Part shown: in pieces, positions 1-39,917 of the stretch
Numbering within the stretch: the stretch's first letter is position 1
How the letters are laid out: the number at the start of each line of letters is the position of its first letter
Sequence record: MZ726794.1
Length of the DNA stretch: 39,917 nt
Reading direction: 5' to 3' (one strand)
Origin: Escherichia phage vB_EcoA_ASO2B
Position numbers and translations under genes: made by a program
The notes under the pieces: model-generated
Seen by the model: only the letters and a program-made list of their open reading frames with translations
The model's database searches: none
What the model was told of the DNA's origin: nothing

Positions 1-100
1 AGGTCAACGATAGGTCTAGGCTATGGCTTATGGAAGGACGATAGGTAGAGGCTATAGGTCTTCTTTGAGTCTCTATCTGTATAGTGTTATAGTATAACAT
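1..100. repeat. Distal part of predicted direct terminal repeat (wraps from window end); boundaries approximate
   Basis: Bases ~60-100 (tctttgagtctctatctgtatagtg...) parallel the 3' end of the T7 terminal repeat just before the short-repeat array. Start of repeat inferred at ~39790. By analogy only; no second copy present in window. Confidence 0.35.
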
Positions 101-103
101 TAC

Positions 104-217
104 GTCCTACACCTACAGTCTCACTAACCTACAGTCTCACTAACCTACAGTCTCACTAACCTACAGTCTCAACCATAAGACACCAACACCTACAGTCATA
201 GACCTACAGTTACTAGA
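104..217. repeat. Left short-repeat array (SRL-like), ~7 tandem units with core CCTACAG
   Basis: Seen directly: acctacagtctcacta repeated at 111-126, 127-142, 143-158, degenerate copies to ~217. Analogous to T7 CCTAAAG arrays adjacent to the terminal repeat (concatemer processing/packaging region). Confidence 0.7.
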
Positions 218-321
218 CACAGAGCTATAGACTTAAGGTCCAAGACATGTTAGTCAAAGACTATATCCTCTTACACCATGAGGCCGACGATAGCTTAATC
301 AATATTATTTCAAATTACCTA

Positions 322-350
322 TTGACTATAGGTCAAGGATATGGCCTAAT
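322..350 (+). promoter_or_regulatory. Candidate host sigma70 early promoter (A1-like)
   Basis: TTGACT (322-327), 17-bp spacer, CCTAAT (345-350); located where T7 has its strong early host promoters. -10 element is weak; inference. Confidence 0.3.
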
Positions 351-461
351 AGCTTCCGTCAACACGACACGGCAACAACCGGATAGTGAAGACGCCGGTC
401 CGGTCCGGTTAAGTAGTCAGCCTGTAAGACATACGAACAACAGGCAACCGACAGAAAGTAG

Positions 462-491
462 TTGACAAGAAGTATATAATTAAAGTATTAT
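462..491 (+). promoter_or_regulatory. Candidate host sigma70 early promoter (A2/A3-like)
   Basis: TTGACA (462-467), 18-bp spacer, TATTAT (486-491); followed by gcagtaagac, resembling the T7 A2 region. Inference. Confidence 0.35.
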
Positions 492-733
492 GAATCTAAA
501 GCAGTAAGACGCCACCACGGAATTGGTAGCAGGTACACTCTAACCGCCTCACTAAGAGTAAATTGAGGGGCCGGGCTTCACCGAGTGAAGAAGGTCTGAT
601 TGTCGGATACTAAGTTACTACCTATAGCGCGGTAACAGAGAACGTTGGGAACTACGCAATACCCCGAGTTGGACAGCCAACAATGCTCTTTAACAATCTG
701 GATAAACTCTTAATGTACGCCGATAGCGACTAA

Positions 734-784
734 CTACAGGGCCTTTGAGTCTACATCTGAAGGCCCTGACTGATAGTCACTAAC
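734..784 (+). promoter_or_regulatory. RNase III-type processing hairpin (R0.3-like) preceding first early gene
   Basis: agggcctt...aaggccct inverted repeat followed by ctgactgatagtcactaac, a motif recurring before successive early genes; preceded by gctctttaacaatctgg, as found upstream of T7 R0.3. Confidence 0.45.
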
Positions 785-791
785 TTAACGG

Positions 792-1046
792 ATGAACACT
801 ATGAAACACTTAAGCACAATCACTAATCACAATGAAGTATTCGTGAACACTAAAGGTTATGCGTGGATTCAGCTTAAAGAGATGACAGGAGCGCGTCACC
901 GTGTGGTAGTGCGCAAGGTCTCAAGCAAGCCGTTCAGCAACTACAGCATAGATACTGTGCGCATAGACAACGAGACCTACCTGATAGATTCGCAGATAAC
1001 CGTGAGTCCTACAGCGGGCGTCTCAGCTCCTTATTTCGCTAACTGA
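792..1046 (+). CDS. Hypothetical early protein (84 aa)
   Basis: ORF exactly fills the gap between two R-site hairpins in the early region; weak SD; no recognisable family. Confidence 0.45.
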   Translation: MNTMKHLSTITNHNEVFVNTKGYAWIQLKEMTGARHRVVVRKVSSKPFSNYSIDTVRIDNETYLIDSQITVSPTAGVSAPYFAN

Positions 1047-1066
1047 GAGTGATTAACTACAGGTCG

Positions 1067-1101
1067 TTAGACTTATAGCGGCCTGACTGATAGTCACTAA
1101 C
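1067..1101 (+). promoter_or_regulatory. RNase III-type processing hairpin upstream of ocr
   Basis: ctacaggtcgttagacttatagcggcctgactgatagtcactaac; shares the gcctgactgatagtcactaac arm with the site at 734-784. Confidence 0.45.
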
Positions 1102-1119
1102 AACTGAGAGGATATAACT

Positions 1120-1650
1120 ATGGAACGTAACGCTAACGCATACTATGAGCTGCTGGCTGCAACCGTTGAGCTGTTCAATGAGCGTATTCAGTGCGACGAA
1201 ATAGCTGAAGGCGATGACTACAGTGATGCGCTGCATGAGGTCGTAGACGGTAATGTTCCGCATTATTACCACGAGATTTACACGGTGATGGCTGCTGATG
1301 GTATTGACAATGAGTTCGAAGACTCTGGGCTGATGCCTGAGACCAAGGACGTAACGCGTATACTACAAGCTCGCATCTATGAGGCACTGTATAACGATGT
1401 GTCTAATAGCTCTGAGGTGGTCTGGTTTGAGGCTGAAGAGGAAGACGAAAAGGCTGAAGAGGAAGACGAAAAGGCTGAATATTGGGTAGTTGACACTAGA
1501 ACAGGCGAGATAATTGAGGCAGCTGTATCACTTTGCGAGGCTATTGCATGTGCAAAAGAACTCTATGAGGAAGGTTTTCACATGCAAGTCGAAGACATCA
1601 ACGATAACGTAGTGTTCGATCCTGAGGCTGCTGAGGAGGACTGCGAGTGA
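1120..1650 (+). CDS. ocr: Ocr-like DNA-mimic anti-restriction protein (T7 gene 0.3 homolog), 176 aa with extended acidic C-terminus
   Basis: Translation contains [43 protein letters not shown], closely matching the T7 Ocr core ([43 protein letters not shown] as I recall it); strong SD gagagga; highly acidic. Confidence 0.85.
   Translation: [176 protein letters not shown]
1432..1479 (+). repeat. Perfect 21-bp tandem duplication (gctgaagaggaagacgaaaag x2 plus partial third) inside ocr
   Basis: Seen directly; encodes [16 protein letters not shown] in the acidic tail of Ocr. Confidence 0.85.
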
Positions 1651-1817
1651 TGGTAACTTATGGTCTCTGCCAGCACCACGTCACCAACGCCCGGCTTATG
1701 GTCAAGACCGGGAGATTAAACCACGAGGAGTCTATGCGTCTCTTGAAAGTGGTCTACAGGAGACGCAAGCGCATACACGACAGCCTACACGCTGAGGACA
1801 AGAAATATTTACCATAG
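1650..1817 (+). CDS. Possible small basic early protein (55 aa), start overlapping ocr stop (TGATG)
   Basis: ATG at 1650 overlaps the ocr TGA (1648-1650); ORF MVTYGLCQHHVTNARLMVKTGRLNHEESMRLLKVVYRRRKRIHDSLHAEDKKYLP ends at TAG 1815-1817; below the ORF-track size cutoff; occupies the gap before the next R-site. Confidence 0.25.
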   Translation: MVTYGLCQHHVTNARLMVKTGRLNHEESMRLLKVVYRRRKRIHDSLHAEDKKYLP

Positions 1818-1856
1818 CCTGACCATAACGCTGACAGGTGGGTACTGAGTGTTAAA

Positions 1857-1902
1857 CTACAGGTCATCTACATGGTGGCCTGAGTGATTACCACTTGATA
1901 AC
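1857..1902 (+). promoter_or_regulatory. RNase III-type processing hairpin
   Basis: ctacaggtcatctacatggtggcctgagtgattaccacttgataac; shares caggtcat...ggtggcct with the late R-sites. Confidence 0.45.
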
Positions 1903-1919
1903 TACAGAAGGAAAGAATA

Positions 1920-2267
1920 ATGACTGCTAAAACTCGCAATGTATTCTCGGTAGCATTTAAACTCAACGTTGTTAACTACTACACCTCTCTGCCTGAGGGA
2001 GTTATGGATAGGGTGACTGAAACCGCCCAAAAGTTCGGGGTGGGAACGAGTTCGGTGAAGCGCTGGTTTACTCAGTATATCCGTGGTGAGCTTGCCATGG
2101 AAAACGCTATTGCGGTGAGTCGCCGGCCTTCTAAGGTAATAACAGGTGATATTTACCACCTTGCAGGAAAGGACTTCAAGTCCAAAGAGGAGGCGATACG
2201 CTATGCGGTTGAGCTTGCTGGTGGGCTGACTGTAAGCAAGATGACCACTGTATCGGTGGAAGTGTAA
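1920..2267 (+). CDS. Hypothetical early protein (115 aa) with probable N-terminal helix-turn-helix
   Basis: SD aagga 8 nt upstream; N-terminal segment VVNYYTSLPEGVMDRVTETAQKFGVGTSSVKRWFTQY resembles the HTH of IS3-family transposase N-termini (pattern recognition only). Confidence 0.5.
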   Translation: MTAKTRNVFSVAFKLNVVNYYTSLPEGVMDRVTETAQKFGVGTSSVKRWFTQYIRGELAMENAIAVSRRPSKVITGDIYHLAGKDFKSKEEAIRYAVELAGGLTVSKMTTVSVEV

Positions 2268-2277
2268 CCGTGTAAGG

Positions 2278-2345
2278 CCTAGCTGAGTGATAGACGAGAG
2301 GTCATCGACTGATAGGTGGCCTCAAAGATTACCACTTAAATTGAT
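2278..2345 (+). promoter_or_regulatory. RNase III-type processing hairpin
   Basis: aggcctagctgagtgatagacgagaggtcatcgactgataggtggcctcaaagattaccacttaaattgatag; paralog of the site at 1857-1902. Confidence 0.4.
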
Positions 2346-2442
2346 AGAGGTTAACTATGAGTGTTGGACATTGGGTATGCTTATCTCCGGTCATCTTTCT
2401 GATAGCTTGGGGGATATACGACTGTATTAAACGGAAATCACT

Positions 2443-2640
2443 ATGAGTCTTGCACTATTGATAGCCATAGGCTATGGACTTATCGCCTACGTGCTGGTGA
2501 GAGACATCAATAAAGCGCATAGAGTATACAAATTAAACTATGTACGTCTGGGCCGCTGGACTGTACGTCAACCTAACGGACGATTCATGCGCAACTTAGC
2601 GAACGTCTGGGATATAGCAACTATTGGGAGCAAACTGTAA
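2443..2640 (+). CDS. Hypothetical small membrane protein (65 aa)
   Basis: N-terminal hydrophobic helix LALLIAIGYGLIAYVLV followed by a basic tail; stop overlaps next start (TAATG). Confidence 0.4.
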   Translation: MSLALLIAIGYGLIAYVLVRDINKAHRVYKLNYVRLGRWTVRQPNGRFMRNLANVWDIATIGSKL

Positions 2641-2900
2641 TGAAAACCGTATACATTAACAAGCCATCTATCCGTAGCCGTATAGAGCAAATACAGCGTG
2701 ACGAGTTCTTACATCGCCGCATGAAGGCTGAGGGCCATGAATCCGAACTGATGTGTCTGGCGTATGGTGGACGACCAATCACTGACGATGGTAAACTTTT
2801 AGTCTCAGGCTGGAAGGCGATGGACCAACGGTCAACCATCAAGCACACGACCAATGGTGACTTCAGCCATCTCCACGCTAACCAACTGATATGCAAGTGA
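2640..2900 (+). CDS. Hypothetical early protein (86 aa)
   Basis: ATG overlaps upstream stop (translational coupling); occupies the slot immediately upstream of gene 1 where T7 has the 0.7 kinase, but is far too small to be a kinase. Confidence 0.45.
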   Translation: MKTVYINKPSIRSRIEQIQRDEFLHRRMKAEGHESELMCLAYGGRPITDDGKLLVSGWKAMDQRSTIKHTTNGDFSHLHANQLICK

Positions 2901-2905
2901 TTATG

Positions 2906-2926
2906 ACTTAACTATCACTTTAGGAC
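2906..2926 (+). promoter_or_regulatory. Phage RNAP promoter variant (ttaactatcactTtagga) upstream of gene 1
   Basis: Matches the 11-member promoter family except A->T in the TATA element. Confidence 0.5.
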
Positions 2927-2997
2927 TAAAGGTCTAAGACTACAAGTGAAAGACCAAAGAGACTCTAAGTGAAAGACTAATAACAAGGACTTTAAGT

Positions 2998-5679
2998 ATG
3001 AGCGTCATCTCTATTGATAAACACGACTTCTCTGATGTGTCGAACGCCATTGAGCCGTTTAACCTGCTGGCTGACCACTACGGGCAGGACCTTGCAGTCA
3101 AGCAGCTTCAGCTTGAGCATGAGGCATACACTGAAGGCGAGCGACGTTTCATCAAAAACCTTGAGCGACAGACTGAGCGCGGGGAACTGGCAGACAATCA
3201 GGTCGCCAAGCCTTTGATGCAGACTCTGGTTCCTAAGATTGCGCAAGCCGTCAGGGAGTGGTATGAAGGTCCAGACGGGAAGCTGTCAACCTCTCGTCCT
3301 AGCGTAGCGTTCACCATGTTAAGCACCGAAGAGAAGGCCGTCAAGGACCGCTCTCTGCGTATCCCTTGCGAGTCTGCTGCGGTCATCATACTGAAGGTCA
3401 TACTCTCCAAGCTGGTAAAGCCTGAAGGGATACCGATTACACCGATGGCCTCCGCGATAGGTCGCACACTTGAGGACGAAATCCGCTTCGGTCGCATCCG
3501 TGACAAAGAGAAAGAGCACTTCAAGAAGGCGATAGCTGATAACCTGAATAAGCGGGCCGGGGCGTCCTACAAGAAAGCCTACATGCAAGCGGTCGAGACA
3601 TCCATGCTGGAGCAAGGCCAACTGGAAGATGCGTGGGGAACTTGGAGTCCTACAGAGGCTGTCCACGTGGGCATCAAGATGCTTGAGATTGTCATCCAGT
3701 CAACACAACTGGTCGAGCTTAAGCGGTACGGTGCTGGCAATGCAGCGGCTGACGTAGAGATGGTCCACCTGTCAGACTTCTGGGTAAAGAAGATGGCACA
3801 ACGAGGATTCAGCCTTGCGGGTATAGCTCCAGTCTACCAGCCTTGCGTCGTTCCACCTAAGCCGTGGACTGGTGTCGTAGGTGGTGGGTACTGGGCCAAA
3901 GGTCGCAGACCGCTACCCCTGATTCGCTTAGGGTCTAAATCAGCGGTGGCACGTTATGAAGACGTATACATGCCTGAAGTCTATGACGCTGTGAATATCA
4001 TCCAGAATACACCTTGGAAAGTGAACAAGAAGGTACTGGACGTGGTGAACATGGTCGAGAAGTTGAACAAAACGCCTATTGATGACATCCCTCAGATGGA
4101 GCCACTGAAGCCTGAAGACTATGCGGGTGAGACTGAGGAGGAACTCAAGGCATGGAAGAAGGCTGCTGCTGGTATCTATCGCCGCGAGAAGGCCCGACAG
4201 TCGCGAAGATTGTCACTGAGCTTTATCGTTAACCAAGCGAACAAGTTCTCTCAGTTCAAGGCCATCTGGTTCCCGTACAACATGGACTGGCGTGGGCGCG
4301 TCTACGCTGTGCCGATGTTCAACCCTCAAGGTAACGACATGCAGAAAGGTCTCCTTACTCTGGCAGTCGGTAAGCCTATTGGTGCTGACGGTTTCAAATG
4401 GCTGAAGGTCCATGGTGCAAACTGCGCGGGTGTTGATAAAGTCACCTTCGAGGAGCGCATCAAGTGGGTGGAAGACAACCACGACAACATTATGGCTGCT
4501 GCTAAGGCACCTATGGATAGCATTGAGTGGTGGGGCAAGTTAGACTCTCCGTTCTGCTTCCTTGCGTTCTGCTTCGAGTATGCTGGTGTAATGCATCACG
4601 GATTGTCTTACTCCTGCTCATTACCGATAGCGTTCGATGGGTCATGCTCAGGGATTCAGCACTTTAGCGCGATGCTTCGTGATCACATAGGTGGACATGC
4701 AGTAAACCTAACGCCTTCCGGTAAGGTCCAAGACATCTACCGAATCGTGTCCGACCGCATTGAGGAAGAGCTTAAAGTCCTGCTGGTTAACGGCACAGAC
4801 AACGAGATGGTAACTCACGAGGACAAGAAAACTGGTGAGATTACCGAACGCCTCAAGCTGGGGACACGAGAGCTGGCCCGGCAGTGGCTGACTTACGGCA
4901 TGTCACGCAAGGTCACTAAGCGTTCAGTAATGACTCTGGCCTATGGGTCGAAAGAGTACGGCTTCGCAGACCAAGTTTATGAGGACATCGTGATGCCGGC
5001 GATTGACTCAGGGTCTGGCGCTATGTTCACCGAACCAAGCCAAGCGTCCCGCTTCATGGCTAAGATGATTTGGGAAGCTGTGAGCGTGACCGTAGTTGCT
5101 GCGGTTGACGCAATGAAGTGGCTTCAGGGTGCTGCCAAGCTGCTGGCTGCTGAAGTGAAGGACAAGAAGACTGGAGAAATCCTGAAGCCTTGCCTTCCGG
5201 TACACTGGGTAACACCTGATGGTTTCCCGGTCTGGCAGGAATACCGCAAGAAGGATACCACCCGTCTGAATCTGATGTTCTTAGGGTCATTCAACCTTCA
5301 ACCTACGGTCAACAAAGGCATGAAGAAAGAGTTGGACAAGCAAAAGCAGGAGTCAGGCATTAGCCCGAACTTCGTCCACTCACAAGATGGTAGCCACCTA
5401 CGCAAGACTGTAGTCCACACGCACCGCAAGTATGGCGTGATGTCCTTCGCAGTGATTCACGATAGCTTCGGGACCATCCCTGCTGACGCTGAGTATCTGT
5501 TCCGTGGTGTCCGTGAGACGATGGTCGAGACCTACCGCGATAACGATGTGCTGCTTGACTTCTACGAGCAGTTTGAATACCAGCTTCACGAGAGCCAGCG
5601 CGACAAGTTACCTGAGCTTCCGAAGAAAGGTAAACTGAATATCGAAGACATTCTGTCTTCAGACTTTGCATTCGCTTAA
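2998..5679 (+). CDS. Single-subunit DNA-dependent RNA polymerase (T7 gene 1 homolog), 893 aa
   Basis: Size and position as T7 RNAP (883 aa); C-terminus ...DFAFA as in T7; conserved segments e.g. RRPLPLIRLGSKS, FDGSCSGIQHFSAMLRD, HDSFGT. Confidence 0.97.
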   Translation: MSVISIDKHDFSDVSNAIEPFNLLADHYGQDLAVKQLQLEHEAYTEGERRFIKNLERQTERGELADNQVAKPLMQTLVPKIAQAVREWYEGPDGKLSTSRPSVAFTMLSTEEKAVKDRSLRIPCESAAVIILKVILSKLVKPEGIPITPMASAIGRTLEDEIRFGRIRDKEKEHFKKAIADNLNKRAGASYKKAYMQAVETSMLEQGQLEDAWGTWSPTEAVHVGIKMLEIVIQSTQLVELKRYGAGNAAADVEMVHLSDFWVKKMAQRGFSLAGIAPVYQPCVVPPKPWTGVVGGGYWAKGRRPLPLIRLGSKSAVARYEDVYMPEVYDAVNIIQNTPWKVNKKVLDVVNMVEKLNKTPIDDIPQMEPLKPEDYAGETEEELKAWKKAAAGIYRREKARQSRRLSLSFIVNQANKFSQFKAIWFPYNMDWRGRVYAVPMFNPQGNDMQKGLLTLAVGKPIGADGFKWLKVHGANCAGVDKVTFEERIKWVEDNHDNIMAAAKAPMDSIEWWGKLDSPFCFLAFCFEYAGVMHHGLSYSCSLPIAFDGSCSGIQHFSAMLRDHIGGHAVNLTPSGKVQDIYRIVSDRIEEELKVLLVNGTDNEMVTHEDKKTGEITERLKLGTRELARQWLTYGMSRKVTKRSVMTLAYGSKEYGFADQVYEDIVMPAIDSGSGAMFTEPSQASRFMAKMIWEAVSVTVVAAVDAMKWLQGAAKLLAAEVKDKKTGEILKPCLPVHWVTPDGFPVWQEYRKKDTTRLNLMFLGSFNLQPTVNKGMKKELDKQKQESGISPNFVHSQDGSHLRKTVVHTHRKYGVMSFAVIHDSFGTIPADAEYLFRGVRETMVETYRDNDVLLDFYEQFEYQLHESQRDKLPELPKKGKLNIEDILSSDFAFA

Positions 5680-5694
5680 TAACAGGAGAAGTAT

Positions 5695-5925
5695 ATGTCA
5701 ATGAAACTTGTAGCACACAACAAAGCATTCAACGATGGGTCGGGACGTTGTCATGTAGAGCTGACTTATAAGGATTTAGTCATTCTCAGAGACAGATTAC
5801 AAGCTGGTGTTACTGGGTGGATTCAACCTAACGAGTACAACCTTATCGCTTCGATTGACGAAGTGCTTAACGCGTGGAGGGAAGACGAGCGCACTCAGTA
5901 TCCATCATTCCCTACAATTAGATAA
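5695..5925 (+). CDS. Hypothetical protein (76 aa) downstream of RNAP
   Basis: SD aggaga 7 nt upstream of ATG; no family recognised. Confidence 0.5.
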   Translation: MSMKLVAHNKAFNDGSGRCHVELTYKDLVILRDRLQAGVTGWIQPNEYNLIASIDEVLNAWREDERTQYPSFPTIR

Positions 5926-5935
5926 GGAGCTAGTT

Positions 5936-6151
5936 ATGAAATTTGCACACAAGCATACTGGCGTTAATGGTGGGACTCAAATCGTGACCGTAACAGAACA
6001 CAACGGCGCGGGTCTGGTGAAGACCACGGTCATCCCGACCAAGATGTCCAAGCAGCTTAACATCCCGTTCAAGACTCTTGTAGATCTGGTCGAGTCCAGC
6101 CACGAGAAGTACCTGAAGGACGCAGTGTCCAAGCTGGAGCAGGCCAAATGA
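5936..6151 (+). CDS. Hypothetical protein (71 aa)
   Basis: Internal ATG at 5936 of track ORF 5807..6151, preceded by SD aaggag (5924-5929); the longer track ORF would overlap the upstream gene. Confidence 0.5.
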   Translation: MKFAHKHTGVNGGTQIVTVTEHNGAGLVKTTVIPTKMSKQLNIPFKTLVDLVESSHEKYLKDAVSKLEQAK

Positions 6152-6225
6152 CAGACCTACAGTCACTGGCCTTGTGGCTAGGAGCACTCGCAGTATTCAC
6201 TTTAATCCAACGCAGAAGAGGTTAA

Positions 6226-6248
6226 CCCTAAACTATCACTATAGGATT
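6226..6248 (+). promoter_or_regulatory. Phage RNAP promoter (ctaaactatcactatagga)
   Basis: Consensus core; position equivalent to T7 phi1.1. Confidence 0.75.
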
Positions 6249-6292
6249 AGACTCAAGGTCATGACTCAAAGTCGTGGCCTTCATGATTAACC
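6248..6292 (+). promoter_or_regulatory. RNase III-type processing site (R1.1-like)
   Basis: tagactcaaggtcatgactcaaagtcgtggccttcatgattaac; same motif at 13468 and 36784; resembles T7 R0.3 (actcaagg...gtgccctttatgat). Confidence 0.55.
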
Positions 6293-6321
6293 CTAACGTA
6301 AACTACTGGAGATTTAACCAC

Positions 6322-6501
6322 ATGTATCAGAACACTATCAACTTTGAGCGCATCCGTGAACGTCAGCAGACTGAAGACTACATCCCGAAGGGACGCAAGC
6401 TGAACAAGATCAAGCGTGGTGGTGGTGTCAAAGGCGCTTTCCGTAATGCTGAAGGTAAAGACTCTCTGGTCAACCAAGAGAAATACTTCGTAGGAGCATA
6501 A
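6322..6501 (+). CDS. gp1.1-like small basic protein (59 aa)
   Basis: Internal ATG 6322 with SD ggag; contains KGRKLNKIKR like T7 gp1.1 (KGRKLNKTKR); the upstream part of track ORF 6274..6501 lies within the R-site. Confidence 0.6.
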   Translation: MYQNTINFERIRERQQTEDYIPKGRKLNKIKRGGGVKGAFRNAEGKDSLVNQEKYFVGA

Positions 6502-6505
6502 CCAA

Positions 6506-6769
6506 ATGGGCCGACTTTATAGTGGCATCCTCAACGCTTTCAGAGCAGCGTGTAACAGGCTCTACCAGTTAGACTTCGCTGTTATATCTCAGGAGTTTCA
6601 AGACCATGTGTCACGCCAAGAGTGCATGAGACTCAGGGTGGAGGACCGAGCTGGTAACATCTTCGCGCTTGAGACCTTCACACACTACGATGAAGACGTG
6701 CTGTATAATACTGCAACCAACTACCTCAACGGTCTCGCTGACCATATCGACACATGGAGCAAAGCATAA
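6506..6769 (+). CDS. gp1.2-like protein (host dGTPase inhibitor homolog), 87 aa
   Basis: Begins MGRLYSG..., with ...HYDEDVLYN, matching T7 gp1.2 (MGRLYSGNL..., HHDEDVLFN). Confidence 0.85.
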   Translation: MGRLYSGILNAFRAACNRLYQLDFAVISQEFQDHVSRQECMRLRVEDRAGNIFALETFTHYDEDVLYNTATNYLNGLADHIDTWSKA

Positions 6770-7845
6770 TGACAACTATTAAAACCAACCCGCACCGCGC
6801 TGTAGATTACTCTGAGTCTGGCGTTAAGAAGGCACTGGAAGCAGCCGGGTCTCTGGAAGCTGAAGTGAAGTACGACGGTGTGCGCCTGAATCTCCCGGTC
6901 CTGCGTGAAGGTGAGACCTACTGGCTGAGTCGTGAGTCTAAACCTCTTCCAGCCTTGGAGTGGATGAACTCTGAGTTAGGGAATGCGTGGACCCAAGCTG
7001 ACTGGCGCTGGTTCCTACGTCAAGCTGGCTACGAAGGTGTGGGCATGATGATTGATGGCGAGGTCATGGTCAAAGGTGTAGACTTCAACACCTCCTCAGG
7101 TCTCATCCGCACGAAGTGGCTGAAGCCTAACAACGAGGAGTTCGCTGAATGCTATCCGTGGCGCGGTAAGAAGGTCCCGTTCTGGGCCGCCCGGTCAAGA
7201 CTTCAGGTTGTGGTATACGGTGTCGTAGACATGACAACCATTGCTGACCCGAAAGCCGAAGGTCCTATCCATAGCGTCACACGCCTGAAGGCCGAAGCTA
7301 TCGTCCCTCTCCTCCAGAAATACTTCCCGGAAATCGACTGGGTTCTGTCTGAGTCACACACGGTCTATGACCTTGAGTCGCTCAACTCCCTGTACGAAGA
7401 GAAGCGTCTGGAAGGACATGAGGGTCTGGTAGTCAAAGACCCGCTTGGTAAGTGGAAGCGTGGCAAGAAGTCAGGCATGTGGAAAATGAAGCCTGAGGAT
7501 ACCATCGACGGGACCGTATGCGGACTCGTGTGGGGGACTCCGGGTAAGGCTAACGAAGGTAAGGTCATCGGCTTCGAGGTTCTGCTGGAGGACGGAATGG
7601 TAGTTAATGCTTGTGGTCTGACTGAAGAACAGAAGGACGAGTTCACAGCTAACGTCGCTGAATCTAGTGGTTATACCTTGGCTGGTGGCCCTGTGGTTAT
7701 TCAGGATGGGACCGAGAAGATCAACCCATACGAAGGCTGGCAGTGCGAAGTCCTCTTCATGGAGCGGTTCCCAGATGGTTCCCTTCGTCACCCTAGCTTC
7801 AAGTGCTGGCGCGGAACGGAAGATAACCCAACTGTTAAGAGTTAA
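6754..7845 (+). CDS. ATP-dependent DNA ligase (T7 gene 1.3 homolog), 363 aa
   Basis: Adenylation motif KYDGVR (EVKYDGVRLN); size as T7 ligase (359 aa); followed by the early terminator. Confidence 0.92.
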   Translation: MEQSIMTTIKTNPHRAVDYSESGVKKALEAAGSLEAEVKYDGVRLNLPVLREGETYWLSRESKPLPALEWMNSELGNAWTQADWRWFLRQAGYEGVGMMIDGEVMVKGVDFNTSSGLIRTKWLKPNNEEFAECYPWRGKKVPFWAARSRLQVVVYGVVDMTTIADPKAEGPIHSVTRLKAEAIVPLLQKYFPEIDWVLSESHTVYDLESLNSLYEEKRLEGHEGLVVKDPLGKWKRGKKSGMWKMKPEDTIDGTVCGLVWGTPGKANEGKVIGFEVLLEDGMVVNACGLTEEQKDEFTANVAESSGYTLAGGPVVIQDGTEKINPYEGWQCEVLFMERFPDGSLRHPSFKCWRGTEDNPTVKS

Positions 7846-7855
7846 CTAAATTTCA

Positions 7856-7895
7856 ACCCAGTGGTCTTAGCGGACTGCTGGGTTTCTTTGCTTTG
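7856..7895 (+). terminator. Early rho-independent terminator (TE-like)
   Basis: Stem AACCCAGTGGTC / GACTGCTGGGTT (7856-7885, with G-U pairs), loop ttagcg, then tctttgctttg. Confidence 0.7.
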
Positions 7896-7929
7896 TGCTA
7901 GCAAGCTATAGTCTTGGCCACCAGCTAGA

Positions 7930-7952
7930 CCCTAAGCTATCACTATAGGACA
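7930..7952 (+). promoter_or_regulatory. Phage RNAP promoter variant (ctaagctatcactatagga)
   Basis: Core atcactatagg present; upstream aaGctat variant. Confidence 0.65.
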
Positions 7953-7977
7953 ACCATCAACAACCTAAGGAGACTCT

Positions 7978-8232
7978 ATGTCTAAGAACTTAATGTTCAA
8001 CCGTTATACCGATACCTTCCACCTGTCCAACAACCCGTTTGCTTGCATTAAGCGTAACGAGAAGCTGGGCTACTTCGGGAAGGCCGTTAAGCTGTCACCT
8101 ACAGTCTTCGCTCTGATTACTCCGGGCAAAGCTGAAGAGGCTCGCCAGAAGCGCGAGACCAGCGTACCTGTGGTCTACACTAAGTGGCCTCGTGTTCGCC
8201 TGTTCGTTGAGTTCGTGAAGGAGGTGTTCTGA
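7978..8232 (+). CDS. Hypothetical protein (84 aa), gene 1.6 position
   Basis: SD aaggag upstream; stop overlaps next start (TGATG). Confidence 0.5.
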   Translation: MSKNLMFNRYTDTFHLSNNPFACIKRNEKLGYFGKAVKLSPTVFALITPGKAEEARQKRETSVPVVYTKWPRVRLFVEFVKEVF

Positions 8233-8774
8233 TGGGATGCATAGCTTGCTTAGAGAAGGATGACCGTTATCCACACACCTGTAATAAAGGAGTTAACAAC
8301 ATGACTGAACGCGAGCAAGAAATGATCGTGAAGCTGGTAGACAACAACGAAGGTCGCCCAGATTATTTGGATGGCTGCGGGATCCTTTGCTCTAATGTCC
8401 CTTGCCACCTCTGCCCCGCAAACAACAATCCCAAAATAACCTTAGGTGAAATCCGAGCGATGGACCATCGTAAGTCTAATCTGGATAAACAAGAGGTAAC
8501 TCCTACAGATGGCCAACCTTCCACTGAGTCAATCGACGCTGTCCGCAAGCCGTCCCACTATCAGGTCTTTGATGGTGTGGAATCCATTGAGATTATCGCT
8601 CGGTCCATGACTGTCAGTGAGTTCCGTGGCTTCTGCGTGGGTAACGTCCTGAAGTATCGACTCCGAGCTGGTAAGAAGTCCGAGCTGGCTACTATGGAGA
8701 AGGACCTAAACAAAGCGGCCTTCTATCAGGAGCTGTTCGACCTGCATAAAGGCAAGTGCTATGCTGCCGAGTGA
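8232..8774 (+). CDS. Probable gp1.7-like nucleotide kinase (180 aa)
   Basis: Synteny and size match T7 gene 1.7; Cys-rich N-terminus (CIACLEKDDRYPHTCNKG, CGILCSNVPCHLCP); sequence similarity to T7 gp1.7 is recalled, not verified. Confidence 0.6.
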   Translation: MGCIACLEKDDRYPHTCNKGVNNMTEREQEMIVKLVDNNEGRPDYLDGCGILCSNVPCHLCPANNNPKITLGEIRAMDHRKSNLDKQEVTPTDGQPSTESIDAVRKPSHYQVFDGVESIEIIARSMTVSEFRGFCVGNVLKYRLRAGKKSELATMEKDLNKAAFYQELFDLHKGKCYAAE

Positions 8775-8972
8775 ATGGTGCCGGGAGATGTACGAGAAGA
8801 CTCTCAACCCGGACTACATTACGTTATACAACCAATGGAAGGAGCGAGGTTTATGAACCAAGATCAGATTAACTTTGTGTGCCAGCTTATTAAGGAGTTC
8901 GTGGACTTCACTGATTTATCCGAAGATGAACTTGTTAAGCTGGAAGAGATTCTCGACAAGGAGATTTTATGA
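8775..8972 (+). CDS. Small acidic protein, gene 1.8 position; likely real start at 8853 (39 aa)
   Basis: ATG 8853 preceded by SD ggaaggag; stop overlaps gp2 start (ATGA). Confidence 0.4.
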
Positions 8973-9127
8973 CTGAGGTTGAGAAGAAATACATCGTGGA
9001 GCTTGAGGGTCGCGTTCAGTCCTTCGAGGTTCCGGTGTACGCAAAGTCTCTTGAAGAGGCTACCCTGAAGTCCCAAGAGTATGAGGACGCTGGTTTTGTG
9101 GTCGGACGGATTCGTCCTGAGACCTAA
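8969..9127 (+). CDS. Gp2-like inhibitor of host RNA polymerase (52 aa)
   Basis: Not in ORF track (<60 aa). [52 protein letters not shown]; matches T7 Gp2 SFEVPIYA...AGFEVTRVRP including the Arg pair. Confidence 0.75.
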
Positions 9128-9144
9128 ACTATCACTTTAGGACA
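9123..9144 (+). promoter_or_regulatory. Phage RNAP promoter variant (ctaaactatcactTtagga), phi2.5-like
   Basis: Overlaps gp2 stop; TTTAGG variant shared with the 2906 promoter. Confidence 0.6.
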
Positions 9145-9185
9145 GACGTCAAGTTTGTAACTTTTAAATGAGGAGATTTACACCA

Positions 9186-9887
9186 ATGGCTAAAGAGCAA
9201 CTGAAGACTTTCACCACTCCGGTATCTGGTATCGTTGAGCCTTACGCATGGCTGAACAAAGCAGACACCAAGTTTAACGAGCGTGGTGAGCATAAGGTTA
9301 ACCTGACATTCGACCTGAGCAACCCGAAGGTCCGTAAGATGATTGATGTCTTACAGAAGATTCACGACGATGCGTATGAGAAAGCACTCGCAGACCACGA
9401 GAAGAACCCGCCTCAGGTTCAGCGTGGCAAGAAGCCTATTGAACCACGAGAAGGCGACATGCCGTGGATTGAGAATGGTGACGGTACTGTTACCCTTAAG
9501 TTTAAATGCTTTGCGTCTTACCTTAAAGACGGCAAGTCAGAGCCTATCGTATTACGGTTCTACGACACTGATGCTAAGTTAATCCGTGACGTCCCGAATA
9601 TTGGCGCTGGCTCAAAGCTGAAGGTCAAGTTTAAAGTCCTGCCGTTCAAGTGGAACGCTGCGACTGGTGCAAGCGTTAAGCTCCAGCTTGAGTCCTGCCT
9701 TCTGGTAGAACTGAAGGAATGGAAAGGTGATGGTGCTGGTGGCGATGGTGGCTGGGGTGATGATGAAGACCTCGGTACTGGCTACAAAGCGTCAACCGAT
9801 GGTGACTTCGGTGACGATGACTTCGGTGACGATGGTTCCGAAGGTGGTGGTGACGACTCCAACTCTGGTGGCGATTACGACTTCTAA
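9186..9887 (+). CDS. Single-stranded DNA-binding protein (T7 gp2.5 homolog)
   Basis: Start MAKEQLK at 9186 with SD gaggag (track ORF starts 18 nt upstream inside the SD); motifs RGKKP, MPWIENGDGTVTLKFKC, SVKLQLES; C-terminal ...DYDF as in T7 gp2.5. Confidence 0.9.
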   Translation: MAKEQLKTFTTPVSGIVEPYAWLNKADTKFNERGEHKVNLTFDLSNPKVRKMIDVLQKIHDDAYEKALADHEKNPPQVQRGKKPIEPREGDMPWIENGDGTVTLKFKCFASYLKDGKSEPIVLRFYDTDAKLIRDVPNIGAGSKLKVKFKVLPFKWNAATGASVKLQLESCLLVELKEWKGDGAGGDGGWGDDEDLGTGYKASTDGDFGDDDFGDDGSEGGGDDSNSGGDYDF

Positions 9888-10339
9888 TGGCCCAATGGTC
9901 TGCAAAACGGGGGCACTCTGTGGGTGCCTACCGCTCTGGACTTGAAGCCAAGAACCAGCAGTGGCTGGAACAGAATGGCGTCAAAGCGGAGTACGAAAGC
10001 CATTATATCAACTATGTGATTCCGGCTTCCGACCACAAGTATACACCAGACTTTATCCTTCCTAACGGTATCATCGTGGAGACCAAAGGTATCTTCGATA
10101 GTGATGACCGTAAGAAGCACCTTCTGGTACGAGAACAGCACCCAGAGTTAGACATCCGGTTCGTGTTCTCAAGTTCCCGCTCCAAGCTATACAAAGGGTC
10201 TCCGACCACGTATGGCGCATGGTGTGAAAAGAATGGCTATAAGTATGCCGATAAGTTCATCCCGGTTGAGTGGCTGAAAGAGGCGACTGTACGTCTGCCT
10301 TCAGGTATCCTCATCCCCAAGAAGAAAGGAGTTAAGTGA
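9887..10339 (+). CDS. Endonuclease I, Holliday-junction resolvase (T7 gene 3 homolog)
   Basis: FRSGLE...YVIPASDHKYTPDFILPNGIIVETKG...DDRKKHLLVREQHPELDIRFVFSSSRSKLYKGSPTTYG closely matches T7 gp3. Confidence 0.92.
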   Translation: MAQWSAKRGHSVGAYRSGLEAKNQQWLEQNGVKAEYESHYINYVIPASDHKYTPDFILPNGIIVETKGIFDSDDRKKHLLVREQHPELDIRFVFSSSRSKLYKGSPTTYGAWCEKNGYKYADKFIPVEWLKEATVRLPSGILIPKKKGVK

Positions 10340-10809
10340 TGACTCAGAAATTTAGACTTAAGGTTAGTGACTACGGGTGGCCTAAAGGCACTATCGTTAC
10401 GAAATGTGCGAAAGACCCTGCACCATCAAACGGGCGTACTCTGGTGGAATCCACTGAGCGTGGCACATATAAACACGGAGCAGCAGGTCATAACACTCAG
10501 CCTGATGGTATGTGGGGGGCGTGGGTTGTAAACGAAAATCTTGAGGAAATCGTAGAGGATAAACCTCAGGTCCTACCAGCCTCAAGCGTCCCTCCTGTCA
10601 CCGTTAAACGTGAAGTCCTGACCATCAACAAGATTGGTGTAGGCCAGACGTTCATCGTCCACGGTAAGCCTGACGAAGTGTACGTGAAGATTAGCAACTC
10701 TCACGTATTCAACCACAAGCGGCTACAGATGCACACGACTGACGCACAGCGCTTCCAGTCACATCTGAATCTGGTGGTAGTAGAACTGGTGGTGTACAAT
10801 GGTAAGTAA
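10339..10809 (+). CDS. Hypothetical protein (156 aa) inserted between endonuclease I and lysozyme
   Basis: ATG 10339 overlaps gene 3 stop (TGATG), SD aaggag; no T7 counterpart at this position; no family recognised. Confidence 0.55.
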   Translation: MTQKFRLKVSDYGWPKGTIVTKCAKDPAPSNGRTLVESTERGTYKHGAAGHNTQPDGMWGAWVVNENLEEIVEDKPQVLPASSVPPVTVKREVLTINKIGVGQTFIVHGKPDEVYVKISNSHVFNHKRLQMHTTDAQRFQSHLNLVVVELVVYNGK

Positions 10810-11257
10810 GGTACAGTTCAACCCACGGTCCCGGACTGACGCTATCTTCGTGCACTGTTCGGCTACCAAGCCAGAGATGGACATCGGGGTAGAGACCATC
10901 CGTATGTGGCACAAGCAGCAAGGCTGGCTGGATGTAGGCTACCACTTTATCATCAAGCGTGATGGTACTGTGGAAGAGGGTCGCCCGGTAAATGTCGTAG
11001 GGTCACACGTTAAGGATTGGAACTCCCGGTCAGTAGGCGTCTGCCTTGTAGGTGGAATTGACGCTAAGGGTCAGTTTGAAGCTAACTTCACTCCAGCCCA
11101 GATGAACTCCCTGCGCAACAAGCTGGCTGACCTGAAGGTCCTGTATCCTCAGGCAGAAATCAAAGCACACCATGACGTAGCACCTAAGGCGTGTCCAAGT
11201 TTTGACTTGCAACGCTGGCTGTCTACCAATGAACTGGTCACTTCCGACCGTGGTTAA
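10799..11257 (+). CDS. Lysozyme / N-acetylmuramoyl-L-alanine amidase (T7 gene 3.5 homolog)
   Basis: TDAIFVHCSATKP...WLDVGYHFIIKRDGTVEEGR...HHDVAPKACPSFDL...NELVTSDRG matches T7 lysozyme almost throughout. Confidence 0.93.
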   Translation: MVSKVQFNPRSRTDAIFVHCSATKPEMDIGVETIRMWHKQQGWLDVGYHFIIKRDGTVEEGRPVNVVGSHVKDWNSRSVGVCLVGGIDAKGQFEANFTPAQMNSLRNKLADLKVLYPQAEIKAHHDVAPKACPSFDLQRWLSTNELVTSDRG

Positions 11258-11281
11258 TAAACTCTAAGGGAGAACAACCCA

Positions 11282-11497
11282 ATGATTAAAATTATCGAAT
11301 TTCTTGGTCGTCTGGTGGTGCGTGGGTATCGTCGTGCTGCGGTACTGGAACGAAAGGTAGAAAAGAAGAATGCGGACGGTGCGGCTGATGCTGCTGCTCT
11401 GGCTGACAAGCTGACCATCGCGTCACTGGAAGCTGGAATGAAGGCTCGTCAGGCTGATACCAAAGCTGACCAGTTGGCTCAGTTCTTCAAAGCCTAA
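11282..11497 (+). CDS. Hypothetical small protein (71 aa), Ala/Lys-rich
   Basis: SD gggaga upstream; no family recognised. Confidence 0.45.
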   Translation: MIKIIEFLGRLVVRGYRRAAVLERKVEKKNADGAADAAALADKLTIASLEAGMKARQADTKADQLAQFFKA

Positions 11498-11514
11498 ACT
11501 ATCACCTTAGGGAT
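11492..11514 (+). promoter_or_regulatory. Phage RNAP promoter variant (ctaaactatcacCttaggga) upstream of gene 4
   Basis: Family member with a C substitution in the TATA element. Confidence 0.55.
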
Positions 11515-11562
11515 GGGACAATTAGTCCTGTCCCTTTGTTCGCATTTGTGATTAAGGAGTGA

Positions 11563-13299
<1,737 letters not shown>

Positions 13300-13300
<1 letters not shown>

Positions 13301-13464
13301 TGTTACGAAAACTTAAAGCTCGCTACCATCAGTTCATGTACAAATGGTGGAGCGATGAAGCAACCTGCCTGTCGAACATTCTTGGAGACCAGCGGTTCGA
13401 CTCTGAGGCATGGAAGAAAGCTAACCGGAAGTTTATGTATCACTTCTTGCGTACAGACTTCTAG
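13300..13464 (+). CDS. Hypothetical small protein (54 aa)
   Basis: ATG 13300 with SD ggaggg 11 nt upstream; internal start of track ORF 13282..13464. Confidence 0.4.
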
Positions 13465-13467
13465 GTC

Positions 13468-13512
13468 TAGACTCAAGGTCATTCACAGCGAGTGGCCTTT
13501 ATGATTAGACTA
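13468..13512 (+). promoter_or_regulatory. RNase III-type processing site (R4.7-like)
   Basis: tagactcaaggtcattcacagcgagtggcctttatgattagac; same motif as 6248 and 36784. Confidence 0.55.
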
Positions 13513-13527
13513 AACGGAGGATTAACC

Positions 13528-15699
13528 ATGTTTGACCTTAAGAGTATCTGGGGTTCTGACATCGAGACCAACGGTCTCCTTGATACAGTCTCCCAGTTTC
13601 ACTGTGGGGTCCTGATTAACGCCGAGTCGAATGAGACCCTTAAGTATGGGGTAGCTCCGATGGTCGGTATCGTCGGTGGCTTCAAAGAGTATGTTCATAA
13701 AGTGGAAGAGATTGCCGCATCACCTGATGGTATGCTGGTATTCCATAACGGTATCAACTATGACGTCCCTGCTATAGACAAGCTGAAACGTCTGTACTTT
13801 GGGAAACGCTTTAACTTCCCGAAACACAAGATGATTGATACCTTGGTGCTGGGGCGCTTGATGTATCCAAACATTAAGTTCTCAGACATGGGCGCAGTGA
13901 AATCTGGTCGTCTGCCACCTAGTATGATGGGACGTCAGTCTCTTGAGGCTTGGGGCTATCGTCTCGGTGAGATGAAGGGTGAGTACAAACACGATTACGT
14001 TGCCAAATGCAAGGCTGAAGGTATCGAATATAAGGCTGGTGACGAATGGTTGTTCCCGTCTCAGGAGATGCTGGACTATAACGTTCAAGACGTTGTGGTC
14101 ACACTGGCGTTGTTCAAGAAGTTCCTGACTGACAAGTATTACTTCCAGTCTGAACAGTTCGCTTTCGACCAGATTTATGCGTTGCGTCTGGAACACGATG
14201 CTGCGTGGACCTGTGCGAAGATGGAGCGTAACGGCTATCCGATGAACACCGAGATGGTCGAAGGCTTATATCGTGAACTCACCGTCAAACGTGCAGAGTT
14301 GCTGGACAAGCTGCGTTCGACTTTCGGTAGCTGGTACGCACCAAAGGGCGGAAAGGAGTTCTTCAAGCACCCACGTACAGGCAAGGACCTTCCGAAGTAT
14401 CCGAGAGTCGTGTATCCTAAGGTCGGGTCAGTATTCAAGAAGCCGAAGAACAAAGCTCAACGCTTAGGTCTGGAGCCTTGCGAGTTCGACTCACGAGACA
14501 CGATGGAGGGAGCACCGTTCACACCTATCACTTACGTTGAGTTCAATCCGGGAAGCGGGGACCACTTAGCGAAAGTTCTGATGGAGCGTGGCTGGGAGCC
14601 TGTGGACTTCACTGACACCGGGAAACCTGTAGTCGATGACGAGACGTTAGAACACGTTAAGTTGCCAGACGAAGAGGCTCAGGCTTGCGTAGAGCTGGTC
14701 CGTGAGTATCTGGTAGTCCAGAAGCGCATCGGTCAGGCTGCTGAAGGTAAGAACGCATGGTTGAAACTTGTAGGTCCAGACGGACGTATGCACGGTTCAA
14801 TAAACCCATGCGGGGCAGTAACCGGACGTGCGACTCACAGTTCACCAAACATGGCTCAAGTCCCGGCTAACGGTGCTCCATACGGTGAGACTTGCCGTGG
14901 TGCTTTCGGTGCAGCTTGGAACAAGACGGATGGTAAGCCAGACCCTTGGATTCAAGTAGGCGTGGATGCTTCAGGTCTTGAGCTTCGTTGTCTAGGGAAC
15001 CGAGCGGCTCCGTTTGATGGTGGAGACTATGCGAAGACTGTGGTCGAAGGGGACATACACTGGGCCAACGCAGTAAACGCTGGGTTAGCACCTAACGTCC
15101 CACGCGACAAGTCGAGCCACGACCATGATGCTTTCCGTAATAACGCTAAGACGTTCATCTATGCGTTCCTGTATGGTGCAGGGGCCGCGAAGATTGGACT
15201 GATAGTTGGCGGTGGTAAGAAGGAAGGTTCAGCTCTCATGAAGAAATTCATTGAGGGCACACCAGCCATCAAGGACCTCAGGGAAGCTGTGAGTGATACG
15301 TTAATCTCAGACTCTAAGTGGGTGGACGGAGAGAACATCGTCAAGTGGAAACGCCGTTGGTTGCGTGGACTTGATGGTCGGCGTATCCACATCCGGTCTC
15401 CACACTCAGCACTTAACGCCTTACTTCAAGGCGATGGTGCGGTAGTCTGTAAGCACTGGATTGTCGAGACTGAACGTATGCTCGAAGATGCCGGGTATGT
15501 TCACGGCTGGGAAGGTGACTTTGCGTACATGGCTTGGGTTCACGATGAGCTACAGATTGCGTGTCGTACTCAGGAGATTGCCGAAGAAGTCGTCAAGATT
15601 GCTCAACTTGCTATGCGTAAGGTGGGTGAGTTCTATAACTTTAAATGTGTCCTTGATACCGAAGGTAAGATTGGACCAACGTGGAAGGAGTGTCACTAA
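13528..15699 (+). CDS. DNA polymerase (T7 gene 5 homolog)
   Basis: Start at 13528 (SD ggagg); the track start 13492 lies inside the R-site motif. Motifs DIETNGL (exo I), VFHNGINYDVPA, NAKTFIYAFLYGAG, YMAWVHDELQ; the thioredoxin-binding region is present. Confidence 0.96.
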   Translation: MFDLKSIWGSDIETNGLLDTVSQFHCGVLINAESNETLKYGVAPMVGIVGGFKEYVHKVEEIAASPDGMLVFHNGINYDVPAIDKLKRLYFGKRFNFPKHKMIDTLVLGRLMYPNIKFSDMGAVKSGRLPPSMMGRQSLEAWGYRLGEMKGEYKHDYVAKCKAEGIEYKAGDEWLFPSQEMLDYNVQDVVVTLALFKKFLTDKYYFQSEQFAFDQIYALRLEHDAAWTCAKMERNGYPMNTEMVEGLYRELTVKRAELLDKLRSTFGSWYAPKGGKEFFKHPRTGKDLPKYPRVVYPKVGSVFKKPKNKAQRLGLEPCEFDSRDTMEGAPFTPITYVEFNPGSGDHLAKVLMERGWEPVDFTDTGKPVVDDETLEHVKLPDEEAQACVELVREYLVVQKRIGQAAEGKNAWLKLVGPDGRMHGSINPCGAVTGRATHSSPNMAQVPANGAPYGETCRGAFGAAWNKTDGKPDPWIQVGVDASGLELRCLGNRAAPFDGGDYAKTVVEGDIHWANAVNAGLAPNVPRDKSSHDHDAFRNNAKTFIYAFLYGAGAAKIGLIVGGGKKEGSALMKKFIEGTPAIKDLREAVSDTLISDSKWVDGENIVKWKRRWLRGLDGRRIHIRSPHSALNALLQGDGAVVCKHWIVETERMLEDAGYVHGWEGDFAYMAWVHDELQIACRTQEIAEEVVKIAQLAMRKVGEFYNFKCVLDTEGKIGPTWKECH

Positions 15700-15971
15700 T
15701 GGCTATGACCAAACGCCTGACCTGTAAGTTTGACATGAAGATTGTCTTTACACCTGAGGACGTGGAGTCATACGTTCTTGAGCTGGTGAAGATTACCAAG
15801 GCTTATGTCTCCGGTGAGAAACTGGATGGCATGGCACGGAAGCTGGTAGAGACTGCTGTAGAGCATGGGGTCGAAGCTGCTATTGAGCTGCACCTGAAGT
15901 CTATTCTGGCGTCACAACTGAAAGACAAGTTGCAAGAGGTCTACAATATCAGCACGAGGTTCAAGCAATGA
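15699..15971 (+). CDS. gp5.5-like protein
   Basis: Starts MAMTKRL at ATG 15699 overlapping gene 5 stop (TAATG), SD aaggag; synteny with T7 5.5. Confidence 0.65.
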   Translation: MAMTKRLTCKFDMKIVFTPEDVESYVLELVKITKAYVSGEKLDGMARKLVETAVEHGVEAAIELHLKSILASQLKDKLQEVYNISTRFKQ

Positions 15972-16177
15972 GTGAATACTTACGGGTCCTAGCGGCCCTT
16001 AAGTCCTGCCCGAAGACCTTCCAGTCCAACTATGTGCGCAACAACGCTGCACTAGTGGCTGAGGCTGCGAGTCGTGGACATCTAAGCTGCCTGTCTATGG
16101 ATGGGCGTAACAACGGTGCGTGGGAGATTACTGCTGAAGGCACCAAGTTCCTGAACCAATACGGAGGCTGTCTATGA
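15968..16177 (+). CDS. gp5.7-like protein (69 aa)
   Basis: KSCPKTFQSNYVRNNAALVAEAASRGH...GAWEITAEGTKFL matches T7 gp5.7. Confidence 0.75.
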   Translation: MSEYLRVLAALKSCPKTFQSNYVRNNAALVAEAASRGHLSCLSMDGRNNGAWEITAEGTKFLNQYGGCL

Positions 16178-17040
16178 GTGAAAAGAAAATAGCTCTGGTG
16201 CTGGACGGTGACTACTTGGTGTTCTCTTCTATGGCTGCTGCCGAGGACGAGACAGACTGGGGCGATGACATCTGGACCCTTATCTGCGACCACGCCAAGG
16301 CCCATCGTATCCTTGAGAACACCATCGCTGAAATCGTTAAGAAGCGCAAGGCGTGGAAAGACGCTAAGATTGTGATGTGCTTTACTGACGATAATAACTG
16401 GCGTAAGGATGTTCTTCCTACCTATAAGGCCAACCGTAAGGGTTCACGTAAGCCTGTAGGTTACAAGAAGTTCGTAGCCGAAGTGATGGCTGACCCACGG
16501 TTCAACAGCTTCCTGCGTCCTACGCTTGAGGGTGATGACTGTATGGGCATCATCGGGACCAGACCTCAGATTGTCGGATGTGACCATGCGGTTCTGGTGT
16601 CCTGTGACAAGGACTTCAAGACCATCCCAAACTGTGAGTTCTTCTGGTTAACCACTGGTGAAATACTGAGTCATACGACTGCCGAAGCAGACTACTGGCA
16701 CATGGAGCAGACCATCAAGGGTGACACTACAGATGGCTATGGCGGGATTCCGGGGATGGGTGAGGACACCACTCGTGTGTTCCTTGACGAGCCGTACTAC
16801 TTCGTGCAGGAGAGCCGTGAGCTTAAGACTGGCAAGAACAAAGGCCAGATTAAGACTGAGTGGAAGAAGTATCCAAAGCGTGAAGACATGACGCTGTGGG
16901 ACTGCATGGTTACTCTGGCTGCTAAAGCTGGGATGACCGAGGAGGAACTTCTGGTCCAAGCTCAGGTCGCTCGTATTTGTCGAGCCTCCGACTATGACCC
17001 TAAGTCCAAGGAGGTCATCCTGTGGACACCACCCATGTAA
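16174..17040 (+). CDS. 5'-3' exonuclease (T7 gene 6 homolog)
   Basis: LDGDYLVF, CDHAKA, FTDDNNWRK, YKANRK, LEGDDCMG, SCDKDFKTIPNCEF, TIKGDTTDGY, TLWDC...AKAGMTEEE match T7 gp6. Confidence 0.92.
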   Translation: MSEKKIALVLDGDYLVFSSMAAAEDETDWGDDIWTLICDHAKAHRILENTIAEIVKKRKAWKDAKIVMCFTDDNNWRKDVLPTYKANRKGSRKPVGYKKFVAEVMADPRFNSFLRPTLEGDDCMGIIGTRPQIVGCDHAVLVSCDKDFKTIPNCEFFWLTTGEILSHTTAEADYWHMEQTIKGDTTDGYGGIPGMGEDTTRVFLDEPYYFVQESRELKTGKNKGQIKTEWKKYPKREDMTLWDCMVTLAAKAGMTEEELLVQAQVARICRASDYDPKSKEVILWTPPM

Positions 17041-17166
17041 TCTACTGGGCAGGACTTCTGGCCCTTTACTGCATGTACAAGTGGTTCGGGTCGAACAACC
17101 GTCCTAAACACTGAGTCTAACCGATAGTCATATCCTATTAATCCCACAGTCATCCATAGGTGAAAC

Positions 17167-17189
17167 ACTAAACTATCACTATAGGGACT
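17167..17189 (+). promoter_or_regulatory. Phage RNAP promoter (ctaaactatcactatagggac), phi6.5-like
   Basis: Perfect consensus; begins the late (class III-like) region. Confidence 0.8.
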
Positions 17190-17250
17190 TTAGGACCTAA
17201 GATATGACTATAAGATAGACTTTAGTCTTAACTTAAAGAGGAGATTCAAG

Positions 17251-17523
17251 ATGGCGATTAATGCTATTGAAAACGTTGTTAAGCAGTTACAGGAAGAAAG
17301 ACTTGATGTCCCGAACATCTCCCAGTCTGCCATCCAGTTTCTGCACGTATTGTTCAACGCAAGCTACGCTGAGAAGATGGGAGCTATCAGTCTCCTCAAG
17401 CAGCAGGGCTACAGCGATGCGTTCATTGCCGGGTTCATCAAGGGTCTCCAGTATTGTTCTGACACTCTCGACTCTGCGATTGCTATGCGTCGTGAGCTGA
17501 AAGATACCGTTCAGTTTGATTAA
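17251..17523 (+). CDS. gp6.5-like protein (90 aa)
   Basis: SD agaggag; synteny with T7 gene 6.5. Confidence 0.55.
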   Translation: MAINAIENVVKQLQEERLDVPNISQSAIQFLHVLFNASYAEKMGAISLLKQQGYSDAFIAGFIKGLQYCSDTLDSAIAMRRELKDTVQFD

Positions 17524-17537
17524 CTGTAGGAGGGACT

Positions 17538-17762
17538 ATGTGTTTCAGTCCAAAGATTAGCACTCCGAAGCCTTCGGTCCAAGCACCTGAACCAGCACCT
17601 CTGAGTGAGGAAGTTGCGTCAGTTGACATCGGGGCTGAATCGGACGTGGGCACCAACGAGACCAAAGGTATCAAAGACCTGAAGGTCAAGAAGGAGTCTG
17701 CACCTAAAGATAAATCGTCAGTAAGTCGCGCTATGCGTAACTCTGGCGTCAACATGGGGTAA
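17538..17762 (+). CDS. gp6.7-like virion protein
   Basis: Starts MCFSPKI as T7 gp6.7; SD ggaggga. Confidence 0.7.
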   Translation: MCFSPKISTPKPSVQAPEPAPLSEEVASVDIGAESDVGTNETKGIKDLKVKKESAPKDKSSVSRAMRNSGVNMG

Positions 17763-17766
17763 GACA

Positions 17767-18189
17767 ATGCTACCATATCTCAACTCACGCGAAGGCCGCC
17801 ACATGTGCGCTTGTCGCCTCTGGGAAGACGGGCAGTCTAACTTCAAGTCATTCGAGGACTTCAAGGCTCATACTTACCGTATGGCTGACGAGTTCGACGG
17901 TGAAGAGTACACAATCTACGATGTCTCAGGTCAACCAGTAGCGTATCTCTACATGCTGGCTACCGCATCTTGGCACCGACCGACTCCCGGTCTTGACCTT
18001 TCAATCGTCGCTATTCGTCGTGACTCGCAGTCCTCCCGCAAGGTTCTTGAGACTGTCAGGCACATCATAGACGAAGAGTGCAAGCAGTGGGGTCTTGGCT
18101 GGTATTCTCGTGTCAAGCATGTTTCTGGGTCGGTAGACATCGTAACAACCAAGTGCGTTAGCACGAACAAGGAGATTAACCGTGGGTAA
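17767..18189 (+). CDS. gp7-like protein (T7 gene 7 position)
   Basis: Synteny and size (140 aa vs T7 133 aa). Confidence 0.5.
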   Translation: MLPYLNSREGRHMCACRLWEDGQSNFKSFEDFKAHTYRMADEFDGEEYTIYDVSGQPVAYLYMLATASWHRPTPGLDLSIVAIRRDSQSSRKVLETVRHIIDEECKQWGLGWYSRVKHVSGSVDIVTTKCVSTNKEINRG

Positions 18190-18433
18190 ATCAATCAGTA
18201 AGGCTTTCAAGAAAGTGGTGAAAAGTACGTTAGGGACAGTGGGTCTTGGCTCTGACGATGCACCTAAGGTTGTTGAGGCTCCGACCCCAGCAGCAGCAGC
18301 AGTGGAAGTGCCGAACGATAAAGTGGAAGATGTGGATACCGAAGCAACCGCATCTGATGAGAAGAAAGTGAAGCGTTCAGGTAAGCGGAGCCTTCAGGTC
18401 TCTCGCACCTCTGGTGGTGGTATTTCTATTTAA
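18182..18433 (+). CDS. gp7.3-like tail/adsorption protein
   Basis: GTG start with SD aaggag; Lys-rich N-terminus and C-terminus SGKRSLQVSRTSGGGISI matching T7 gp7.3 (...KKSLSVARSSGGGINI). Confidence 0.7.
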   Translation: MGKSISKAFKKVVKSTLGTVGLGSDDAPKVVEAPTPAAAAVEVPNDKVEDVDTEATASDEKKVKRSGKRSLQVSRTSGGGISI

Positions 18434-18444
18434 GGAGGTGACGA

Positions 18445-20013
18445 ATGGCTGAACGTGAAGGGTTCGCTGCTGAAGGAGCCAAAGCGGTCTATGACCGACT
18501 GAAGAACGGTAGACAGCCATATGAGACACGCGCTCAGAATTGTGCTGCTGTCACTATCCCGTCACTGTTTCCTAAGGAGTCCGACAACTCGTCTACTGAG
18601 TACACCACTCCGTGGCAAGCTGTAGGTGCTCGATGTTTGAACAACTTGGCTGCAAAGCTGATGTTGGCATTATTCCCCCAGTCACCGTGGATGCGACTTA
18701 CAGTCTCCGAATATGAGGCTAAGACCTTGAGTCAGGACTCAGAGGCTGCTGCTCGTGTTGACGAGGGGCTTGCTATGGTCGAGCGTGTGTTGATGGCCTA
18801 CATGGAGACAAACAGTTTCCGTGTGCCATTGTTCGAAGCTCTGAAGCAGCTTATAGTCTCCGGTAACTGTCTGCTCTACATTCCAGAGCCTGAACAGGGA
18901 ACCTACAGTCCCATGCGAATGTACCGCTTAGTGTCTTACGTTGTTCAACGTGATGCGTTCGGTAACATCTTGCAGATTGTGACTCTCGACAAGGTAGCGT
19001 TTAGTGCTCTACCGGAAGACGTGAAGTCTCAACTCAACGCAGACGACTATGAGCCTGACACCGAGCTGGAAGTGTATACGCACATTTACCGTCAGGACGA
19101 CGAGTATCTACGCTACGAGGAAGTGGAAGGCATTGAGGTAGCAGGGACCGATGGTTCTTACCCACTGACTGCCTGTCCATACATCCCGGTACGAATGGTT
19201 CGACTGGACGGTGAAGACTATGGGCGCTCTTATTGCGAGGAGTATCTGGGAGACCTGAACTCGCTGGAGACGATTACAGAAGCTATCACCAAAATGGCTA
19301 AGGTAGCCTCCAAAGTGGTGGGCCTCGTTAACCCGAACGGTATCACGCAACCTCGTCGTCTGAATAAGGCGGCTACAGGTGAGTTCGTGGCTGGTCGCGT
19401 TGAGGACATCAACTTTCTGCAACTGACGAAAGGTCAGGACTTTACGATTGCTAAATCGGTGGCTGACGCTATCGAGCAACGTCTAGGCTGGGCCTTCCTT
19501 CTCAATAGTGCTGTTCAGCGTAATGCCGAGCGAGTCACTGCCGAAGAGATTCGTTATGTTGCTGGCGAACTGGAGGCGACCTTAGGTGGCGTGTATTCAG
19601 TACAGTCACAAGAGCTTCAGTTACCTATCGTCCGTGTGCTGATGAACCAACTTCAGTCTGCTGGCATGATTCCTGACCTTCCGAAAGAAGCGGTAGAGCC
19701 TACTGTCTCAACTGGTCTGGAAGCTCTGGGCCGTGGTCAGGACTTGGAGAAGCTGACTCAGGCGGTTAACATGATGACTGGTCTTCAGCCGCTATCTCAG
19801 GACCCGGACATCAATTTGCCGACCCTTAAGCTGCGACTCCTGAACGCTCTGGGCATCGACACCGCTGGCCTACTCCTGACGCAAGACGAGAAGATTCAGC
19901 GCATGGCAGAGCAGTCGTCTCAACAGGCAGTTGTCCAAGGTGCTAGTGCTGCTGGTGCTAACATGGGTGCTGCTGTAGGTCAGGGAGCTGGTGAGGACAT
20001 GGCTCAAGCCTAA
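18445..20013 (+). CDS. Portal (head-tail connector) protein, T7 gene 8 homolog
   Basis: PYETRAQNCA, TPWQAVGAR, YRLVSYVVQRDAFGN, LRYEEVEG, RLDGEDYGRSY, ITQPRRL, ERVTAEEIRYVA match T7 gp8. Confidence 0.96.
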   Translation: MAEREGFAAEGAKAVYDRLKNGRQPYETRAQNCAAVTIPSLFPKESDNSSTEYTTPWQAVGARCLNNLAAKLMLALFPQSPWMRLTVSEYEAKTLSQDSEAAARVDEGLAMVERVLMAYMETNSFRVPLFEALKQLIVSGNCLLYIPEPEQGTYSPMRMYRLVSYVVQRDAFGNILQIVTLDKVAFSALPEDVKSQLNADDYEPDTELEVYTHIYRQDDEYLRYEEVEGIEVAGTDGSYPLTACPYIPVRMVRLDGEDYGRSYCEEYLGDLNSLETITEAITKMAKVASKVVGLVNPNGITQPRRLNKAATGEFVAGRVEDINFLQLTKGQDFTIAKSVADAIEQRLGWAFLLNSAVQRNAERVTAEEIRYVAGELEATLGGVYSVQSQELQLPIVRVLMNQLQSAGMIPDLPKEAVEPTVSTGLEALGRGQDLEKLTQAVNMMTGLQPLSQDPDINLPTLKLRLLNALGIDTAGLLLTQDEKIQRMAEQSSQQAVVQGASAAGANMGAAVGQGAGEDMAQA

Positions 20014-20031
20014 ACTATCACTATAGGAACA
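20009..20031 (+). promoter_or_regulatory. Phage RNAP promoter (phi9-like)
   Basis: cctaaactatcactataggaac overlapping the portal stop. Confidence 0.8.
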
Positions 20032-20121
20032 ACACAACTTGAGTGAGTGAACGCATAGCCAGCCGTAACGGGAGGGCAGGTTGTTGTGTTTCCTATTAAC
20101 GACTTAAAGGAGAATGACTTA

Positions 20122-21006
20122 ATGTCTCAATCAGTTTATGCCGAGTTCGGCGTTAGCTCTAATGCAATCACTGGTTCCGTTGAGGACCTGAACGAACACC
20201 AGAAGTCTATGCTTGAACAGGACGTAGCTGTTCGTGATGGCGATGACGCTATTACCTTCAAGCAACTGGAAGCCGAAAACGAAGAGGCGACCGAAGAAGA
20301 CGAAAACGTCGAAGAGACTGAAGGTGAAGAAGACCACGAGTCAGATGACGAAGAGTCTGAGACAGATGGTGAGCAACCTGAGTTCGTAGAACTTGGTGAT
20401 GCACCTAAAGAGCTGACCGAAAGTGTCACCGCTCTGGATGAAAACGAAGCTGCATTTGACGACATGGTGTCTTCTGCTGTAGAAGCCGGCAAGGTCACTG
20501 CTGATGAAATTACCGCTATCAAGGCTGAATACGCCAAGGACGGTAAGCTGTCTGACGCATCCTACGCTAAGTTGCAGGAAGCAGGTTACACCAAGCGTTT
20601 CGTAGATTCGTTTGTCCGTGGTCAGGAAGCTCTGGCTGAACAGTATGCTGCTGGTGTGGTTCGCTACGCTGGCGGAGCTGAACAGTTTAATCGCATCCTG
20701 TCACACCTTGAGTCCAACGACCCATCAACTCGTGAAGCACTGGAAGCTGCTATCGTTCGTAAGGACATTGCGACTACCAAAGCTCTGCTGAATCTGGCTG
20801 GCAAGACTCTGGGTAAAGCTGTGGGTGTTAAACCTCAGCGTACCATCACCACTCAGGCTAAACCTGTGGTCGCACCTAAGGCTCCTCAGACCGAAGCATT
20901 CAGCTCCAAGGCTGACATGATTAAGGCCATGAGTGACCCGCGATACCTGCGTGACGCTAAATACACTATGGAAGTTCGCGCTAAGGTAGCTGCCTCAAGC
21001 CTGTAG
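20122..21006 (+). CDS. Capsid scaffolding protein (T7 gene 9 homolog)
   Basis: Start at 20122 (SD aaggag); acidic middle region; C-terminal IKAMSDPRY as in T7 gp9. Confidence 0.9.
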   Translation: MSQSVYAEFGVSSNAITGSVEDLNEHQKSMLEQDVAVRDGDDAITFKQLEAENEEATEEDENVEETEGEEDHESDDEESETDGEQPEFVELGDAPKELTESVTALDENEAAFDDMVSSAVEAGKVTADEITAIKAEYAKDGKLSDASYAKLQEAGYTKRFVDSFVRGQEALAEQYAAGVVRYAGGAEQFNRILSHLESNDPSTREALEAAIVRKDIATTKALLNLAGKTLGKAVGVKPQRTITTQAKPVVAPKAPQTEAFSSKADMIKAMSDPRYLRDAKYTMEVRAKVAASSL

Positions 21007-21007
21007 G

Positions 21008-21031
21008 ACTAAACTATCACTATAGGGAGAC
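21008..21031 (+). promoter_or_regulatory. Phage RNAP promoter (phi10-like), full consensus ctaaactatcactatagggaga
   Basis: Only copy with the full GGGAGA start; located upstream of the capsid gene as T7 phi10. Confidence 0.85.
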
Positions 21032-21132
21032 CAAGAGATAGACTCAAGGTTTCCCTATTACTTCAGTCCATACGGATTGGGCATACAGTAAGTAATAAAC
21101 TTTATCTTTCAATTGAATAGGAGAATTATCAT

Positions 21133-22176
21133 ATGGCAAACGTTCCGGGTCAGAAAATTGGTACAGACCAAGGTAAAGGCAAATCCAGTTCAGACGCTCT
21201 GGCGTTGTTCCTGAAGGTATTTGCTGGTGAAGTCCTGACCGCATTCACTCGCCGCTCTGTAACTGCTGACAAGCATATTGTCCGTACCATTCAGAACGGT
21301 AAGTCTGCTCAGTTCCCGGTCATGGGTCGCACCTCTGGTGTGTATCTGGCTCCGGGTGAGCGACTGTCCGATAAGCGTAAAGGTATCAAACATACCGAGA
21401 AAGTGATTACCATTGATGGTCTGCTGACTGCCGATGTGATGATTTTCGACATTGAAGACGCGATGAACCACTACGACGTGGCTGGCGAGTATTCCAACCA
21501 GTTGGGCGAAGCTCTGGCTATCGCTGCTGATGGTGCGGTGCTGGCTGAAATGGCGATCCTGTGTAACCTCCCGGCTGCATCCAACGAGAACATCGCGGGT
21601 CTTGGCACTGCGTCAGTACTGGAAGTTGGCAAGAAAGCTGACCTCAACACCCCGGCTAAACTGGGTGAAGCAATCATTGGTCAACTGACCATTGCTCGTG
21701 CGAAGCTGACCTCCAACTACGTTCCTGCTGGCGACCGTTACTTCTACACCACGCCGGACAACTACTCTGCAATCCTAGCGGCTCTGATGCCGAACGCTGC
21801 TAACTATGCTGCGCTGATTGACCCAGAGACTGGTAACATCCGTAACGTGATGGGCTTCGTTGTTGTTGAAGTTCCGCATCTGGTACAGGGTGGCGCTGGT
21901 GAGACTCGTGGTGACGATGGCATCTCTATCGCTTCCGGTCAGAAACACGCATTCCCGGCAACTGCTACTGGCGACGTTAAAGTTGCTATGGACAACGTTG
22001 TTGGTCTGTTCTCTCACCGTTCTGCTGTGGGTACTGTGAAGCTGCGTGACTTGGCGCTGGAACGTGACCGTGACGTAGATGCTCAGGGCGACCTGATTGT
22101 TGGTAAATACGCTATGGGTCACGGTGGTCTGCGTCCTGAAGCGGCTGGCGCACTGGTTTTCAGCCCAGCGGCGTAA
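21133..22176 (+). CDS. Major capsid protein (gene 10A)
   Basis: SD aggaga; LALFLKVFAGEVLTAF, KHTEKVITIDGLLTADV, ILAALMPNAANYAALIDPE, AMGHGGLRPEAAG match T7 gp10A. Confidence 0.97.
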   Translation: MANVPGQKIGTDQGKGKSSSDALALFLKVFAGEVLTAFTRRSVTADKHIVRTIQNGKSAQFPVMGRTSGVYLAPGERLSDKRKGIKHTEKVITIDGLLTADVMIFDIEDAMNHYDVAGEYSNQLGEALAIAADGAVLAEMAILCNLPAASNENIAGLGTASVLEVGKKADLNTPAKLGEAIIGQLTIARAKLTSNYVPAGDRYFYTTPDNYSAILAALMPNAANYAALIDPETGNIRNVMGFVVVEVPHLVQGGAGETRGDDGISIASGQKHAFPATATGDVKVAMDNVVGLFSHRSAVGTVKLRDLALERDRDVDAQGDLIVGKYAMGHGGLRPEAAGALVFSPAA

Positions 22177-22307
22177 GCACCTTTAGCCAACCTAACGTCG
22201 CTACAGTAGCGGCTGCACCTGAAGAGGAGACTCTAACTCCTCAACAGAAAGCTGCGCGTACTCGTGCTGCGAACAGGGCCGCTAAACTGGCTGAGTCCAA
22301 CAACTAA
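22155..22307 (+). other. Programmed -1 frameshift site (G GTT TTC, 22155-22161) and 48-codon extension giving minor capsid protein 10B
   Basis: Slippery heptamer at the same place as T7; the -1 frame reads QPSGVSTFSQPNVATVAAAPEEETLTPQQKAARTRAANRAAKLAESNN to TAA 22305-22307, resembling the T7 10B extension. Confidence 0.7.
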
Positions 22308-22310
22308 TTG

Positions 22311-22350
22311 AAACCCCTTGGGTGCCTTCGGGTGCTTGAGGGGTTTTTTG
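22311..22350 (+). terminator. Late terminator (Tphi-like)
   Basis: aaaccccttgggtgccttcgggtgcttgaggggttttttg: GC-rich hairpin with G-U pairs plus a T6 tract, near-identical architecture to T7 Tphi. Confidence 0.85.
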
Positions 22351-22364
22351 CTTAAGGAGGTACT

Positions 22365-22454
22365 ATGGTCCTTATTTACACAGGGTTAGCACTATTCGTC
22401 TTATTCTGGGCGTACCTGCTGTCCAGCTCACCGTCTAGCGCCTATGACCGTTAA
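22365..22454 (+). CDS. Possible small hydrophobic peptide (29 aa)
   Basis: ATG 22365 with SD aaggagg; MVLIYTGLALFVLFWAYLLSSSPSSAYDR; its stop codon lies inside the SD of gene 11. Confidence 0.3.
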   Translation: MVLIYTGLALFVLFWAYLLSSSPSSAYDR

Positions 22455-22465
22455 GGAGTAAACCT

Positions 22466-23032
22466 ATGGCTCAATACATTCCACTGAATGCTAACGATGA
22501 CTTAGACGCCATCAACGATATGTTAGCTGCTATCGGTGAACCAGCAGTCCTACAGCTTGACGAGGGGAACGCTGACGTCTCGAACGCTCAACGTATCCTG
22601 CATCGTGTCAATCGTCAGGTCCAAGCTAAAGGCTGGAACTTTAATATCAATGAAGCTGCTGTCCTGACACCTGATGTCCAAGACAATAGGATTCGATTCT
22701 TGCCGTCATACCTTCGCGTAATGACCGCTGGGGCCACCAGCTACTACAGCAACATGGGTGGATACCTGTACGACCTATCCACTCAGTCAACCACTTTCAC
22801 CGACCCCATCACGGTAGAGCTTGTGGAGATGAAGCCATTCTCCGAGATGCCTGTGGTCTTCAGGGACTACATCGTCACTAAAGCTAGCCGTGAGTTCAAC
22901 GCTAAGTTCTTCGGTAGCCCAGAGTCAGAGCTATACCTTCGTGAGCAGGAAGCAGAACTCTATCAGCAGGTTATGGAGTACGAGATGGACACTGGTCGCT
23001 ACAACATGATGTCTGACATCGGGAGGGACTAA
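22466..23032 (+). CDS. Tail tubular protein A (T7 gene 11 homolog)
   Basis: RILHRVNRQVQAKGWNFNINE, YIVTKASREFNAKFFG, EYEMD match T7 gp11. Confidence 0.9.
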   Translation: MAQYIPLNANDDLDAINDMLAAIGEPAVLQLDEGNADVSNAQRILHRVNRQVQAKGWNFNINEAAVLTPDVQDNRIRFLPSYLRVMTAGATSYYSNMGGYLYDLSTQSTTFTDPITVELVEMKPFSEMPVVFRDYIVTKASREFNAKFFGSPESELYLREQEAELYQQVMEYEMDTGRYNMMSDIGRD

Positions 23033-23259
23033 TGGCTAGTCACAACCTGAAGATTCACCGCCAGCACTTTGGTCCGGTACAACTAGGTCTAAAGACAGCA
23101 GAGCTGAGACTTAACGACCGGGACTTTAAGGTTGGCGATTGGCTTATCCTGAATGAGTGGGACAACGGGTATACTGGACAACAGGTAGCACGTAAGGTTG
23201 TCCACATTGCTGACGTTGGTGACATCGCTGAGGGATACGTCCTAATGAGTATGATTTAA
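23032..23259 (+). CDS. Small PUA/ASCH-like protein (DUF3850-like), 75 aa, inserted between gp11 and gp12
   Basis: Pattern KIHRQHFGPVQLGLKTAELRLNDRDFKVGDWLILNEWD...YTGQQVARKVVHI resembles DUF3850 small phage proteins (from memory); start overlaps gp11 stop (TAATG). Confidence 0.55.
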   Translation: MASHNLKIHRQHFGPVQLGLKTAELRLNDRDFKVGDWLILNEWDNGYTGQQVARKVVHIADVGDIAEGYVLMSMI

Positions 23260-23268
23260 GGAGGGCCT

Positions 23269-25626
23269 ATGCCACTAATTACTCAATCAATCAAGAACCT
23301 TAAAGGTGGTATTAGCCAGCAGCCAGACATACTGAGGTTCTCAGACCAAGGCGAAGCACAAGTTAACTGCTGGTCATCCGAGAGTGATGGCCTCCAGAAG
23401 CGCCCACCTACAGTCTTCAAGCGACGTCTTAACATCGACGTTGGAAGCAACCCTAAGTTCCACCTGATTAACCGTGATGAGCAGGAGCAGTATTACATCG
23501 TGTTCAATGGGTCAAACATTCAGGTAGTTGACTTGAGTGGTAATCAATACGCAGTGTCAGGTTCGGTAGACTACGTTAAGTCCTCCAACCCACGAGATGA
23601 CATCCGTGTCGTTACCGTGGCAGACTATACGTTCGTCGTTAACCGTAAGGTTGTCGTCAAAGGTGGAAGCGAGAAGTCACACTCTGGTTATAACCGCAAA
23701 GCACGAGCTTTAATTAACCTACGTGGTGGACAGTATGGTCGAACCCTTAAGGTGGGAATCAACGGTGGCGTTAAGGTCTCGCATAAGCTACCAGCAGGTA
23801 ATGATGCCGAGAATGACCCGCCTAAGGTGGACGCTCAAGCCATTGGTGCAGCTCTGAGAGACCTTCTTGTTACTGCCTACCCTACCTTCACGTTTGACCT
23901 TGGGTCTGGATTCCTGCTAATCACAGCTCCTTCAGGGACCGATATTAACTCAGTGGAGACGGAGGATGGCTACGCTAACCAGCTAATAAGCCCAGTCCTA
24001 GACACTGTGCAGACAATCTCTAAACTACCTCTTGCTGCTCCTAATGGGTATATCATTAAGATTCAAGGTGAGACAAACAGTAGCGCCGATGAATACTACG
24101 TGATGTATGACTCCAACACTAAGACGTGGAAGGAGACAGTGGAGCCGGGAGTTGTCACTGGGTTCGATAACACCACAATGCCACACGCTCTGGTACGACA
24201 ATCTGATGGCTCCTTTGAGTTCAAGGCTCTGGACTGGTCTAAGCGTGGTGCTGGTAATGATGACACAAGCCCTATGCCTAGCTTCGTGGATGCTACGATT
24301 AACGATGTGTTCTTCTACAGGAACAGGCTAGGGTTCTTGTCAGGCGAGAACGTAATCATGAGCCGTTCAGCAAGCTACTTTGCGTTCTTCCCTAAGAGTG
24401 TGGCGACACTGAGTGATGATGATCCTATTGATGTAGCTGTAAGTCACCCTAGAATCTCAATCCTTAAGTATGCCGTTCCGTTTAGCGAGCAGCTACTACT
24501 TTGGTCAGATGAGGTGCAGTTCGTGATGACAAGCTCAGGGGTCCTTACCTCGAAGTCTATCCAGCTTGATGTAGGCTCAGAGTTTGCCTTAGGAGATAAT
24601 GCCAGACCGTTCGCTGTAGGACGCTCAGTCTTCTTCTCAGCGCCTCGTGGATCATTCACCAGCATTAAGCGATACTTCGCTGTAGCAGATGTGTCTGACG
24701 TGAAGGATGCCGATGATACCACTGGTCACGTACTATCCTATATCCCTAACGGGGTGTTTGACATTCAGGGAACAGGGACTGAGAACTACATCTGCGTCAA
24801 CTCTACAGGTGCATACAACCGAATCTACATCTACAAGTTCTTGTTTAAGGACGGCGTACAGCTTCAAGCCTCTTGGTCTCACTGGGAGTTCCCTAAAGCT
24901 GATAAGATTCTGGCGTCTGCGTCGATTGGCTCTACCATGTTCATTGTTCGTCAGCACCAAGGCGGCGTGGACCTTGAGCACCTTAAGTTCATCAAGGAGG
25001 CAACTGACTTTCCGTCAGAGCCGTATAGACTCCACGTTGACTCCAAGGTGTCTATGGTCATCCCAATTGGCTCGTTTAATGCTGACACATATAAGACTAC
25101 GGTTGACATTGGTGCTGCTTATGGTGGTAATGCTCCGTCTCCCGGTCGGTACTATCTGATTGACAGTCAGGGTGCTTATTTGGACCTTGGGGACTTGGCC
25201 AGTATCTCTACTGTGATTACCCTCAACGGCGATTGGTCAGGACGTACAGTGTTCATCGGACGGCCCTATCTGATGTCCTACAAGTTCTCACGGTTCCTGA
25301 TTAAGATTGAAGATGATAGGGGCACTCAGTCTGAAGACACTGGTCGTCTACAGCTTCGTCGGGCTTGGGTCAACTACAAGGACACTGGCGCTCTGAGACT
25401 CATTGTCAGAAACGGTGAGCGAGAGTTCGTTAACACCTTTAATGGGTACACCCTTGGTCAGCAGACCATAGGGACTACTAACATTGGTGACGGGCAGTAT
25501 CGCTTCGCTATGAATGGTAACGCATTAACCACGAGTCTAACCTTAGAGTCCGACTATCCTACCCCAGTGTCAATCGTTGGATGTGGCTGGGAGGCGTCAT
25601 ACGCTAAGAAAGCTCGTTCCGTCTAA
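23269..25626 (+). CDS. Tail tubular protein B (T7 gene 12 homolog)
   Basis: Size (785 aa vs 794) and synteny; SD ggaggg. Confidence 0.93.
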   Translation: MPLITQSIKNLKGGISQQPDILRFSDQGEAQVNCWSSESDGLQKRPPTVFKRRLNIDVGSNPKFHLINRDEQEQYYIVFNGSNIQVVDLSGNQYAVSGSVDYVKSSNPRDDIRVVTVADYTFVVNRKVVVKGGSEKSHSGYNRKARALINLRGGQYGRTLKVGINGGVKVSHKLPAGNDAENDPPKVDAQAIGAALRDLLVTAYPTFTFDLGSGFLLITAPSGTDINSVETEDGYANQLISPVLDTVQTISKLPLAAPNGYIIKIQGETNSSADEYYVMYDSNTKTWKETVEPGVVTGFDNTTMPHALVRQSDGSFEFKALDWSKRGAGNDDTSPMPSFVDATINDVFFYRNRLGFLSGENVIMSRSASYFAFFPKSVATLSDDDPIDVAVSHPRISILKYAVPFSEQLLLWSDEVQFVMTSSGVLTSKSIQLDVGSEFALGDNARPFAVGRSVFFSAPRGSFTSIKRYFAVADVSDVKDADDTTGHVLSYIPNGVFDIQGTGTENYICVNSTGAYNRIYIYKFLFKDGVQLQASWSHWEFPKADKILASASIGSTMFIVRQHQGGVDLEHLKFIKEATDFPSEPYRLHVDSKVSMVIPIGSFNADTYKTTVDIGAAYGGNAPSPGRYYLIDSQGAYLDLGDLASISTVITLNGDWSGRTVFIGRPYLMSYKFSRFLIKIEDDRGTQSEDTGRLQLRRAWVNYKDTGALRLIVRNGEREFVNTFNGYTLGQQTIGTTNIGDGQYRFAMNGNALTTSLTLESDYPTPVSIVGCGWEASYAKKARSV

Positions 25627-25651
25627 CTTATTGAAGGGCCTATAGATTTAC

Positions 25652-25674
25652 CTTAACTATCACTATAGGGACTA
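25652..25674 (+). promoter_or_regulatory. Phage RNAP promoter (phi13-like)
   Basis: ccttaactatcactatagggact. Confidence 0.8.
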
Positions 25675-25702
25675 TAGGCCCTTAAGGTTATAAGGAGACT
25701 TT

Positions 25703-26173
25703 ATGTATATTCGCAAGGCTACGGAACCAGATGTCCACTACTTTCTGTGGCATCTTTCAGCAGATGATGTTAATGAGTGCAAAGCAAACTATGGGTCAAC
25801 CGTTGGTCTCTCTGAAAGACTGCTTAAGCACCTATCTCCGTCATCTGTGGTTTTAACGAACGGTGTAGGCGAAGTGTTTGCTTATGGTGGAAACCAAGGG
25901 GATAACGTATGGTTCTTGACTTCCGGTCTTGTCTATAAGCTGAGACCTAAAGAGAAGCGAGAGTTCATAAAGCGTATCTCTGAATACAGGGACTTAATGT
26001 TAGACCAATACGGGACCATCTGGAACTACGTGTGGTCAGGCAATAAGTCTCACATTAAATTCTTGAAGTTGCTTGGGGCTAAATTCCATGATGATTGGAC
26101 TGTAAGCCCAGTAACTGGTGAGCGTTTTCAACTATTCACTATCTCTAAGGAGGACGTATGTGCGAGCCAGTAA
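25703..26173 (+). CDS. gp13-like protein
   Basis: Synteny with T7 gene 13; SD aaggaga. Confidence 0.65.
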   Translation: MYIRKATEPDVHYFLWHLSADDVNECKANYGSTVGLSERLLKHLSPSSVVLTNGVGEVFAYGGNQGDNVWFLTSGLVYKLRPKEKREFIKRISEYRDLMLDQYGTIWNYVWSGNKSHIKFLKLLGAKFHDDWTVSPVTGERFQLFTISKEDVCASQ

Positions 26174-26745
26174 GTATCGGCATGGGTATTATGGCTGTAG
26201 CTGGTGCCACTATGTCCGCATCCCAACAGGCCAAGGCTGAAGGAGCAGCAATTGACGCTCAGAACCGACAGGCTCAGGAAATGGTTAAGCAGATGAACTA
26301 CTCTGACGCCAACCTGAGGATGCAGGAGCGCGACCTGAAGGAGCAGCAGATGGCTGAACTGACAGAGACCACGCTCAACGGTATCCGCAATCAGGGTATG
26401 GTCCGAGCTGCGGTGGCTGAGTCCGGTCTGGAAGGTAACTCTATGGACAGGATTGAACGTCAGGTCGCGGGAGATACAGTCAAGGAGCGAGCAGGGATTA
26501 CCGAAAGTTACAACCGCGACTATGCGGCTATCTTCGGGAACCGTATCGCCAACATTGAGAACACCAAGTCTGCTATCCGTGGTCAAGGTAAAATCATCAA
26601 GACCAGCCCACTGGCTCATGCACTTAATGTTGCTAACGCCGGGATGCAAGGTTACGCCGCTGGTAAGTCAATCTCTGGAGCGTCCAGCTCTGGTGGTGCT
26701 GCACCAATTAGTGCTGCTAAAGGCACACCTACAGGTCATAGCTAA
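26158..26745 (+). CDS. Internal virion protein B (T7 gene 14 homolog)
   Basis: Starts MC...; SMDRI, YNRDYAAIF, AAKGT motifs as in T7 gp14. Confidence 0.85.
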   Translation: MCEPVSIGMGIMAVAGATMSASQQAKAEGAAIDAQNRQAQEMVKQMNYSDANLRMQERDLKEQQMAELTETTLNGIRNQGMVRAAVAESGLEGNSMDRIERQVAGDTVKERAGITESYNRDYAAIFGNRIANIENTKSAIRGQGKIIKTSPLAHALNVANAGMQGYAAGKSISGASSSGGAAPISAAKGTPTGHS

Positions 26746-26756
26746 GAGGAGGACTA

Positions 26757-29039
26757 ATGGCTAGTAATATTGAATCAGCTCTGGCTAATCGGACTATGGG
26801 TCGCGGCAGAGCGCCGGGTAAAACTATCGCCGTCAACTATCAAGCAGCCAACGTTCAGGCTCCGACTGGGGACTCCGGTCTGGCTCGTGCGTTAACCAAC
26901 TTCGTTGAGTCTGGGACTGGATTGTACAAGCAGTTCAAGGACGAGGAGAAGACCAGAGCTGACGAGCGGTCTAACGAGATTATCCGTAAACTGACACCTC
27001 AGCAAAGACGTGAGGCTATCCAGAACGGCACATTGCTGTATCAGGATGACCCTTACGCTATGGAAGCACTTCGAGTCAAGACTGGTCGTAATGCTGCCTT
27101 TGCTGTAGACGACGAGATTAACGTTAAGATTCAGAACGGTGAGTTCCGTACACGTCAGGACATGGAAGAGTATCGCCACCAGCGACTTCAGGACGCCGCT
27201 AAGTCCTATGCTGAAGAGGCGGGTATTAACCCTACAGACGAGTTCTTCCAGCGTGGGTTCAACGATAACATCACAGACCGCAACATAGCTATCTATGGGT
27301 CTTTCAATAAGTATTTCAGCAAGCAGTCTGAAGAGACAGCAATGTTGAACACCCGTATTGAGATGAACTCATTCCTGAACGATGGCGACCTGATGCGTTC
27401 ACCTGAGTCTGGCAAGACATTCATGACCTACCTTCGTGACGGACTGACTACTGCTGCTATCCCCTCGGACCAGCGAGCGCGTGAGGTCATTACCCAGACT
27501 GTACGTGACGCAATCCAGAAGTCAGGCGGCTCAAACTTCCTACAGCAAGTACGAGGCGAGCGAATCACACTTAACGGTGTGGATGCTACAGTCGAAGAGA
27601 TTGTAGGACCTGATGTCTTCAACGCTGCTATTGTTGAGGCACAAGGTACTGAGTATAAACTGGTGGCTAAGTATCAGGAAGACTTAGCGTTAGGCGTTCA
27701 GTCTGCGATTCTTCAGGACGACCCAACCATCGGTCTTGCCCAGATTCAGAAACTCAAGGAGCAGAACAACCTGCTTCAACCGGGTGAAGAACTCACACCT
27801 CAGCGTCAGATGCTTATTAATGCCGAAGCCAGCTTACTGGAAGCGGTAAAGCGTAAGTCTGCTGAACAGGCGAAGGAGAACACGAAGTTAATCCAGACCC
27901 AGAACAAGCAACTGGTCATTGACCAAGTTTATCAGCGACGTCTGGCTGGAGACAACGTGTCCACCAACTATGAGGACCTTCCGGTCTCTGAAGCCACAGG
28001 AGAGTTCAAGCGTTCAGACATGAACAACTATGCGTCTTCTAAGCTACAGCAGATTGACCAGATGGACATCCCTGAGGCTGCTAAGGACGCCCAGAAGGTG
28101 GCATTGTTAAGAGCTGACACTAACAACGGTCCGTTCCGTAATGCCTTCCAGACGCTTACTCAGGACGCTGCGGGTGAGTGGCAAGCTGCTGTCATCCGTG
28201 GACAGTACGACCAAGACAAGATGAAACGCTTCGAGTCTCTTCGTCGTGCCTACACTCAGGACCCTTCAAGTTTCGCTGCTCTGTATCCTGACCAAGCTCA
28301 GTTGTTCTCTACGTTCGACCAGATGGACAAGATGGGTCTGGACCCTCAGACGATGATTGAAGCTGATAAGCAAGCTGCAAGTCAAAGCCGCGAGATGCGC
28401 ATGGAGTCAGACAAGGCGTGGCAGGAGTTGAAGAACGACTCCAAGAACACCCAGTTGTCTCGCCTCCCAACGTCTCTGGACTCAAGTGCTCGTAAGGTCT
28501 GGGACTCATGGTACTATCGTACAGGTAACGCTGACGCTGCAACGCAGCAGACTCAACGCTGGCTGAATGAGAACACCGTAACGTTCCAGTCTGAAGGTTC
28601 TGACGGTAAGTCCATCGGCATGGTGTCCAAGCACCAGCTTATGGTCGGGGATAACCCAGAGTCGTGGCAGGTGGGTCGAGACATTATCGATACAGCTCGT
28701 AAGCAGCTCATTAAGGCCAACCCTTGGGTAGTGAACTCTCAGTTGTCCGTTGTTGAACAGAACGGCTCTATCTTCCTCCAAGACGCTACAGGGACTATTC
28801 GTATTCGCTACGATAAAGAACTTGTAGGTAAACTCTACCGCGAACAACAGCAGAAGGCACAAGATGCCGCATACGCTCAGGCAGAACGTGACGCTAACAA
28901 GCGAGCGCGTATCGTCGGGACTAAAGCTGCCGGTGACAAACGTCGAGCTGACCGAGAGGCCAACATCGAGAAGCGCGGAGGGATGTACAATGACGTCTCA
29001 TTGGAGGGTATCGCAAACGTACTAATCGGTAAGGAGTAA
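26757..29039 (+). CDS. Internal virion protein C (T7 gene 15 homolog)
   Basis: ADERSNEIIRKLTPQQRREAIQNGTLLYQDDPYAMEALRVKTGRNAA is near-identical to T7 gp15; size 760 vs 747 aa. Confidence 0.93.
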   Translation: MASNIESALANRTMGRGRAPGKTIAVNYQAANVQAPTGDSGLARALTNFVESGTGLYKQFKDEEKTRADERSNEIIRKLTPQQRREAIQNGTLLYQDDPYAMEALRVKTGRNAAFAVDDEINVKIQNGEFRTRQDMEEYRHQRLQDAAKSYAEEAGINPTDEFFQRGFNDNITDRNIAIYGSFNKYFSKQSEETAMLNTRIEMNSFLNDGDLMRSPESGKTFMTYLRDGLTTAAIPSDQRAREVITQTVRDAIQKSGGSNFLQQVRGERITLNGVDATVEEIVGPDVFNAAIVEAQGTEYKLVAKYQEDLALGVQSAILQDDPTIGLAQIQKLKEQNNLLQPGEELTPQRQMLINAEASLLEAVKRKSAEQAKENTKLIQTQNKQLVIDQVYQRRLAGDNVSTNYEDLPVSEATGEFKRSDMNNYASSKLQQIDQMDIPEAAKDAQKVALLRADTNNGPFRNAFQTLTQDAAGEWQAAVIRGQYDQDKMKRFESLRRAYTQDPSSFAALYPDQAQLFSTFDQMDKMGLDPQTMIEADKQAASQSREMRMESDKAWQELKNDSKNTQLSRLPTSLDSSARKVWDSWYYRTGNADAATQQTQRWLNENTVTFQSEGSDGKSIGMVSKHQLMVGDNPESWQVGRDIIDTARKQLIKANPWVVNSQLSVVEQNGSIFLQDATGTIRIRYDKELVGKLYREQQQKAQDAAYAQAERDANKRARIVGTKAAGDKRRADREANIEKRGGMYNDVSLEGIANVLIGKE

Positions 29040-29043
29040 CATA

Positions 29044-32000
29044 ATGGCGACTCGTGGTATTCGCAATAACAATCCGGGTAACATCCGGGTAAGTAAGGAC
29101 CAATGGGAAGGAATGACTGGAGATGATGGCTCATTCGTCACCTTCGATAGTCCAGAGTCTGGCGTCCGAGCTTTAGGTAAAAACCTGCTGTCCTACGGTC
29201 GCCAAGGTTATGACTCCATCGAGAAGATTATCAACCGATGGGCGCCTCCTAACGAGAACGACACTAAGGCTTATATTGACTCAGTGGTGGCTGCAACTGG
29301 TATTCCAGCTACCCAGAGTCTCGACCTATCGAACCCTGACACCCTGTCTGCTCTGGCGCAAGCTATTAGCTTCCATGAGACAGGCTCCCGGTACAATCCT
29401 GAAGTCTATCAGAAGGGAGTCGAAAGAGCACTTAACGGCATTAGCCCAAAGACTCCACCAGTAAGCGCTAACGTATTTGACGCACTCACGGAAGGACTCA
29501 AGGCTAAACCTAAAGTAGCTCTGGGTGAGAACCTTCCGACCGCTGCTGGTCTAAACATTGAGGGTCAAGCACCTGAAGCTCCCAACGAATCGTTCGGTGA
29601 GATGTTCTATAAGTCTACTGGCGAGACCATGCAGGAACGAGAGGATCGCTCTACGTGGTTCGGTTTCGGCTCGGCTACAGAAGCTGAAGTGAAGAACTCT
29701 ATGGTCGGCGTGGCTATCCGCGCTGGTCAGACCGAGGACTCACTTGATGTCATTGGCGATGTGTTCAACCCTACCCGCTGGAACAACCATAAGTGGTCTC
29801 GTGAGGAGCTGGACCAGATTCGTAACGCTGGAGTTCTCCCTCAGTATTACGGTGTCATTACTGGTGGCTCTCCTCAGAACCTGACCGAGCTTATTAACTT
29901 GGCGCTTGAGAACCAGAAGTTGGACCAAGAGAAGGCCAAGGCTGGGACTGGTGCTCAGCTAGCAGCTGGTGTGATTGGTGCTGGTGTAGACCCGCTGACC
30001 TACGTTCCTATCGCTGGACAGGTTGGCAAAGGTGCGAAGCTAGTCAACAAGATGTTCACCGTGGCTGCTCAATCTGGAGCACTTGCTGGTGTATCAGAGA
30101 TGGCCCGTACCTCAGTGGCTGGTGGGGATGCTCATGTGGCTGAAGCTATCCTTGGTGGTGCTCTCTTTGGTGGTGGTATGACTGCCATCGCTGATGGGTT
30201 AGGCAGAGCCTTAGGTCGCAACACTAATGAGTTTGCTGGCCCAGCTACACGTCTGGAAGCTCGTGAGACCGCTCGTAACGTTGATGGTCAGGACCTGTCT
30301 CGTCTTCCTATTCAGGAAGGTGAGCAGACCTTTAGTCATCAAGGCGTTAAGTTCGCTGACGTTCCTAATGAGCCGGGAAGTGTACGATTAGAAGATGGTT
30401 CAATCCTGATTGGTGAGAACCCTCTGAACCCTAAGACACGTCAAGTCTTCGACGAAGTGATTGAGCCAGAACGTGCCGCTGCTGGTGTGAACCTTGGTGG
30501 ACTTACCGAGATTGGTCTGAAGCTGCTTCGGTCTGAGAACCCTGAGATTCGTGGAGTAGCTGCTGACTTAGTACGTTCACCGACTGGTATGCAGTCTGGG
30601 GCCTCAGGTAAAATTGGGACAACTGCGTCAGACGTGTTCGAGAGGCTTCGTGCTGTGGACCATCGGTTCTACAACGACATCGACGATGCGGTTACTGAGG
30701 CACTAAAGGACCCGTACTTCCAGACAGCATTCTGGCGAGACTCTGGAGCATTCCGTCAGGACATCTACCAGCGCGTGTCTATGGCTATCGAAGATGGCAG
30801 CGGAAACCTGAAGGCTGAACTGACTCCGGGAGAACTTAAAGTCTATGACCTACTGAAGAACCAGTTTGACGCCAAGCGTGAGATGATGGAGAACCCAGCT
30901 ATGTTTGGTCGGTCAGATGCTCAGTCTATCTTTCCGGGCAGCCGCTTCAAGGGAACCTACGTCCCTCATGTGTATAGCAAACAGATGAAGGAGCTGTACA
31001 CCAAGGAGCTTGGGAGTCCAGAGGCGTTGCAGGAGGCCATCAAGAAGGCATGGTTGACCAGCTATGCGTCTCGACCTGAAGTCAAGAAACGCGTGGACGA
31101 GGCACTCTTAGAGTCTGACCCTACGTTGACTCCAGAAGGGCTTGCGGCTGCGGTCGATAAGTACGCCAACGATAAGGCTTACGGTATCTCCCACACCGAG
31201 CAGTTCGAACGTTCATCCGTAATGGAAGAGAACATCAACGGTCTGGTTGGTCTGGAGAACAACAGCTTCCTTGAGGCTCGTAACCTGTTCGATAGCGATA
31301 TGTCAATCGTCCTACCTAACGGTCAGACCTTCAGTGTCAACAACCTGCGTGAGTGGGACATGGACAAGATTGTCCCGGCATACAACCGTCGAGTTAATGG
31401 TGACATTGCTATTATGGCTGGTACAGGCAAGACAACGAAAGAAATGAAGGACTTGGTTGAGACCATGATGAACAAGGCTGGGGATGACGGTAAGTTGAAA
31501 GGTGAAGTATCTACCTTACGTGACACCTTGAAGATTCTAACTGGTCGTGCTCGACGTGATGGTGCTGACGATGCAGCCTTCGCTGCCGTGATGCGCACAA
31601 TGACAGACCTATCGTTCTTCGCTAAGAATGCCTATATGGGTGTTCAGAACTTAACGGAGATTGGTGGTATGCTGGCCCGTGGTAACGTTCGCGCAATGCT
31701 GCATGGAGTCCCAATTTTCCGTGACCTAGCCTTCCGTAACAAGAAAGTTGGGGCCTCAGAGATTAAGGACCTGCACAATGTTATCTTTGGTAAGGAGCTG
31801 GATGACTCAATCCGTCCGTCTAAACAGGATGTCATTGACCGTCTGCGATCTTACAGTGACCTCGGTCGTGGTACAGCTACAGCTCTGGGGACTGCCAAGT
31901 ATTACACTGGCGAACTTGCAGTACGCTCTCCGTTCACTAAAGCCCTCAACGGTACGACCAACTACCTGTTAGATGCTGGACGTCAAGGCTTCCTGTCTGA

Positions 32001-32931
32001 CATCGTGGAGCATAGCCTGACTGGTAGTAAGCGTAAATTCGATGACCGCTGGCTGAAGACAGCTGGTATCTCTGACGAGCAGTGGAAGGGCATTAAGTCC
32101 CTAATCCGTGAGTCAGTGACTCGTGGTCCAGACGGGAAGTATATCATCAAGGATAAGAAGGCGTTCAGTCAGGACCCAAGGGCTATGGACCTGTGGCGTA
32201 TGGGTGATACCATCGCTGACGAAACGTTACTCCGGCCACACAAGCTGTCCAACATGGACGCCAAGGCTTATGGTCCTCTCGCTAAGACTGTCCTTCAGTT
32301 TAAGAACTTCGTCATCAAGTCCATCAATGGACGTACCATGCGAACCTTCTATAACGCCACGAAGAACAACCGAGCGATGGACGCTGCCTTGTCCACTGTG
32401 ATGTCTATGGGTCTGGCTGGTATCTACTACATGGCTCAGGCGCACGTCAAGGCCTACGCTATGCAGGATGGTCGAGACCGTGACTACCTCAAGCAAGCTC
32501 TAGACCCGACGATGATTGGATATGCAGCTCTATCACGTAGTTCACATCTTGGTGGACCACTTGGGGTAGCTAACATTCTGGGTGGCATCGCTGGGTATGA
32601 GGACACTAAGATGCTCCGTTCGTCTATCCTACCTCGTTCGCCTACAGAGAAGCCTGAACGTGCCATCGCGTATGGTGCAGCTACAAGCGGCCCTGTGATG
32701 AATGTTGTTGGTAACTTCTTGGAGCAGGTTCCAGCTTTCGGATATGCTGCTAACGTTGGCGCTTCGGCTTACAACTTGGCTGGCTACCTCAAGGCTGATA
32801 CTCGTGTCAACGAGCGTGACTACATGACCGGGATGTATAATACGTTCCGTGAACTGGTTCCGAACGACCCAATTACCCAGAAGCTGTTGCTTGGAACGTT
32901 TGAGGAGCAAGGTATCCACATCAAGGACTAA
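29044..32931 (+). CDS. Internal virion protein D (T7 gene 16 homolog), 1295 aa, with divergent N-terminal domain
   Basis: From about residue 200 onward matches T7 gp16 (RLEARETARN, DLVRSPTGMQSGASGK, PHVYS, EENIxGLVGxENNSFLEARNLFDSD, RPHK, LSRSS); N-terminal ~150 aa lack the T7 transglycosylase motif I recall. Confidence 0.92.
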   Translation: MATRGIRNNNPGNIRVSKDQWEGMTGDDGSFVTFDSPESGVRALGKNLLSYGRQGYDSIEKIINRWAPPNENDTKAYIDSVVAATGIPATQSLDLSNPDTLSALAQAISFHETGSRYNPEVYQKGVERALNGISPKTPPVSANVFDALTEGLKAKPKVALGENLPTAAGLNIEGQAPEAPNESFGEMFYKSTGETMQEREDRSTWFGFGSATEAEVKNSMVGVAIRAGQTEDSLDVIGDVFNPTRWNNHKWSREELDQIRNAGVLPQYYGVITGGSPQNLTELINLALENQKLDQEKAKAGTGAQLAAGVIGAGVDPLTYVPIAGQVGKGAKLVNKMFTVAAQSGALAGVSEMARTSVAGGDAHVAEAILGGALFGGGMTAIADGLGRALGRNTNEFAGPATRLEARETARNVDGQDLSRLPIQEGEQTFSHQGVKFADVPNEPGSVRLEDGSILIGENPLNPKTRQVFDEVIEPERAAAGVNLGGLTEIGLKLLRSENPEIRGVAADLVRSPTGMQSGASGKIGTTASDVFERLRAVDHRFYNDIDDAVTEALKDPYFQTAFWRDSGAFRQDIYQRVSMAIEDGSGNLKAELTPGELKVYDLLKNQFDAKREMMENPAMFGRSDAQSIFPGSRFKGTYVPHVYSKQMKELYTKELGSPEALQEAIKKAWLTSYASRPEVKKRVDEALLESDPTLTPEGLAAAVDKYANDKAYGISHTEQFERSSVMEENINGLVGLENNSFLEARNLFDSDMSIVLPNGQTFSVNNLREWDMDKIVPAYNRRVNGDIAIMAGTGKTTKEMKDLVETMMNKAGDDGKLKGEVSTLRDTLKILTGRARRDGADDAAFAAVMRTMTDLSFFAKNAYMGVQNLTEIGGMLARGNVRAMLHGVPIFRDLAFRNKKVGASEIKDLHNVIFGKELDDSIRPSKQDVIDRLRSYSDLGRGTATALGTAKYYTGELAVRSPFTKALNGTTNYLLDAGRQGFLSDIVEHSLTGSKRKFDDRWLKTAGISDEQWKGIKSLIRESVTRGPDGKYIIKDKKAFSQDPRAMDLWRMGDTIADETLLRPHKLSNMDAKAYGPLAKTVLQFKNFVIKSINGRTMRTFYNATKNNRAMDAALSTVMSMGLAGIYYMAQAHVKAYAMQDGRDRDYLKQALDPTMIGYAALSRSSHLGGPLGVANILGGIAGYEDTKMLRSSILPRSPTEKPERAIAYGAATSGPVMNVVGNFLEQVPAFGYAANVGASAYNLAGYLKADTRVNERDYMTGMYNTFRELVPNDPITQKLLLGTFEEQGIHIKD

Positions 32932-32949
32932 ACTATCACTATAGGAAAC
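32927..32949 (+). promoter_or_regulatory. Phage RNAP promoter (phi17-like)
   Basis: ggactaaactatcactataggaaac overlapping the gp16 stop. Confidence 0.8.
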
Positions 32950-32995
32950 GGGAGGCGCTATCATAGGTCTCCTTTAATTCATAACAGGAGGCATA

Positions 32996-35900
32996 ATGTC
33001 CACGATTACACAATTCCCTTCAGGAAACACTCAGTACAGGATTGAGTTCGACTACCTCGCCAGAACGTTTATTGTTGTTACGCTGGTGAATAGCTCTAAC
33101 CCTACCCTGAACCGTGTACTGGAAGTTGGTCGAGATTACCGATTCCTTAATCCAACGATGATTGAGATGTTGGTTGACCAATCAGGTTTCGACATCGTTC
33201 GTATTCACCGTCAGACTGGAACTGACTTAGTGGTAGACTTCAGGAATGGCTCAGTGTTGACAGCTAGTGACCTGACCAATTCAGAGCTTCAGGCTATCCA
33301 TATTGCAGAAGAAGGTAGAGACCAAACGGTTGACTTAGCGAAGGAATATGCCGATGCTGCTAGTAGCTCTGCTGGCAACGCTAAGGATAGCGAGGACGAA
33401 GCACGACGAATCGCTGAGAGTATCAGGGAAGCTGGTCTAATTGGCTATATTACCCGTCGCTCCTTCGAGAAAGGCTACAACGTTACAACATGGAGCGAGG
33501 TCCTGCTATGGGAAGAGGATGGTGATTATTACCGCTGGGATGGTACGCTTCCAAAGAACGTTCCTGCTGGTTCAACTCCTGAAACTTCCGGTGGGATTGG
33601 ATTAGGTGCGTGGGTTAGTGTTGGTGATGCTGCTTTAAGAAGTCAGATTTCAAATCCTGAGGGGGCAATACTCTACCCTGAATTACATAGAGCACGCTGG
33701 CTTGATGAAAAAGATGTTCGTGGTTGGGGTGCTAAAGGTGATGGTGTCACTGATGATACAGCAGCGTTAACGAGCGCATTAAACGACATACCGGTTGGAC
33801 AAAAGATTAATGGCAATGGGAAGACATATAAGGTCACGTCCCTGCCTGACATTAGTCGCTTCATCAACACTCGTTTCGTTTATGAGCGCATTCCCGGACA
33901 ACCTCTTTATTATGCCTCTGAGGAATTTGTTCAGGGTGAGTTGTTCAAAATAACTGACACCCCTTATTACAATGCGTGGCCTCAGGATAAAGCGTTCGTA
34001 TATGATAATGTGATATATGCACCTTACATGGGCAGCGATCGTCATGGTGTCAGTCGTCTGCATGTATCATGGGTTAAGTCTGGTGATGATGGTCAAACAT
34101 GGTCTACTCCAGAGTGGTTAACTGATCTGCATCCAGATTACCCTACAGTGAACTATCACTGTATGAGTATGGGTGTATGTCGCAACCGTCTGTTTGCCAT
34201 GATTGAAACACGTACTTTAGCCAAGAACGCATTAACCAATTGTGCATTGTGGGATCGCCCCATGTCTCGTAGCCTGCATCTTACTGGTGGTATCACTAAA
34301 GCTGCAAATCAGCAATATGCAACAATACATGTACCAGACCACGGACTATTCGTGGGTGATTTTGTTAACTTCTCTAATTCTGCGGTAACAGGTGTATCCG
34401 GTGATATGACTGTTGCAACCGTAATAGATAAGGACAACTTCACGGTTCTTACACCCAACCAGCAGACTTCAGATTTGAATAACGCTGGAAAGAATTGGCA
34501 CATGGGTACGTCTTTCCATAAGTCTCCATGGCGTAAGACAGACCTTGGTCTAATCCCTCGTGTCACAGAGGTGCATAGCTTTGCTACTATTGATAACAAT
34601 GGCTTTGTTATGGGTTATCATCAAGGCGATGTAGCCCCACGCGAAGTTGGGCTTTTCTACTTCCCTGATGCTTTCAATAGCCCATCTAGTTATGTTCGTC
34701 GTCAGATACCATCTGAGTATGAACCAGATGCGTCAGAGCCGTGCATCAAGTACTATGACGGTGTATTATACCTTATCACTCGTGGCACTCGTGGGGATAG
34801 ACTAGGTAGCTCTTTGCATCGTAGTAGAGACATAGGTCAGACTTGGGAGTCACTGAGATTTCCACATAATGTTCATCATACTACATTACCTTTTGCTAAA
34901 GTAGGGGATGACCTTATTATGTTTGGTTCAGAACGTGCAGAAAATGAATGGGAAGCAGGTGCACCAGATGATCGTTACAAGGCATCTTATCCTCGCACCT
35001 TCTATGCACGCTTGAATGTAAACAATTGGAATGCAGATGATATTGAATGGGTTAACATCACTGACCAGATTTATCAGGGCGGAATAGTTAACTCAGGTGT
35101 AGGTGTTGGTTCGGTAGTTGTGAAGGATAATTACATCTACTACATGTTTGGTGGAGAGGACCATTTTAACCCATGGGCATATGGAGATAACTCAGCGAAG
35201 GACCCATTCAAATCAGATGGTCATCCCTCAGATTTGTATTGCTACAAAATGAAGATTGGCCCAAGCAATCATGTTTCCCGTGATTTCAGGTATGGTGCTG
35301 TACCTAACAGAGCTGTTCCCGTGTTTTTTGATACGAATGGGATTCGCACTGTTCCTGCGCCAATGGAATTTACAGGGGATTTGGGTTTAGGTCATGTGAC
35401 CCTTAGAGCCAGCACCAGTAGTAACATTCGCTCTGAAGTTTTAATGGAAGGTGAATATGGGTTTATCGGGAAGTCTATACCGACTGATAATCCAGCAGGG
35501 CAGCGCACCATATTTTGCGGAGGTGAAGGCACCAGTTCAACGACTGGCGCACAGATTACGCTTTATGGTGCAAATAACACCGACTCAAGGCGAATAGTTT
35601 ACAATGGTGATGAGCATCTGTTCCAGACTGCTGACGTTAAGCCTTATAACGATAACGCCATTGCGCTTGGTGGGCCAAGTAACCGTTTCACAACTGCATA
35701 TCTCGGAAGCAACCCTATTGTTACTTCTAATGGGGAGAAGAAAACAGAGCCGGTAGTTTTTGATGATGCTTTCCTAGATGCCTGGGGTGACGTTCACTAC
35801 ATCATGTATCAATGGTTAGATGCTGTTCAACTGAAAGGCAATGATGCTCGTATTCACTTCGGGGTTATTGCTCAGCAAATTCGTGATGTATTCATTGCAC

Positions 35901-36190
35901 ACGGTCTGATGGATGAAAACAGTACGAATTGTCGTTATGCCGTTCTGTGTTATGACAAGTATCCACGGATGACCGATACGGTATTTTCGCACAATGAAAT
36001 CATTGAACACACTGACGAGGAGGGTAATGTCACTACTACGGAAGAGCCTGTATTCACTGAGGTGGTTATCCATGAAGAGGGTGAAGAGTGGGGTGTCCGG
36101 CCTGACGGAATTTTCTTTGCTGAAGCCGCTTATCAGAGAAGAAAACTGGAAAGAATCGAAGCCAGACTTTCTGCTCTTGAACAGAAGTAA
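32996..36190 (+). CDS. Tail fibre / tailspike (gene 17), 1064 aa: T7-type N-terminal adaptor fused to sialidase-type (endosialidase-like) depolymerase with C-terminal intramolecular chaperone
   Basis: N-terminus RIEFDYLARTFIVVTL matches the T7 gp17 adaptor (NIPFEYLARKFVVVTL); two perfect Asp-boxes SGDDGQTW (34079-34102) and SRDIGQTW (34823-34846); C-terminal HFGVIAQQ chaperone motif with Ser911-x3-Lys-Lys at 35726. Confidence 0.9.
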   Translation: MSTITQFPSGNTQYRIEFDYLARTFIVVTLVNSSNPTLNRVLEVGRDYRFLNPTMIEMLVDQSGFDIVRIHRQTGTDLVVDFRNGSVLTASDLTNSELQAIHIAEEGRDQTVDLAKEYADAASSSAGNAKDSEDEARRIAESIREAGLIGYITRRSFEKGYNVTTWSEVLLWEEDGDYYRWDGTLPKNVPAGSTPETSGGIGLGAWVSVGDAALRSQISNPEGAILYPELHRARWLDEKDVRGWGAKGDGVTDDTAALTSALNDIPVGQKINGNGKTYKVTSLPDISRFINTRFVYERIPGQPLYYASEEFVQGELFKITDTPYYNAWPQDKAFVYDNVIYAPYMGSDRHGVSRLHVSWVKSGDDGQTWSTPEWLTDLHPDYPTVNYHCMSMGVCRNRLFAMIETRTLAKNALTNCALWDRPMSRSLHLTGGITKAANQQYATIHVPDHGLFVGDFVNFSNSAVTGVSGDMTVATVIDKDNFTVLTPNQQTSDLNNAGKNWHMGTSFHKSPWRKTDLGLIPRVTEVHSFATIDNNGFVMGYHQGDVAPREVGLFYFPDAFNSPSSYVRRQIPSEYEPDASEPCIKYYDGVLYLITRGTRGDRLGSSLHRSRDIGQTWESLRFPHNVHHTTLPFAKVGDDLIMFGSERAENEWEAGAPDDRYKASYPRTFYARLNVNNWNADDIEWVNITDQIYQGGIVNSGVGVGSVVVKDNYIYYMFGGEDHFNPWAYGDNSAKDPFKSDGHPSDLYCYKMKIGPSNHVSRDFRYGAVPNRAVPVFFDTNGIRTVPAPMEFTGDLGLGHVTLRASTSSNIRSEVLMEGEYGFIGKSIPTDNPAGQRTIFCGGEGTSSTTGAQITLYGANNTDSRRIVYNGDEHLFQTADVKPYNDNAIALGGPSNRFTTAYLGSNPIVTSNGEKKTEPVVFDDAFLDAWGDVHYIMYQWLDAVQLKGNDARIHFGVIAQQIRDVFIAHGLMDENSTNCRYAVLCYDKYPRMTDTVFSHNEIIEHTDEEGNVTTTEEPVFTEVVIHEEGEEWGVRPDGIFFAEAAYQRRKLERIEARLSALEQK

Positions 36191-36323
36191 TAAACAAAAC
36201 CCTTTTGCCATTAAGTTGGTGGGTAGATGTTAGAAGGTTGTGGAGTTAGAGGCTAACTACACGCTAGACAACATAAGGTAACAACTTTGGGTCACGGACG
36301 ACCCGCTTTAAACTGGAGGTTTT

Positions 36324-36521
36324 ATGATTGAGTTAGACTTCAAGAATGAGGTCCTTAAAGCCTCTCCTATAGTCGGGACCGCTGCGGCTGATGGTGCCAG
36401 TCGGTTCTTCTTCGGACTTACACTGAACGAATGGTTCTACGTTGCAGCTATCGCGTACACCGTTGTCCAGATTGGTGTGCTAGTCTACAAAACGATTAAA
36501 GGAGGCGGTGGTAAAACATGA
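36324..36521 (+). CDS. Holin (gene 17.5-like)
   Basis: 65 aa with one transmembrane segment (YVAAIAYTVVQIGVLVY); located before the terminase/spanin genes as in T7. Confidence 0.7.
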   Translation: MIELDFKNEVLKASPIVGTAAADGASRFFFGLTLNEWFYVAAIAYTVVQIGVLVYKTIKGGGGKT

Positions 36522-36781
36522 CGCAGATGGACTTAGAGAAGTTCCTCTTAATGCTAGATACTGAACGTGCTCGACTCATGCTGCAAGACCTGCGGGATGA
36601 CACTAAGCGTTCACCTCAGCTCTACAACGCCATTGAGAAGCTACTGGCTCGTCACAACTTTGTGTTAAGCAAGGTGTCTGTTGACGAGAAGACGCTGGCT
36701 GATATGGAGGCCCTGAACGCAGAGTACGATAAGGTGCTCTCCGCTACGGAAGATAATGACACCGGGTATGGTGTTCAATAA
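36518..36781 (+). CDS. Terminase small subunit (T7 gene 18 homolog)
   Basis: FLLMLDTERARLMLQDLRDDTKRSPQLYNAIEKLLARHNF resembles T7 gp18; size 87 vs 89 aa. Confidence 0.8.
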   Translation: MTQMDLEKFLLMLDTERARLMLQDLRDDTKRSPQLYNAIEKLLARHNFVLSKVSVDEKTLADMEALNAEYDKVLSATEDNDTGYGVQ

Positions 36782-36783
36782 GT

Positions 36784-36832
36784 GTTAGACTCAAGGTCAT
36801 TACTGTATGTAGTGGCCTTTATGGTTAACACT
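36784..36832 (+). promoter_or_regulatory. RNase III-type processing site (R18.5-like)
   Basis: tagactcaaggtcattactgtatgtagtggcctttatggttaac; third copy of the 6248/13468 motif. Confidence 0.55.
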
Positions 36833-36882
36833 AACTAGTGGAGGAGACTCTACGTGCAATCTGATAAACCGGGAGGGCAACT

Positions 36883-37332
36883 ATGCTCGAATTTTTAAAG
36901 AGAGCGGCTCCGTGGTTACTTGCAGCAGTGATGTTTGCGGGTGGCTACCACACCGCTAATAATAAGTGGGAGGCTAAGGTCAATGAAGAATACACCTCGA
37001 ATCTTAAGGCATCGGAAGATACAAGGCTTGCTGTCCAAGCTGAAGTCAACAAAGTGTCCAAACGGTTTCAGGACGAAATGTCCTCGCTGGAAGGCAGCAC
37101 TGATAGGATTATTGCTGACCTTCAGTCTGACAATAAGCGGCTGCGCATCCGAGTCAAGCCAACGAGTGGAACCACGCAAAGTGACGGTCGATGCGTCATT
37201 GATGGTTACGCCGAACTTGACGAACGAGATGCTAAACGTCTTATCGCCATCGGAGTGAAAGGAGACAAGTGGATTAAGGCCCTTCAGGACACTGTGAGAG
37301 CCTTGCAGCAAGATAAGGAGGTGACGCATTGA
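36883..37332 (+). CDS. i-spanin (Rz-like, T7 gene 18.5 homolog)
   Basis: N-terminal membrane anchor [15 protein letters not shown], then a charged, probably coiled-coil periplasmic domain; SD gggaggg. Confidence 0.8.
36983..37258 (+). CDS. o-spanin (Rz1-like, gene 18.7), embedded in +1 frame of the i-spanin gene; start uncertain
   Basis: Lipoprotein signal with lipobox [13 protein letters not shown] and Pro-rich mature part; chosen ATG 36983 gives 91 aa; track ORF begins at 36935. Confidence 0.5.
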   Translation: MKNTPRILRHRKIQGLLSKLKSTKCPNGFRTKCPRWKAALIGLLLTFSLTISGCASESSQRVEPRKVTVDASLMVTPNLTNEMLNVLSPSE

Positions 37333-39092
37333 GTAAAGATTTAGTGGCGCGTCAGGCGCTAATGACTGCCCGTATGAAGGCAGACTTCGTGTTCTTCCTG
37401 TTCGTCCTGTGGAAAGCTCTGTCACTACCAGTCCCGACTCGCTGTCAGATTGACATGGCGAAGAAACTATCGGCTGGGGACAACAGGCGTTTCATCCTAC
37501 AGGCGTTCCGTGGTATCGGGAAGTCATTCATTACGTGCGCATTCGTGGTATGGAAACTGTGGAACAACCCAGACTTGAAGTTCATGATTGTGTCGGCCTC
37601 AAAGGAACGAGCAGATGCGAACTCCATCTTCATCAAGCGAATCATCGACCTCATGCCTCAGCTTCAGGAACTTAAACCTAAGCAGGGGCAGCGAGATGCG
37701 GTTATCAGCTTCGACGTTGGACCAGCCAAGCCAGATCACTCACCTTCGGTTAAGTCCGTTGGTATCACTGGTCAGTTGACTGGTAGTCGTGCTGACATCC
37801 TGATTGCCGATGACGTGGAGGTTCCTAACAACTCAGCGACTCAGGCTGCACGAGACCGTCTGTCAGAGCTTGTGAAAGAGTTCGACGCTATCCTGAAGCC
37901 GGGAGGTACAATCATCTATCTGGGTACTCCTCAGAACGAGATGACCTTGTATCGTGAGCTGGAAGGCCGAGGATACACCACTACCATCTGGCCCGCTCGC
38001 TACCCACGCGATAAGAAGGACTGGCAGTCTTACGGCGACCGTCTGGCTCCTATGCTTCAGGCAGAGCTTGAAGAGGACCCTGAGTCCTTCTACTGGCGTC
38101 CTACCGATGAAGTACGATTCGATGATACGGACCTGAAGGAACGTGAGCTGTCCTATGGTAAAGCTGGCTTCGCTCTACAGTTCATGCTTAACCCTAACCT
38201 GAGTGATGCCGAGAAGTACCCTCTGAAGCTCCGTGACCTTATCGTAGCAGACTTGGACCCAGCGTCTAGCCCAATGGTCTACCAATGGCTTCCTAACCCT
38301 CAGAACAAGCGTGAGGACGTTCCTAACGTTGGACTCATGGGTGACTCATACCACACGTATCAGACTGTAGGTTCTGCCTTCAGTTCGTACACCCAGAAGA
38401 TTCTGGTCATTGACCCTAGTGGTCGTGGTAAGGATGAAACGGGTTATGCGGTACTGTACCAGCTAAACGGCTACATCTTCGCTATGGAAGTTGGCGGTAT
38501 GCGAGGTGGCTATGAAGACTCTACGCTGGAATCCTTGGCTAAGATTGGTCGTAAGTGGAAGGTAAACGAATACGTCATTGAGGGTAACTTCGGTGATGGC
38601 ATGTACCTTGAGCTATTCAAGCCCGTAGCTTCCCGTATTCATCCTGCTGCTGTAACTGAAGTGAAGAGTAAGGGTCAGAAGGAACTCCGCATCTGTGACG
38701 TTCTGGAGCCTATCATGGGGTCTCACCGACTTATCGTCAACGCTGCTGCTATCGTCCAAGATTACCAGTCTGCCTCTGATAAGGATGGTGTTCGTAACCC
38801 TATCTACTCTCTCTTCTACCAGATGACACGTATCTCTCGTGAACGTGGAGCATTGGCACACGATGACCGACTTGATGCGCTGGCTATCGGTGTACAGTTC
38901 TTCGTTGAGTCTATGGCGAAGGATGCCAACAAAGGCGAACGTGAAGTCACTGAGGAGTGGCTGGAGGAACAGATGGAGAACCCACGGAAAGGCTTCGAGT
39001 CCATCCACACGGAGTTCTGGGACAATGGTGTCCGGGTAACTCACGATACGGACGACGAGATGGGACTAGGGTCCTACGTTACGTTCCACTAG
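37329..39092 (+). CDS. Terminase large subunit (T7 gene 19 homolog), 587 aa
   Basis: Size and order as T7 gp19 (586 aa); ATPase-like N-terminal half ([15 protein letters not shown]) and nuclease-like C-terminal half. Confidence 0.95.
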
Positions 39093-39186
39093 CTGAATGA
39101 ATAACTATAGGCGAAAACTGAATTAATAAGCAGTTAGTAACCTATAGTTACTACCAGTCTAACCTACTGTTTTACAAGGAGTTTGG

Positions 39187-39209
39187 ACTTAACTATCACT
39201 ATAGGGAAG
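39187..39209 (+). promoter_or_regulatory. Phage RNAP promoter near right end (phiOR-like)
   Basis: gacttaactatcactatagggaaga. Confidence 0.8.
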
Positions 39210-39391
39210 ACCCCCCCGGTTACTTATAGTATTACTGTAGTGAATATACATATGCAGACTTTATGCAAGACCTTAGGAGGCAGACTACGAGTTCTTACCT
39301 AAGGCTTGCACCGATGGAAGGAGGGTGATATTAATCATAATCCCTCCAATACAGATAGTCACCGACCATAGATACAGGAGGTATGTAGCAT

Positions 39392-39550
39392 ATGGCAAAG
39401 ACCAAAGCTGTACTTAAAGCTCTGGCGACCAATCGAGCTACATACAGGTTTCTTGCTGCTGTTCTACTTGCTGCTGGCGTTACTGCTGGAAGTCAGTGGG
39501 TCGGGTGGGTCGAGACTCTCGTATGTTCTCTGGTGTCTCAGTGTAATTAA
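39392..39550 (+). CDS. Small hydrophobic protein (gene 19.5 position), 52 aa
   Basis: ATG 39392 with SD aggagg; MAKTKAVLKALATNRATYRFLAAVLLAAGVTAGSQWVGWVETLVCSLVSQCN. Confidence 0.5.
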   Translation: MAKTKAVLKALATNRATYRFLAAVLLAAGVTAGSQWVGWVETLVCSLVSQCN

Positions 39551-39679
39551 CGCAATCATGGTAACGATTCATGAGTGGAAGACCTAAGGTCAGTACGTGG
39601 ATAAAGACCCACTCTACTGACCTTAGCTACTGTAGTCAAGGACTTTAGGTAACACCTTAATAGAAGCTCACTTAGGGTC

Positions 39680-39755
39680 ATCCTACTTATTGGTCTATCC
39701 TAGTGTCGCCTGACCTACGGTCCTTGACCTACAGTGGCTGTGGCCTACAGTAGTG
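39680..39755. repeat. Right short-repeat array (SRR-like), CCTAC(A/G)G units
   Basis: cctacgg 39714-39720, cctacag 39728-39734 and 39744-39750, plus degenerate copies upstream; mirrors the left array at 104-217. Confidence 0.6.
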
Positions 39756-39789
39756 ACGATGAGTTTTGGACCAAAAGTTTGAGACCACA

Positions 39790-39917
39790 TCTCACAGTTC
39801 AAGAACCTCAAGTCTCCCCATAGGCCCTCTTTAAGTCCAGACCAAAGGCCCTACCCGTTACTGCTCCTTGCAGTCACAGCCAGTCTGTCATAAGGTTGGA
39901 CCGATGGTCAGGACTTC
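39790..39917. repeat. Proximal part of predicted direct terminal repeat; predicted physical genome terminus at ~39790
   Basis: tctcacagttcaagaacctcaagtctccccatagg parallels the T7 left end TCTCACAGTGTACGGACCTAAAGTTCCCCCATAGGGGG; continues into window start. Inference by analogy. Confidence 0.4.

Follow-up and report, generated by a model that had tools for sequence, protein, structure and literature searches.

The 75-residue open reading frame (ORF) lying between genes gp11 and gp12 of Escherichia phage vB_EcoA_ASO2B is a real gene, and it encodes a stand-alone, minimal ASCH/PUA-like β-barrel of the DUF3850 family. The window analyzed here is the whole stretch of DNA in sequence record MZ726794.1, 39,917 nucleotides in length. 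The identity of the gene, its accessory status, and its non-structural role can jointly be held with high confidence. Overall, the best explanation of the data is an accessory, non-structural ASCH/DUF3850 gene whose product has a pocket for a nucleobase or nucleotide, a reading that we consider fairly probable.

Gene Identity and Predicted Fold

The original prediction had placed a 75-residue ORF between the two tail-tube genes, coupled to gp11, and had likened it to the DUF3850/ASCH proteins with their PUA-like fold. The ORF is indeed found at this boundary, where it starts with ATG and splits gp11 from gp12 (Table 1). A 9-nt spacer containing GGAGGG separates it from gp12, and gp13 is the next ORF after gp12. 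The family assignment is supported by Pfam, PHROG, the Protein Data Bank, and a structure model. Residues 4–73 of the protein align with positions 2–76 of the 77-position Pfam DUF3850 model (PF12961) with a score of 70.1 bits (cut-off, 22.9 bits; E = 1.9e-19), and the ASCH model (PF04266) is matched with 26.2 bits (cut-off, 21.2 bits; E = 1.4e-5). PHROG 986, which bears the label “RNA-binding protein”, is matched with an E-value of 2.8e-35; the protein covers only positions 95–171 of its 253-position profile, i.e., PHROG 986 includes longer proteins. The only sequence match in the PDB is 3IUW, an 83-residue protein from Enterococcus faecalis (E = 1.2e-10).

The AlphaFold2 model of the protein, based on 23 homologues, has a mean pLDDT of 84.4 and shows the PUA-like fold that had been foreseen. 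The predicted fold matches that of 3IUW, in agreement with membership in DUF3850, and the modeled β-barrel is similar to those of solved ASCH proteins. Among viral structures, every match is a phage protein of the DUF3850/ASCH type, and in the structure comparison the ASCH matches score far above the hub matches. No structural-protein family was matched by the protein in Pfam or PHROG, and NCBIfam gave no match; PADLOC returned one faint match of 14 bits, which is regarded as noise. Rfam gave no match anywhere in the whole window.

Table 1. Features of the gp11–gp12 region of the window and of the transcription unit to which it belongs.
Feature	Position	Strand	Basis or remark
Phage RNA polymerase promoter (phi10-type), nearest upstream promoter	21012–21028	+	Exact match to AACTATCACTATAGGGA
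Tphi-like terminator hairpin and T-run, between gene 10 and gene 11	22311–22350	+	Site at 22325–22342, then T-run
gp11 (tail tubular protein A/gatekeeper), upstream neighbor	22466–23032	+	Pfam Tube, E = 3.6e-46
Left copy of short direct repeat flanking the gene (core GGAGGG.CT)	23011–23031	+	Repeat search
Start signals of the 75-residue gene	23021–23034	+	Shine-Dalgarno GGGAGGG (23021–23027) in the last gp11 codons, then TAATG
75-residue DUF3850/ASCH gene	23032–23259	+	ATG ORF; Pfam DUF3850, ASCH, PHROG 986
Codons G19–D36 (GLKTAELRLNDRDFKVGD), putative ligand/active site	23086–23139	+	ASCH GxKxxxxR and DUF3850-invariant NDRDFKVGD
Right copy of the direct repeat; holds the gene stop TAA (23257–23259) and the gp12 Shine-Dalgarno GGAGGG (23260–23265)	23249–23269	+	
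gp12 (tail tubular protein B/nozzle), downstream neighbor	23269–25626	+	Pfam Phage_nozzle, 1095 bits
phi13 promoter, closing the 11/DUF3850/12 transcription unit	25655–25671	+	Exact AACTATCACTATAGGGA core

Expression Signals

The ATG of the gene (23032–23034) and the TAA of gp11 (23030–23032) share one base in the sequence TAATG (context, GGGAGGGACTAATGGCT). Together with the Shine-Dalgarno sequence inside gp11, this overlap is a signal consistent with the coupled expression proposed in the original prediction. The protein encoded by gp11 ends in G-R-D, for which the window uses GGG AGG GAC. In IMM-002, which is without the gene, the same gp11 end (IGRD) is encoded via GGT CGA GAC, i.e., with no Shine-Dalgarno sequence, whereas GGGAG(G/A)GACTAATG is kept at the gene start in all 20 T7-like carrier loci. 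The recoding of the last gp11 codons suggests, indirectly, that the small ORF is under selection to be translated. A weak 24-nt inverted repeat (71% complementary) relates the first codons of the small gene (23033–23056) to gp12 codons 9–17 (23295–23318).

The promoter core AACTATCACTATAGGGA has 11 matches in the window, compared with 0.06 expected. The promoter at 21012 precedes gene 10 and that at 25655 precedes gene 13; between 21028 and 25655 the window contains no further match, so that the gene is without its own promoter. By this layout, the DUF3850 gene belongs to the late 11–12 transcription unit, and the same promoter–terminator–promoter arrangement is annotated in the EcoDS1 record. 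Transcription of gene 11, the DUF3850 gene, and gene 12 would require the polymerase to read through the Tphi-like terminator. Between the Tphi-like hairpin and gene 11 there is also a hydrophobic ORF of 29 residues (MVLIYTGLALFVLFWAYLLSSSPSSAYDR; 22365–22454, + strand) with a strong Shine-Dalgarno sequence (TAAGGAGG). In relatives, this slot before gene 11 holds other small ORFs, one of 68 residues in locus L088 and one of 64 residues, ORF38, in phage B1.

Conservation, Selection, and Origin

The window is a Kayfunavirus (K1F-like, Studiervirinae). Its gp11–gp12 stretch is 99.7% identical to that of Escherichia phage Mt1B1_P3 and 95–97% identical to those of approximately 100 Kayfunavirus records. 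A junction probe of 828 nt, consisting of 300 nt of gp11, the gene, and 300 nt of gp12, was at least 80% covered in 163 phage records, among the 192 whose best match was at least 80% identical. Absence of the ORF from all relatives had been listed among the points that would refute the original prediction; this is not so, as about 160 deposited relatives carry the gene in the same slot. Its statement that the insertion is not a T7 feature holds: genes 11 and 12 are separated by 23 non-coding bases in T7 and by 15 in T3, with no ORF between them in either phage.

Across 20 T7-like carrier loci, taken from IMG/VR, GenBank, and metagenome contigs and covering alleles of 68–100% amino acid identity, the gene is 75–76 codons long and always lies between gp11 and gp12. 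Pairwise dN/dS values are 0.10–0.25 for the gene, 0.10–0.18 for gp12, and 0.01–0.07 for gp11, with dS saturated between alleles of the 75-residue gene. The gene is under purifying selection. Indeed, the Pfam DUF3850 match, the constant length, and dN/dS values like those of gp12 indicate that the ORF is not a chance one.

The GC content of the gene (48.2%) is close to that of the window (49.7%), and its composition is not foreign. In a neighbor-joining tree of the domain, calculated on approximately 75 columns and without support values, the T7-like copies fall into a single clade that excludes the siphovirus, P2-like, and other copies, which suggests one old acquisition. The gene was probably acquired once, by an ancestor of the Kayfunavirus lineage of the EcoDS1/ST31/Mt1B1_P3 type, exactly at the gp11/gp12 boundary. 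Recent horizontal transfer was also considered and is ruled out by the non-deviant GC and GC3, the single old clade, and the saturated dS.

When the loci L090 and L091 are compared with positions 22466–25626 of the window, a mosaic boundary is sharply visible where gp11 meets the DUF3850 gene: amino acid identity is 99.5–100% for gp11, 68% for the DUF3850 protein, and 74.5% for gp12. Between L013 and L090, the dN of the DUF3850 gene (0.170) is larger than that of gp12 (0.064), indicating that recombination also separates the DUF3850 gene from gp12.

Relatives without the Gene

The gene is absent from the close relatives K1F, YZ1, and ST0223. At the amino acid level, full-length gp11 and gp12 of K1F are 100% and 98.6% identical to those of the window, respectively, with 97% DNA identity for both genes, and gp11 of YZ1 and ST0223 is 99.5–100% identical. 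All three lack precisely the 237 bp between the small-gene ATG and the gp12 ATG, which leaves the junction GGGAGGGACTAATGCC. The two copies of the direct repeat that flanks the gene are 71% identical, with a spacing of 238. In more distant gene-less phages (IMM-002, CR8, SH3, T7, and T3), TAA is followed by a short spacer that holds a Shine-Dalgarno sequence and then by ATG, and carriers have this same arrangement downstream of the small gene. Since this is the usual arrangement in both settings, the overlapping junction of the K1F type is best interpreted as the scar of a secondary deletion, and we infer that the gene was apparently lost in K1F, YZ1, and ST0223 by deletion between the short GGAGGG.CT(A)ATG repeats.

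Regardless of whether the event was a loss or a gain, the genomes indicate that a tail made of identical gp11 and near-identical gp12 works without the 75-residue protein. A structural tail role was thus rejected on the basis of these natural deletions, as the same tail proteins are used without the gene in K1F, YZ1, and ST0223. Phages with the gene, such as EcoDS1 and Mt1B1_P3, and phages without it, such as K1F and YZ1, also provide a natural near-isogenic test bed in an easily engineered T7-like background.

Orthologues in the Same Slot and Virion Proteomics

The genes EcoDS1 AS9_0040, vB_EcoP_F gp44, “DUF3850” of Providencia phage EPr2, and 11.05 of Citrobacter phage CR44b occupy the same gp11/gp12 slot, with the same TAATG and the same length of 75 residues. 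Most same-slot Kayfunavirus orthologues are 96–100% identical to the window protein. The exception is the degenerate 11.05 of CR44b (NC_023576; L095; 22053–22277), which has an intact ORF and only 44.6% identity, with NDRDF changed to SIPEI and E24 to D; its degeneration could be due to relaxed selection or to a change of function. The orthologues are annotated as hypothetical, RNA-binding, DUF3850, or gene 11.05 (CR44b), and the papers on phage B1 and Hafnia phage Ca report the 75-residue ORF only as hypothetical or of “unknown product”. Public annotation already covers the gene, its slot, and the family to which it is assigned. For the window itself the gene matters little, being publicly annotated and not needed for the tail; the original observation is right but unremarkable.

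According to the CR44b record, mass spectrometry gave matches for 7.3, 8, 9, 10A, 11, 12, 14, 15, 16, 17, and 17.01, and none for 11.05, the degenerate orthologue without NDRDF. The proteomics study of the Citrobacter phages SH1, SH3, and SH4 is uninformative for the gene: in SH3, for which a virion proteome has been reported, the tail-tube genes are 11 nt apart, i.e., SH3 is without the gene. The virion protein list of Citrobacter phage SH4 includes nothing named between the tube genes.

Several observations concern the surroundings of the gene. Hafnia phage Ca/yong1 (MK610268) and Enterobacter phage B1 carry an additional ORF of 146–158 residues downstream of the DUF3850 gene and ahead of gene 12, annotated as an endonuclease in the Hafnia phages and as hypothetical in B1. 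The short spacer preceding gp12 seems to be a hot spot for insertions. Three near-identical Kayfunavirus records (PV615262, OR786095, and MT350292; 84–100% identity for the 75-residue protein) were deposited as Acinetobacter, Staphylococcus, and Enterococcus phages, host labels that look doubtful for an enterobacterial phage group. The window encodes a K1F-type endosialidase as its tailspike (32996–36190), in which all of the endosialidase domains in Pfam are present together with a T7 tail-fiber N-terminus.

Conserved Residues and Putative Pocket

The motif GxKxxxxR, which has been described as a conserved pocket motif of ASCH proteins (PMC5615036), is present in the 75-residue protein as G19-L-K21-T-A-E-L-R26, and the DUF3850 constellation K..E.R.NDRD.K.GD is complete. 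Among 50 sequences with 35–100% identity, K21, E24, N28, D29, R30, and G35 are 100% conserved, and R26, D31, K33, and D36 are conserved in at least 94%. In total, 12 polar residues (H4, K7, K21, E24, R26, N28, D29, R30, D31, K33, D36, and E42) are essentially invariant. The protein is near neutral, with a pI of 6.38 and a charge of −1.1, and the family median pI is approximately 6.2, values that describe bulk charge only. This combination of 12 invariant polar residues within 75 residues, a median pI of about 6.2, and a net charge of about −1 would fit a pocket better than a basic polymer-binding surface, and pocket binding is favored over polymer binding for this reason.

The DUF3850 Family and the Proposed Function

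INPHARED contains 560 phage records with DUF3850, and the family comprises 16,141 clusters at 50% identity (E ≤ 1e-3); it is thus very large and enriched in phages. At 68 non-T7 viral loci, its neighbors include P2 GPA, primase Zn-ribbon/Toprim, DUF3987, NinB, NinG, Dam methylase, HNH proteins, and helicases. The domain is fused to the C-terminal HTH of DnaA in one case (L070, 3533–4234); other fusions (P0032–P0180) involve LexA/MarR/Crp HTH domains, DUF551 (11 of the 91 long relatives), and once a dATP/dGTP pyrophosphohydrolase, and many long relatives have extensions of 100–300 residues without a Pfam match. These neighbors and fusion partners suggest a role in the biology of DNA or nucleotides. 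Among the papers examined from a full-text literature search, none reports a biochemical or genetic test of function for a DUF3850 protein. A phenotype in Kayfunavirus would annotate thousands of phage genes.

On the reading favored here, the DUF3850 gene would be expressed in the late unit between phi10 and phi13, downstream of the Tphi-like terminator, and its translation would start from the GGGAGG Shine-Dalgarno sequence recoded into the last gp11 codons, at the TAATG stop/start overlap. The product would be a small, near-neutral, soluble protein in which the family-invariant polar residues form the ASCH pocket. This pocket may bind a nucleobase or nucleotide and might also act on it chemically; the ligand could be free or flipped out of a nucleic acid (DNA or RNA). 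The ligand class is proposed tentatively, and catalysis is possible. The protein would act in the nucleic-acid metabolism of the phage or in its interaction with the host and not in tail assembly, and the gene would have entered the tail operon as a passenger. The late-operon slot differs from the replication-module slot of most DUF3850 members, and the function could differ here.

Alternative Explanations

The position of the gene and its coupling to gp11 would also be explained if its product were a minor part of the virion or a chaperone that helps to assemble the gp11/gp12 tube. This is very improbable: K1F, YZ1, and ST0223 build tails from the same or nearly the same proteins without the gene, T7 and T3 have no such gene, and the mass-spectrometry matches of CR44b include both neighbors and even the small gp7.3 and not 11.05, albeit a degenerate orthologue. 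Moreover, ASCH structure scores far exceed hub scores in the absence of any structural-protein family match, co-variation with gp12 is not strict, as seen from the dN values of L013 and L090, and elsewhere DUF3850 genes are found in replication modules. The gene might instead be a decaying passenger, i.e., a selfish or neutral remnant without current function. Although repeated loss in K1F, YZ1, and ST0223, the missing NDRDF of the CR44b orthologue, and the mobile HNH genes that insert beside the DUF3850 gene in some relatives would agree with such decay, it is scarcely credible for a gene of intact length with dN/dS of 0.10–0.25 and saturated dS, whose copy in the window keeps all family-invariant residues and whose Shine-Dalgarno sequence is maintained inside gp11.

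Other explanations concern the ligand. The PUA-like barrel could bind phage or host RNA, such as late mRNA or tRNA, and modulate translation or RNA stability late in infection. A regulator of this kind is unlikely, given that neighbors and fusion partners in the family are DNA replication, recombination, and DNA-binding modules, and that YqfB-type ASCH proteins show no RNA binding in EMSA. PUA/ASCH domains are classically RNA-associated, ZmASCH binds and cleaves ssRNA (PMC5615036), and the DUF3850 gene sits with late genes; however, the window protein, like most of its family, is near neutral, in contrast to the positive cleft of ZmASCH, and the “RNA-binding protein” label of PHROG 986, which is in line with such a role, was transferred from the fold. 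By analogy with host sensors, the mini-ASCH might also serve as a counter-defense decoy, sequestering or destroying a modified mononucleotide, e.g., Dam-derived m6dAMP from host DNA degradation, and thereby blinding PUA-domain sensors. Metis (MisA) and PUA-Cal-HAD sense m6dAMP via a domain of the PUA/ASCH clan, and Metis acts against T7; the same fold class, the strongly conserved polar residues of a putative pocket, the near-neutral charge, the patchy distribution of an accessory gene, and the one relative fused to a dATP/dGTP pyrophosphohydrolase domain would be compatible with a decoy. The early or anti-defense location of a sponge resembling Tad or Acb2 is not seen, as the gene lies in the late 11–12 unit, whereas the Ocr DNA mimic gene is near the left end of the window (1120–1650), and a screen of accessory genes for counter-defense (bioRxiv 10.1101/2023.04.06.535777) makes no mention of ASCH, PUA, gp11, or K1F. 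A decoy is quite improbable; if true, it would be the first function for DUF3850, with its approximately 16,000 clusters at 50% identity.

Comparison with Known Systems

The proposed accessory pocket protein can be compared with several ASCH and PUA-like systems. YqfB-type ASCH enzymes use free N4-acetylcytidine as substrate, and EMSA revealed no binding of nucleic acids by them. The catalytic residues of YqfB are Lys21, Thr24, and Glu74, in addition to Arg26. In an hhalign alignment, K21 and R26 of Escherichia coli YqfB correspond to K21 and R26 of the window protein (GRKTITIR in YqfB and GLKTAELR in the window protein). However, the nucleophile Thr24 of YqfB is Glu24 in the window protein, a residue invariant in DUF3850, and no counterpart of YqfB Glu74 is alignable, the alignment stopping at residue 47; YqfB is also longer, with 103 residues compared with 75. 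The change from Thr24 to Glu rules out an N4-acylcytosine amidohydrolase of the YqfB type. ZmASCH binds and cuts ssRNA via a continuous positive cleft (PMC5615036), whereas the window protein is near neutral in bulk charge.

Metis (MisA) and the PUA-Cal-HAD sensors belong to the same fold superfamily and are a precedent for a PUA-like pocket with free m6dAMP in T7-type infection. They are host-encoded and fused to effector enzymes, and their link to the window protein is an analogy only. Within DUF3850 itself, 3IUW, a structural genomics entry for the “activating signal cointegrator” NP_814290.1 of E. faecalis V583, is a member like the window protein, but it comes from a Gram-positive host, bears a generic name, and is not encoded in a tail operon. 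Finally, a ParB-CTPase fold fused to DUF3850 has been reported in (pro)phages (PNAS 2025/bioRxiv 10.1101/2025.10.10.680097). These fusions contain the CTP-binding ParB fold and adjoin parA, whereas the window protein is the bare domain, encoded by a lytic T7-like phage.

Follow-up and report, generated by a model that had tools for sequence, protein, structure and literature searches.

Gp16 of a K1F-like Escherichia phage carries a predicted Enc34/PM2-P5-type muralytic domain in place of the T7 transglycosylase domain

The DNA analyzed here, referred to as the window, is the whole 39,917-nucleotide sequence of Escherichia phage vB_EcoA_ASO2B (MZ726794.1), a T7-like phage genome of 39.9 kb that is complete, or nearly so, and has the gene order of T7. 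The genome is of the Kayfunavirus (K1F-like) type, and the 5-kb region around the gp16 gene is 99.0% identical to Escherichia phage Mt1B1_P3 and 95–98% identical to many other Kayfunavirus phages. Gene 16 is flanked by the genes for gp15 and the gp17 tailspike in the order 14-15-16-17, and the gp14 of this genome matches Pfam T7_gp14. The tailspike encoded 3′ of gp16 combines a T7 tail-fibre N-terminus with endosialidase catalytic domains and a Peptidase_S74 chaperone; this architecture is the hallmark of K1F. The genes and signals that bear on gp16 are located as follows:

26757..29039 (stop codon 29037..29039), + strand: gene 15, encoding gp15, the periplasmic tunnel protein and ejectosome partner of gp16 (ORF; gp15 annotation in the 99%-identical Mt1B1_P3 record)
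29030..29036, + strand: Shine-Dalgarno sequence TAAGGAG for gene 16, within the end of gene 15, with a 7-nt spacing to the ATG (read from the sequence)
29044..32931 (stop codon included), + strand: gene 16, encoding the internal virion (ejection) protein gp16 of 1295 aa (ORF; T7 gp16 homology; phrog_342; 9VVP)
10799..11257: gp3.5-like Amidase_2 lysis enzyme
36883..37332: Rz-like (spanin-like) gene

The gp16 translation starts with MATRGIRNNNPGNIRVSKDQWEG, as an earlier note on this DNA had quoted it, and the same methionine begins chain L of PDB entry 9VVP. The protein matches phrog_342, "internal virion protein with endolysin domain", with an E value of 0. An 84-aa ORF in the +2 frame (29210..29464) and the ORFs on the minus strand were also considered, and were rejected as chance ORFs surrounded by a strongly conserved coding region.

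BLASTP alignment with the T7 protein (NC_001604) showed that gp16 residues 130–1295 align with T7 gp16 residues 157–1315 at 53% identity over 1177 residues, while residues 1–129 gave no significant alignment with T7 gp16 (best stray HSP, E 0.45). A phmmer search of the PDB agreed on this boundary, pairing gp16 residues 128–1294 with T7 residues 155–1314 (7EYB_I, E = 0), and the alignment begins at a G-I-(S/T)-P-K motif that is common to both proteins. In T7 gp16, residues 1–156 are the transglycosylase domain, with the catalytic residue Glu37, and residues 157–228 form the gp15-binding "molecular tape" (PMC8954989). Since the homology begins at T7 residue 157 and the T7 transglycosylase domain ends at residue 156, the break coincides with a structural domain boundary. 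By its alignment, the body of gp16 falls within the T7 gp16 family as a regular member. The features on either side of the boundary are listed below:

29044..29430, + strand: predicted Enc34/PM2-P5-type (PHA02564) lysozyme-like muralytic domain, gp16 residues 1–129, in place of the T7 SLT domain (sequence and predicted fold)
29053..29088, + strand: N-terminal loop motif RGIRNNNPGNIR, residues 4–15, a family signature that aligns with PRGIRNNNPGNIE of 7Q47
29239..29241, + strand: Trp66 codon TGG (RWAPP), equivalent to Enc34 Trp79 (7Q47 alignment; conserved in at least 90% of 47 aligned homologues; role from PMC8943055)
29272..29274, + strand: Tyr77 codon TAT (KAYID), equivalent to Enc34 Tyr95 (7Q47 alignment; invariant; PMC8943055)
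29377..29379, + strand: Glu112 codon GAG (H-E-T-G-S; FHETGS), equivalent to the proposed catalytic Enc34 Glu131 (invariant; HETGS aligns with HENGS of 7Q47)
29431..29661, + strand: linker equivalent to the T7 "molecular tape" and start of the T7-homologous body (BLASTP start at gp16 130/T7 157; boundaries from PMC8954989)

The earlier note had described an N-terminus that lacks the T7 transglycosylase motif in an otherwise conserved gp16, and the description agrees with our data on both counts. No Pfam match, to SLT or to any other model, was obtained at E ≤ 1 when residues 1–160 and the full-length protein were scanned, and the NCBIfam scan of gp16 gave zero matches; in the positive control, T7 gp16 residues 15–127 matched Pfam SLT (PF01464) with E 5e-31. 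Comparison by hhalign of a 47-sequence profile of the gp16 N-domain with T7 gp16 residues 1–156 gave a probability of 0.12% (E 0.46), and the single short segment that was aligned placed gp16 residues 35–54 on T7 residues 77–96. The SLT-type E-S motif, which in T7 holds Glu37 on the first helix, is not found in the first 35 residues of gp16, which consist of a loop and a hairpin. Because two defining SLT features were looked for and neither was found, the N-domain is placed outside the SLT family. The non-T7 stretch is real, as the note had it, but its length is ~129–130 residues (29044..29430) and not ~150–160; residues 130–160, which the note had counted in, are already part of the T7-homologous linker.

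When gp16 residues 1–160 were searched with phmmer against all PDB sequences, residues 3–124 matched the Hafnia phage Enc34 endolysin in its catalytic domain (7Q47) with E 3.5e-14, and a 47-homologue profile of the N-domain matched 7Q47 with E 8.6e-43. The AlphaFold2 model of the N-domain, made with the alignment of 47 N-domain homologues as input, had a mean pLDDT of 87 and a pTM of 0.82, and the predicted fold is all-alpha, in which five helices come after an N-terminal loop and hairpin. A Foldseek search of the PDB with this model returned 7Q47 at E 2.7e-9 with a TM score of 0.80; besides 7Q47 and 9VVP, the latter a partial match of 100 columns with a TM score of 0.50, no match below E 0.1 was obtained. 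The modeled fold resembles the lysozyme alpha-lobe and superposes on 7Q47. In both sequence and predicted structure, the gp16 N-domain is a clear member of the Enc34-endolysin/PM2-P5 (PHA02564) family. Pfam and NCBIfam have no model for a domain of this type, and the assignment came from PHROGs and the PDB.

Residues were mapped from the HMMER alignment, in which the chain numbering of 7Q47 equals the numbering of the Enc34 paper plus 1. The residues that are invariant in the alignment of 47 N-domain homologues are N8, N9, N10, N13, I14, and R15, all in the N-terminal loop motif, and W21, G23, F31, G40, Y51, A67, P68, N72, Y77, and E112. According to the Enc34 study (PMC8943055), Glu131 is the counterpart of the catalytic Glu in TM0633, phiKZ gp144, and MltC, Trp79 and Tyr95 are conserved residues that position the substrate, and the Glu-bearing helix has a permuted position when compared with GH73 and GH23 enzymes. 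Structural superposition is the basis on which the Trp, Tyr, and Glu were given a catalytic role, and the text consulted reports no mutagenesis. In gp16, Glu112 lies on a predicted helix that spans residues 98–113. This residue is kept in all six of the Kayfunavirus gp16 sequences compared and also in Solymavirus, and Trp66, Tyr77, and Glu112 are all kept in K1F gp16 and in four Kayfunavirus gp16 sequences that are 78–85% identical in the N-domain. The suggestion of the earlier note that this may be an alternative muralytic or penetration domain is thus supported by the family membership, in sequence and predicted fold, and by the presence of the three proposed catalytic residues. The note had also named a match to SLT with its catalytic Glu as the result that would speak against it; none was detected, and Glu112 lies on the last core helix of a permuted, lysozyme-like alpha-lobe, outside an SLT-type N-terminal E-S motif.

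Some variation was observed within the RNNNPGN loop, where certain Kayfunavirus gp16 sequences carry substitutions at family-invariant positions (N9H, N9A, and P11I). Together with the replacement of Trp by Leu in Solymavirus, these substitutions suggest that some relaxation of constraint is possible. Pairwise Nei-Gojobori comparison of gene 16 of this phage with five other Kayfunavirus genes gave dN/dS values of 0.06–0.13 for codons 1–129 and 0.05–0.10 for codons 130–415. Since the values are similarly low in both parts, purifying selection on the N-domain is strong and matches that on the remainder of gp16.

Cells of E. coli, P. aeruginosa, and H. alvei with a permeabilised outer membrane are lysed by the ORF39 domain of Enc34 (PMC8943055), and M4Lys of Salmonella phage BSPM4 degrades purified murein to muropeptides that, by HPLC-MS, indicate an N-acetylglucosaminidase (PMC7143992). 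The M4Lys study also suggested an endopeptidase activity, which was judged unlikely by the Enc34 authors. Peptidoglycan degradation in the family has been demonstrated for only ORF39deltaC (PMC8943055) and M4LysdeltaTMD (PMC7143992), and what is known of the family's bond specificity comes from a single HPLC-MS study. Other homologues are virion proteins, namely the structural protein P5 of corticovirus PM2 (PMC9502842) and GP11 of NO16. The names PHA02564 "V virion protein" and "structural protein P5" on stand-alone homologues trace back to PM2 P5.

In a large protein database, 857 homologues of the N-domain were found, most of them stand-alone proteins of 130–220 aa and some of them named "structural protein", and no Pfam domains were found among these 857. 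Stand-alone homologues that are ~50–60% identical to the N-domain occur in enterobacterial phages and prophages. PHROG and BFVD matches place the same domain inside proteins annotated as tape-measure, head, "tail injection transglycosylase", injection, and other large virion proteins, and tblastn detected it in 746 phage records, which include epsilon15-like phages, Mu-like Pseudomonas phages, chiviruses, Vinavirales, and others. The family is therefore a general-purpose muralytic module, which serves some phages as an endolysin and others as a lysin of the virion.

The distribution of the module among phages was assessed by three tblastn censuses of the phage collection, which give separate counts and not a record-by-record intersection. 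The gp16 body segment was found in 1281 phage records, with the 232 at 60% identity or above making up the Kayfunavirus cluster; the gp16 N-domain was found in 222 records at 60% identity or above, and the T7 SLT domain in 1002 records at E ≤ 1e-10. Such numbers fit the presence of SLT in about four fifths of the records and of the Enc34-type module throughout Kayfunavirus, K1F included. SLT is also carried by Ralstonia phage RSB2, which lies outside Studiervirinae. The gp16 of Vibrio phage ICP3 (1128 aa) is without any N-terminal enzyme domain, and the homologous part begins only at ICP3 residue 34, the equivalent of residue 180 in the gp16 described here.

A lead from BFVD identified a second genus with the Enc34-type module, Solymavirus, represented by Providencia phage PSTRCR_120. 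The gp16 of this phage is 44% identical to the window gp16 in the N-domain and only 29% identical in the body, and its N-domain retains the Tyr and Glu and has Leu at the Trp position. Since Solymavirus shares the N-domain type at 29% body identity and T7, at 53%, bears SLT, the N-domain type is incongruent with the relationships of the bodies, and from these comparisons more than one exchange event is argued for. GC content is flat across both junctions of the N-domain (0.49–0.53). A recent horizontal acquisition was considered and rejected, as GC showed no compositional trace of one; the swap is therefore old. The N-domain is an ordinary, genus-wide module swap, exchanged as a cassette at the domain/linker boundary.

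Compared with the SLT domain of T7 gp16 (residues 1–156; 7EYB/7K5C), the gp16 N-domain occupies the same position in the protein, is followed by the same linker and body, is of similar size (129 residues versus 156), and presumably serves the same purpose, to open the murein so that the ejectosome can pass. The two families are unrelated at the sequence level, however, with the catalytic Glu on the first core helix in T7 and on the last in gp16, and the chemistry is expected to differ, the T7 enzyme being a lytic transglycosylase and the gp16 domain probably a hydrolytic N-acetylglucosaminidase. The Enc34 endolysin ORF39 (7Q47; Cernooka et al. 2022, PMC8943055) has two short insertions that are not present in the gp16 N-domain. 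Both ORF39 and M4Lys of BSPM4 (PMC7143992) work from the inside at lysis, whereas the gp16 N-domain is expected to work from the outside at entry. PM2 P5, its Vinavirales homologues, and NO16 GP11 (PMC9502842, PMC13552765) are members of the same family and likewise virion components, but they are small proteins that stand alone and belong to tailless phages with a membrane, whereas the gp16 N-domain is fused to a podovirus ejection protein. The phiKMV-like gp42/gp36 proteins follow the same principle of a muralytic module on one of the three ejection proteins, with the type and position of the module varying by lineage (bioRxiv 10.64898/2026.05.18.726046); the phiKMV-like module has a T4-lysozyme-like fold and is C-terminal on the gp15 homologue, and thus differs from the gp16 N-domain in fold, carrier, and location.

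Two deposited proteins are essentially the same as the one described here. The N-domain of K1F gp16 (DQ111067) is 96.9% identical to that of the window gp16, and Gp29 of phage E1004 (chain L of the cryo-EM entry 9VVP, "Core proteins of the bacteriophage E1004") is ~98% identical over the full length. The presence of gp16 in the capsid core is supported indirectly, because this 98%-identical protein is a chain of 9VVP. There is no biologically meaningful difference between the window gp16 and either K1F gp16 or E1004 Gp29, and the phage is another isolate of the same genus.

In view of this evidence, gp16 residues 1–129 are very likely an Enc34/PM2-P5-type peptidoglycan glycosidase domain that replaces the T7 SLT domain and acts in DNA ejection. 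The likeliest function would be that of a virion-borne peptidoglycan glycosidase that opens the cell wall at DNA ejection, and the domain is probably, by analogy with its family, a hydrolytic endo-beta-N-acetylglucosaminidase. The data show what the domain is, where it ends, how it is distributed, that its proposed catalytic residues are conserved, and that it is under purifying selection. We infer the enzymatic activity of the window gp16, its bond specificity, and its ejection role, the last of which is transferred from the literature on T7 gp16. In the proposed mechanism, gp16 would be packaged in the capsid core stack (cf. 9VVP) and, at infection, would unfold, go through the tail, and refold in the periplasm, where the N-domain would sit outside the gp15/gp16 tunnel at the height of the murein layer. 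The N-domain would then cut the glycan strands of murein locally by hydrolysis, with Glu112 as the catalytic general acid and with Trp66 and Tyr77 positioning the substrate, and this local cut would let the tunnel reach the inner membrane. The glycosidic bond cut would be other than the one cut by the T7 enzyme, and no 1,6-anhydro-MurNAc ends would be produced. No report of a measured activity for gp16 of this type was found in the literature searched. The equivalent T7 activity is said, from work by Moak and Molineux in 2000, to be dispensable under standard laboratory conditions.

It could be argued that the N-domain is an SLT/GH23 lytic transglycosylase like that of T7 that has diverged past recognition, as the Enc34 authors (PMC8943055) argue for a distant common ancestry of the fold with GH73 and GH23, and the short hhalign segment may represent a plausible equivalent helix. 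We consider this highly improbable given the hhalign probability quoted above, the missing Pfam SLT match compared with the strong match of T7, and the abruptness of the break, which falls at a domain boundary; with 53% identity elsewhere in gp16, drift cannot account for a single domain that lacks all similarity. The location of the catalytic Glu on the C-terminal core helix also counts against such an origin, since it means that the helix order is permuted relative to GH23, as does the existence of the ~50–60% identical stand-alone homologues in enterobacterial phages and prophages.

The same fold could also be catalytically dead and retained for its structure, with the role of a "wing" or of a module that binds murein in the gp15/gp16 periplasmic tunnel. 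A purely structural role is conceivable because the T7 N-domain forms the wings of the tunnel (PMC8954989), and the invariant-loop substitutions in some Kayfunaviruses and the Trp-to-Leu change in Solymavirus would fit with it. This seems unlikely for the window gp16, in which all family-invariant residues are intact, including Glu112 and Tyr77, and Trp66 is present too; in addition, purifying selection on the domain equals that on the body, and inactive derivatives usually lose the catalytic acid. An active domain might instead be a second endolysin that works at the end of infection and not at entry, given that Enc34 ORF39 and M4Lys are endolysins and that public records name gp16 "internal virion protein with endolysin domain". 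There is very little chance of this, in our judgment, as the protein to which the N-domain is fused goes into the capsid core (9VVP "core proteins") and the N-domain has no Enc34-type signal sequence or TMD, and the muralytic domain of T7 gp16 acts at entry (PMC8954989). The phage encodes its own canonical T7-type lysis genes, the gp3.5-type Amidase_2 and the spanin-like Rz gene, and the gp16 domain is therefore not needed as an endolysin. Action of the proposed glycosidase at entry and not at lysis is thus supported by the capsid-internal fusion, by the lack of an Enc34-type membrane anchor, and by these lysis genes.

The same domain is present in K1F gp16, whose sequence dates from 2005, the structure of a 98%-identical protein is deposited, and the enzymology of the family has been published; in the literature searched, whose coverage was partial, no paper explicitly assigning K1F-like gp16 to the Enc34 type was found. 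The RefSeq name for these proteins is "internal virion protein with endolysin domain", and many Kayfunavirus GenBank records label gp16 "peptidoglycan lytic exotransglycosylase" or "transglycosylase". The "(exo)transglycosylase" label is copied from T7, and the domain content gives no support for it. The main value of the present analysis is for annotation, where "peptidoglycan hydrolase, Enc34/PM2-P5-type" would be the accurate name, and the affected Kayfunavirus records include several therapy candidates against K1 E. coli. The analysis also adds one more clean case in which the muralytic module of a podovirus ejection protein was exchanged like a cassette. In a recent census, only 127 of 205 Autographivirales had a lysozyme or transglycosylase that could be recognised, and this may be an undercount because Pfam is without a model for the Enc34/PM2-P5 family.

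The replacement of SLT by the Enc34-type module, which is repeated in Kayfunavirus and in the separately diverged Solymavirus of Providencia, may have been adaptive rather than neutral, although we regard this as a speculative reading with a small chance of being correct. O-acetylation of murein and the periplasmic inhibitors of lysozymes and lytic transglycosylases both block SLT-type enzymes. A hydrolytic N-acetylglucosaminidase needs no free C6-OH on MurNAc, and it would therefore work on O-acetylated murein or despite such inhibitors. The murein of Providencia, Proteus, and Morganella is O-acetylated. If the adaptive reading is true, host range would be determined at the cell-wall step by which type of muralytic module gp16 carries.

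The relationship of the gp16 N-terminal domain to the remainder of the protein was examined in a further genus, Solymavirus, which is the second Studiervirinae genus found to carry an Enc34-type N-domain (the Enc34/PM2-P5 muralytic domain) on gp16. The locus is:

MW358928 (L010), 15309..19187, minus strand: gp16 with an Enc34-type N-domain, Providencia phage PSTRCR_120

The PSTRCR_120 protein shares 44% identity with the window gp16 in the N-domain and only 29% in the body, while the body of the window gp16 is 53% identical to that of T7, which bears the lytic transglycosylase (SLT) domain. The type of N-terminal domain on gp16 is therefore incongruent with the phylogeny of the body. At the position of the family's conserved Trp (Trp66 in the window gp16), PSTRCR_120 has Leu (TRLSPPNEN).

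Vibrio phage ICP3 represents a third arrangement, in which gp16 lacks an N-terminal muralytic domain:

ON464736 (L008), 1112..4268, plus strand: gp16 of ICP3, 1128 aa

ICP3 gp16 is homologous to the window gp16 only from its residue 34 onward, equivalent to residue 180 of the window protein, and Pfam gave no match in the first 250 aa of the ICP3 protein.

Variation within the Enc34-type domain was observed at the groove loop, RNNNPGNIR:

Window equivalent 29065..29076: loop motif in Kayfunavirus gp16 N-termini (L002, L003, L004, L006)

Across 47 family members N9 of this motif is invariant and P11 is near-invariant, and some Kayfunavirus gp16 proteins are substituted there: IMM-002 and BHUENT8 have RNNNIGNIR, PRF-SP5 has RNHNIGNIR and T147P5 has RNANPGNIR. 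The canonical motif is kept in the window gp16. These substitutions may mean that the groove loop is slightly less constrained when the domain is part of gp16.

In GenBank, gp16 of many near-identical phages (window 29044..32931) goes by names such as 'peptidoglycan transglycosylase' and 'peptidoglycan lytic exotransglycosylase'. The transglycosylase name of Kayfunavirus gp16 is taken over from T7 and is unsupported by the domain that is actually present. In the Kayfunavirus-like Shigella phage ESh23 (ON528733, 2818..3204), the gp16 N-terminal region is labelled 'nonfunctional hypothetical protein due to mutation'; gene 16 of this phage could be frameshifted or mis-assembled.

The window phage's own lysis functions are a gp3.5-type amidase and an Rz-like spanin gene, listed here with the tailspike:

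10799..11257, plus strand: gp3.5-type N-acetylmuramoyl-L-alanine amidase (Pfam Amidase_2, 2.4e-16)
32996..36190, plus strand: gp17, K1F-type endosialidase tailspike
36883..37332, plus strand: Rz-like spanin gene (Phage_lysis, 7e-5, just under the Pfam cut-off)

gp17 combines T7 tail-fibre N-terminal and Tail_spike_N domains with the endosialidase N-terminal extension and beta-propeller, beta-barrel and stalk domains; at its C-terminus is a Peptidase_S74 intramolecular chaperone. A tailspike of this K1F type predicts that the phage is specific for K1-capsulated E. coli.

Follow-up and report, generated by a model that had tools for sequence, protein, structure and literature searches.

Gene 17 of Escherichia phage vB_EcoA_ASO2B as the gene of an endoNF-type endosialidase tailspike

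Gene 17 of Escherichia phage vB_EcoA_ASO2B (MZ726794.1; the whole stretch of 39,917 nucleotides that we analyzed is referred to as the window) almost certainly encodes an endoNF-type endosialidase (endo-α-2,8-sialidase) tailspike of a K1F-like Kayfunavirus, which would be transcribed late from its own phage promoter. Enzyme activity, self-cleavage and K1 dependence of ASO2B are predicted by analogy to endoNF, the tailspike of phage K1F. The open reading frame was found exactly where the original prediction had placed it and extends from ATG to TAA, the stop codon being included in the coordinates (Table 1). As had also been claimed, the product is about twice as long as the T7 fibre (T7 gp17, 553 aa; 7boz) and has the same length as the K1F precursor. 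The equal-length alignment to K1F gp17 (endoNF; PDB 1V0E, 3GVJ-L, 3JU4; CTD complex 3GW6) showed 97.65% identity over 1064 aa and no indels.

The domain architecture corroborated the assignment as an endosialidase. Pfam searches revealed seven domains above the curated cut-offs, which follow the same order as in endoNF, four of them being endosialidase domains. The propeller profile (PF12217), for instance, scored 736 bits (cut-off 24). Crystal sequences of endoNF (1V0E, 3GVL) matched residues 245–910 with E = 0, and solved structures cover residues 1–1064 completely at 97–99% identity. The endoNF crystal constructs start at residue 245/246. Similarity to T7 was confined to the N-terminus, in agreement with the expectation that only the first ~150 residues would be T7-like: PF03906 (Phage_T7_tail) matched residues 10–120 with 58 bits (cut-off 25.2), while the T7 gp17 structures 7BOZ, 8DSP and 8E4G matched residues 6–115 (E ~1e-15 to 1e-17). 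In the particle-binding module this T7-gp17-like adaptor is followed by a Tail_spike_N-like domain (156–211). The module is near-identical to residues 1–245 of 9vvr, a tail spike of 843 aa with a solved structure, the central part of which diverges beyond this point. The match to the stalk profile PF12219 spans residues 757–910, and the last residue of the stalk, Thr910, would be the C-terminus of the mature protein.

Table 1. Features of gene 17 in window coordinates, and the substitutions that distinguish its product from K1F gp17
Feature	Position	Strand	Basis
Phage-RNA-polymerase promoter of gene 17, ACTATCACTATAGGAAAC	32932..32949	+	motif; M63657 promoter feature
AGGAGG ribosome-binding site, 4 nt 5' of ATG	32986..32991	+	sequence; agrees with M63657 RBS feature
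Gene 17, 1064-aa endosialidase tailspike precursor (predicted)	32996..36190	+	ORF; 97.65% identity to K1F gp17
N-terminal particle-binding module, aa 1–245	32996..33730	+	PF03906 + PF18668
Endosialidase N-terminal extension, aa 246–312	33731..33931	+	PF12218, E = 2.7e-37
Catalytic six-bladed β-propeller, aa 313–754	33932..35257	+	PF12217, E = 7.5e-222
β-Barrel polysialic-acid-binding domain inserted in propeller, aa 424–506	34265..34513	+	PF12195, E = 6.6e-48
Triple-β-helix stalk, aa 755–910	35258..35725	+	PF12219, E = 5e-78
C-terminal intramolecular chaperone/self-cleaving domain (Peptidase S74), aa 911–1064	35726..36187	+	PF13884, 3GW6
K1F to ASO2B substitutions 1–13: V26I T95N A96S G123S A145E M152I A241V T265I E337D R440Q S522R A538V N565S			
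K1F to ASO2B substitutions 14–25: T728A D757S R759H V783I I803L I838T S878T V888A T889I R915K V1003I Y1020F			

The two perfect Asp-boxes that had been noted are present, SGDDGQTW at residues 362–369 (nt 34079–34102) and SRDIGQTW at residues 610–617 (nt 34823–34846). Both are situated inside the β-propeller fold, within the PF12217 match (313–754) and outside the inserted β-barrel (424–506). The underlying pattern, S-x-D-x-G-x-[TS]-[WFY], thus occurs twice in the protein, compared to a mean of 0.0066 in shuffled sequences, none of which (0 of 20,000) contained two or more. Residues S460, S468 and G504 are conserved with respect to K1F, as are R837, S848 and Q853 of the stalk, which, following the endoNF literature, we take to be the stalk polysialic-acid site. 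All five active-site residues H350, R549, E581, R596 and R647 (K1F gp17 numbering), which are functionally important in K1F gp17 (PMC12632334), are identical to K1F. Apart from N565S, all functionally mapped residues that we checked (34) are unchanged, and the checked residues for catalysis, polysialic acid binding and self-cleavage are the same in K1F endoNF and ASO2B.

Variants of endoNF that have lost catalysis but retain binding to polysialic acid serve as laboratory tools. For this reason, we considered that gene 17 of ASO2B might be decayed, its product being catalytically dead or unable to mature, in which case the tailspike would merely bind or another receptor-binding protein would be used. 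We regard this as extremely improbable. The reading frame is intact, has the K1F length and contains no frameshift, and H350, R549, E581, R596, R647, S911, K916 and R897 are all present. Codon differences to K1F gp17 comprise 60 synonymous and 25 non-synonymous changes, a ratio that points to purifying selection. Furthermore, ASO2B is viable and lytic, and between gene 16 and gene 19, where the window was compared with the annotated gene order of K1F, gene 17 is the only tailspike or fibre gene. We found no support for a decayed copy, and no sequence evidence contradicting an endosialidase tailspike.

The C-terminal region was well in agreement with the predicted S74 chaperone domain. PF13884 matched residues 914–971 with 36.7 bits (cut-off 22), and the structure of the endoNF stalk and CTD (3GW6) matched residues 790–1064 (E = 2.9e-185). 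The expected HFGVIAQQ motif was located at residues 954–961 (nt 35855–35878), and TSNGEKK occupies residues 910–916, with Ser at position 911 (nt 35726–35728) and Lys at position 916. The stalk contains R897. That Ser911 corresponds to the autocleavage position of K1F, as originally predicted, was supported by the K1F record AM084414, which annotates gp17* as codons 2–910 and gp17-CTD as 911–1064 and thus sets the boundary at 910|911. In addition, 3GW6, an uncleaved crystal construct, exhibits Ala at the aligned position 911. This construct is named endoNF-S911A, S911/K916 being the catalytic dyad and R897 a folding sensor (PMC8326128); the dyad and R897 are likewise described in PMC4690869. 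If the maturation of endoNF is carried over to ASO2B, the 1064-aa precursor would trimerize with the C-terminal chaperone domain (911–1064) as nucleus. Once the triple-β-helix stalk has folded, Arg897 of the neighboring subunit would complete the reaction center and the Ser911/Lys916 dyad would cut the Thr910–Ser911 bond, releasing the chaperone. The mature trimer (2–910) would then join the tail via its T7-gp17-like N-terminal module. As an endosialidase it would cut polysialic acid, of which the K1 capsule consists, and the virion would tunnel through the capsule of E. coli K1, which would make gene 17 the host-range determinant.

K1F reads TSNGERK, hence the ASO2B protein carries the substitution R915K. 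This exchange adjoins the catalytic Lys916, and V888A and T889I are found near Arg897. K915 and I889 are shared with Mt1B1_P3, which is infectious, and another natural variant has A888.

As in K1F, gene 17 is flanked by gene 16 and by gene 17.5, which encodes the holin, and is preceded by the same phage promoter. The promoter motif begins immediately 3' of the gene 16 stop codon and coincides with the ‘promoter’ of the K1F record M63657 from 1991 (43–69, corresponding to window positions 32929–32955). On the plus strand of the window the motif occurs nine times, compared to an expected number of 0.01. A scan for sigma-70 promoters yielded five sites versus 6.8 in shuffled sequences and thus no excess; we therefore ascribe transcription of gene 17 to the phage promoter. 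Downstream of the gene (36188–36323), the search for a terminator or structured RNA gave a fold no better than shuffled sequences (z = –0.61), and a consensus terminator scan from gene 17 to the holin gene found none. The reading frame of M63657 was truncated (920 aa), so that the ‘terminator’ of this record falls within a region now recognized as coding. Rfam returned no matches in the window at gathering thresholds. Antisense and out-of-frame reading frames across gene 17 (e.g., 35816..36211, minus strand, 131 aa) were dismissed, since the aligned annotations of K1F and Mt1B1_P3 are confined to the plus strand here and gene 17 fully explains the region.

The genome as a whole confirmed that ASO2B belongs to the K1F group. 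It is 93–96% identical to K1F over ~94% of its length (37,492 of 39,917 bases align, mostly at 88–97% identity) and collinear in gene order, and the genome-wide nucleotide similarity lies above the 70% that serve as the criterion for Kayfunavirus (K1F-like Studiervirinae), the genus under which ASO2B was published (ASO2B paper). The genome of Mt1B1_P3 is likewise collinear with the window, at ~99% nucleotide identity. Mt1B1_P3 also contributes the nearest relative of the tailspike (QNJ49132.1, 99.5% protein identity), while the tailspike of vB_EcoP_PR_Kaz2018 (QFP92956.1) is 99.3% identical with seven substitutions.

K1 specificity of ASO2B is a prediction from the genetics of Mt1B1_P3 and from the host range of ASO2B itself. 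Mt1B1_P3 grows on E. coli Mt1B1, a K1-positive strain. A capsule-regulation (emrR) mutant of this host, described as being without the K1 capsule, resists the phage, which links Mt1B1_P3 experimentally to the K1 capsule as its receptor (PMC12361893). Among the strains of avian pathogenic E. coli (APEC) exposed to ASO2B, one O1 and one O2 strain were lysed, but none of three O78 strains (ASO2B paper). Capsule types are not given in that paper, and neither the capsule nor an endosialidase is mentioned; tail-fibre variation is discussed without recognition of the K1 endosialidase. A host range that includes O1 and O2 but not O78 fits targeting of the capsule rather than the O-antigen. The second of the two O1 strains tested, ECL20834, was not lysed, and its resistance could be due to absence of K1, O-acetylation of the capsule or an unrelated defence.

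This resistant strain also bears on the question whether the 25 substitutions relative to K1F might matter. They are conservative or polymorphic, none of them affects a residue reported as essential, and only one (R440Q) lies in the β-barrel domain. The residues found at all 25 positions, and at seven other positions that we checked, occur in other natural 1064-aa family members. Conceivably, the endoNF fold and its self-processing were kept while the substitutions altered which substrates are preferred or which hosts are infected, among K1 strains or beyond them (e.g., by way of processivity or of how well O-acetylation of polysialic acid is tolerated), so that a K1F-like K1 specificity would be approximate; we consider this unlikely. 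Eight of the differences fall into the 156-residue stalk (binomial P = 0.022, a single modest value uncorrected for multiple testing), a region that a mutational scan of the K1F protein terms an adaptive ‘tuning knob’, and N565S affects a position found to be tolerant and evolvable in the same scan (PMC12632334). Moreover, T728A is two residues away from the G730/N732 loop that discriminates K1 hosts, and I838T adjoins the stalk-site residue R837. The eight stalk changes could, together with N565S and T728A, retune processivity or O-acetylation tolerance and result in a spectrum of K1 strains unlike that of K1F, which might explain the one resistant O1 strain, but we would not expect this to be the case. 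No residue that has been directly linked to catalysis, binding or host discrimination has changed, and the same substitutions are found in the K1-dependent Mt1B1_P3, the tailspike of which differs from that of ASO2B by five substitutions (R148L, L149I, T728A, A740S and V888A). An ordinary endosialidase of the K1F type remains the preferred explanation.

As the original prediction had suspected, the tailspike is already known and not novel. The exact sequence has been deposited in GenBank (UAW58429.1), labelled only ‘hypothetical protein’ like its Mt1B1_P3 counterpart QNJ49132.1, and endoNF is among the best-studied phage depolymerases: its crystal structures have been solved, its maturation has been described, and a full deep mutational scan exists (PMC12632334). 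What is added is limited to re-annotation, i.e., a correction of both entries, and to a predicted explanation of the ASO2B host range by a K1 receptor. Recognition of the endosialidase predicts that the K1 capsule is the receptor of ASO2B, from which the O1/O2 APEC host range would follow. Resistance would likely arise via capsule loss, and ASO2B would not be usable on non-K1 APEC such as O78. These predictions bear on the proposed use of the phage against colibacillosis.

Beyond the K1F group, the tailspikes of phages phi92, IME207 and YX22 share the catalytic architecture of ASO2B gp17, but carry other N-terminal adaptors that are fitted to other tail types. The phi92 endosialidase (4HIZ) matched residues 246–908 (E = 1e-238), and the unrelated phages IME207 and YX22 share gene 17 from about nt 524–562 onwards, at 94% and 81% nucleotide identity, respectively. 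This likeness illustrates module exchange and not orthology of the whole protein. S74 domains are also known from the L-shaped fibre pb1 of T5, the neck appendage of GA-1/phi29, K5 lyase and the eukaryotic MYRF. Like the CTD predicted for ASO2B gp17, they are Ser-x4-Lys self-cleaving, trimerizing domains that are discarded after folding, although they are distant in sequence (3GUD, E ~1e-13; T5, 18% identity) and the functional domains upstream of them are unrelated.

The original prediction had placed gene 17 at 32996-36190 with a product of 1064 aa, and exactly this ORF was recovered (32996..36190, + strand, ATG to TAA), with both Asp-boxes, HFGVIAQQ and TSNGEKK located in its product, gp17, as described. 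The two Asp-box matches far exceed chance (shuffle mean 0.0066; at least two matches in 0 of 20,000 protein shuffles). Both boxes lie inside the propeller, so the placement within a β-propeller fold holds. All Pfam domains scored above their own curated cut-offs, Peptidase_S74 included, and their order is the full architecture of endoNF, the endosialidase of phage K1F. A PDB sequence search returned the endoNF entries 1V0E, 3GVJ/K/L and 3JU4 over residues 245-910 (E = 0), the endoNF stalk and chaperone 3GW6 over residues 790-1064 (E ~1e-183 to 1e-185) and the phi92 endosialidase 4HIZ (E = 1e-238), bearing out the proposed similarity to endosialidases and S74 chaperones. As anticipated, T7 likeness was limited to the N-terminus, T7 gp17 structures covering residues 6-115 only.

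Features of gene 17, gp17 (residue numbering) and phage promoters (window numbering)
Feature	Position	Strand	Source
Promoter core ACTATCACTATAGG, 9 copies (phage RNA polymerase)	6232, 7936, 9128, 17172, 20014, 21013, 25656, 32932, 39192	+ (all)	
Further promoter site	2908-2924		
Ribosome-binding site AGGAGG	4 nt upstream of gene 17 ATG		
Phage_T7_tail	gp17 10-120		Pfam
Tail_spike_N	gp17 156-211		Pfam
End_N_terminal	gp17 246-312		Pfam
End_beta_propel	gp17 313-754		Pfam
End_beta_barrel (inserted in End_beta_propel)	gp17 424-506		Pfam
End_tail_spike	gp17 757-910		Pfam
Peptidase_S74	gp17 914-971		Pfam
Asp-box SGDDGQTW	gp17 362-369		
Asp-box SRDIGQTW	gp17 610-617		
TSNGEKK (residue 911 = Ser)	gp17 910-916		
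Chaperone motif HFGVIAQQ	gp17 954-961		

K1F gp17 (AM084414) is likewise 1064 aa long, as had been claimed for the precursor, and aligned without gaps at 97.65% identity (25 differing positions). The codon differences, 60 synonymous and 25 non-synonymous, follow the pattern expected under purifying selection. Identical in both proteins are the catalytic residues (H350, R549, E581, R596, R647), the propeller core (Q330, D331, K410, H527, S528, K585, N699), the host-discrimination residues (S460, S468, G504, G730, N732, G742, E373, N386, Y387), the self-cleavage and chaperone residues (R897, T910, S911, K916, D994) and the stalk residues R812, Y821, R837, S848, Q853 and R866, among which we take R837, S848 and Q853 to be the endoNF stalk-site trio. 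Apart from this trio and the cleavage centre (PMC8326128, PMC4690869), residue roles were taken from a K1F deep mutational scan, in which the propeller-core residues are flagged (PMC12632334).

The predicted cleavage position, Ser911, was verified independently in three ways: the mat_peptides of the K1F record divide gp17* (codons 2-910) from gp17-CTD (codons 911-1064); the uncleaved crystal construct 3GW6 carries Ala opposite Ser911 of ASO2B gp17 (IVT-A-NGERK vs IVT-S-NGEKK); and this construct is described as endoNF-S911A (PMC8326128). The same study names S911 and K916 as an indispensable Ser-Lys dyad and R897 of the triple β-helix as a further requirement. By analogy to endoNF, correct folding would bring R897 of a neighbouring chain into place, whereupon the S911/K916 dyad would cut the T910-S911 bond; the C-terminal chaperone domain (CTD) would depart and the mature SDS-stable trimer would stay on the tail via residues 1 to ~245, with the barrel and stalk sites presumably binding polysialic acid, which the propeller would cleave.

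The sole change from K1F at a discussed functional site was N565S, at a position reported to be tolerant and evolvable (PMC12632334). Eight of the 25 differences fell within the 156-residue stalk (P = 0.02), which the mutational scan terms a host-range 'tuning knob' (PMC12632334), and T728A adjoins a host-discriminating loop; both observations would suit a fine-tuning of host range among K1 strains by these substitutions, a reading that we consider improbable. Each ASO2B substitution is also found in natural family members of 1064 aa other than ASO2B gp17; one metagenomic variant combines T728A with V888A.

ASO2B was isolated in Alberta on an O2 avian pathogenic E. coli (APEC) and is a Kayfunavirus with K1F as closest relative; with strains given by O-serogroup, it lysed ECL21443 (O2, +++) and ECL20885 (O1, ++) but neither ECL20834 (O1) nor any of three O78 strains (0/3), in a paper with 0 occurrences of 'endosialidase' or 'capsul' (PMC10612097, Table 1). 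Lysis across O-serogroups with O78 spared would be the pattern predicted for a K1-capsule-directed phage. Classic serotypes of APEC include O1:K1 and O2:K1. The tailspike of the nearest relative, phage Mt1B1_P3, differs from ASO2B gp17 at five positions (R148L, L149I, T728A, A740S, V888A). Mt1B1_P3 grows on E. coli Mt1B1, a strain positive for the K1 capsule, and was without effect on a delta-emrR mutant described as lacking the K1 capsule, from which work the authors concluded that K1 is its adsorption receptor (PMC12361893). A K1 receptor for ASO2B is a testable prediction.

Membership of the K1F group was corroborated genome-wide: 37.5 of 39.9 kb aligned to K1F, mostly at 88-97% identity, the window is collinear with Mt1B1_P3 at ~99%, and the published genus is Kayfunavirus. 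The window represents the complete, circularly permuted genome of ASO2B (MZ726794; 39,917 bp), position 1 corresponding to K1F position 105 and 39790-39856 to K1F 1-67 (100% identity). Because no exact terminal repeat was found between its two ends, the assembly appears to have collapsed or split the direct terminal repeat. The gene order around gene 17 is gene 16 (internal virion protein D), gene 17, the gene 17.5 holin, gene 18, Rz and terminase. Immediately 3' of the gene 16 stop stands ACTATCACTATAGGAAAC, a T7-group phage promoter motif, coinciding with a promoter feature of the K1F record from 1991; the motif occurs in 9 + strand copies vs 0.01 expected. Three promoters, near 2873-2924, 25618-25669 and 39154-39205, share ~50 nt of extended upstream similarity. 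We also observed a 51-nt direct repeat (TTAGACTCAAGGTCAT...GGCCTT.ATG.TTAAC.CTAAC; 84% identity) at 6247-6297 and 36785-36835 (+), ~30.5 kb apart and both intergenic, one copy directly following a promoter, the other situated between genes 18 and 18.5. Its core is inverted-repeat-like, and the repeat may serve as a processing site for RNase III.

Three further loci differ from K1F or from Mt1B1_P3. Between tail-tube genes 11 and 12, a 75-aa ORF (23032-23259, +) matching DUF3850 (E = 2e-19) and ASCH lies on a 225-bp segment present in Mt1B1_P3 but not in K1F, and is an accessory gene inside an otherwise structural operon. The only sizeable segment aligning poorly to Mt1B1_P3, 8227-8965 (+), looks like a mosaic replacement of early genes. 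One of its ORFs (8232..8774, 180 aa) has a DUF3310 domain (E = 8e-21); another, of 65 aa, drew no Pfam match. The DNA polymerase gene (13492-15699, +) is a single unbroken ORF. The K1F annotation joins gene 5 from two pieces flanking the internal ORF gp5.3, and ~600 bp of K1F (14928-15531) have no counterpart in ASO2B; ASO2B thus lacks the intervening element of K1F gene 5.

No other 3.2-kb stretch of the genome is as GC-poor as gene 17 (45.2% GC vs a genome mean of 50.0%, SD 1.6%), which has 44.5% in the catalytic and CTD parts and 47.6% in the N-terminal adaptor, consistent with horizontal acquisition of the enzymatic head. The region shows two distinct module junctions. Residues 1-245 (nt 32996-33730) are near-identical to the N-terminus of the solved 843-aa tail spike 9VVR, residues 246-880 found no match in it, and similarity resumes at the C-terminal end of 9VVR, which is like the stalk-tip/CTD (residues 881-1055, E = 1e-18). 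With the unrelated phages IME207 (47.6 kb; 94% nucleotide identity) and YX22 (155 kb; 81%), the gene is shared only from nt ~524-562 (aa ~175-188; window nt ~33519-33557) onward. The tail protein of Phapecoctavirus ASO2A has been found to cluster with that of ASO2B (PMC10612097).

The exact gp17 sequence is deposited as UAW58429.1, 'hypothetical protein ASO2B_043', and the Mt1B1_P3 tailspike (QNJ49132.1, of record MT496969.1) is likewise a 'hypothetical protein'; both are 97-99% identical to the crystallised enzyme, and both annotations deserve correction. The remaining value is limited to these two re-annotations and the receptor prediction. Taken together, the observation behind the original prediction is confirmed and its interpretation as an endosialidase tailspike supported, including the expectation 'probably known, not novel': the gene 17 product is a known one, this published phage carrying a near-identical allele of a textbook enzyme.

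Follow-up and report, generated by a model that had tools for sequence, protein, structure and literature searches.

Codon usage and homology breakpoints support horizontal acquisition of the endosialidase module of gene 17 in Escherichia phage vB_EcoA_ASO2B

We analysed a 39,917-nt stretch of DNA from Escherichia phage vB_EcoA_ASO2B (MZ726794.1; hereafter, the window) and found support for the distal part of gene 17 being a horizontally moving, compositionally foreign, capsule-degrading module carried on a T7-type anchor. An earlier note on this DNA had proposed that a depolymerase module was acquired horizontally onto a conserved T7-type anchor; matches of the distal DNA in foreign phages, its decoupling from the phage backbone and breakpoints on both sides of it all supported this proposal. 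Conceptually this is nothing new, as the modular, horizontally transferred K1F gp17 is the published type example, and its horizontal, modular origin was already reported in 2019 (PMC6872550). The features of the region are listed in Table 1.

Table 1. Features of the gene 17 region, in positions of the window.
Feature	Coordinates	Strand	Basis
Phage RNA-polymerase promoter phi17 (ACTAAACTATCACTATAGGAAAC), conserved backbone, drives gene 17	32927..32949	+	23-mer family; EcoDS1 annotation
Gene 17, endosialidase tailspike precursor (endoNF type), 1064 aa + stop	32996..36190	+	ORF; DNA identity to K1F
T7-type N-terminal tail-anchor, aa 1-120	32996..33355	+	Pfam Phage_T7_tail; blastp; PDB matches
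Tail_spike_N (TSP1/gp66-type), aa 156-211, between anchor and enzyme	33461..33628	+	Pfam PF18668; PDB 4oj5
Compositional change-point, backbone-like to AT3-rich	33506..33560	+	Codon log-likelihood; GC3 maximum likelihood
DNA-conserved segment, ~120 nt, 70-80% identity in tailspike genes of many unrelated phages	33517..33640	+	Distant blastn
K1-specific (endosialidase) module junction, 50-nt overlap	33712..33761	+	Homology ends/starts
Mature catalytic endosialidase, aa 246-910	33731..35725	+	Pfam; PDB matches
Endosialidase parts: N-terminal extension, aa 246-312; beta-propeller, 313-754; beta-barrel insert, 424-506; stalk, 757-910			
C-terminal intramolecular chaperone domain, aa 911-1064	35726..36187	+	Peptidase_S74; PDB 3gw6; K1F annotation
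Right cassette junction, 12-31 nt past the stop codon	36203..36221	+	Homology ends/resumptions

Gene 17 encodes a K1F-type endosialidase (endoNF) tailspike. Its DNA showed 97.2% identity to K1F gene 17 and 98.9-99.1% identity to Mt1B1_P3 and PR_Kaz2018. The product has the length (1064 aa) and the domain order of K1F endoNF gp17 (PDB 1V0E, 3GVL, 3GW6; GenBank AM084414, DQ111067), from which it differed at 25 amino acids by point differences only, and the gene occupies the same genomic place, after gene 16 and the phi17 promoter. The backbone was nearer to Mt1B1_P3 (99%) than to K1F (94.6%). We disregarded the 'terminator' of the old K1F record M63657 because it lies inside the corrected ORF. 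Minus-strand ORFs in the region (e.g. 35816-36211, 131 aa) were also dismissed, since they are antisense to a gene whose protein is ~98% identical to a solved enzyme and since all 11 phage-promoter-like 23-mers are on the plus strand.

Pfam and PDB matches accounted for the domains of the product. The anchor was recognized by Phage_T7_tail (PF03906; aa 10-120, 58 bits, cutoff 25.2), and its aa 6-115 were matched by PDB 7boz and 8dsp. Tail_spike_N scored 68.8 bits (PF18668, aa 156-211; cutoff 25), and the alignment to PDB 4oj5 (CBA120 TSP1) spanned aa 155-265. Endosialidase families PF12218 (127 bits), PF12217 (736), PF12195 (161) and PF12219 (261) matched well beyond their cutoffs, with E-values from 1e-37 to 1e-222, and PDB 1v0e and 3gvl matched aa 245-910 with E = 0; these matches cover the six-bladed beta-propeller, the beta-barrel insert, the N-terminal extension and the triple-beta-helix stalk. 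Glu581, Arg596 and Arg647, which we take from published structural work to be the active-site residues of endoNF, were all found at the expected positions. The ~98% identity to the characterised enzyme suggests that the product cleaves the K1 capsule (alpha-2,8-polysialic acid); the isolation hosts of the closest relatives were K1 strains and Mt1B1. In the C-terminal domain, Peptidase_S74 (PF13884) matched aa 914-971 (36.7 bits, cutoff 22) and PDB 3gw6 matched aa 790-1064 (E = 9e-183); in the K1F record, the mature peptides gp17* and gp17-CTD meet between aa 910 and 911. Both Ser911 and Lys916 were found in the product; this is the pair known from studies of the chaperone domain of K1F, where the domain is released by cleavage at Ser911.

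Comparison with T7 and T3 gp17 by blastp gave a match over aa 6-113 (39% identity, E = 8e-19), and aligning gene 17 with its T7 and T3 counterparts as DNA showed no similarity. The T7/T3 alignment suggested in the earlier note thus located a breakpoint at the protein level only, at aa 113 (nt ~33335) and not at 33500. T7 and T3 have the N-terminal tail-anchor domain, the gene position and the promoter in common with our phage; their gp17 differs in showing no similarity past aa ~113 and in having neither Tail_spike_N nor a chaperone domain. The T7 and T3 protein is a fibre that binds LPS and is not an enzyme. The anchor, being of the T7 gp17 type, is predicted to bind the gp11/gp12 tail interface. 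Engineered K1F phages that keep only the T7-type anchor are viable, and anchor/enzyme swaps have been done experimentally (PMC13352976).

The DNA past ~33500 proved to be AT-rich, as had been noted by eye. GC content in 33500-36190 was 0.448, compared with a mean of 0.504 (sd 0.012) over all other 2691-nt windows; the lowest of these, at the early-gene left end, had 0.457, and none went down to 0.448. GC3 of the same region was 0.372 against 0.554 in the background (9558 codons), where no window of 896 codons was under 0.50; an average-like composition was not seen. Gene 17 as a whole had the lowest GC3 (0.388) among plus-strand ORFs of at least 100 aa, and GC3 was back at 0.51-0.60 in the genes downstream. 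Synonymous-codon usage in 33500-36190 also deviated from the background (G-test, G = 237, df 41, p = 2e-29); in equally long contiguous blocks of background, G averaged 59 and never exceeded 136. The expected third-position preferences held for GAT (fraction 0.73 vs 0.33 in the background), TTT (0.46 vs 0.21) and AAT (0.54 vs 0.22), each about twofold, but GGT was only slightly in excess (0.57 vs 0.49). The N-terminal adaptor was unlike the distal part, as claimed: the first 168 codons were background-like (G = 52.2; 43% of background blocks were equally deviant). The anchor segment, with a GC3 of 0.478, was no outlier, and the mature endosialidase segment had 0.379. These results confirmed that a swapped receptor-binding cassette can be flagged from raw sequence by composition alone.

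The minimum of the cumulative codon log-likelihood, conditioned on amino acids and obtained with a model whose training codons came from further downstream in gene 17 itself, was at codon 170 (nt 33506). A GC3-only single change-point at 33512-33560 was set aside as too weakly resolved (LLR 3.9; 2-LL support 33059-33626), and the codon log-likelihood and fixed-segment tests were used instead. Codons 175-255 (nt 33518-33760), which lie outside the training part of the codon model, had a GC3 of 0.235; the minimum of 81-codon background windows was 0.321.

Other Kayfunaviruses placed this switch in context. Over 8000-32900, the identity of the window to K1F was 94-95%, and it was equally high to Kayfunaviruses of Salmonella, Hafnia and Klebsiella, which carry other spikes. 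EcoDS1, pO2, ST31, ST35 (a Salmonella Typhi phage), Hafnia yong1 and Enterobacter MC06 have a near-identical anchor, linker and Tail_spike_N, with 88-92% aa identity (EcoDS1, 76%) up to aa 211-271; they differ in their hosts and in their unrelated distal modules; ST35, for example, carries a SASA esterase and pO2 a pectate-lyase-like beta-helix. Each of the six other Tail_spike_N-type Kayfunavirus spikes that we examined has Tail_spike_N, as do the endosialidases of IME207 and YX22; GA2A gp17 lacks it. The spikes of this type in seven Kayfunaviruses differ in their distal parts, five having less than 230 aa in common with the window; GC3 in the seven was 0.52-0.60 in the backbone, 0.24-0.40 from aa 175 and 0.34-0.43 distally. 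Because the seven spikes are 90-100% DNA-identical over aa 1-211, the drop at aa ~175 counts as a single inherited trait rather than as seven independent observations. GA2A, the sole control phage, whose gp17 lacks Tail_spike_N, had a gp17 GC3 of 0.54-0.68, about its backbone level of 0.58. Since the switch was common to all examined Tail_spike_N-type Kayfunavirus spikes whatever their enzyme, what 33506-33560 marks is not the entry of the endosialidase itself but the edge of a tailspike cassette that is larger and older.

The distal DNA was found in phages whose backbone is not shared with the window. The spike gene of the siphovirus IME207 (Shuimuvirus) was 94% identical over 33519-36202 and 97-100% identical over 33821-35100; the distal part showed 81% identity to YX22 (Ackermannviridae) and 82% to UE-S5a (Gamaleyavirus), and the propeller 93-98% to the SP6-like K1-5. 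K1-5 gp47 (Vectrevirus) and the spikes of UE-S5a, IME207 and YX22 have the propeller, stalk and chaperone domain in common with our phage (72-92% aa identity), but each attaches by a different N-terminal module: a short peptide docking on an adapter protein in K1-5, a gp66-like N-terminus of 385 aa in UE-S5a, and their own anchors followed by Tail_spike_N in IME207 and YX22. Identity was patchy, the propeller of the window being K1-5/IME207-like and the stalk and chaperone domain UE-S5a/YX22-like.

GC3 of the endosialidase module was 0.33-0.42 in five carriers, whose backgrounds ranged from 0.39 to 0.55; it was near the Gamaleyavirus background (0.39-0.41) and under the backgrounds of all other carriers. 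The module was AT3-richer than the background in four of the five, including the low-GC K1-5 (0.327 vs 0.399); therefore, composition alone points to no sampled donor lineage and could partly be a property of the gene. Low GC3 might even be intrinsic to tailspike genes, through selection for slower translation and folding of beta-rich trimers or through local mutational bias, and it agrees with such a cause that every distal module examined in Kayfunaviruses was low and that T3 gp17 was mildly low (0.457 vs 0.541 in its background). We regard this explanation as very unlikely, because T7 gp17 was near-native (0.488 vs 0.510), GA2A gp17 was backbone-like or higher and the UE-S5a module was at about background (0.41 vs 0.39). 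Moreover, an intrinsic bias would not be confined so exactly between aa ~175 and the end of the gene, and transfer is shown directly by DNA that is 94-99% identical in phages of other families, up to sharp breakpoints that lie beyond the stop codon by 12-32 nt, in non-coding DNA.

On the left side, a distant blastn search with a 271-nt query (33500-33770) matched 563 records, and about half of the rows evenly sampled from them started at query positions 18-31 and ended at 129-170. The matches to this segment include the Ackermannviridae Det7, SFP10 and PM10, the siphoviruses 9NA, Skate, seszw and IME207, and a Gamaleyavirus-sized record. We propose that 33517-33640 is a left homology arm for cassette exchange. 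Left breakpoints clustered at 33582, 33628-33636, 33640-33652 and 33754-33761, and most Kayfunavirus backbones lost homology at the second of these. Kayfunaviruses of the pO2, Vec13 and PM129 type were 98-100% identical to ~33670, with homology over at 33754-33761, and DNA homology to the UE-S5a endosialidase began at 33712. The overlap between these two limits contains the stretch coding for GWGAKGDG (aa 243-250, nt 33722-33745). At the protein level, homology started at aa 234 for K1-5 and aa 235 for UE-S5a, and the N-terminal motif PF12708 of Pfam matched weakly at aa 241-263. The junction is nested, not single: the T7/T3 similarity ends first, at aa 113, followed by the codon switch and then by the K1-specific module. 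A junction at ~33500, as originally proposed, has the codon switch close by, but T7-type similarity ends at ~33335 and the enzyme-specific module starts at 33712-33761.

Homology to IME207 started at 33519 and to YX22 at 33530-33560, which coincides with the compositional change-point, and Tail_spike_N and the endosialidase are contiguous in both phages. If a spike like that of IME207 or YX22 had given the K1F lineage all of 33519-36202, from Tail_spike_N through the endosialidase to the chaperone domain, in one step, this would be accounted for, and ~33500 would be the depolymerase junction. We consider such a one-step entry improbable: 33520-33750 was merely 68-75% identical to IME207/YX22, yet 98-100% identical to pO2-type Kayfunaviruses that carry a different enzyme; identity to IME207 rose to 97-100% only past ~33820; and the low-GC3 tract from aa 175 was also present in Kayfunavirus spikes without endosialidase.

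On the right side, homology ended at 36202 in IME207 and YX22 and at 36222 in UE-S5a, and Kayfunavirus backbone homology resumed at 36217 in pO2, at 36221-36233 in many records and at 36266 in EcoDS1. Among the 11 related 23-mers of the window is the phi17 promoter, the counterpart of the annotated EcoDS1 phi17 promoter. No 23-mer phage promoter sites were found between 32950 and 39186; therefore, the cassette itself lacks a promoter. Scans for sigma-70 promoters and intrinsic terminators over 32800-36500 gave no enrichment compared with shuffles, an Rfam search of the whole window found no family, and the fold of the intergenic 36188-36330 was no better than shuffles (z = -0.74).

Taken together, we consider it highly probable that gp17 is a layered tailspike, that its cassette circulates and that exchange has occurred in two tiers. 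A tailspike domain scheme is available (PMC12632334). In the trimeric tailspike, the T7-type anchor (aa 1-~120) would hold the spike to the tail; the helical linker and Tail_spike_N, to ~aa 215-255, would form a second layer; the endosialidase (aa 246-910) would bind and cut the alpha-2,8-polysialic acid K1 capsule; and the chaperone domain (aa 911-1064) would fold the trimer and then be cut off. The tract between ~33510 and the stop codon, being AT3-rich, would be the trace of a tailspike cassette that moves around among unrelated phages and has so far not adopted Kayfunavirus codon usage. In an older tier, a Tail_spike_N-type spike would have been fused to the Kayfunavirus anchor, leaving the compositional edge at 33506-33560. 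Repeated, recent swaps of distal enzyme modules by recombination would form the other tier, with left joints in the conserved stretches at 33628-33640 or GWGAKGDG (33712-33761) and right joints just past the stop codon (36203-36221). Composition, domain content, homology breakpoints and decoupling from the backbone are shown by our data, and the order of these events, the mechanism of recombination and the donor are what we infer; the points where homology ends suggest recombination at conserved stretches.

With about even chances, in our judgement, the compositional edge at 33506-33560 would be the left edge of the ~120-nt Tail_spike_N segment, conserved as DNA in several hundred podo-, sipho- and myovirus tailspike genes, and not the depolymerase junction. 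Kayfunavirus gp17 would then be a chimera in three layers, with the T7 anchor as the native one, this segment as a pan-family spike 'socket' and an enzyme that can be exchanged. Together with the GWGAKGDG stretch, the segment would provide universal homology arms through which enzyme modules pass from one virus family to another, and the cassette pool as a whole would keep its own AT3-rich usage as turnover outpaces amelioration.

K1-capsulated E. coli causes neonatal meningitis, sepsis and urinary tract infection. The gene 17 locus sets the host range (K1-capsulated E. coli) and is a site for re-targeting K1F-type phages. The practical natural swap points are at aa ~175-215, at aa ~240-255 and just past the stop codon.

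The earlier note had judged by eye that the DNA beyond ~33500, in distal gene 17, was AT-rich and unlike the rest of the genome in third-position preference, and both impressions were borne out. The GC content of 33500-36190 was 0.448, below every other 2691-nt window; these averaged 0.504 (sd 0.012), and the lowest of them, 0.457, lay at the early-gene end. Its GC3 was 0.372 against a background of 0.554 (9558 codons), with no background block of 896 codons below 0.50; gene 17 as a whole (0.388) had the lowest GC3 among ORFs of at least 100 aa. A G-test of synonymous codon usage against the background gave 237 (df 41), while contiguous background blocks of equal size averaged 59 and peaked at 136. 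The compositional deviation is real and far beyond chance. Among the codons named as frequent, GAT (0.73 vs 0.33 in the background), TTT (0.46 vs 0.21) and AAT (0.54 vs 0.22) were strongly enriched, but GGT was slightly raised (0.57 vs 0.49). The N-terminal part was native in composition, as had been supposed: codons 1-168 of gene 17 were not separable from genome usage. GC3 was back at 0.51-0.60 in the downstream genes 17.5, 18 and 19. The second most AT-rich stretch was the early-gene left end, 1-2700 (GC 0.457 in a 2691-nt window, 0.412 for 1-500).

A maximum-likelihood change-point based on GC3 only fell at 33512-33560 and was poorly resolved (LLR 3.9; 2-LL support 33059-33626). For a second estimate, we cumulated the log-likelihood of codon choice given the amino acid under a 'foreign' model, trained on gp17 aa 271-1064, versus a background model; the curve had its minimum at codon 170 (nt 33506). 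Codons 175-255, outside the training set, had a GC3 of 0.235, lower than every 81-codon background window (minimum 0.321), and a summed log-likelihood of 16.7 (background maximum 6.5). The switch placed by eye at ~33500 thus lay within about 50 nt of the computed change-point.

Gene 17 is the ORF at 32996-36190 (1064 aa). By homology, its product is the endoNF of a K1F-like phage. Solved endoNF structures aligned to gp17 aa 245-910 (E = 0), chaperone-domain structure 3gw6 to aa 790-1064, the T7 gp17 structure to aa 6-115 and CBA120 TSP1 to aa 155-265. Residues E581, R596, R647, S911 and K916, which we take from published endoNF work to be functional, are present. In the K1F record, mature gp17* is annotated as aa 2-910 and the C-terminal domain, which is released, as aa 911-1064. 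Established knowledge of endoNF supplies the mechanism of gp17: a T7-type domain anchors the trimer, which breaks down the K1 capsule of polysialic acid, and folding depends on a C-terminal intramolecular chaperone that is afterwards cleaved off (PMC12632334, PMC6872550).

Domains of gp17, left-hand homology limits of gene 17 and promoter-like 23-mers
Feature	Position	Basis
Phage_T7_tail	aa 10-120	Pfam match
Tail_spike_N (TSP1/gp66 type)	aa 156-211	Pfam match
Endosialidase N-terminal extension	aa 246-312	Pfam match
Beta-propeller	aa 313-754	Pfam match
Beta-barrel insert	aa 424-506	Pfam match
Stalk	aa 757-910	Pfam match
Peptidase_S74 chaperone	aa 914-971	Pfam match
Kayfunavirus homology stop	33582	DNA alignment
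Kayfunavirus homology stop, majority (e.g. EcoDS1, Salmonella Typhi phages)	33628-33636	DNA alignment
Kayfunavirus homology stop	33640-33652	DNA alignment
Kayfunavirus homology stop (pO2, Vec13, PM129)	33754-33761	DNA alignment
IME207 (siphovirus) homology start	33519	DNA alignment
YX22 (Ackermannviridae) homology start	33530-33560	DNA alignment
UE-S5a (Gamaleyavirus) homology start	33712	DNA alignment
K1-5 homology start	33866	DNA alignment
23-mers related to ACTAAACTATCACTATAGGAAAC	2906, 6227, 7931, 9123, 11493, 17167, 20009, 21008, 25651, 32927, 39187	Sequence likeness

Likeness to T7 and T3 gp17 was confined to aa 6-113 (39%), indicating that the T7-type adaptor proper stops near nt 33335-33355. 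This alignment located a protein-level breakpoint, though not at ~33500, and DNA similarity was absent. Kayfunaviruses with other spikes kept 95-100% DNA identity from gene 16 into gene 17, then stopped at discrete points. In endosialidase carriers of other phage families, homology began between 33519 (IME207) and 33866 (K1-5). A rival reading has 33519-36202 acquired in one step from an IME207-like spike. Sliding identity contradicts it and makes it improbable: 33520-33750 was pO2-like (98-100%), whereas IME207 and YX22 reached 68-75% there. IME207 attained 97-100% only beyond ~33820, and pO2 identity collapsed past ~33750. Sliding identity decides between the candidate joints and, at the level of alignment, puts the K1-specific joint in 33712-33761, a 50-nt overlap holding the stretch coding for GWGAKGDG (aa 243-250). 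The neck segment just 5' of the endosialidase, 33610-33754, had 73% DNA identity to the matching part of UE-S5a's K5 lyase spike gene (10318-10462 of the UE-S5a locus); the same junction sequence therefore precedes another capsule depolymerase.

On the right, homology ended at 36202 in IME207 and YX22 and at 36222 in UE-S5a, 12-32 nt into non-coding DNA, and Kayfunavirus backbone homology resumed at 36217-36233. Kayfunavirus vB_EcoP-101120B2 showed unbroken homology over 35977-37000 (93.9%), starting at aa ~994, inside the chaperone domain, and taking in genes 17.5 and 18, which suggests an alternative right recombination point within the 3' end of the chaperone-domain sequence. A 51-nt stretch of that 3' end (36046-36096, aa ~1017-1034) was 90% identical to pO2 locus 14636-14686, just 3' of the pO2 gene 17 stop codon; that gene is unrelated, and its product had no Peptidase_S74 match. 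The stretch looks like a scar left by a former spike gene that carried a chaperone domain.

The compositional edge lies 5' of the enzyme joint. A distant blastn search with 33500-33770 matched 563 phage records. About half of the evenly sampled rows covered a shared segment alone, from 33517-33530 to ~33628-33670, at 70-80% identity; sharers included Ackermannviridae (Det7, SFP10, PM10), siphoviruses (9NA, Skate, seszw) and one record of Gamaleyavirus size. The segment's left edge coincides with the compositional change-point and its right edge with the commonest Kayfunavirus breakpoint. Seven Kayfunavirus spikes of the Tail_spike_N type, differing in their distal parts, had one common GC3 profile: backbone 0.52-0.60, gp17 aa 1-174 0.44-0.53, from aa 175 to where the shared part ends 0.24-0.40, and distal module 0.34-0.43. 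The gp17 of the Kayfunavirus GA2A, with the T7 anchor and without Tail_spike_N, had a GC3 of 0.54-0.68, about equal to its backbone (0.58). The low-GC3 tract thus goes with the whole Tail_spike_N-type cassette, not specifically with the endosialidase. The seven spikes are nearly identical in this region and so amount to a single inherited feature; the control, GA2A, is likewise one phage.

The endosialidase part had a GC3 of 0.33-0.42 in all five carriers, whose backgrounds ranged from 0.39 (UE-S5a) to 0.55 (the window), and lay below background in four of them, equalling it only in the Gamaleyavirus. This pattern fits a mobile module not equilibrated with its carriers; composition does not indicate the donor. 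It also leaves some room for a codon bias intrinsic to spike genes, which we consider very improbable, as it is contradicted by T7, by GA2A, by the match between module and background in UE-S5a, and by DNA that is nearly identical across unrelated families and reaches into non-coding flanks. The endosialidase gene (33821-36190) was itself mosaic: the propeller (33971-35000) was 93-99% identical to K1-5 and IME207 and 63-75% to YX22 and UE-S5a, and the stalk and chaperone domain (35100-36190) 81-98% to YX22 and UE-S5a and 21-73% to K1-5.

Gene 17 was decoupled from the backbone. The window at 8000-32900 was 99.0% identical to the Kayfunavirus Mt1B1_P3, an Escherichia phage, and 94-95% to many further Kayfunaviruses (K1F, 94.6%), being as near to K1F as to Salmonella, Hafnia and Klebsiella Kayfunaviruses; for gene 17, DNA identity was 98.9-99.1% with Mt1B1_P3 and PR_Kaz2018, and 97.2% with K1F, where the gene is annotated as the endosialidase precursor. 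Composition, domains, breakpoints and this decoupling support the proposed horizontal acquisition onto a T7-type adaptor, with a nested rather than a single junction. Gene 17 is thus very probably a layered chimera from horizontal exchange, the best supported reading. From these patterns we infer an order of events, and recombination as the mechanism: an older fusion would have put a spike of the Tail_spike_N type onto the Kayfunavirus anchor, leaving the compositional edge at 33506-33560, and distal enzyme modules would later have been swapped repeatedly, with left joints in conserved stretches and right joints just 3' of the stop codon. Latka et al. (PMC6872550) remarked on endosialidase homologues in K1-5 and phi92, and anchor/enzyme swaps in K1F have been carried out experimentally (PMC13352976). 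Horizontal acquisition onto a T7-type anchor has already been described for K1F, and the GC3 anomaly is an expected corollary; the nested breakpoints are the refinement.

Every long ORF lay on the + strand, and their order was that of the T7 genes. No direct repeat was shared by the first and last 600 nt (1-600 and 39318-39917), so at most one copy of a T7-type terminal repeat is in the window. The eleven tabulated 23-mers that resemble ACTAAACTATCACTATAGGAAAC probably serve as promoters for the phage RNA polymerase. The interval 32950-39186 held no such site, so transcription of genes 17 to 19 would come from phi17 (32927) or upstream. The intergenic region before gene 17.5 did not fold better as a whole than shuffles (z = -0.74); it contains a short hairpin, GGGTC-ACGGAC-GACCC (36289-36306), directly before the gene 17.5 ribosome-binding site. 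In two database records the host given in the name looks implausible for a K1F-like coliphage: PV615262.1 ('Acinetobacter phage vB_Aba_01KA'), with a 98.2% identical endosialidase gene, and MT350292.1 ('Enterococcus phage EFA-1'), with a 96.5% identical Kayfunavirus lysis region.

Follow-up and report, generated by a model that had tools for sequence, protein, structure and literature searches.

Genes and promoters

The window analyzed here is the whole 39,917-nucleotide sequence of Escherichia phage vB_EcoA_ASO2B (MZ726794.1), in which gene order was nearly canonical from gene 0.3 (1120–1650) through gene 19.5. Gene 19, for the predicted terminase large subunit (DNA maturation protein), occupied positions 37329–39092 of the plus strand as an ORF of 587 amino acids, and the homologous region is annotated accordingly in Mt1B1_P3, Peacock, and K1F. 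The C-terminal 200 amino acids of its product had 50% identity to T7 gp19 (tblastn), consistent with a T7-type terminase. Gene 19 was followed on the same strand by a predicted phiOR-type promoter for the phage RNA polymerase, ACTTAACTATCACTATAGGGAAG (39187–39209), which matched the window’s own promoter consensus (ACTAAACTATCACTATAGGGA, 8 sites) and would start transcription at about 39204. The phiOR promoters of T7 (39229) and T3 (37432–37454) likewise lie between gene 19 and gene 19.5. The gene 19.5 homologue itself (39392–39550, plus strand, 52 amino acids) was recognized as an ORF whose product matched T7 gp19.5 by BLASTP (33% identity over 33 amino acids, E = 2e-5) and phrog_2193 (E = 6e-25). 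An earlier note, made from the sequence of this window, had placed gene 19.5 and the right-end promoter just upstream of the true genome end, and both were present there.

At the other end of the window, a predicted strong sigma-70-type early promoter (TTGACA-18-TATTAT, 462–491, plus strand) matched the consensus at 11/12 bases and occupied the position of T7 promoter A1, which lies at 498 in T7 and has its hexamers at 443–472 in T3. A phiOL-type promoter candidate right of the repeat, at 312–334, was left unassigned, with just 13/23 consensus positions matching in a manual alignment.

Short-repeat arrays and conserved box

The heptamer CCTACAG occurred 29 times in the whole window against 6.0 copies expected, a count reached in 0/100 shuffles. 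Exact copies near the window ends numbered six at 112–209 and two at 39728–39750. With one mismatch allowed, plus-strand density was 31 per kb in positions 75–300 and 13 per kb in 39560–39789 vs 2.3 per kb elsewhere, an excess of 13-fold on the right and 5.6-fold on the left. The right array consisted of seven CCTACAG-type copies on the plus strand (106–209) with a perfect 16-bp tandem, ACCTACAGTCTCACTA, as its core (111–171). This tandem was present in 3.8 copies in the window, 4.8 in the Mt1B1_P3 record MT496969.1, and 7.8 in the Mt1B1_P3 record OZ035815; T7-like Yersinia phages likewise vary in how many short repeats follow the terminal repeat on its right (PMC5923468). The left array (39714–39750, plus strand) comprised three copies, CCTACGG, CCTACAG, and CCTACAG, at 14–16-nt spacing, and is the counterpart of the repeats found left of the terminal repeat in T7 and T3. 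A search of 39680–39712 for CCTACAG with at most one mismatch returned nothing. Of the arrays that the earlier note had described on both sides, the right one was thus borne out, while the left one was shorter and weaker than the claimed span of 39680–39755. Dispersed ACCTACAGTC copies were only partly conserved in K1F and were set aside as candidate functional sites.

Between the left array and the repeat, a conserved box, ACCAAAAGTTTGAGACCACA (39770–39789, plus strand), directly abutted the repeat’s left boundary and was nearly invariant in kayfunaviruses. Similar 20-mers precede the terminal repeat in T7 (CATAAAAATCTGAGTGACTA), T3, Berlin, fPS-54-ocr, phiPsa17, and Adeo, and the box may have a role in end recognition.

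Relatives with determined ends

More than 200 phage records matched both window ends, nearly all of them from the genus Kayfunavirus. The best match was Escherichia phage Mt1B1_P3 (MT496969.1, 40,313 bp), which belongs to the same species level. The whole window was collinear with positions 75–40185 of that record, in reverse orientation, at 98.8–99.0% identity. The two copies of the direct terminal repeat (DTR) in MT496969.1 are identical over 202 bp; in the window, the initial 40 bases of this repeat mapped to position 39790 and the final 40 ended at position 74. The bases of the record left uncovered by the window, 74 + 128, sum to exactly one 202-nt repeat. The Mt1B1_P3 termini come from a PhageTerm analysis of read starts (PMC10470868), and the read-start check that the earlier note had suggested is therefore available in published form for a 99%-identical relative, with DTR ends at the window’s 39790 and 74. 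Mt1B1_P3 and the window have in common the DTR start TCTCACAG, the DTR end ..GAGTCTCT, and a private 23–24-nt insertion within the repeat; they differ in that Mt1B1_P3 was deposited reversed and with both repeat copies, and by ~1% point divergence.

Other members of the genus gave the same boundaries. In the record of coliphage K1F (DQ111067) the two DTR copies match exactly over 178 nt, starting at the same sequence and ending one base earlier than window position 74; its repeat is quoted as 179 bp in the literature (PMC4925675). Peacock has an annotated 179-bp DTR, predicted with PhageTerm, whose start sequence is the same as that of the window repeat. For Citrobacter phages SH3, SH4, and SH5, DTRs of 183, 190, and 190 bp were determined by run-off sequencing of virion DNA (PMC4925675). 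The SH3 and SH4 genomes begin at TCTCACAG, with a second copy 184 and 191 nt before their respective ends, and K1F, Peacock, SH3, and SH4 have the common start TCTCACAGTTCAAG. In IMG/VR, seven Kayfunavirus contigs, SH3 and SH4 among them, start at this left-end sequence (within their first 3 bases) and end 179–196 nt past its second copy. An exact copy was present at both ends in six IMG/VR contigs, where the right boundary was ..GAGTCyCT/ATCTGTAT (the slash marking the boundary) in 4/6 and shifted by +1 in one and by +4 in SH3.

K1F, Peacock, SH3, SH4, and SH5 have the hairpin arms in common with the window, and their repeat has the same left end and right boundary, with the same box before it and TATCTGTAT behind it. 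Their repeats are shorter (178–191 nt vs 202) and without the 23–24-nt insertion, and they differ in the hairpin loop and in the composition and length of the right array. Among 21 aligned junctions the window alone carried this insertion, which was otherwise seen only in the two Mt1B1_P3 records, and the repeat is longer here than in K1F because of it.

Terminal repeat and genome form

These alignments place the terminal repeat across the end and start of the window, on the plus strand. Repeat nucleotides 1–128 correspond to positions 39790–39917, beginning at the Mt1B1_P3 DTR start, and K1F, Peacock, SH3, SH4, and three more IMG/VR contigs begin alike. Repeat nucleotides 129–202 correspond to positions 1–74, ending at the Mt1B1_P3 DTR end; the other records put the right end at 73–78. 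The predicted left end carries TCTCACAG at 39790–39797, where the earlier note had recognized a tctcacag left-end signature (~39790), and the longer conserved left-end motif TCTCAYAGT is present at 39790 as TCTCACAGT, identical in T7 and TCTCATAGT in T3. Since the boundary differs by 1–4 nt among records, the right end is good to a few bases. Between the initial and the final 400 nt of the window no exact word longer than 10 nt was shared, and the window therefore holds one copy of the repeat, not two.

We conclude with high confidence that MZ726794.1 represents the complete genome of a Kayfunavirus (K1F-like, T7 group, Studiervirinae) as a circularized or collapsed assembly, its single copy of the terminal repeat being split across the window end and start. 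The virion DNA of vB_EcoA_ASO2B is very probably linear with a DTR of roughly 202 bp. In all likelihood its left end lies at 39790 and its right end at 74, after the second repeat copy, for a predicted length of ~40,119 bp. Homology to relatives with experimentally determined ends established what the repeat is and where it starts and stops, and the ends of vB_EcoA_ASO2B itself are predicted through that homology. The earlier note had read the window as a permuted representation with the concatemer junction and terminal repeat spanning its end and start, and the mapping of the Mt1B1_P3 DTR from 39790 to 74 bears this out. The permutation is small: with the sequence opened between repeat nucleotides 128 and 129, the origin is shifted by 128 nt only.

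Two other accounts of the genome ends were considered. The first and last bases of the window could be true physical ends, a natural origin with no repeat spanning them, as the presentation of the window as a linear sequence would suggest; beyond that presentation, nothing but the nearly canonical gene order favors it. Such ends are very improbable. Joined end to start, the window runs without a break through the interior of the Mt1B1_P3, K1F, and Peacock repeats; there is no terminal duplication between the window ends; and all relatives with determined ends begin at TCTCACAG, 128 nt before the window end. Headful (pac) packaging would also yield a collapsed circular assembly, from circularly permuted DNA with no defined terminus, and the match to TCTCACAG would then be merely a conserved non-coding relic. 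The terminase is of the T7 type, however, and the earlier note had itself named headful packaging without defined ends as the finding that would speak against its reading. Instead, experiments or read analyses have established defined DTRs for several phages of the genus (Mt1B1_P3, SH3, SH4, SH5, Peacock, and K1F), one of them 99% identical to the window, and in the seven IMG/VR contigs the left-end sequence starts within the first 3 bases and its second copy lies 179–196 nt before the end. Headful packaging is thus the least probable of the accounts, with odds that we regard as minimal, and a terminally repeated linear genome is the reading that we retain.

The DTR was already known from the annotation of the 99%-identical record and from descriptions of the genus and subfamily, and there is nothing biologically new in it. 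The value lies in annotation. Any comparison in which the window ends pass for termini would put the repeat in the wrong place; as the earlier note had advised in general terms, the genome should be re-origined, with its start at window position 39790, and the virion DNA should be regarded as ~202 bp longer than the window.

Inverted repeat left of the terminal repeat

Positions 39584–39626 hold a perfect inverted repeat, CTAAGGTCAGTA / TACTGACCTTAG, whose 12-nt arms (39584–39595 and 39615–39626) are 100% complementary and enclose a 19-nt loop. This agrees with the hairpin with a 12-bp stem reported in the earlier note at ~39583–39630; a 13th pair cannot form, since C faces C just outside the arms. 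As DNA the hairpin had a predicted folding energy of -13.2 kcal/mol (z = -3.9), and 0/200 shuffles folded as well; as RNA the value was -26.9 kcal/mol (z = -4.1). The center of the hairpin lay 185 nt left of the repeat start at 39790. Across 22 kayfunavirus junctions the right arm was invariant and the left arm varied solely at its last base, with identities to the window of 1.0 and 0.955, respectively, while the loop occurred in several unrelated variants (0.715). Conserved arms with a variable loop fit selection on pairing or on the arm sequences. Next to the hairpin, the block at 39627–39660 was 0.976 identical to the window across kayfunaviruses, and a second, longer-range inverted repeat spanned 39635–39728, its 16-nt arms (39635–39650 and 39713–39728) being 88% complementary and made of oppositely oriented copies of the short-repeat motif.

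Inverted repeats at a similar distance were found in other genera. T7 has an imperfect one of 19 nt, 79% complementary, centered 190 nt left of the terminal repeat; T3 has an imperfect one centered at 184 nt; and the Helsettvirus fPS-54-ocr has a perfect 10-bp inverted repeat at 178 nt. All three differ in sequence from the kayfunavirus one. The feature is not universal: the best inverted repeat in Berlin was at 244 nt, that of phiPsa17 was weak (171 nt), and none was found at the junction of the Przondovirus Adeo. In 1990, Chung, Nardone and Hinkle reportedly described T7 concatemers that end in a hairpin ~190 bp left of the junction, and suggested that repeat duplication proceeds through this structure. 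The T7 inverted repeat at 190 nt is presumably that hairpin end, and the site at 39584–39626 is a candidate counterpart of the T7 hairpin-forming site.

A tentative extension of this analogy is that the palindrome, composed of two short-repeat motifs in opposite orientation, is the kayfunavirus version of the T7 hairpin intermediate, and that the ~185-nt distance kept in Kayfunavirus, T7, T3, and Helsettvirus reflects a measured-distance requirement in repeat duplication. We consider this possible and hold it at about the same modest odds as a competing account, in which 39584–39626 acts not as a DNA hairpin intermediate but as RNA (a 3' stabilizing stem-loop or processing site of the phiOR/gene 19.5 transcript) or as a pair of protein-binding sites. 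The stem lies 34 nt past the gene 19.5 stop on the transcribed strand and its RNA fold is strong, both of which suit a function in the transcript, and the arms carry the short-repeat motif CCTAAGGT in opposite orientation, as expected of paired binding sites. Because the arms are essentially invariant, there is no covariation by which a DNA hairpin, an RNA stem-loop, and paired protein-binding sites could be told apart. Against a role as RNA or binding sites, both window ends had no Rfam match at E ≤ 1 and the stem has no T-run behind it; an intrinsic terminator at the hairpin was rejected on the same ground, the terminator scan of 39000–39917 having been empty. The spacing of 178–190 nt, kept in four genera with unrelated sequences, is better suited to a DNA-level role tied to the repeat than to one in the mRNA, as is the hairpin end that T7 concatemers are said to have ~190 bp left of the junction. 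The choice concerns mechanism alone and leaves the terminal-repeat assignment unaffected. For specialists, the sole comparative point is this inverted repeat at 178–190 nt in four genera with unrelated sequences. If the hairpin intermediate were correct, repeat duplication would be more accessible to genetic tests with the clean, perfect kayfunavirus palindrome than with the imperfect inverted repeat of T7.

ATCTGTA after the repeat

Directly after the repeat, at 75–81 on the plus strand, the window has ATCTGTA, a candidate pause-like site and the positional counterpart of the T7/T3 class II signal ATCTGTT, which it matches at 6/7 bases. The class II pause/termination signal of the T7 concatemer junction (CJ) is described (preprint 10.64898/2026.02.12.705533) as a strictly conserved ATCTGTT with A, C, or T in front of it; the window signal reads T-ATCTGTA at the exactly homologous position. 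Conservation was high: of the 21 aligned junctions, all 19 from kayfunaviruses had an unchanged TATCTGTAT, which the 2 T3-like ones did not have. ATCTGTA had a single plus-strand occurrence in the window. The canonical ATCTGTT had three plus-strand, and hence transcribed, copies inside window genes, compared with one plus-strand and four minus-strand copies in T7. The shorter ATCTGT occurs in T7 3 times on the plus strand vs 15 on the minus strand, so that strand avoidance was clear in T7 and only partial in the window. Pausing at 75–81 is a reasonable inference by analogy with T7, and the three plus-strand ATCTGTT copies in the genome weaken the reading of ATCTGTA as a pause site for this polymerase. 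In a T7 knockout map, just two essential loci were recorded close to the genome ends, positions 142 and 162, where the left repeat finishes (PMC11482910).

Proposed mechanism

The standard T7 scheme is the account of genome maturation with the best support, and the steps proposed here are transferred from T7 and T3. Linear genomes would recombine or anneal through the direct repeat into head-to-tail concatemers whose neighboring genomes share a single repeat. A pause at the ATCTGT site by polymerase transcribing from the phiOR-type promoter may help to initiate maturation, and the gp18/gp19 terminase, together with proheads, would cut at the two repeat boundaries. DNA synthesis, perhaps with a hairpin intermediate at the inverted repeat as its primer, would restore the missing repeat copy.

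Comparison with the T7 and T3 junction

Every element of the junction was present and conserved. The 1.1 kb around the repeat is highly likely to be a T7-type concatemer junction; in order, it comprises the phiOR-type promoter, gene 19.5, the inverted repeat, the short array on the left, the box, the repeat, ATCTGTA, and the long array on the right. The functions of the hairpin, box, arrays, and pause-like site are assigned by analogy and should be regarded as putative.

Alignment to the T7 and T3 termini, which the earlier note had put forward as a check, supported its reading: all three repeats begin with TCTCAYAGT and each is directly followed by ATCTGT (boundary ..CT/ATCTGT). The right boundary is ..GTGTCCCT/ATCTGTTA in T7 and T3 and ..GAGTCTCT/ATCTGTAT in the window. 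The interior of the repeat was largely unalignable with that of T7, with 129 identities in 240 alignment columns. The T7 and T3 junctions, with terminal repeats of 160 and 231 bp, agree with that of the window in the order of elements, the flanking heptamer arrays, and a similar distance from phiOR to the repeat. They differ from it in the heptamer, which is CCTAAAG there and CCTACAG here; in the inverted repeat, which is unrelated in sequence and 79% complementary there vs perfect (12/12) here; and in the signal after the repeat, which is ATCTGTT in T7 and T3 and ATCTGTA in vB_EcoA_ASO2B.

Terminal repeat and its left flank

The terminal repeat is 202 nt long here and 178-191 nt in relatives, because it carries a 23-24-nt insertion (GTTACTGCTCCTTGCAGTCACAG) at about 39857-39880 of the window. 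Among the 21 junctions aligned, the window alone had this insertion; it is common to the window and the records of Mt1B1_P3. Directly left of the repeat, adjoining its boundary, lies a conserved 20-nt box (39770-39789) that was recognisable in six other Studiervirinae genera, with counterparts such as CATAAAAATCTGAGTGACTA in T7 and CAGAAAAATCTGAGTGAGTA in Berlin. Compared with those genera, the kayfunavirus version of the box was the most diverged.

Short repeats

The right array of short CCTACAG-type repeats includes a perfect 16-bp tandem repeat (ACCTACAGTCTCACTA, 111-171) of 3.8 copies; the two records of Mt1B1_P3, a phage 99% identical to the window, have 4.8 (MT496969.1) and 7.8 (OZ035815.1). 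Since the copy number is unequal between the window and these two records, the tandem either behaves like a variable-number tandem repeat or is subject to assembly collapse. Comparable variation of short-repeat number has been reported for the Yersinia fPS phages (PMC5923468). Every short-repeat motif in the right array had one orientation, unlike the left side, where a second inverted repeat (arms 39635-39650 and 39713-39728; 16 nt, 88% complementary, 62 nt apart) consists of motifs in opposing orientation, so that both orientations are present left of the terminal repeat.

The 10-mer repeat unit ACCTACAGTC also recurred without mismatch outside the junction, four times on the plus strand (6155, 8097, 18901, and 23406) and once on the minus strand (38372). 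By a rough estimate, about 0.1 copies of a random 10-mer would be expected in a search space of 2 x 40 kb, compared with these five, and allowing one mismatch gave 25 matches in the window vs 3.5 expected. Three of the five dispersed copies were exact in K1F and the other two had single substitutions.

Gene 0.3 and a related record

The ORF of the Ocr-like gene 0.3 (1120-1650) contained a perfect 21-bp tandem repeat of 2.4 copies (1430-1479) that encodes a duplicated acidic EEEDEKA stretch. PV615262.1, 'Acinetobacter phage vB_Aba_01KA', shared 95-98% identity with the window, an E. coli kayfunavirus. It matched the window almost exactly as vB_Eco_1RS did, the two being 39611 and 39612 nt long, and its Acinetobacter host label looks doubtful.

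Right boundary of the terminal repeat

A candidate sigma-70-like promoter with an extended -10 element (TTGAGT-17-TGtTATAGT, 65-93) spans both the right boundary of the terminal repeat and the ATCTGTA site that directly follows. A 2026 preprint (10.64898/2026.02.12.705533) reports that E. coli RNA polymerase recognises the concatemer-junction terminator of T7 as a promoter of the extended-TGn type. Over the whole length of T7, the transcribed strand strongly avoids ATCTGT, with 3 occurrences vs 15 on the other strand and about 12 expected. The same strand asymmetry was weaker in the window (6 vs 10) than in T7.
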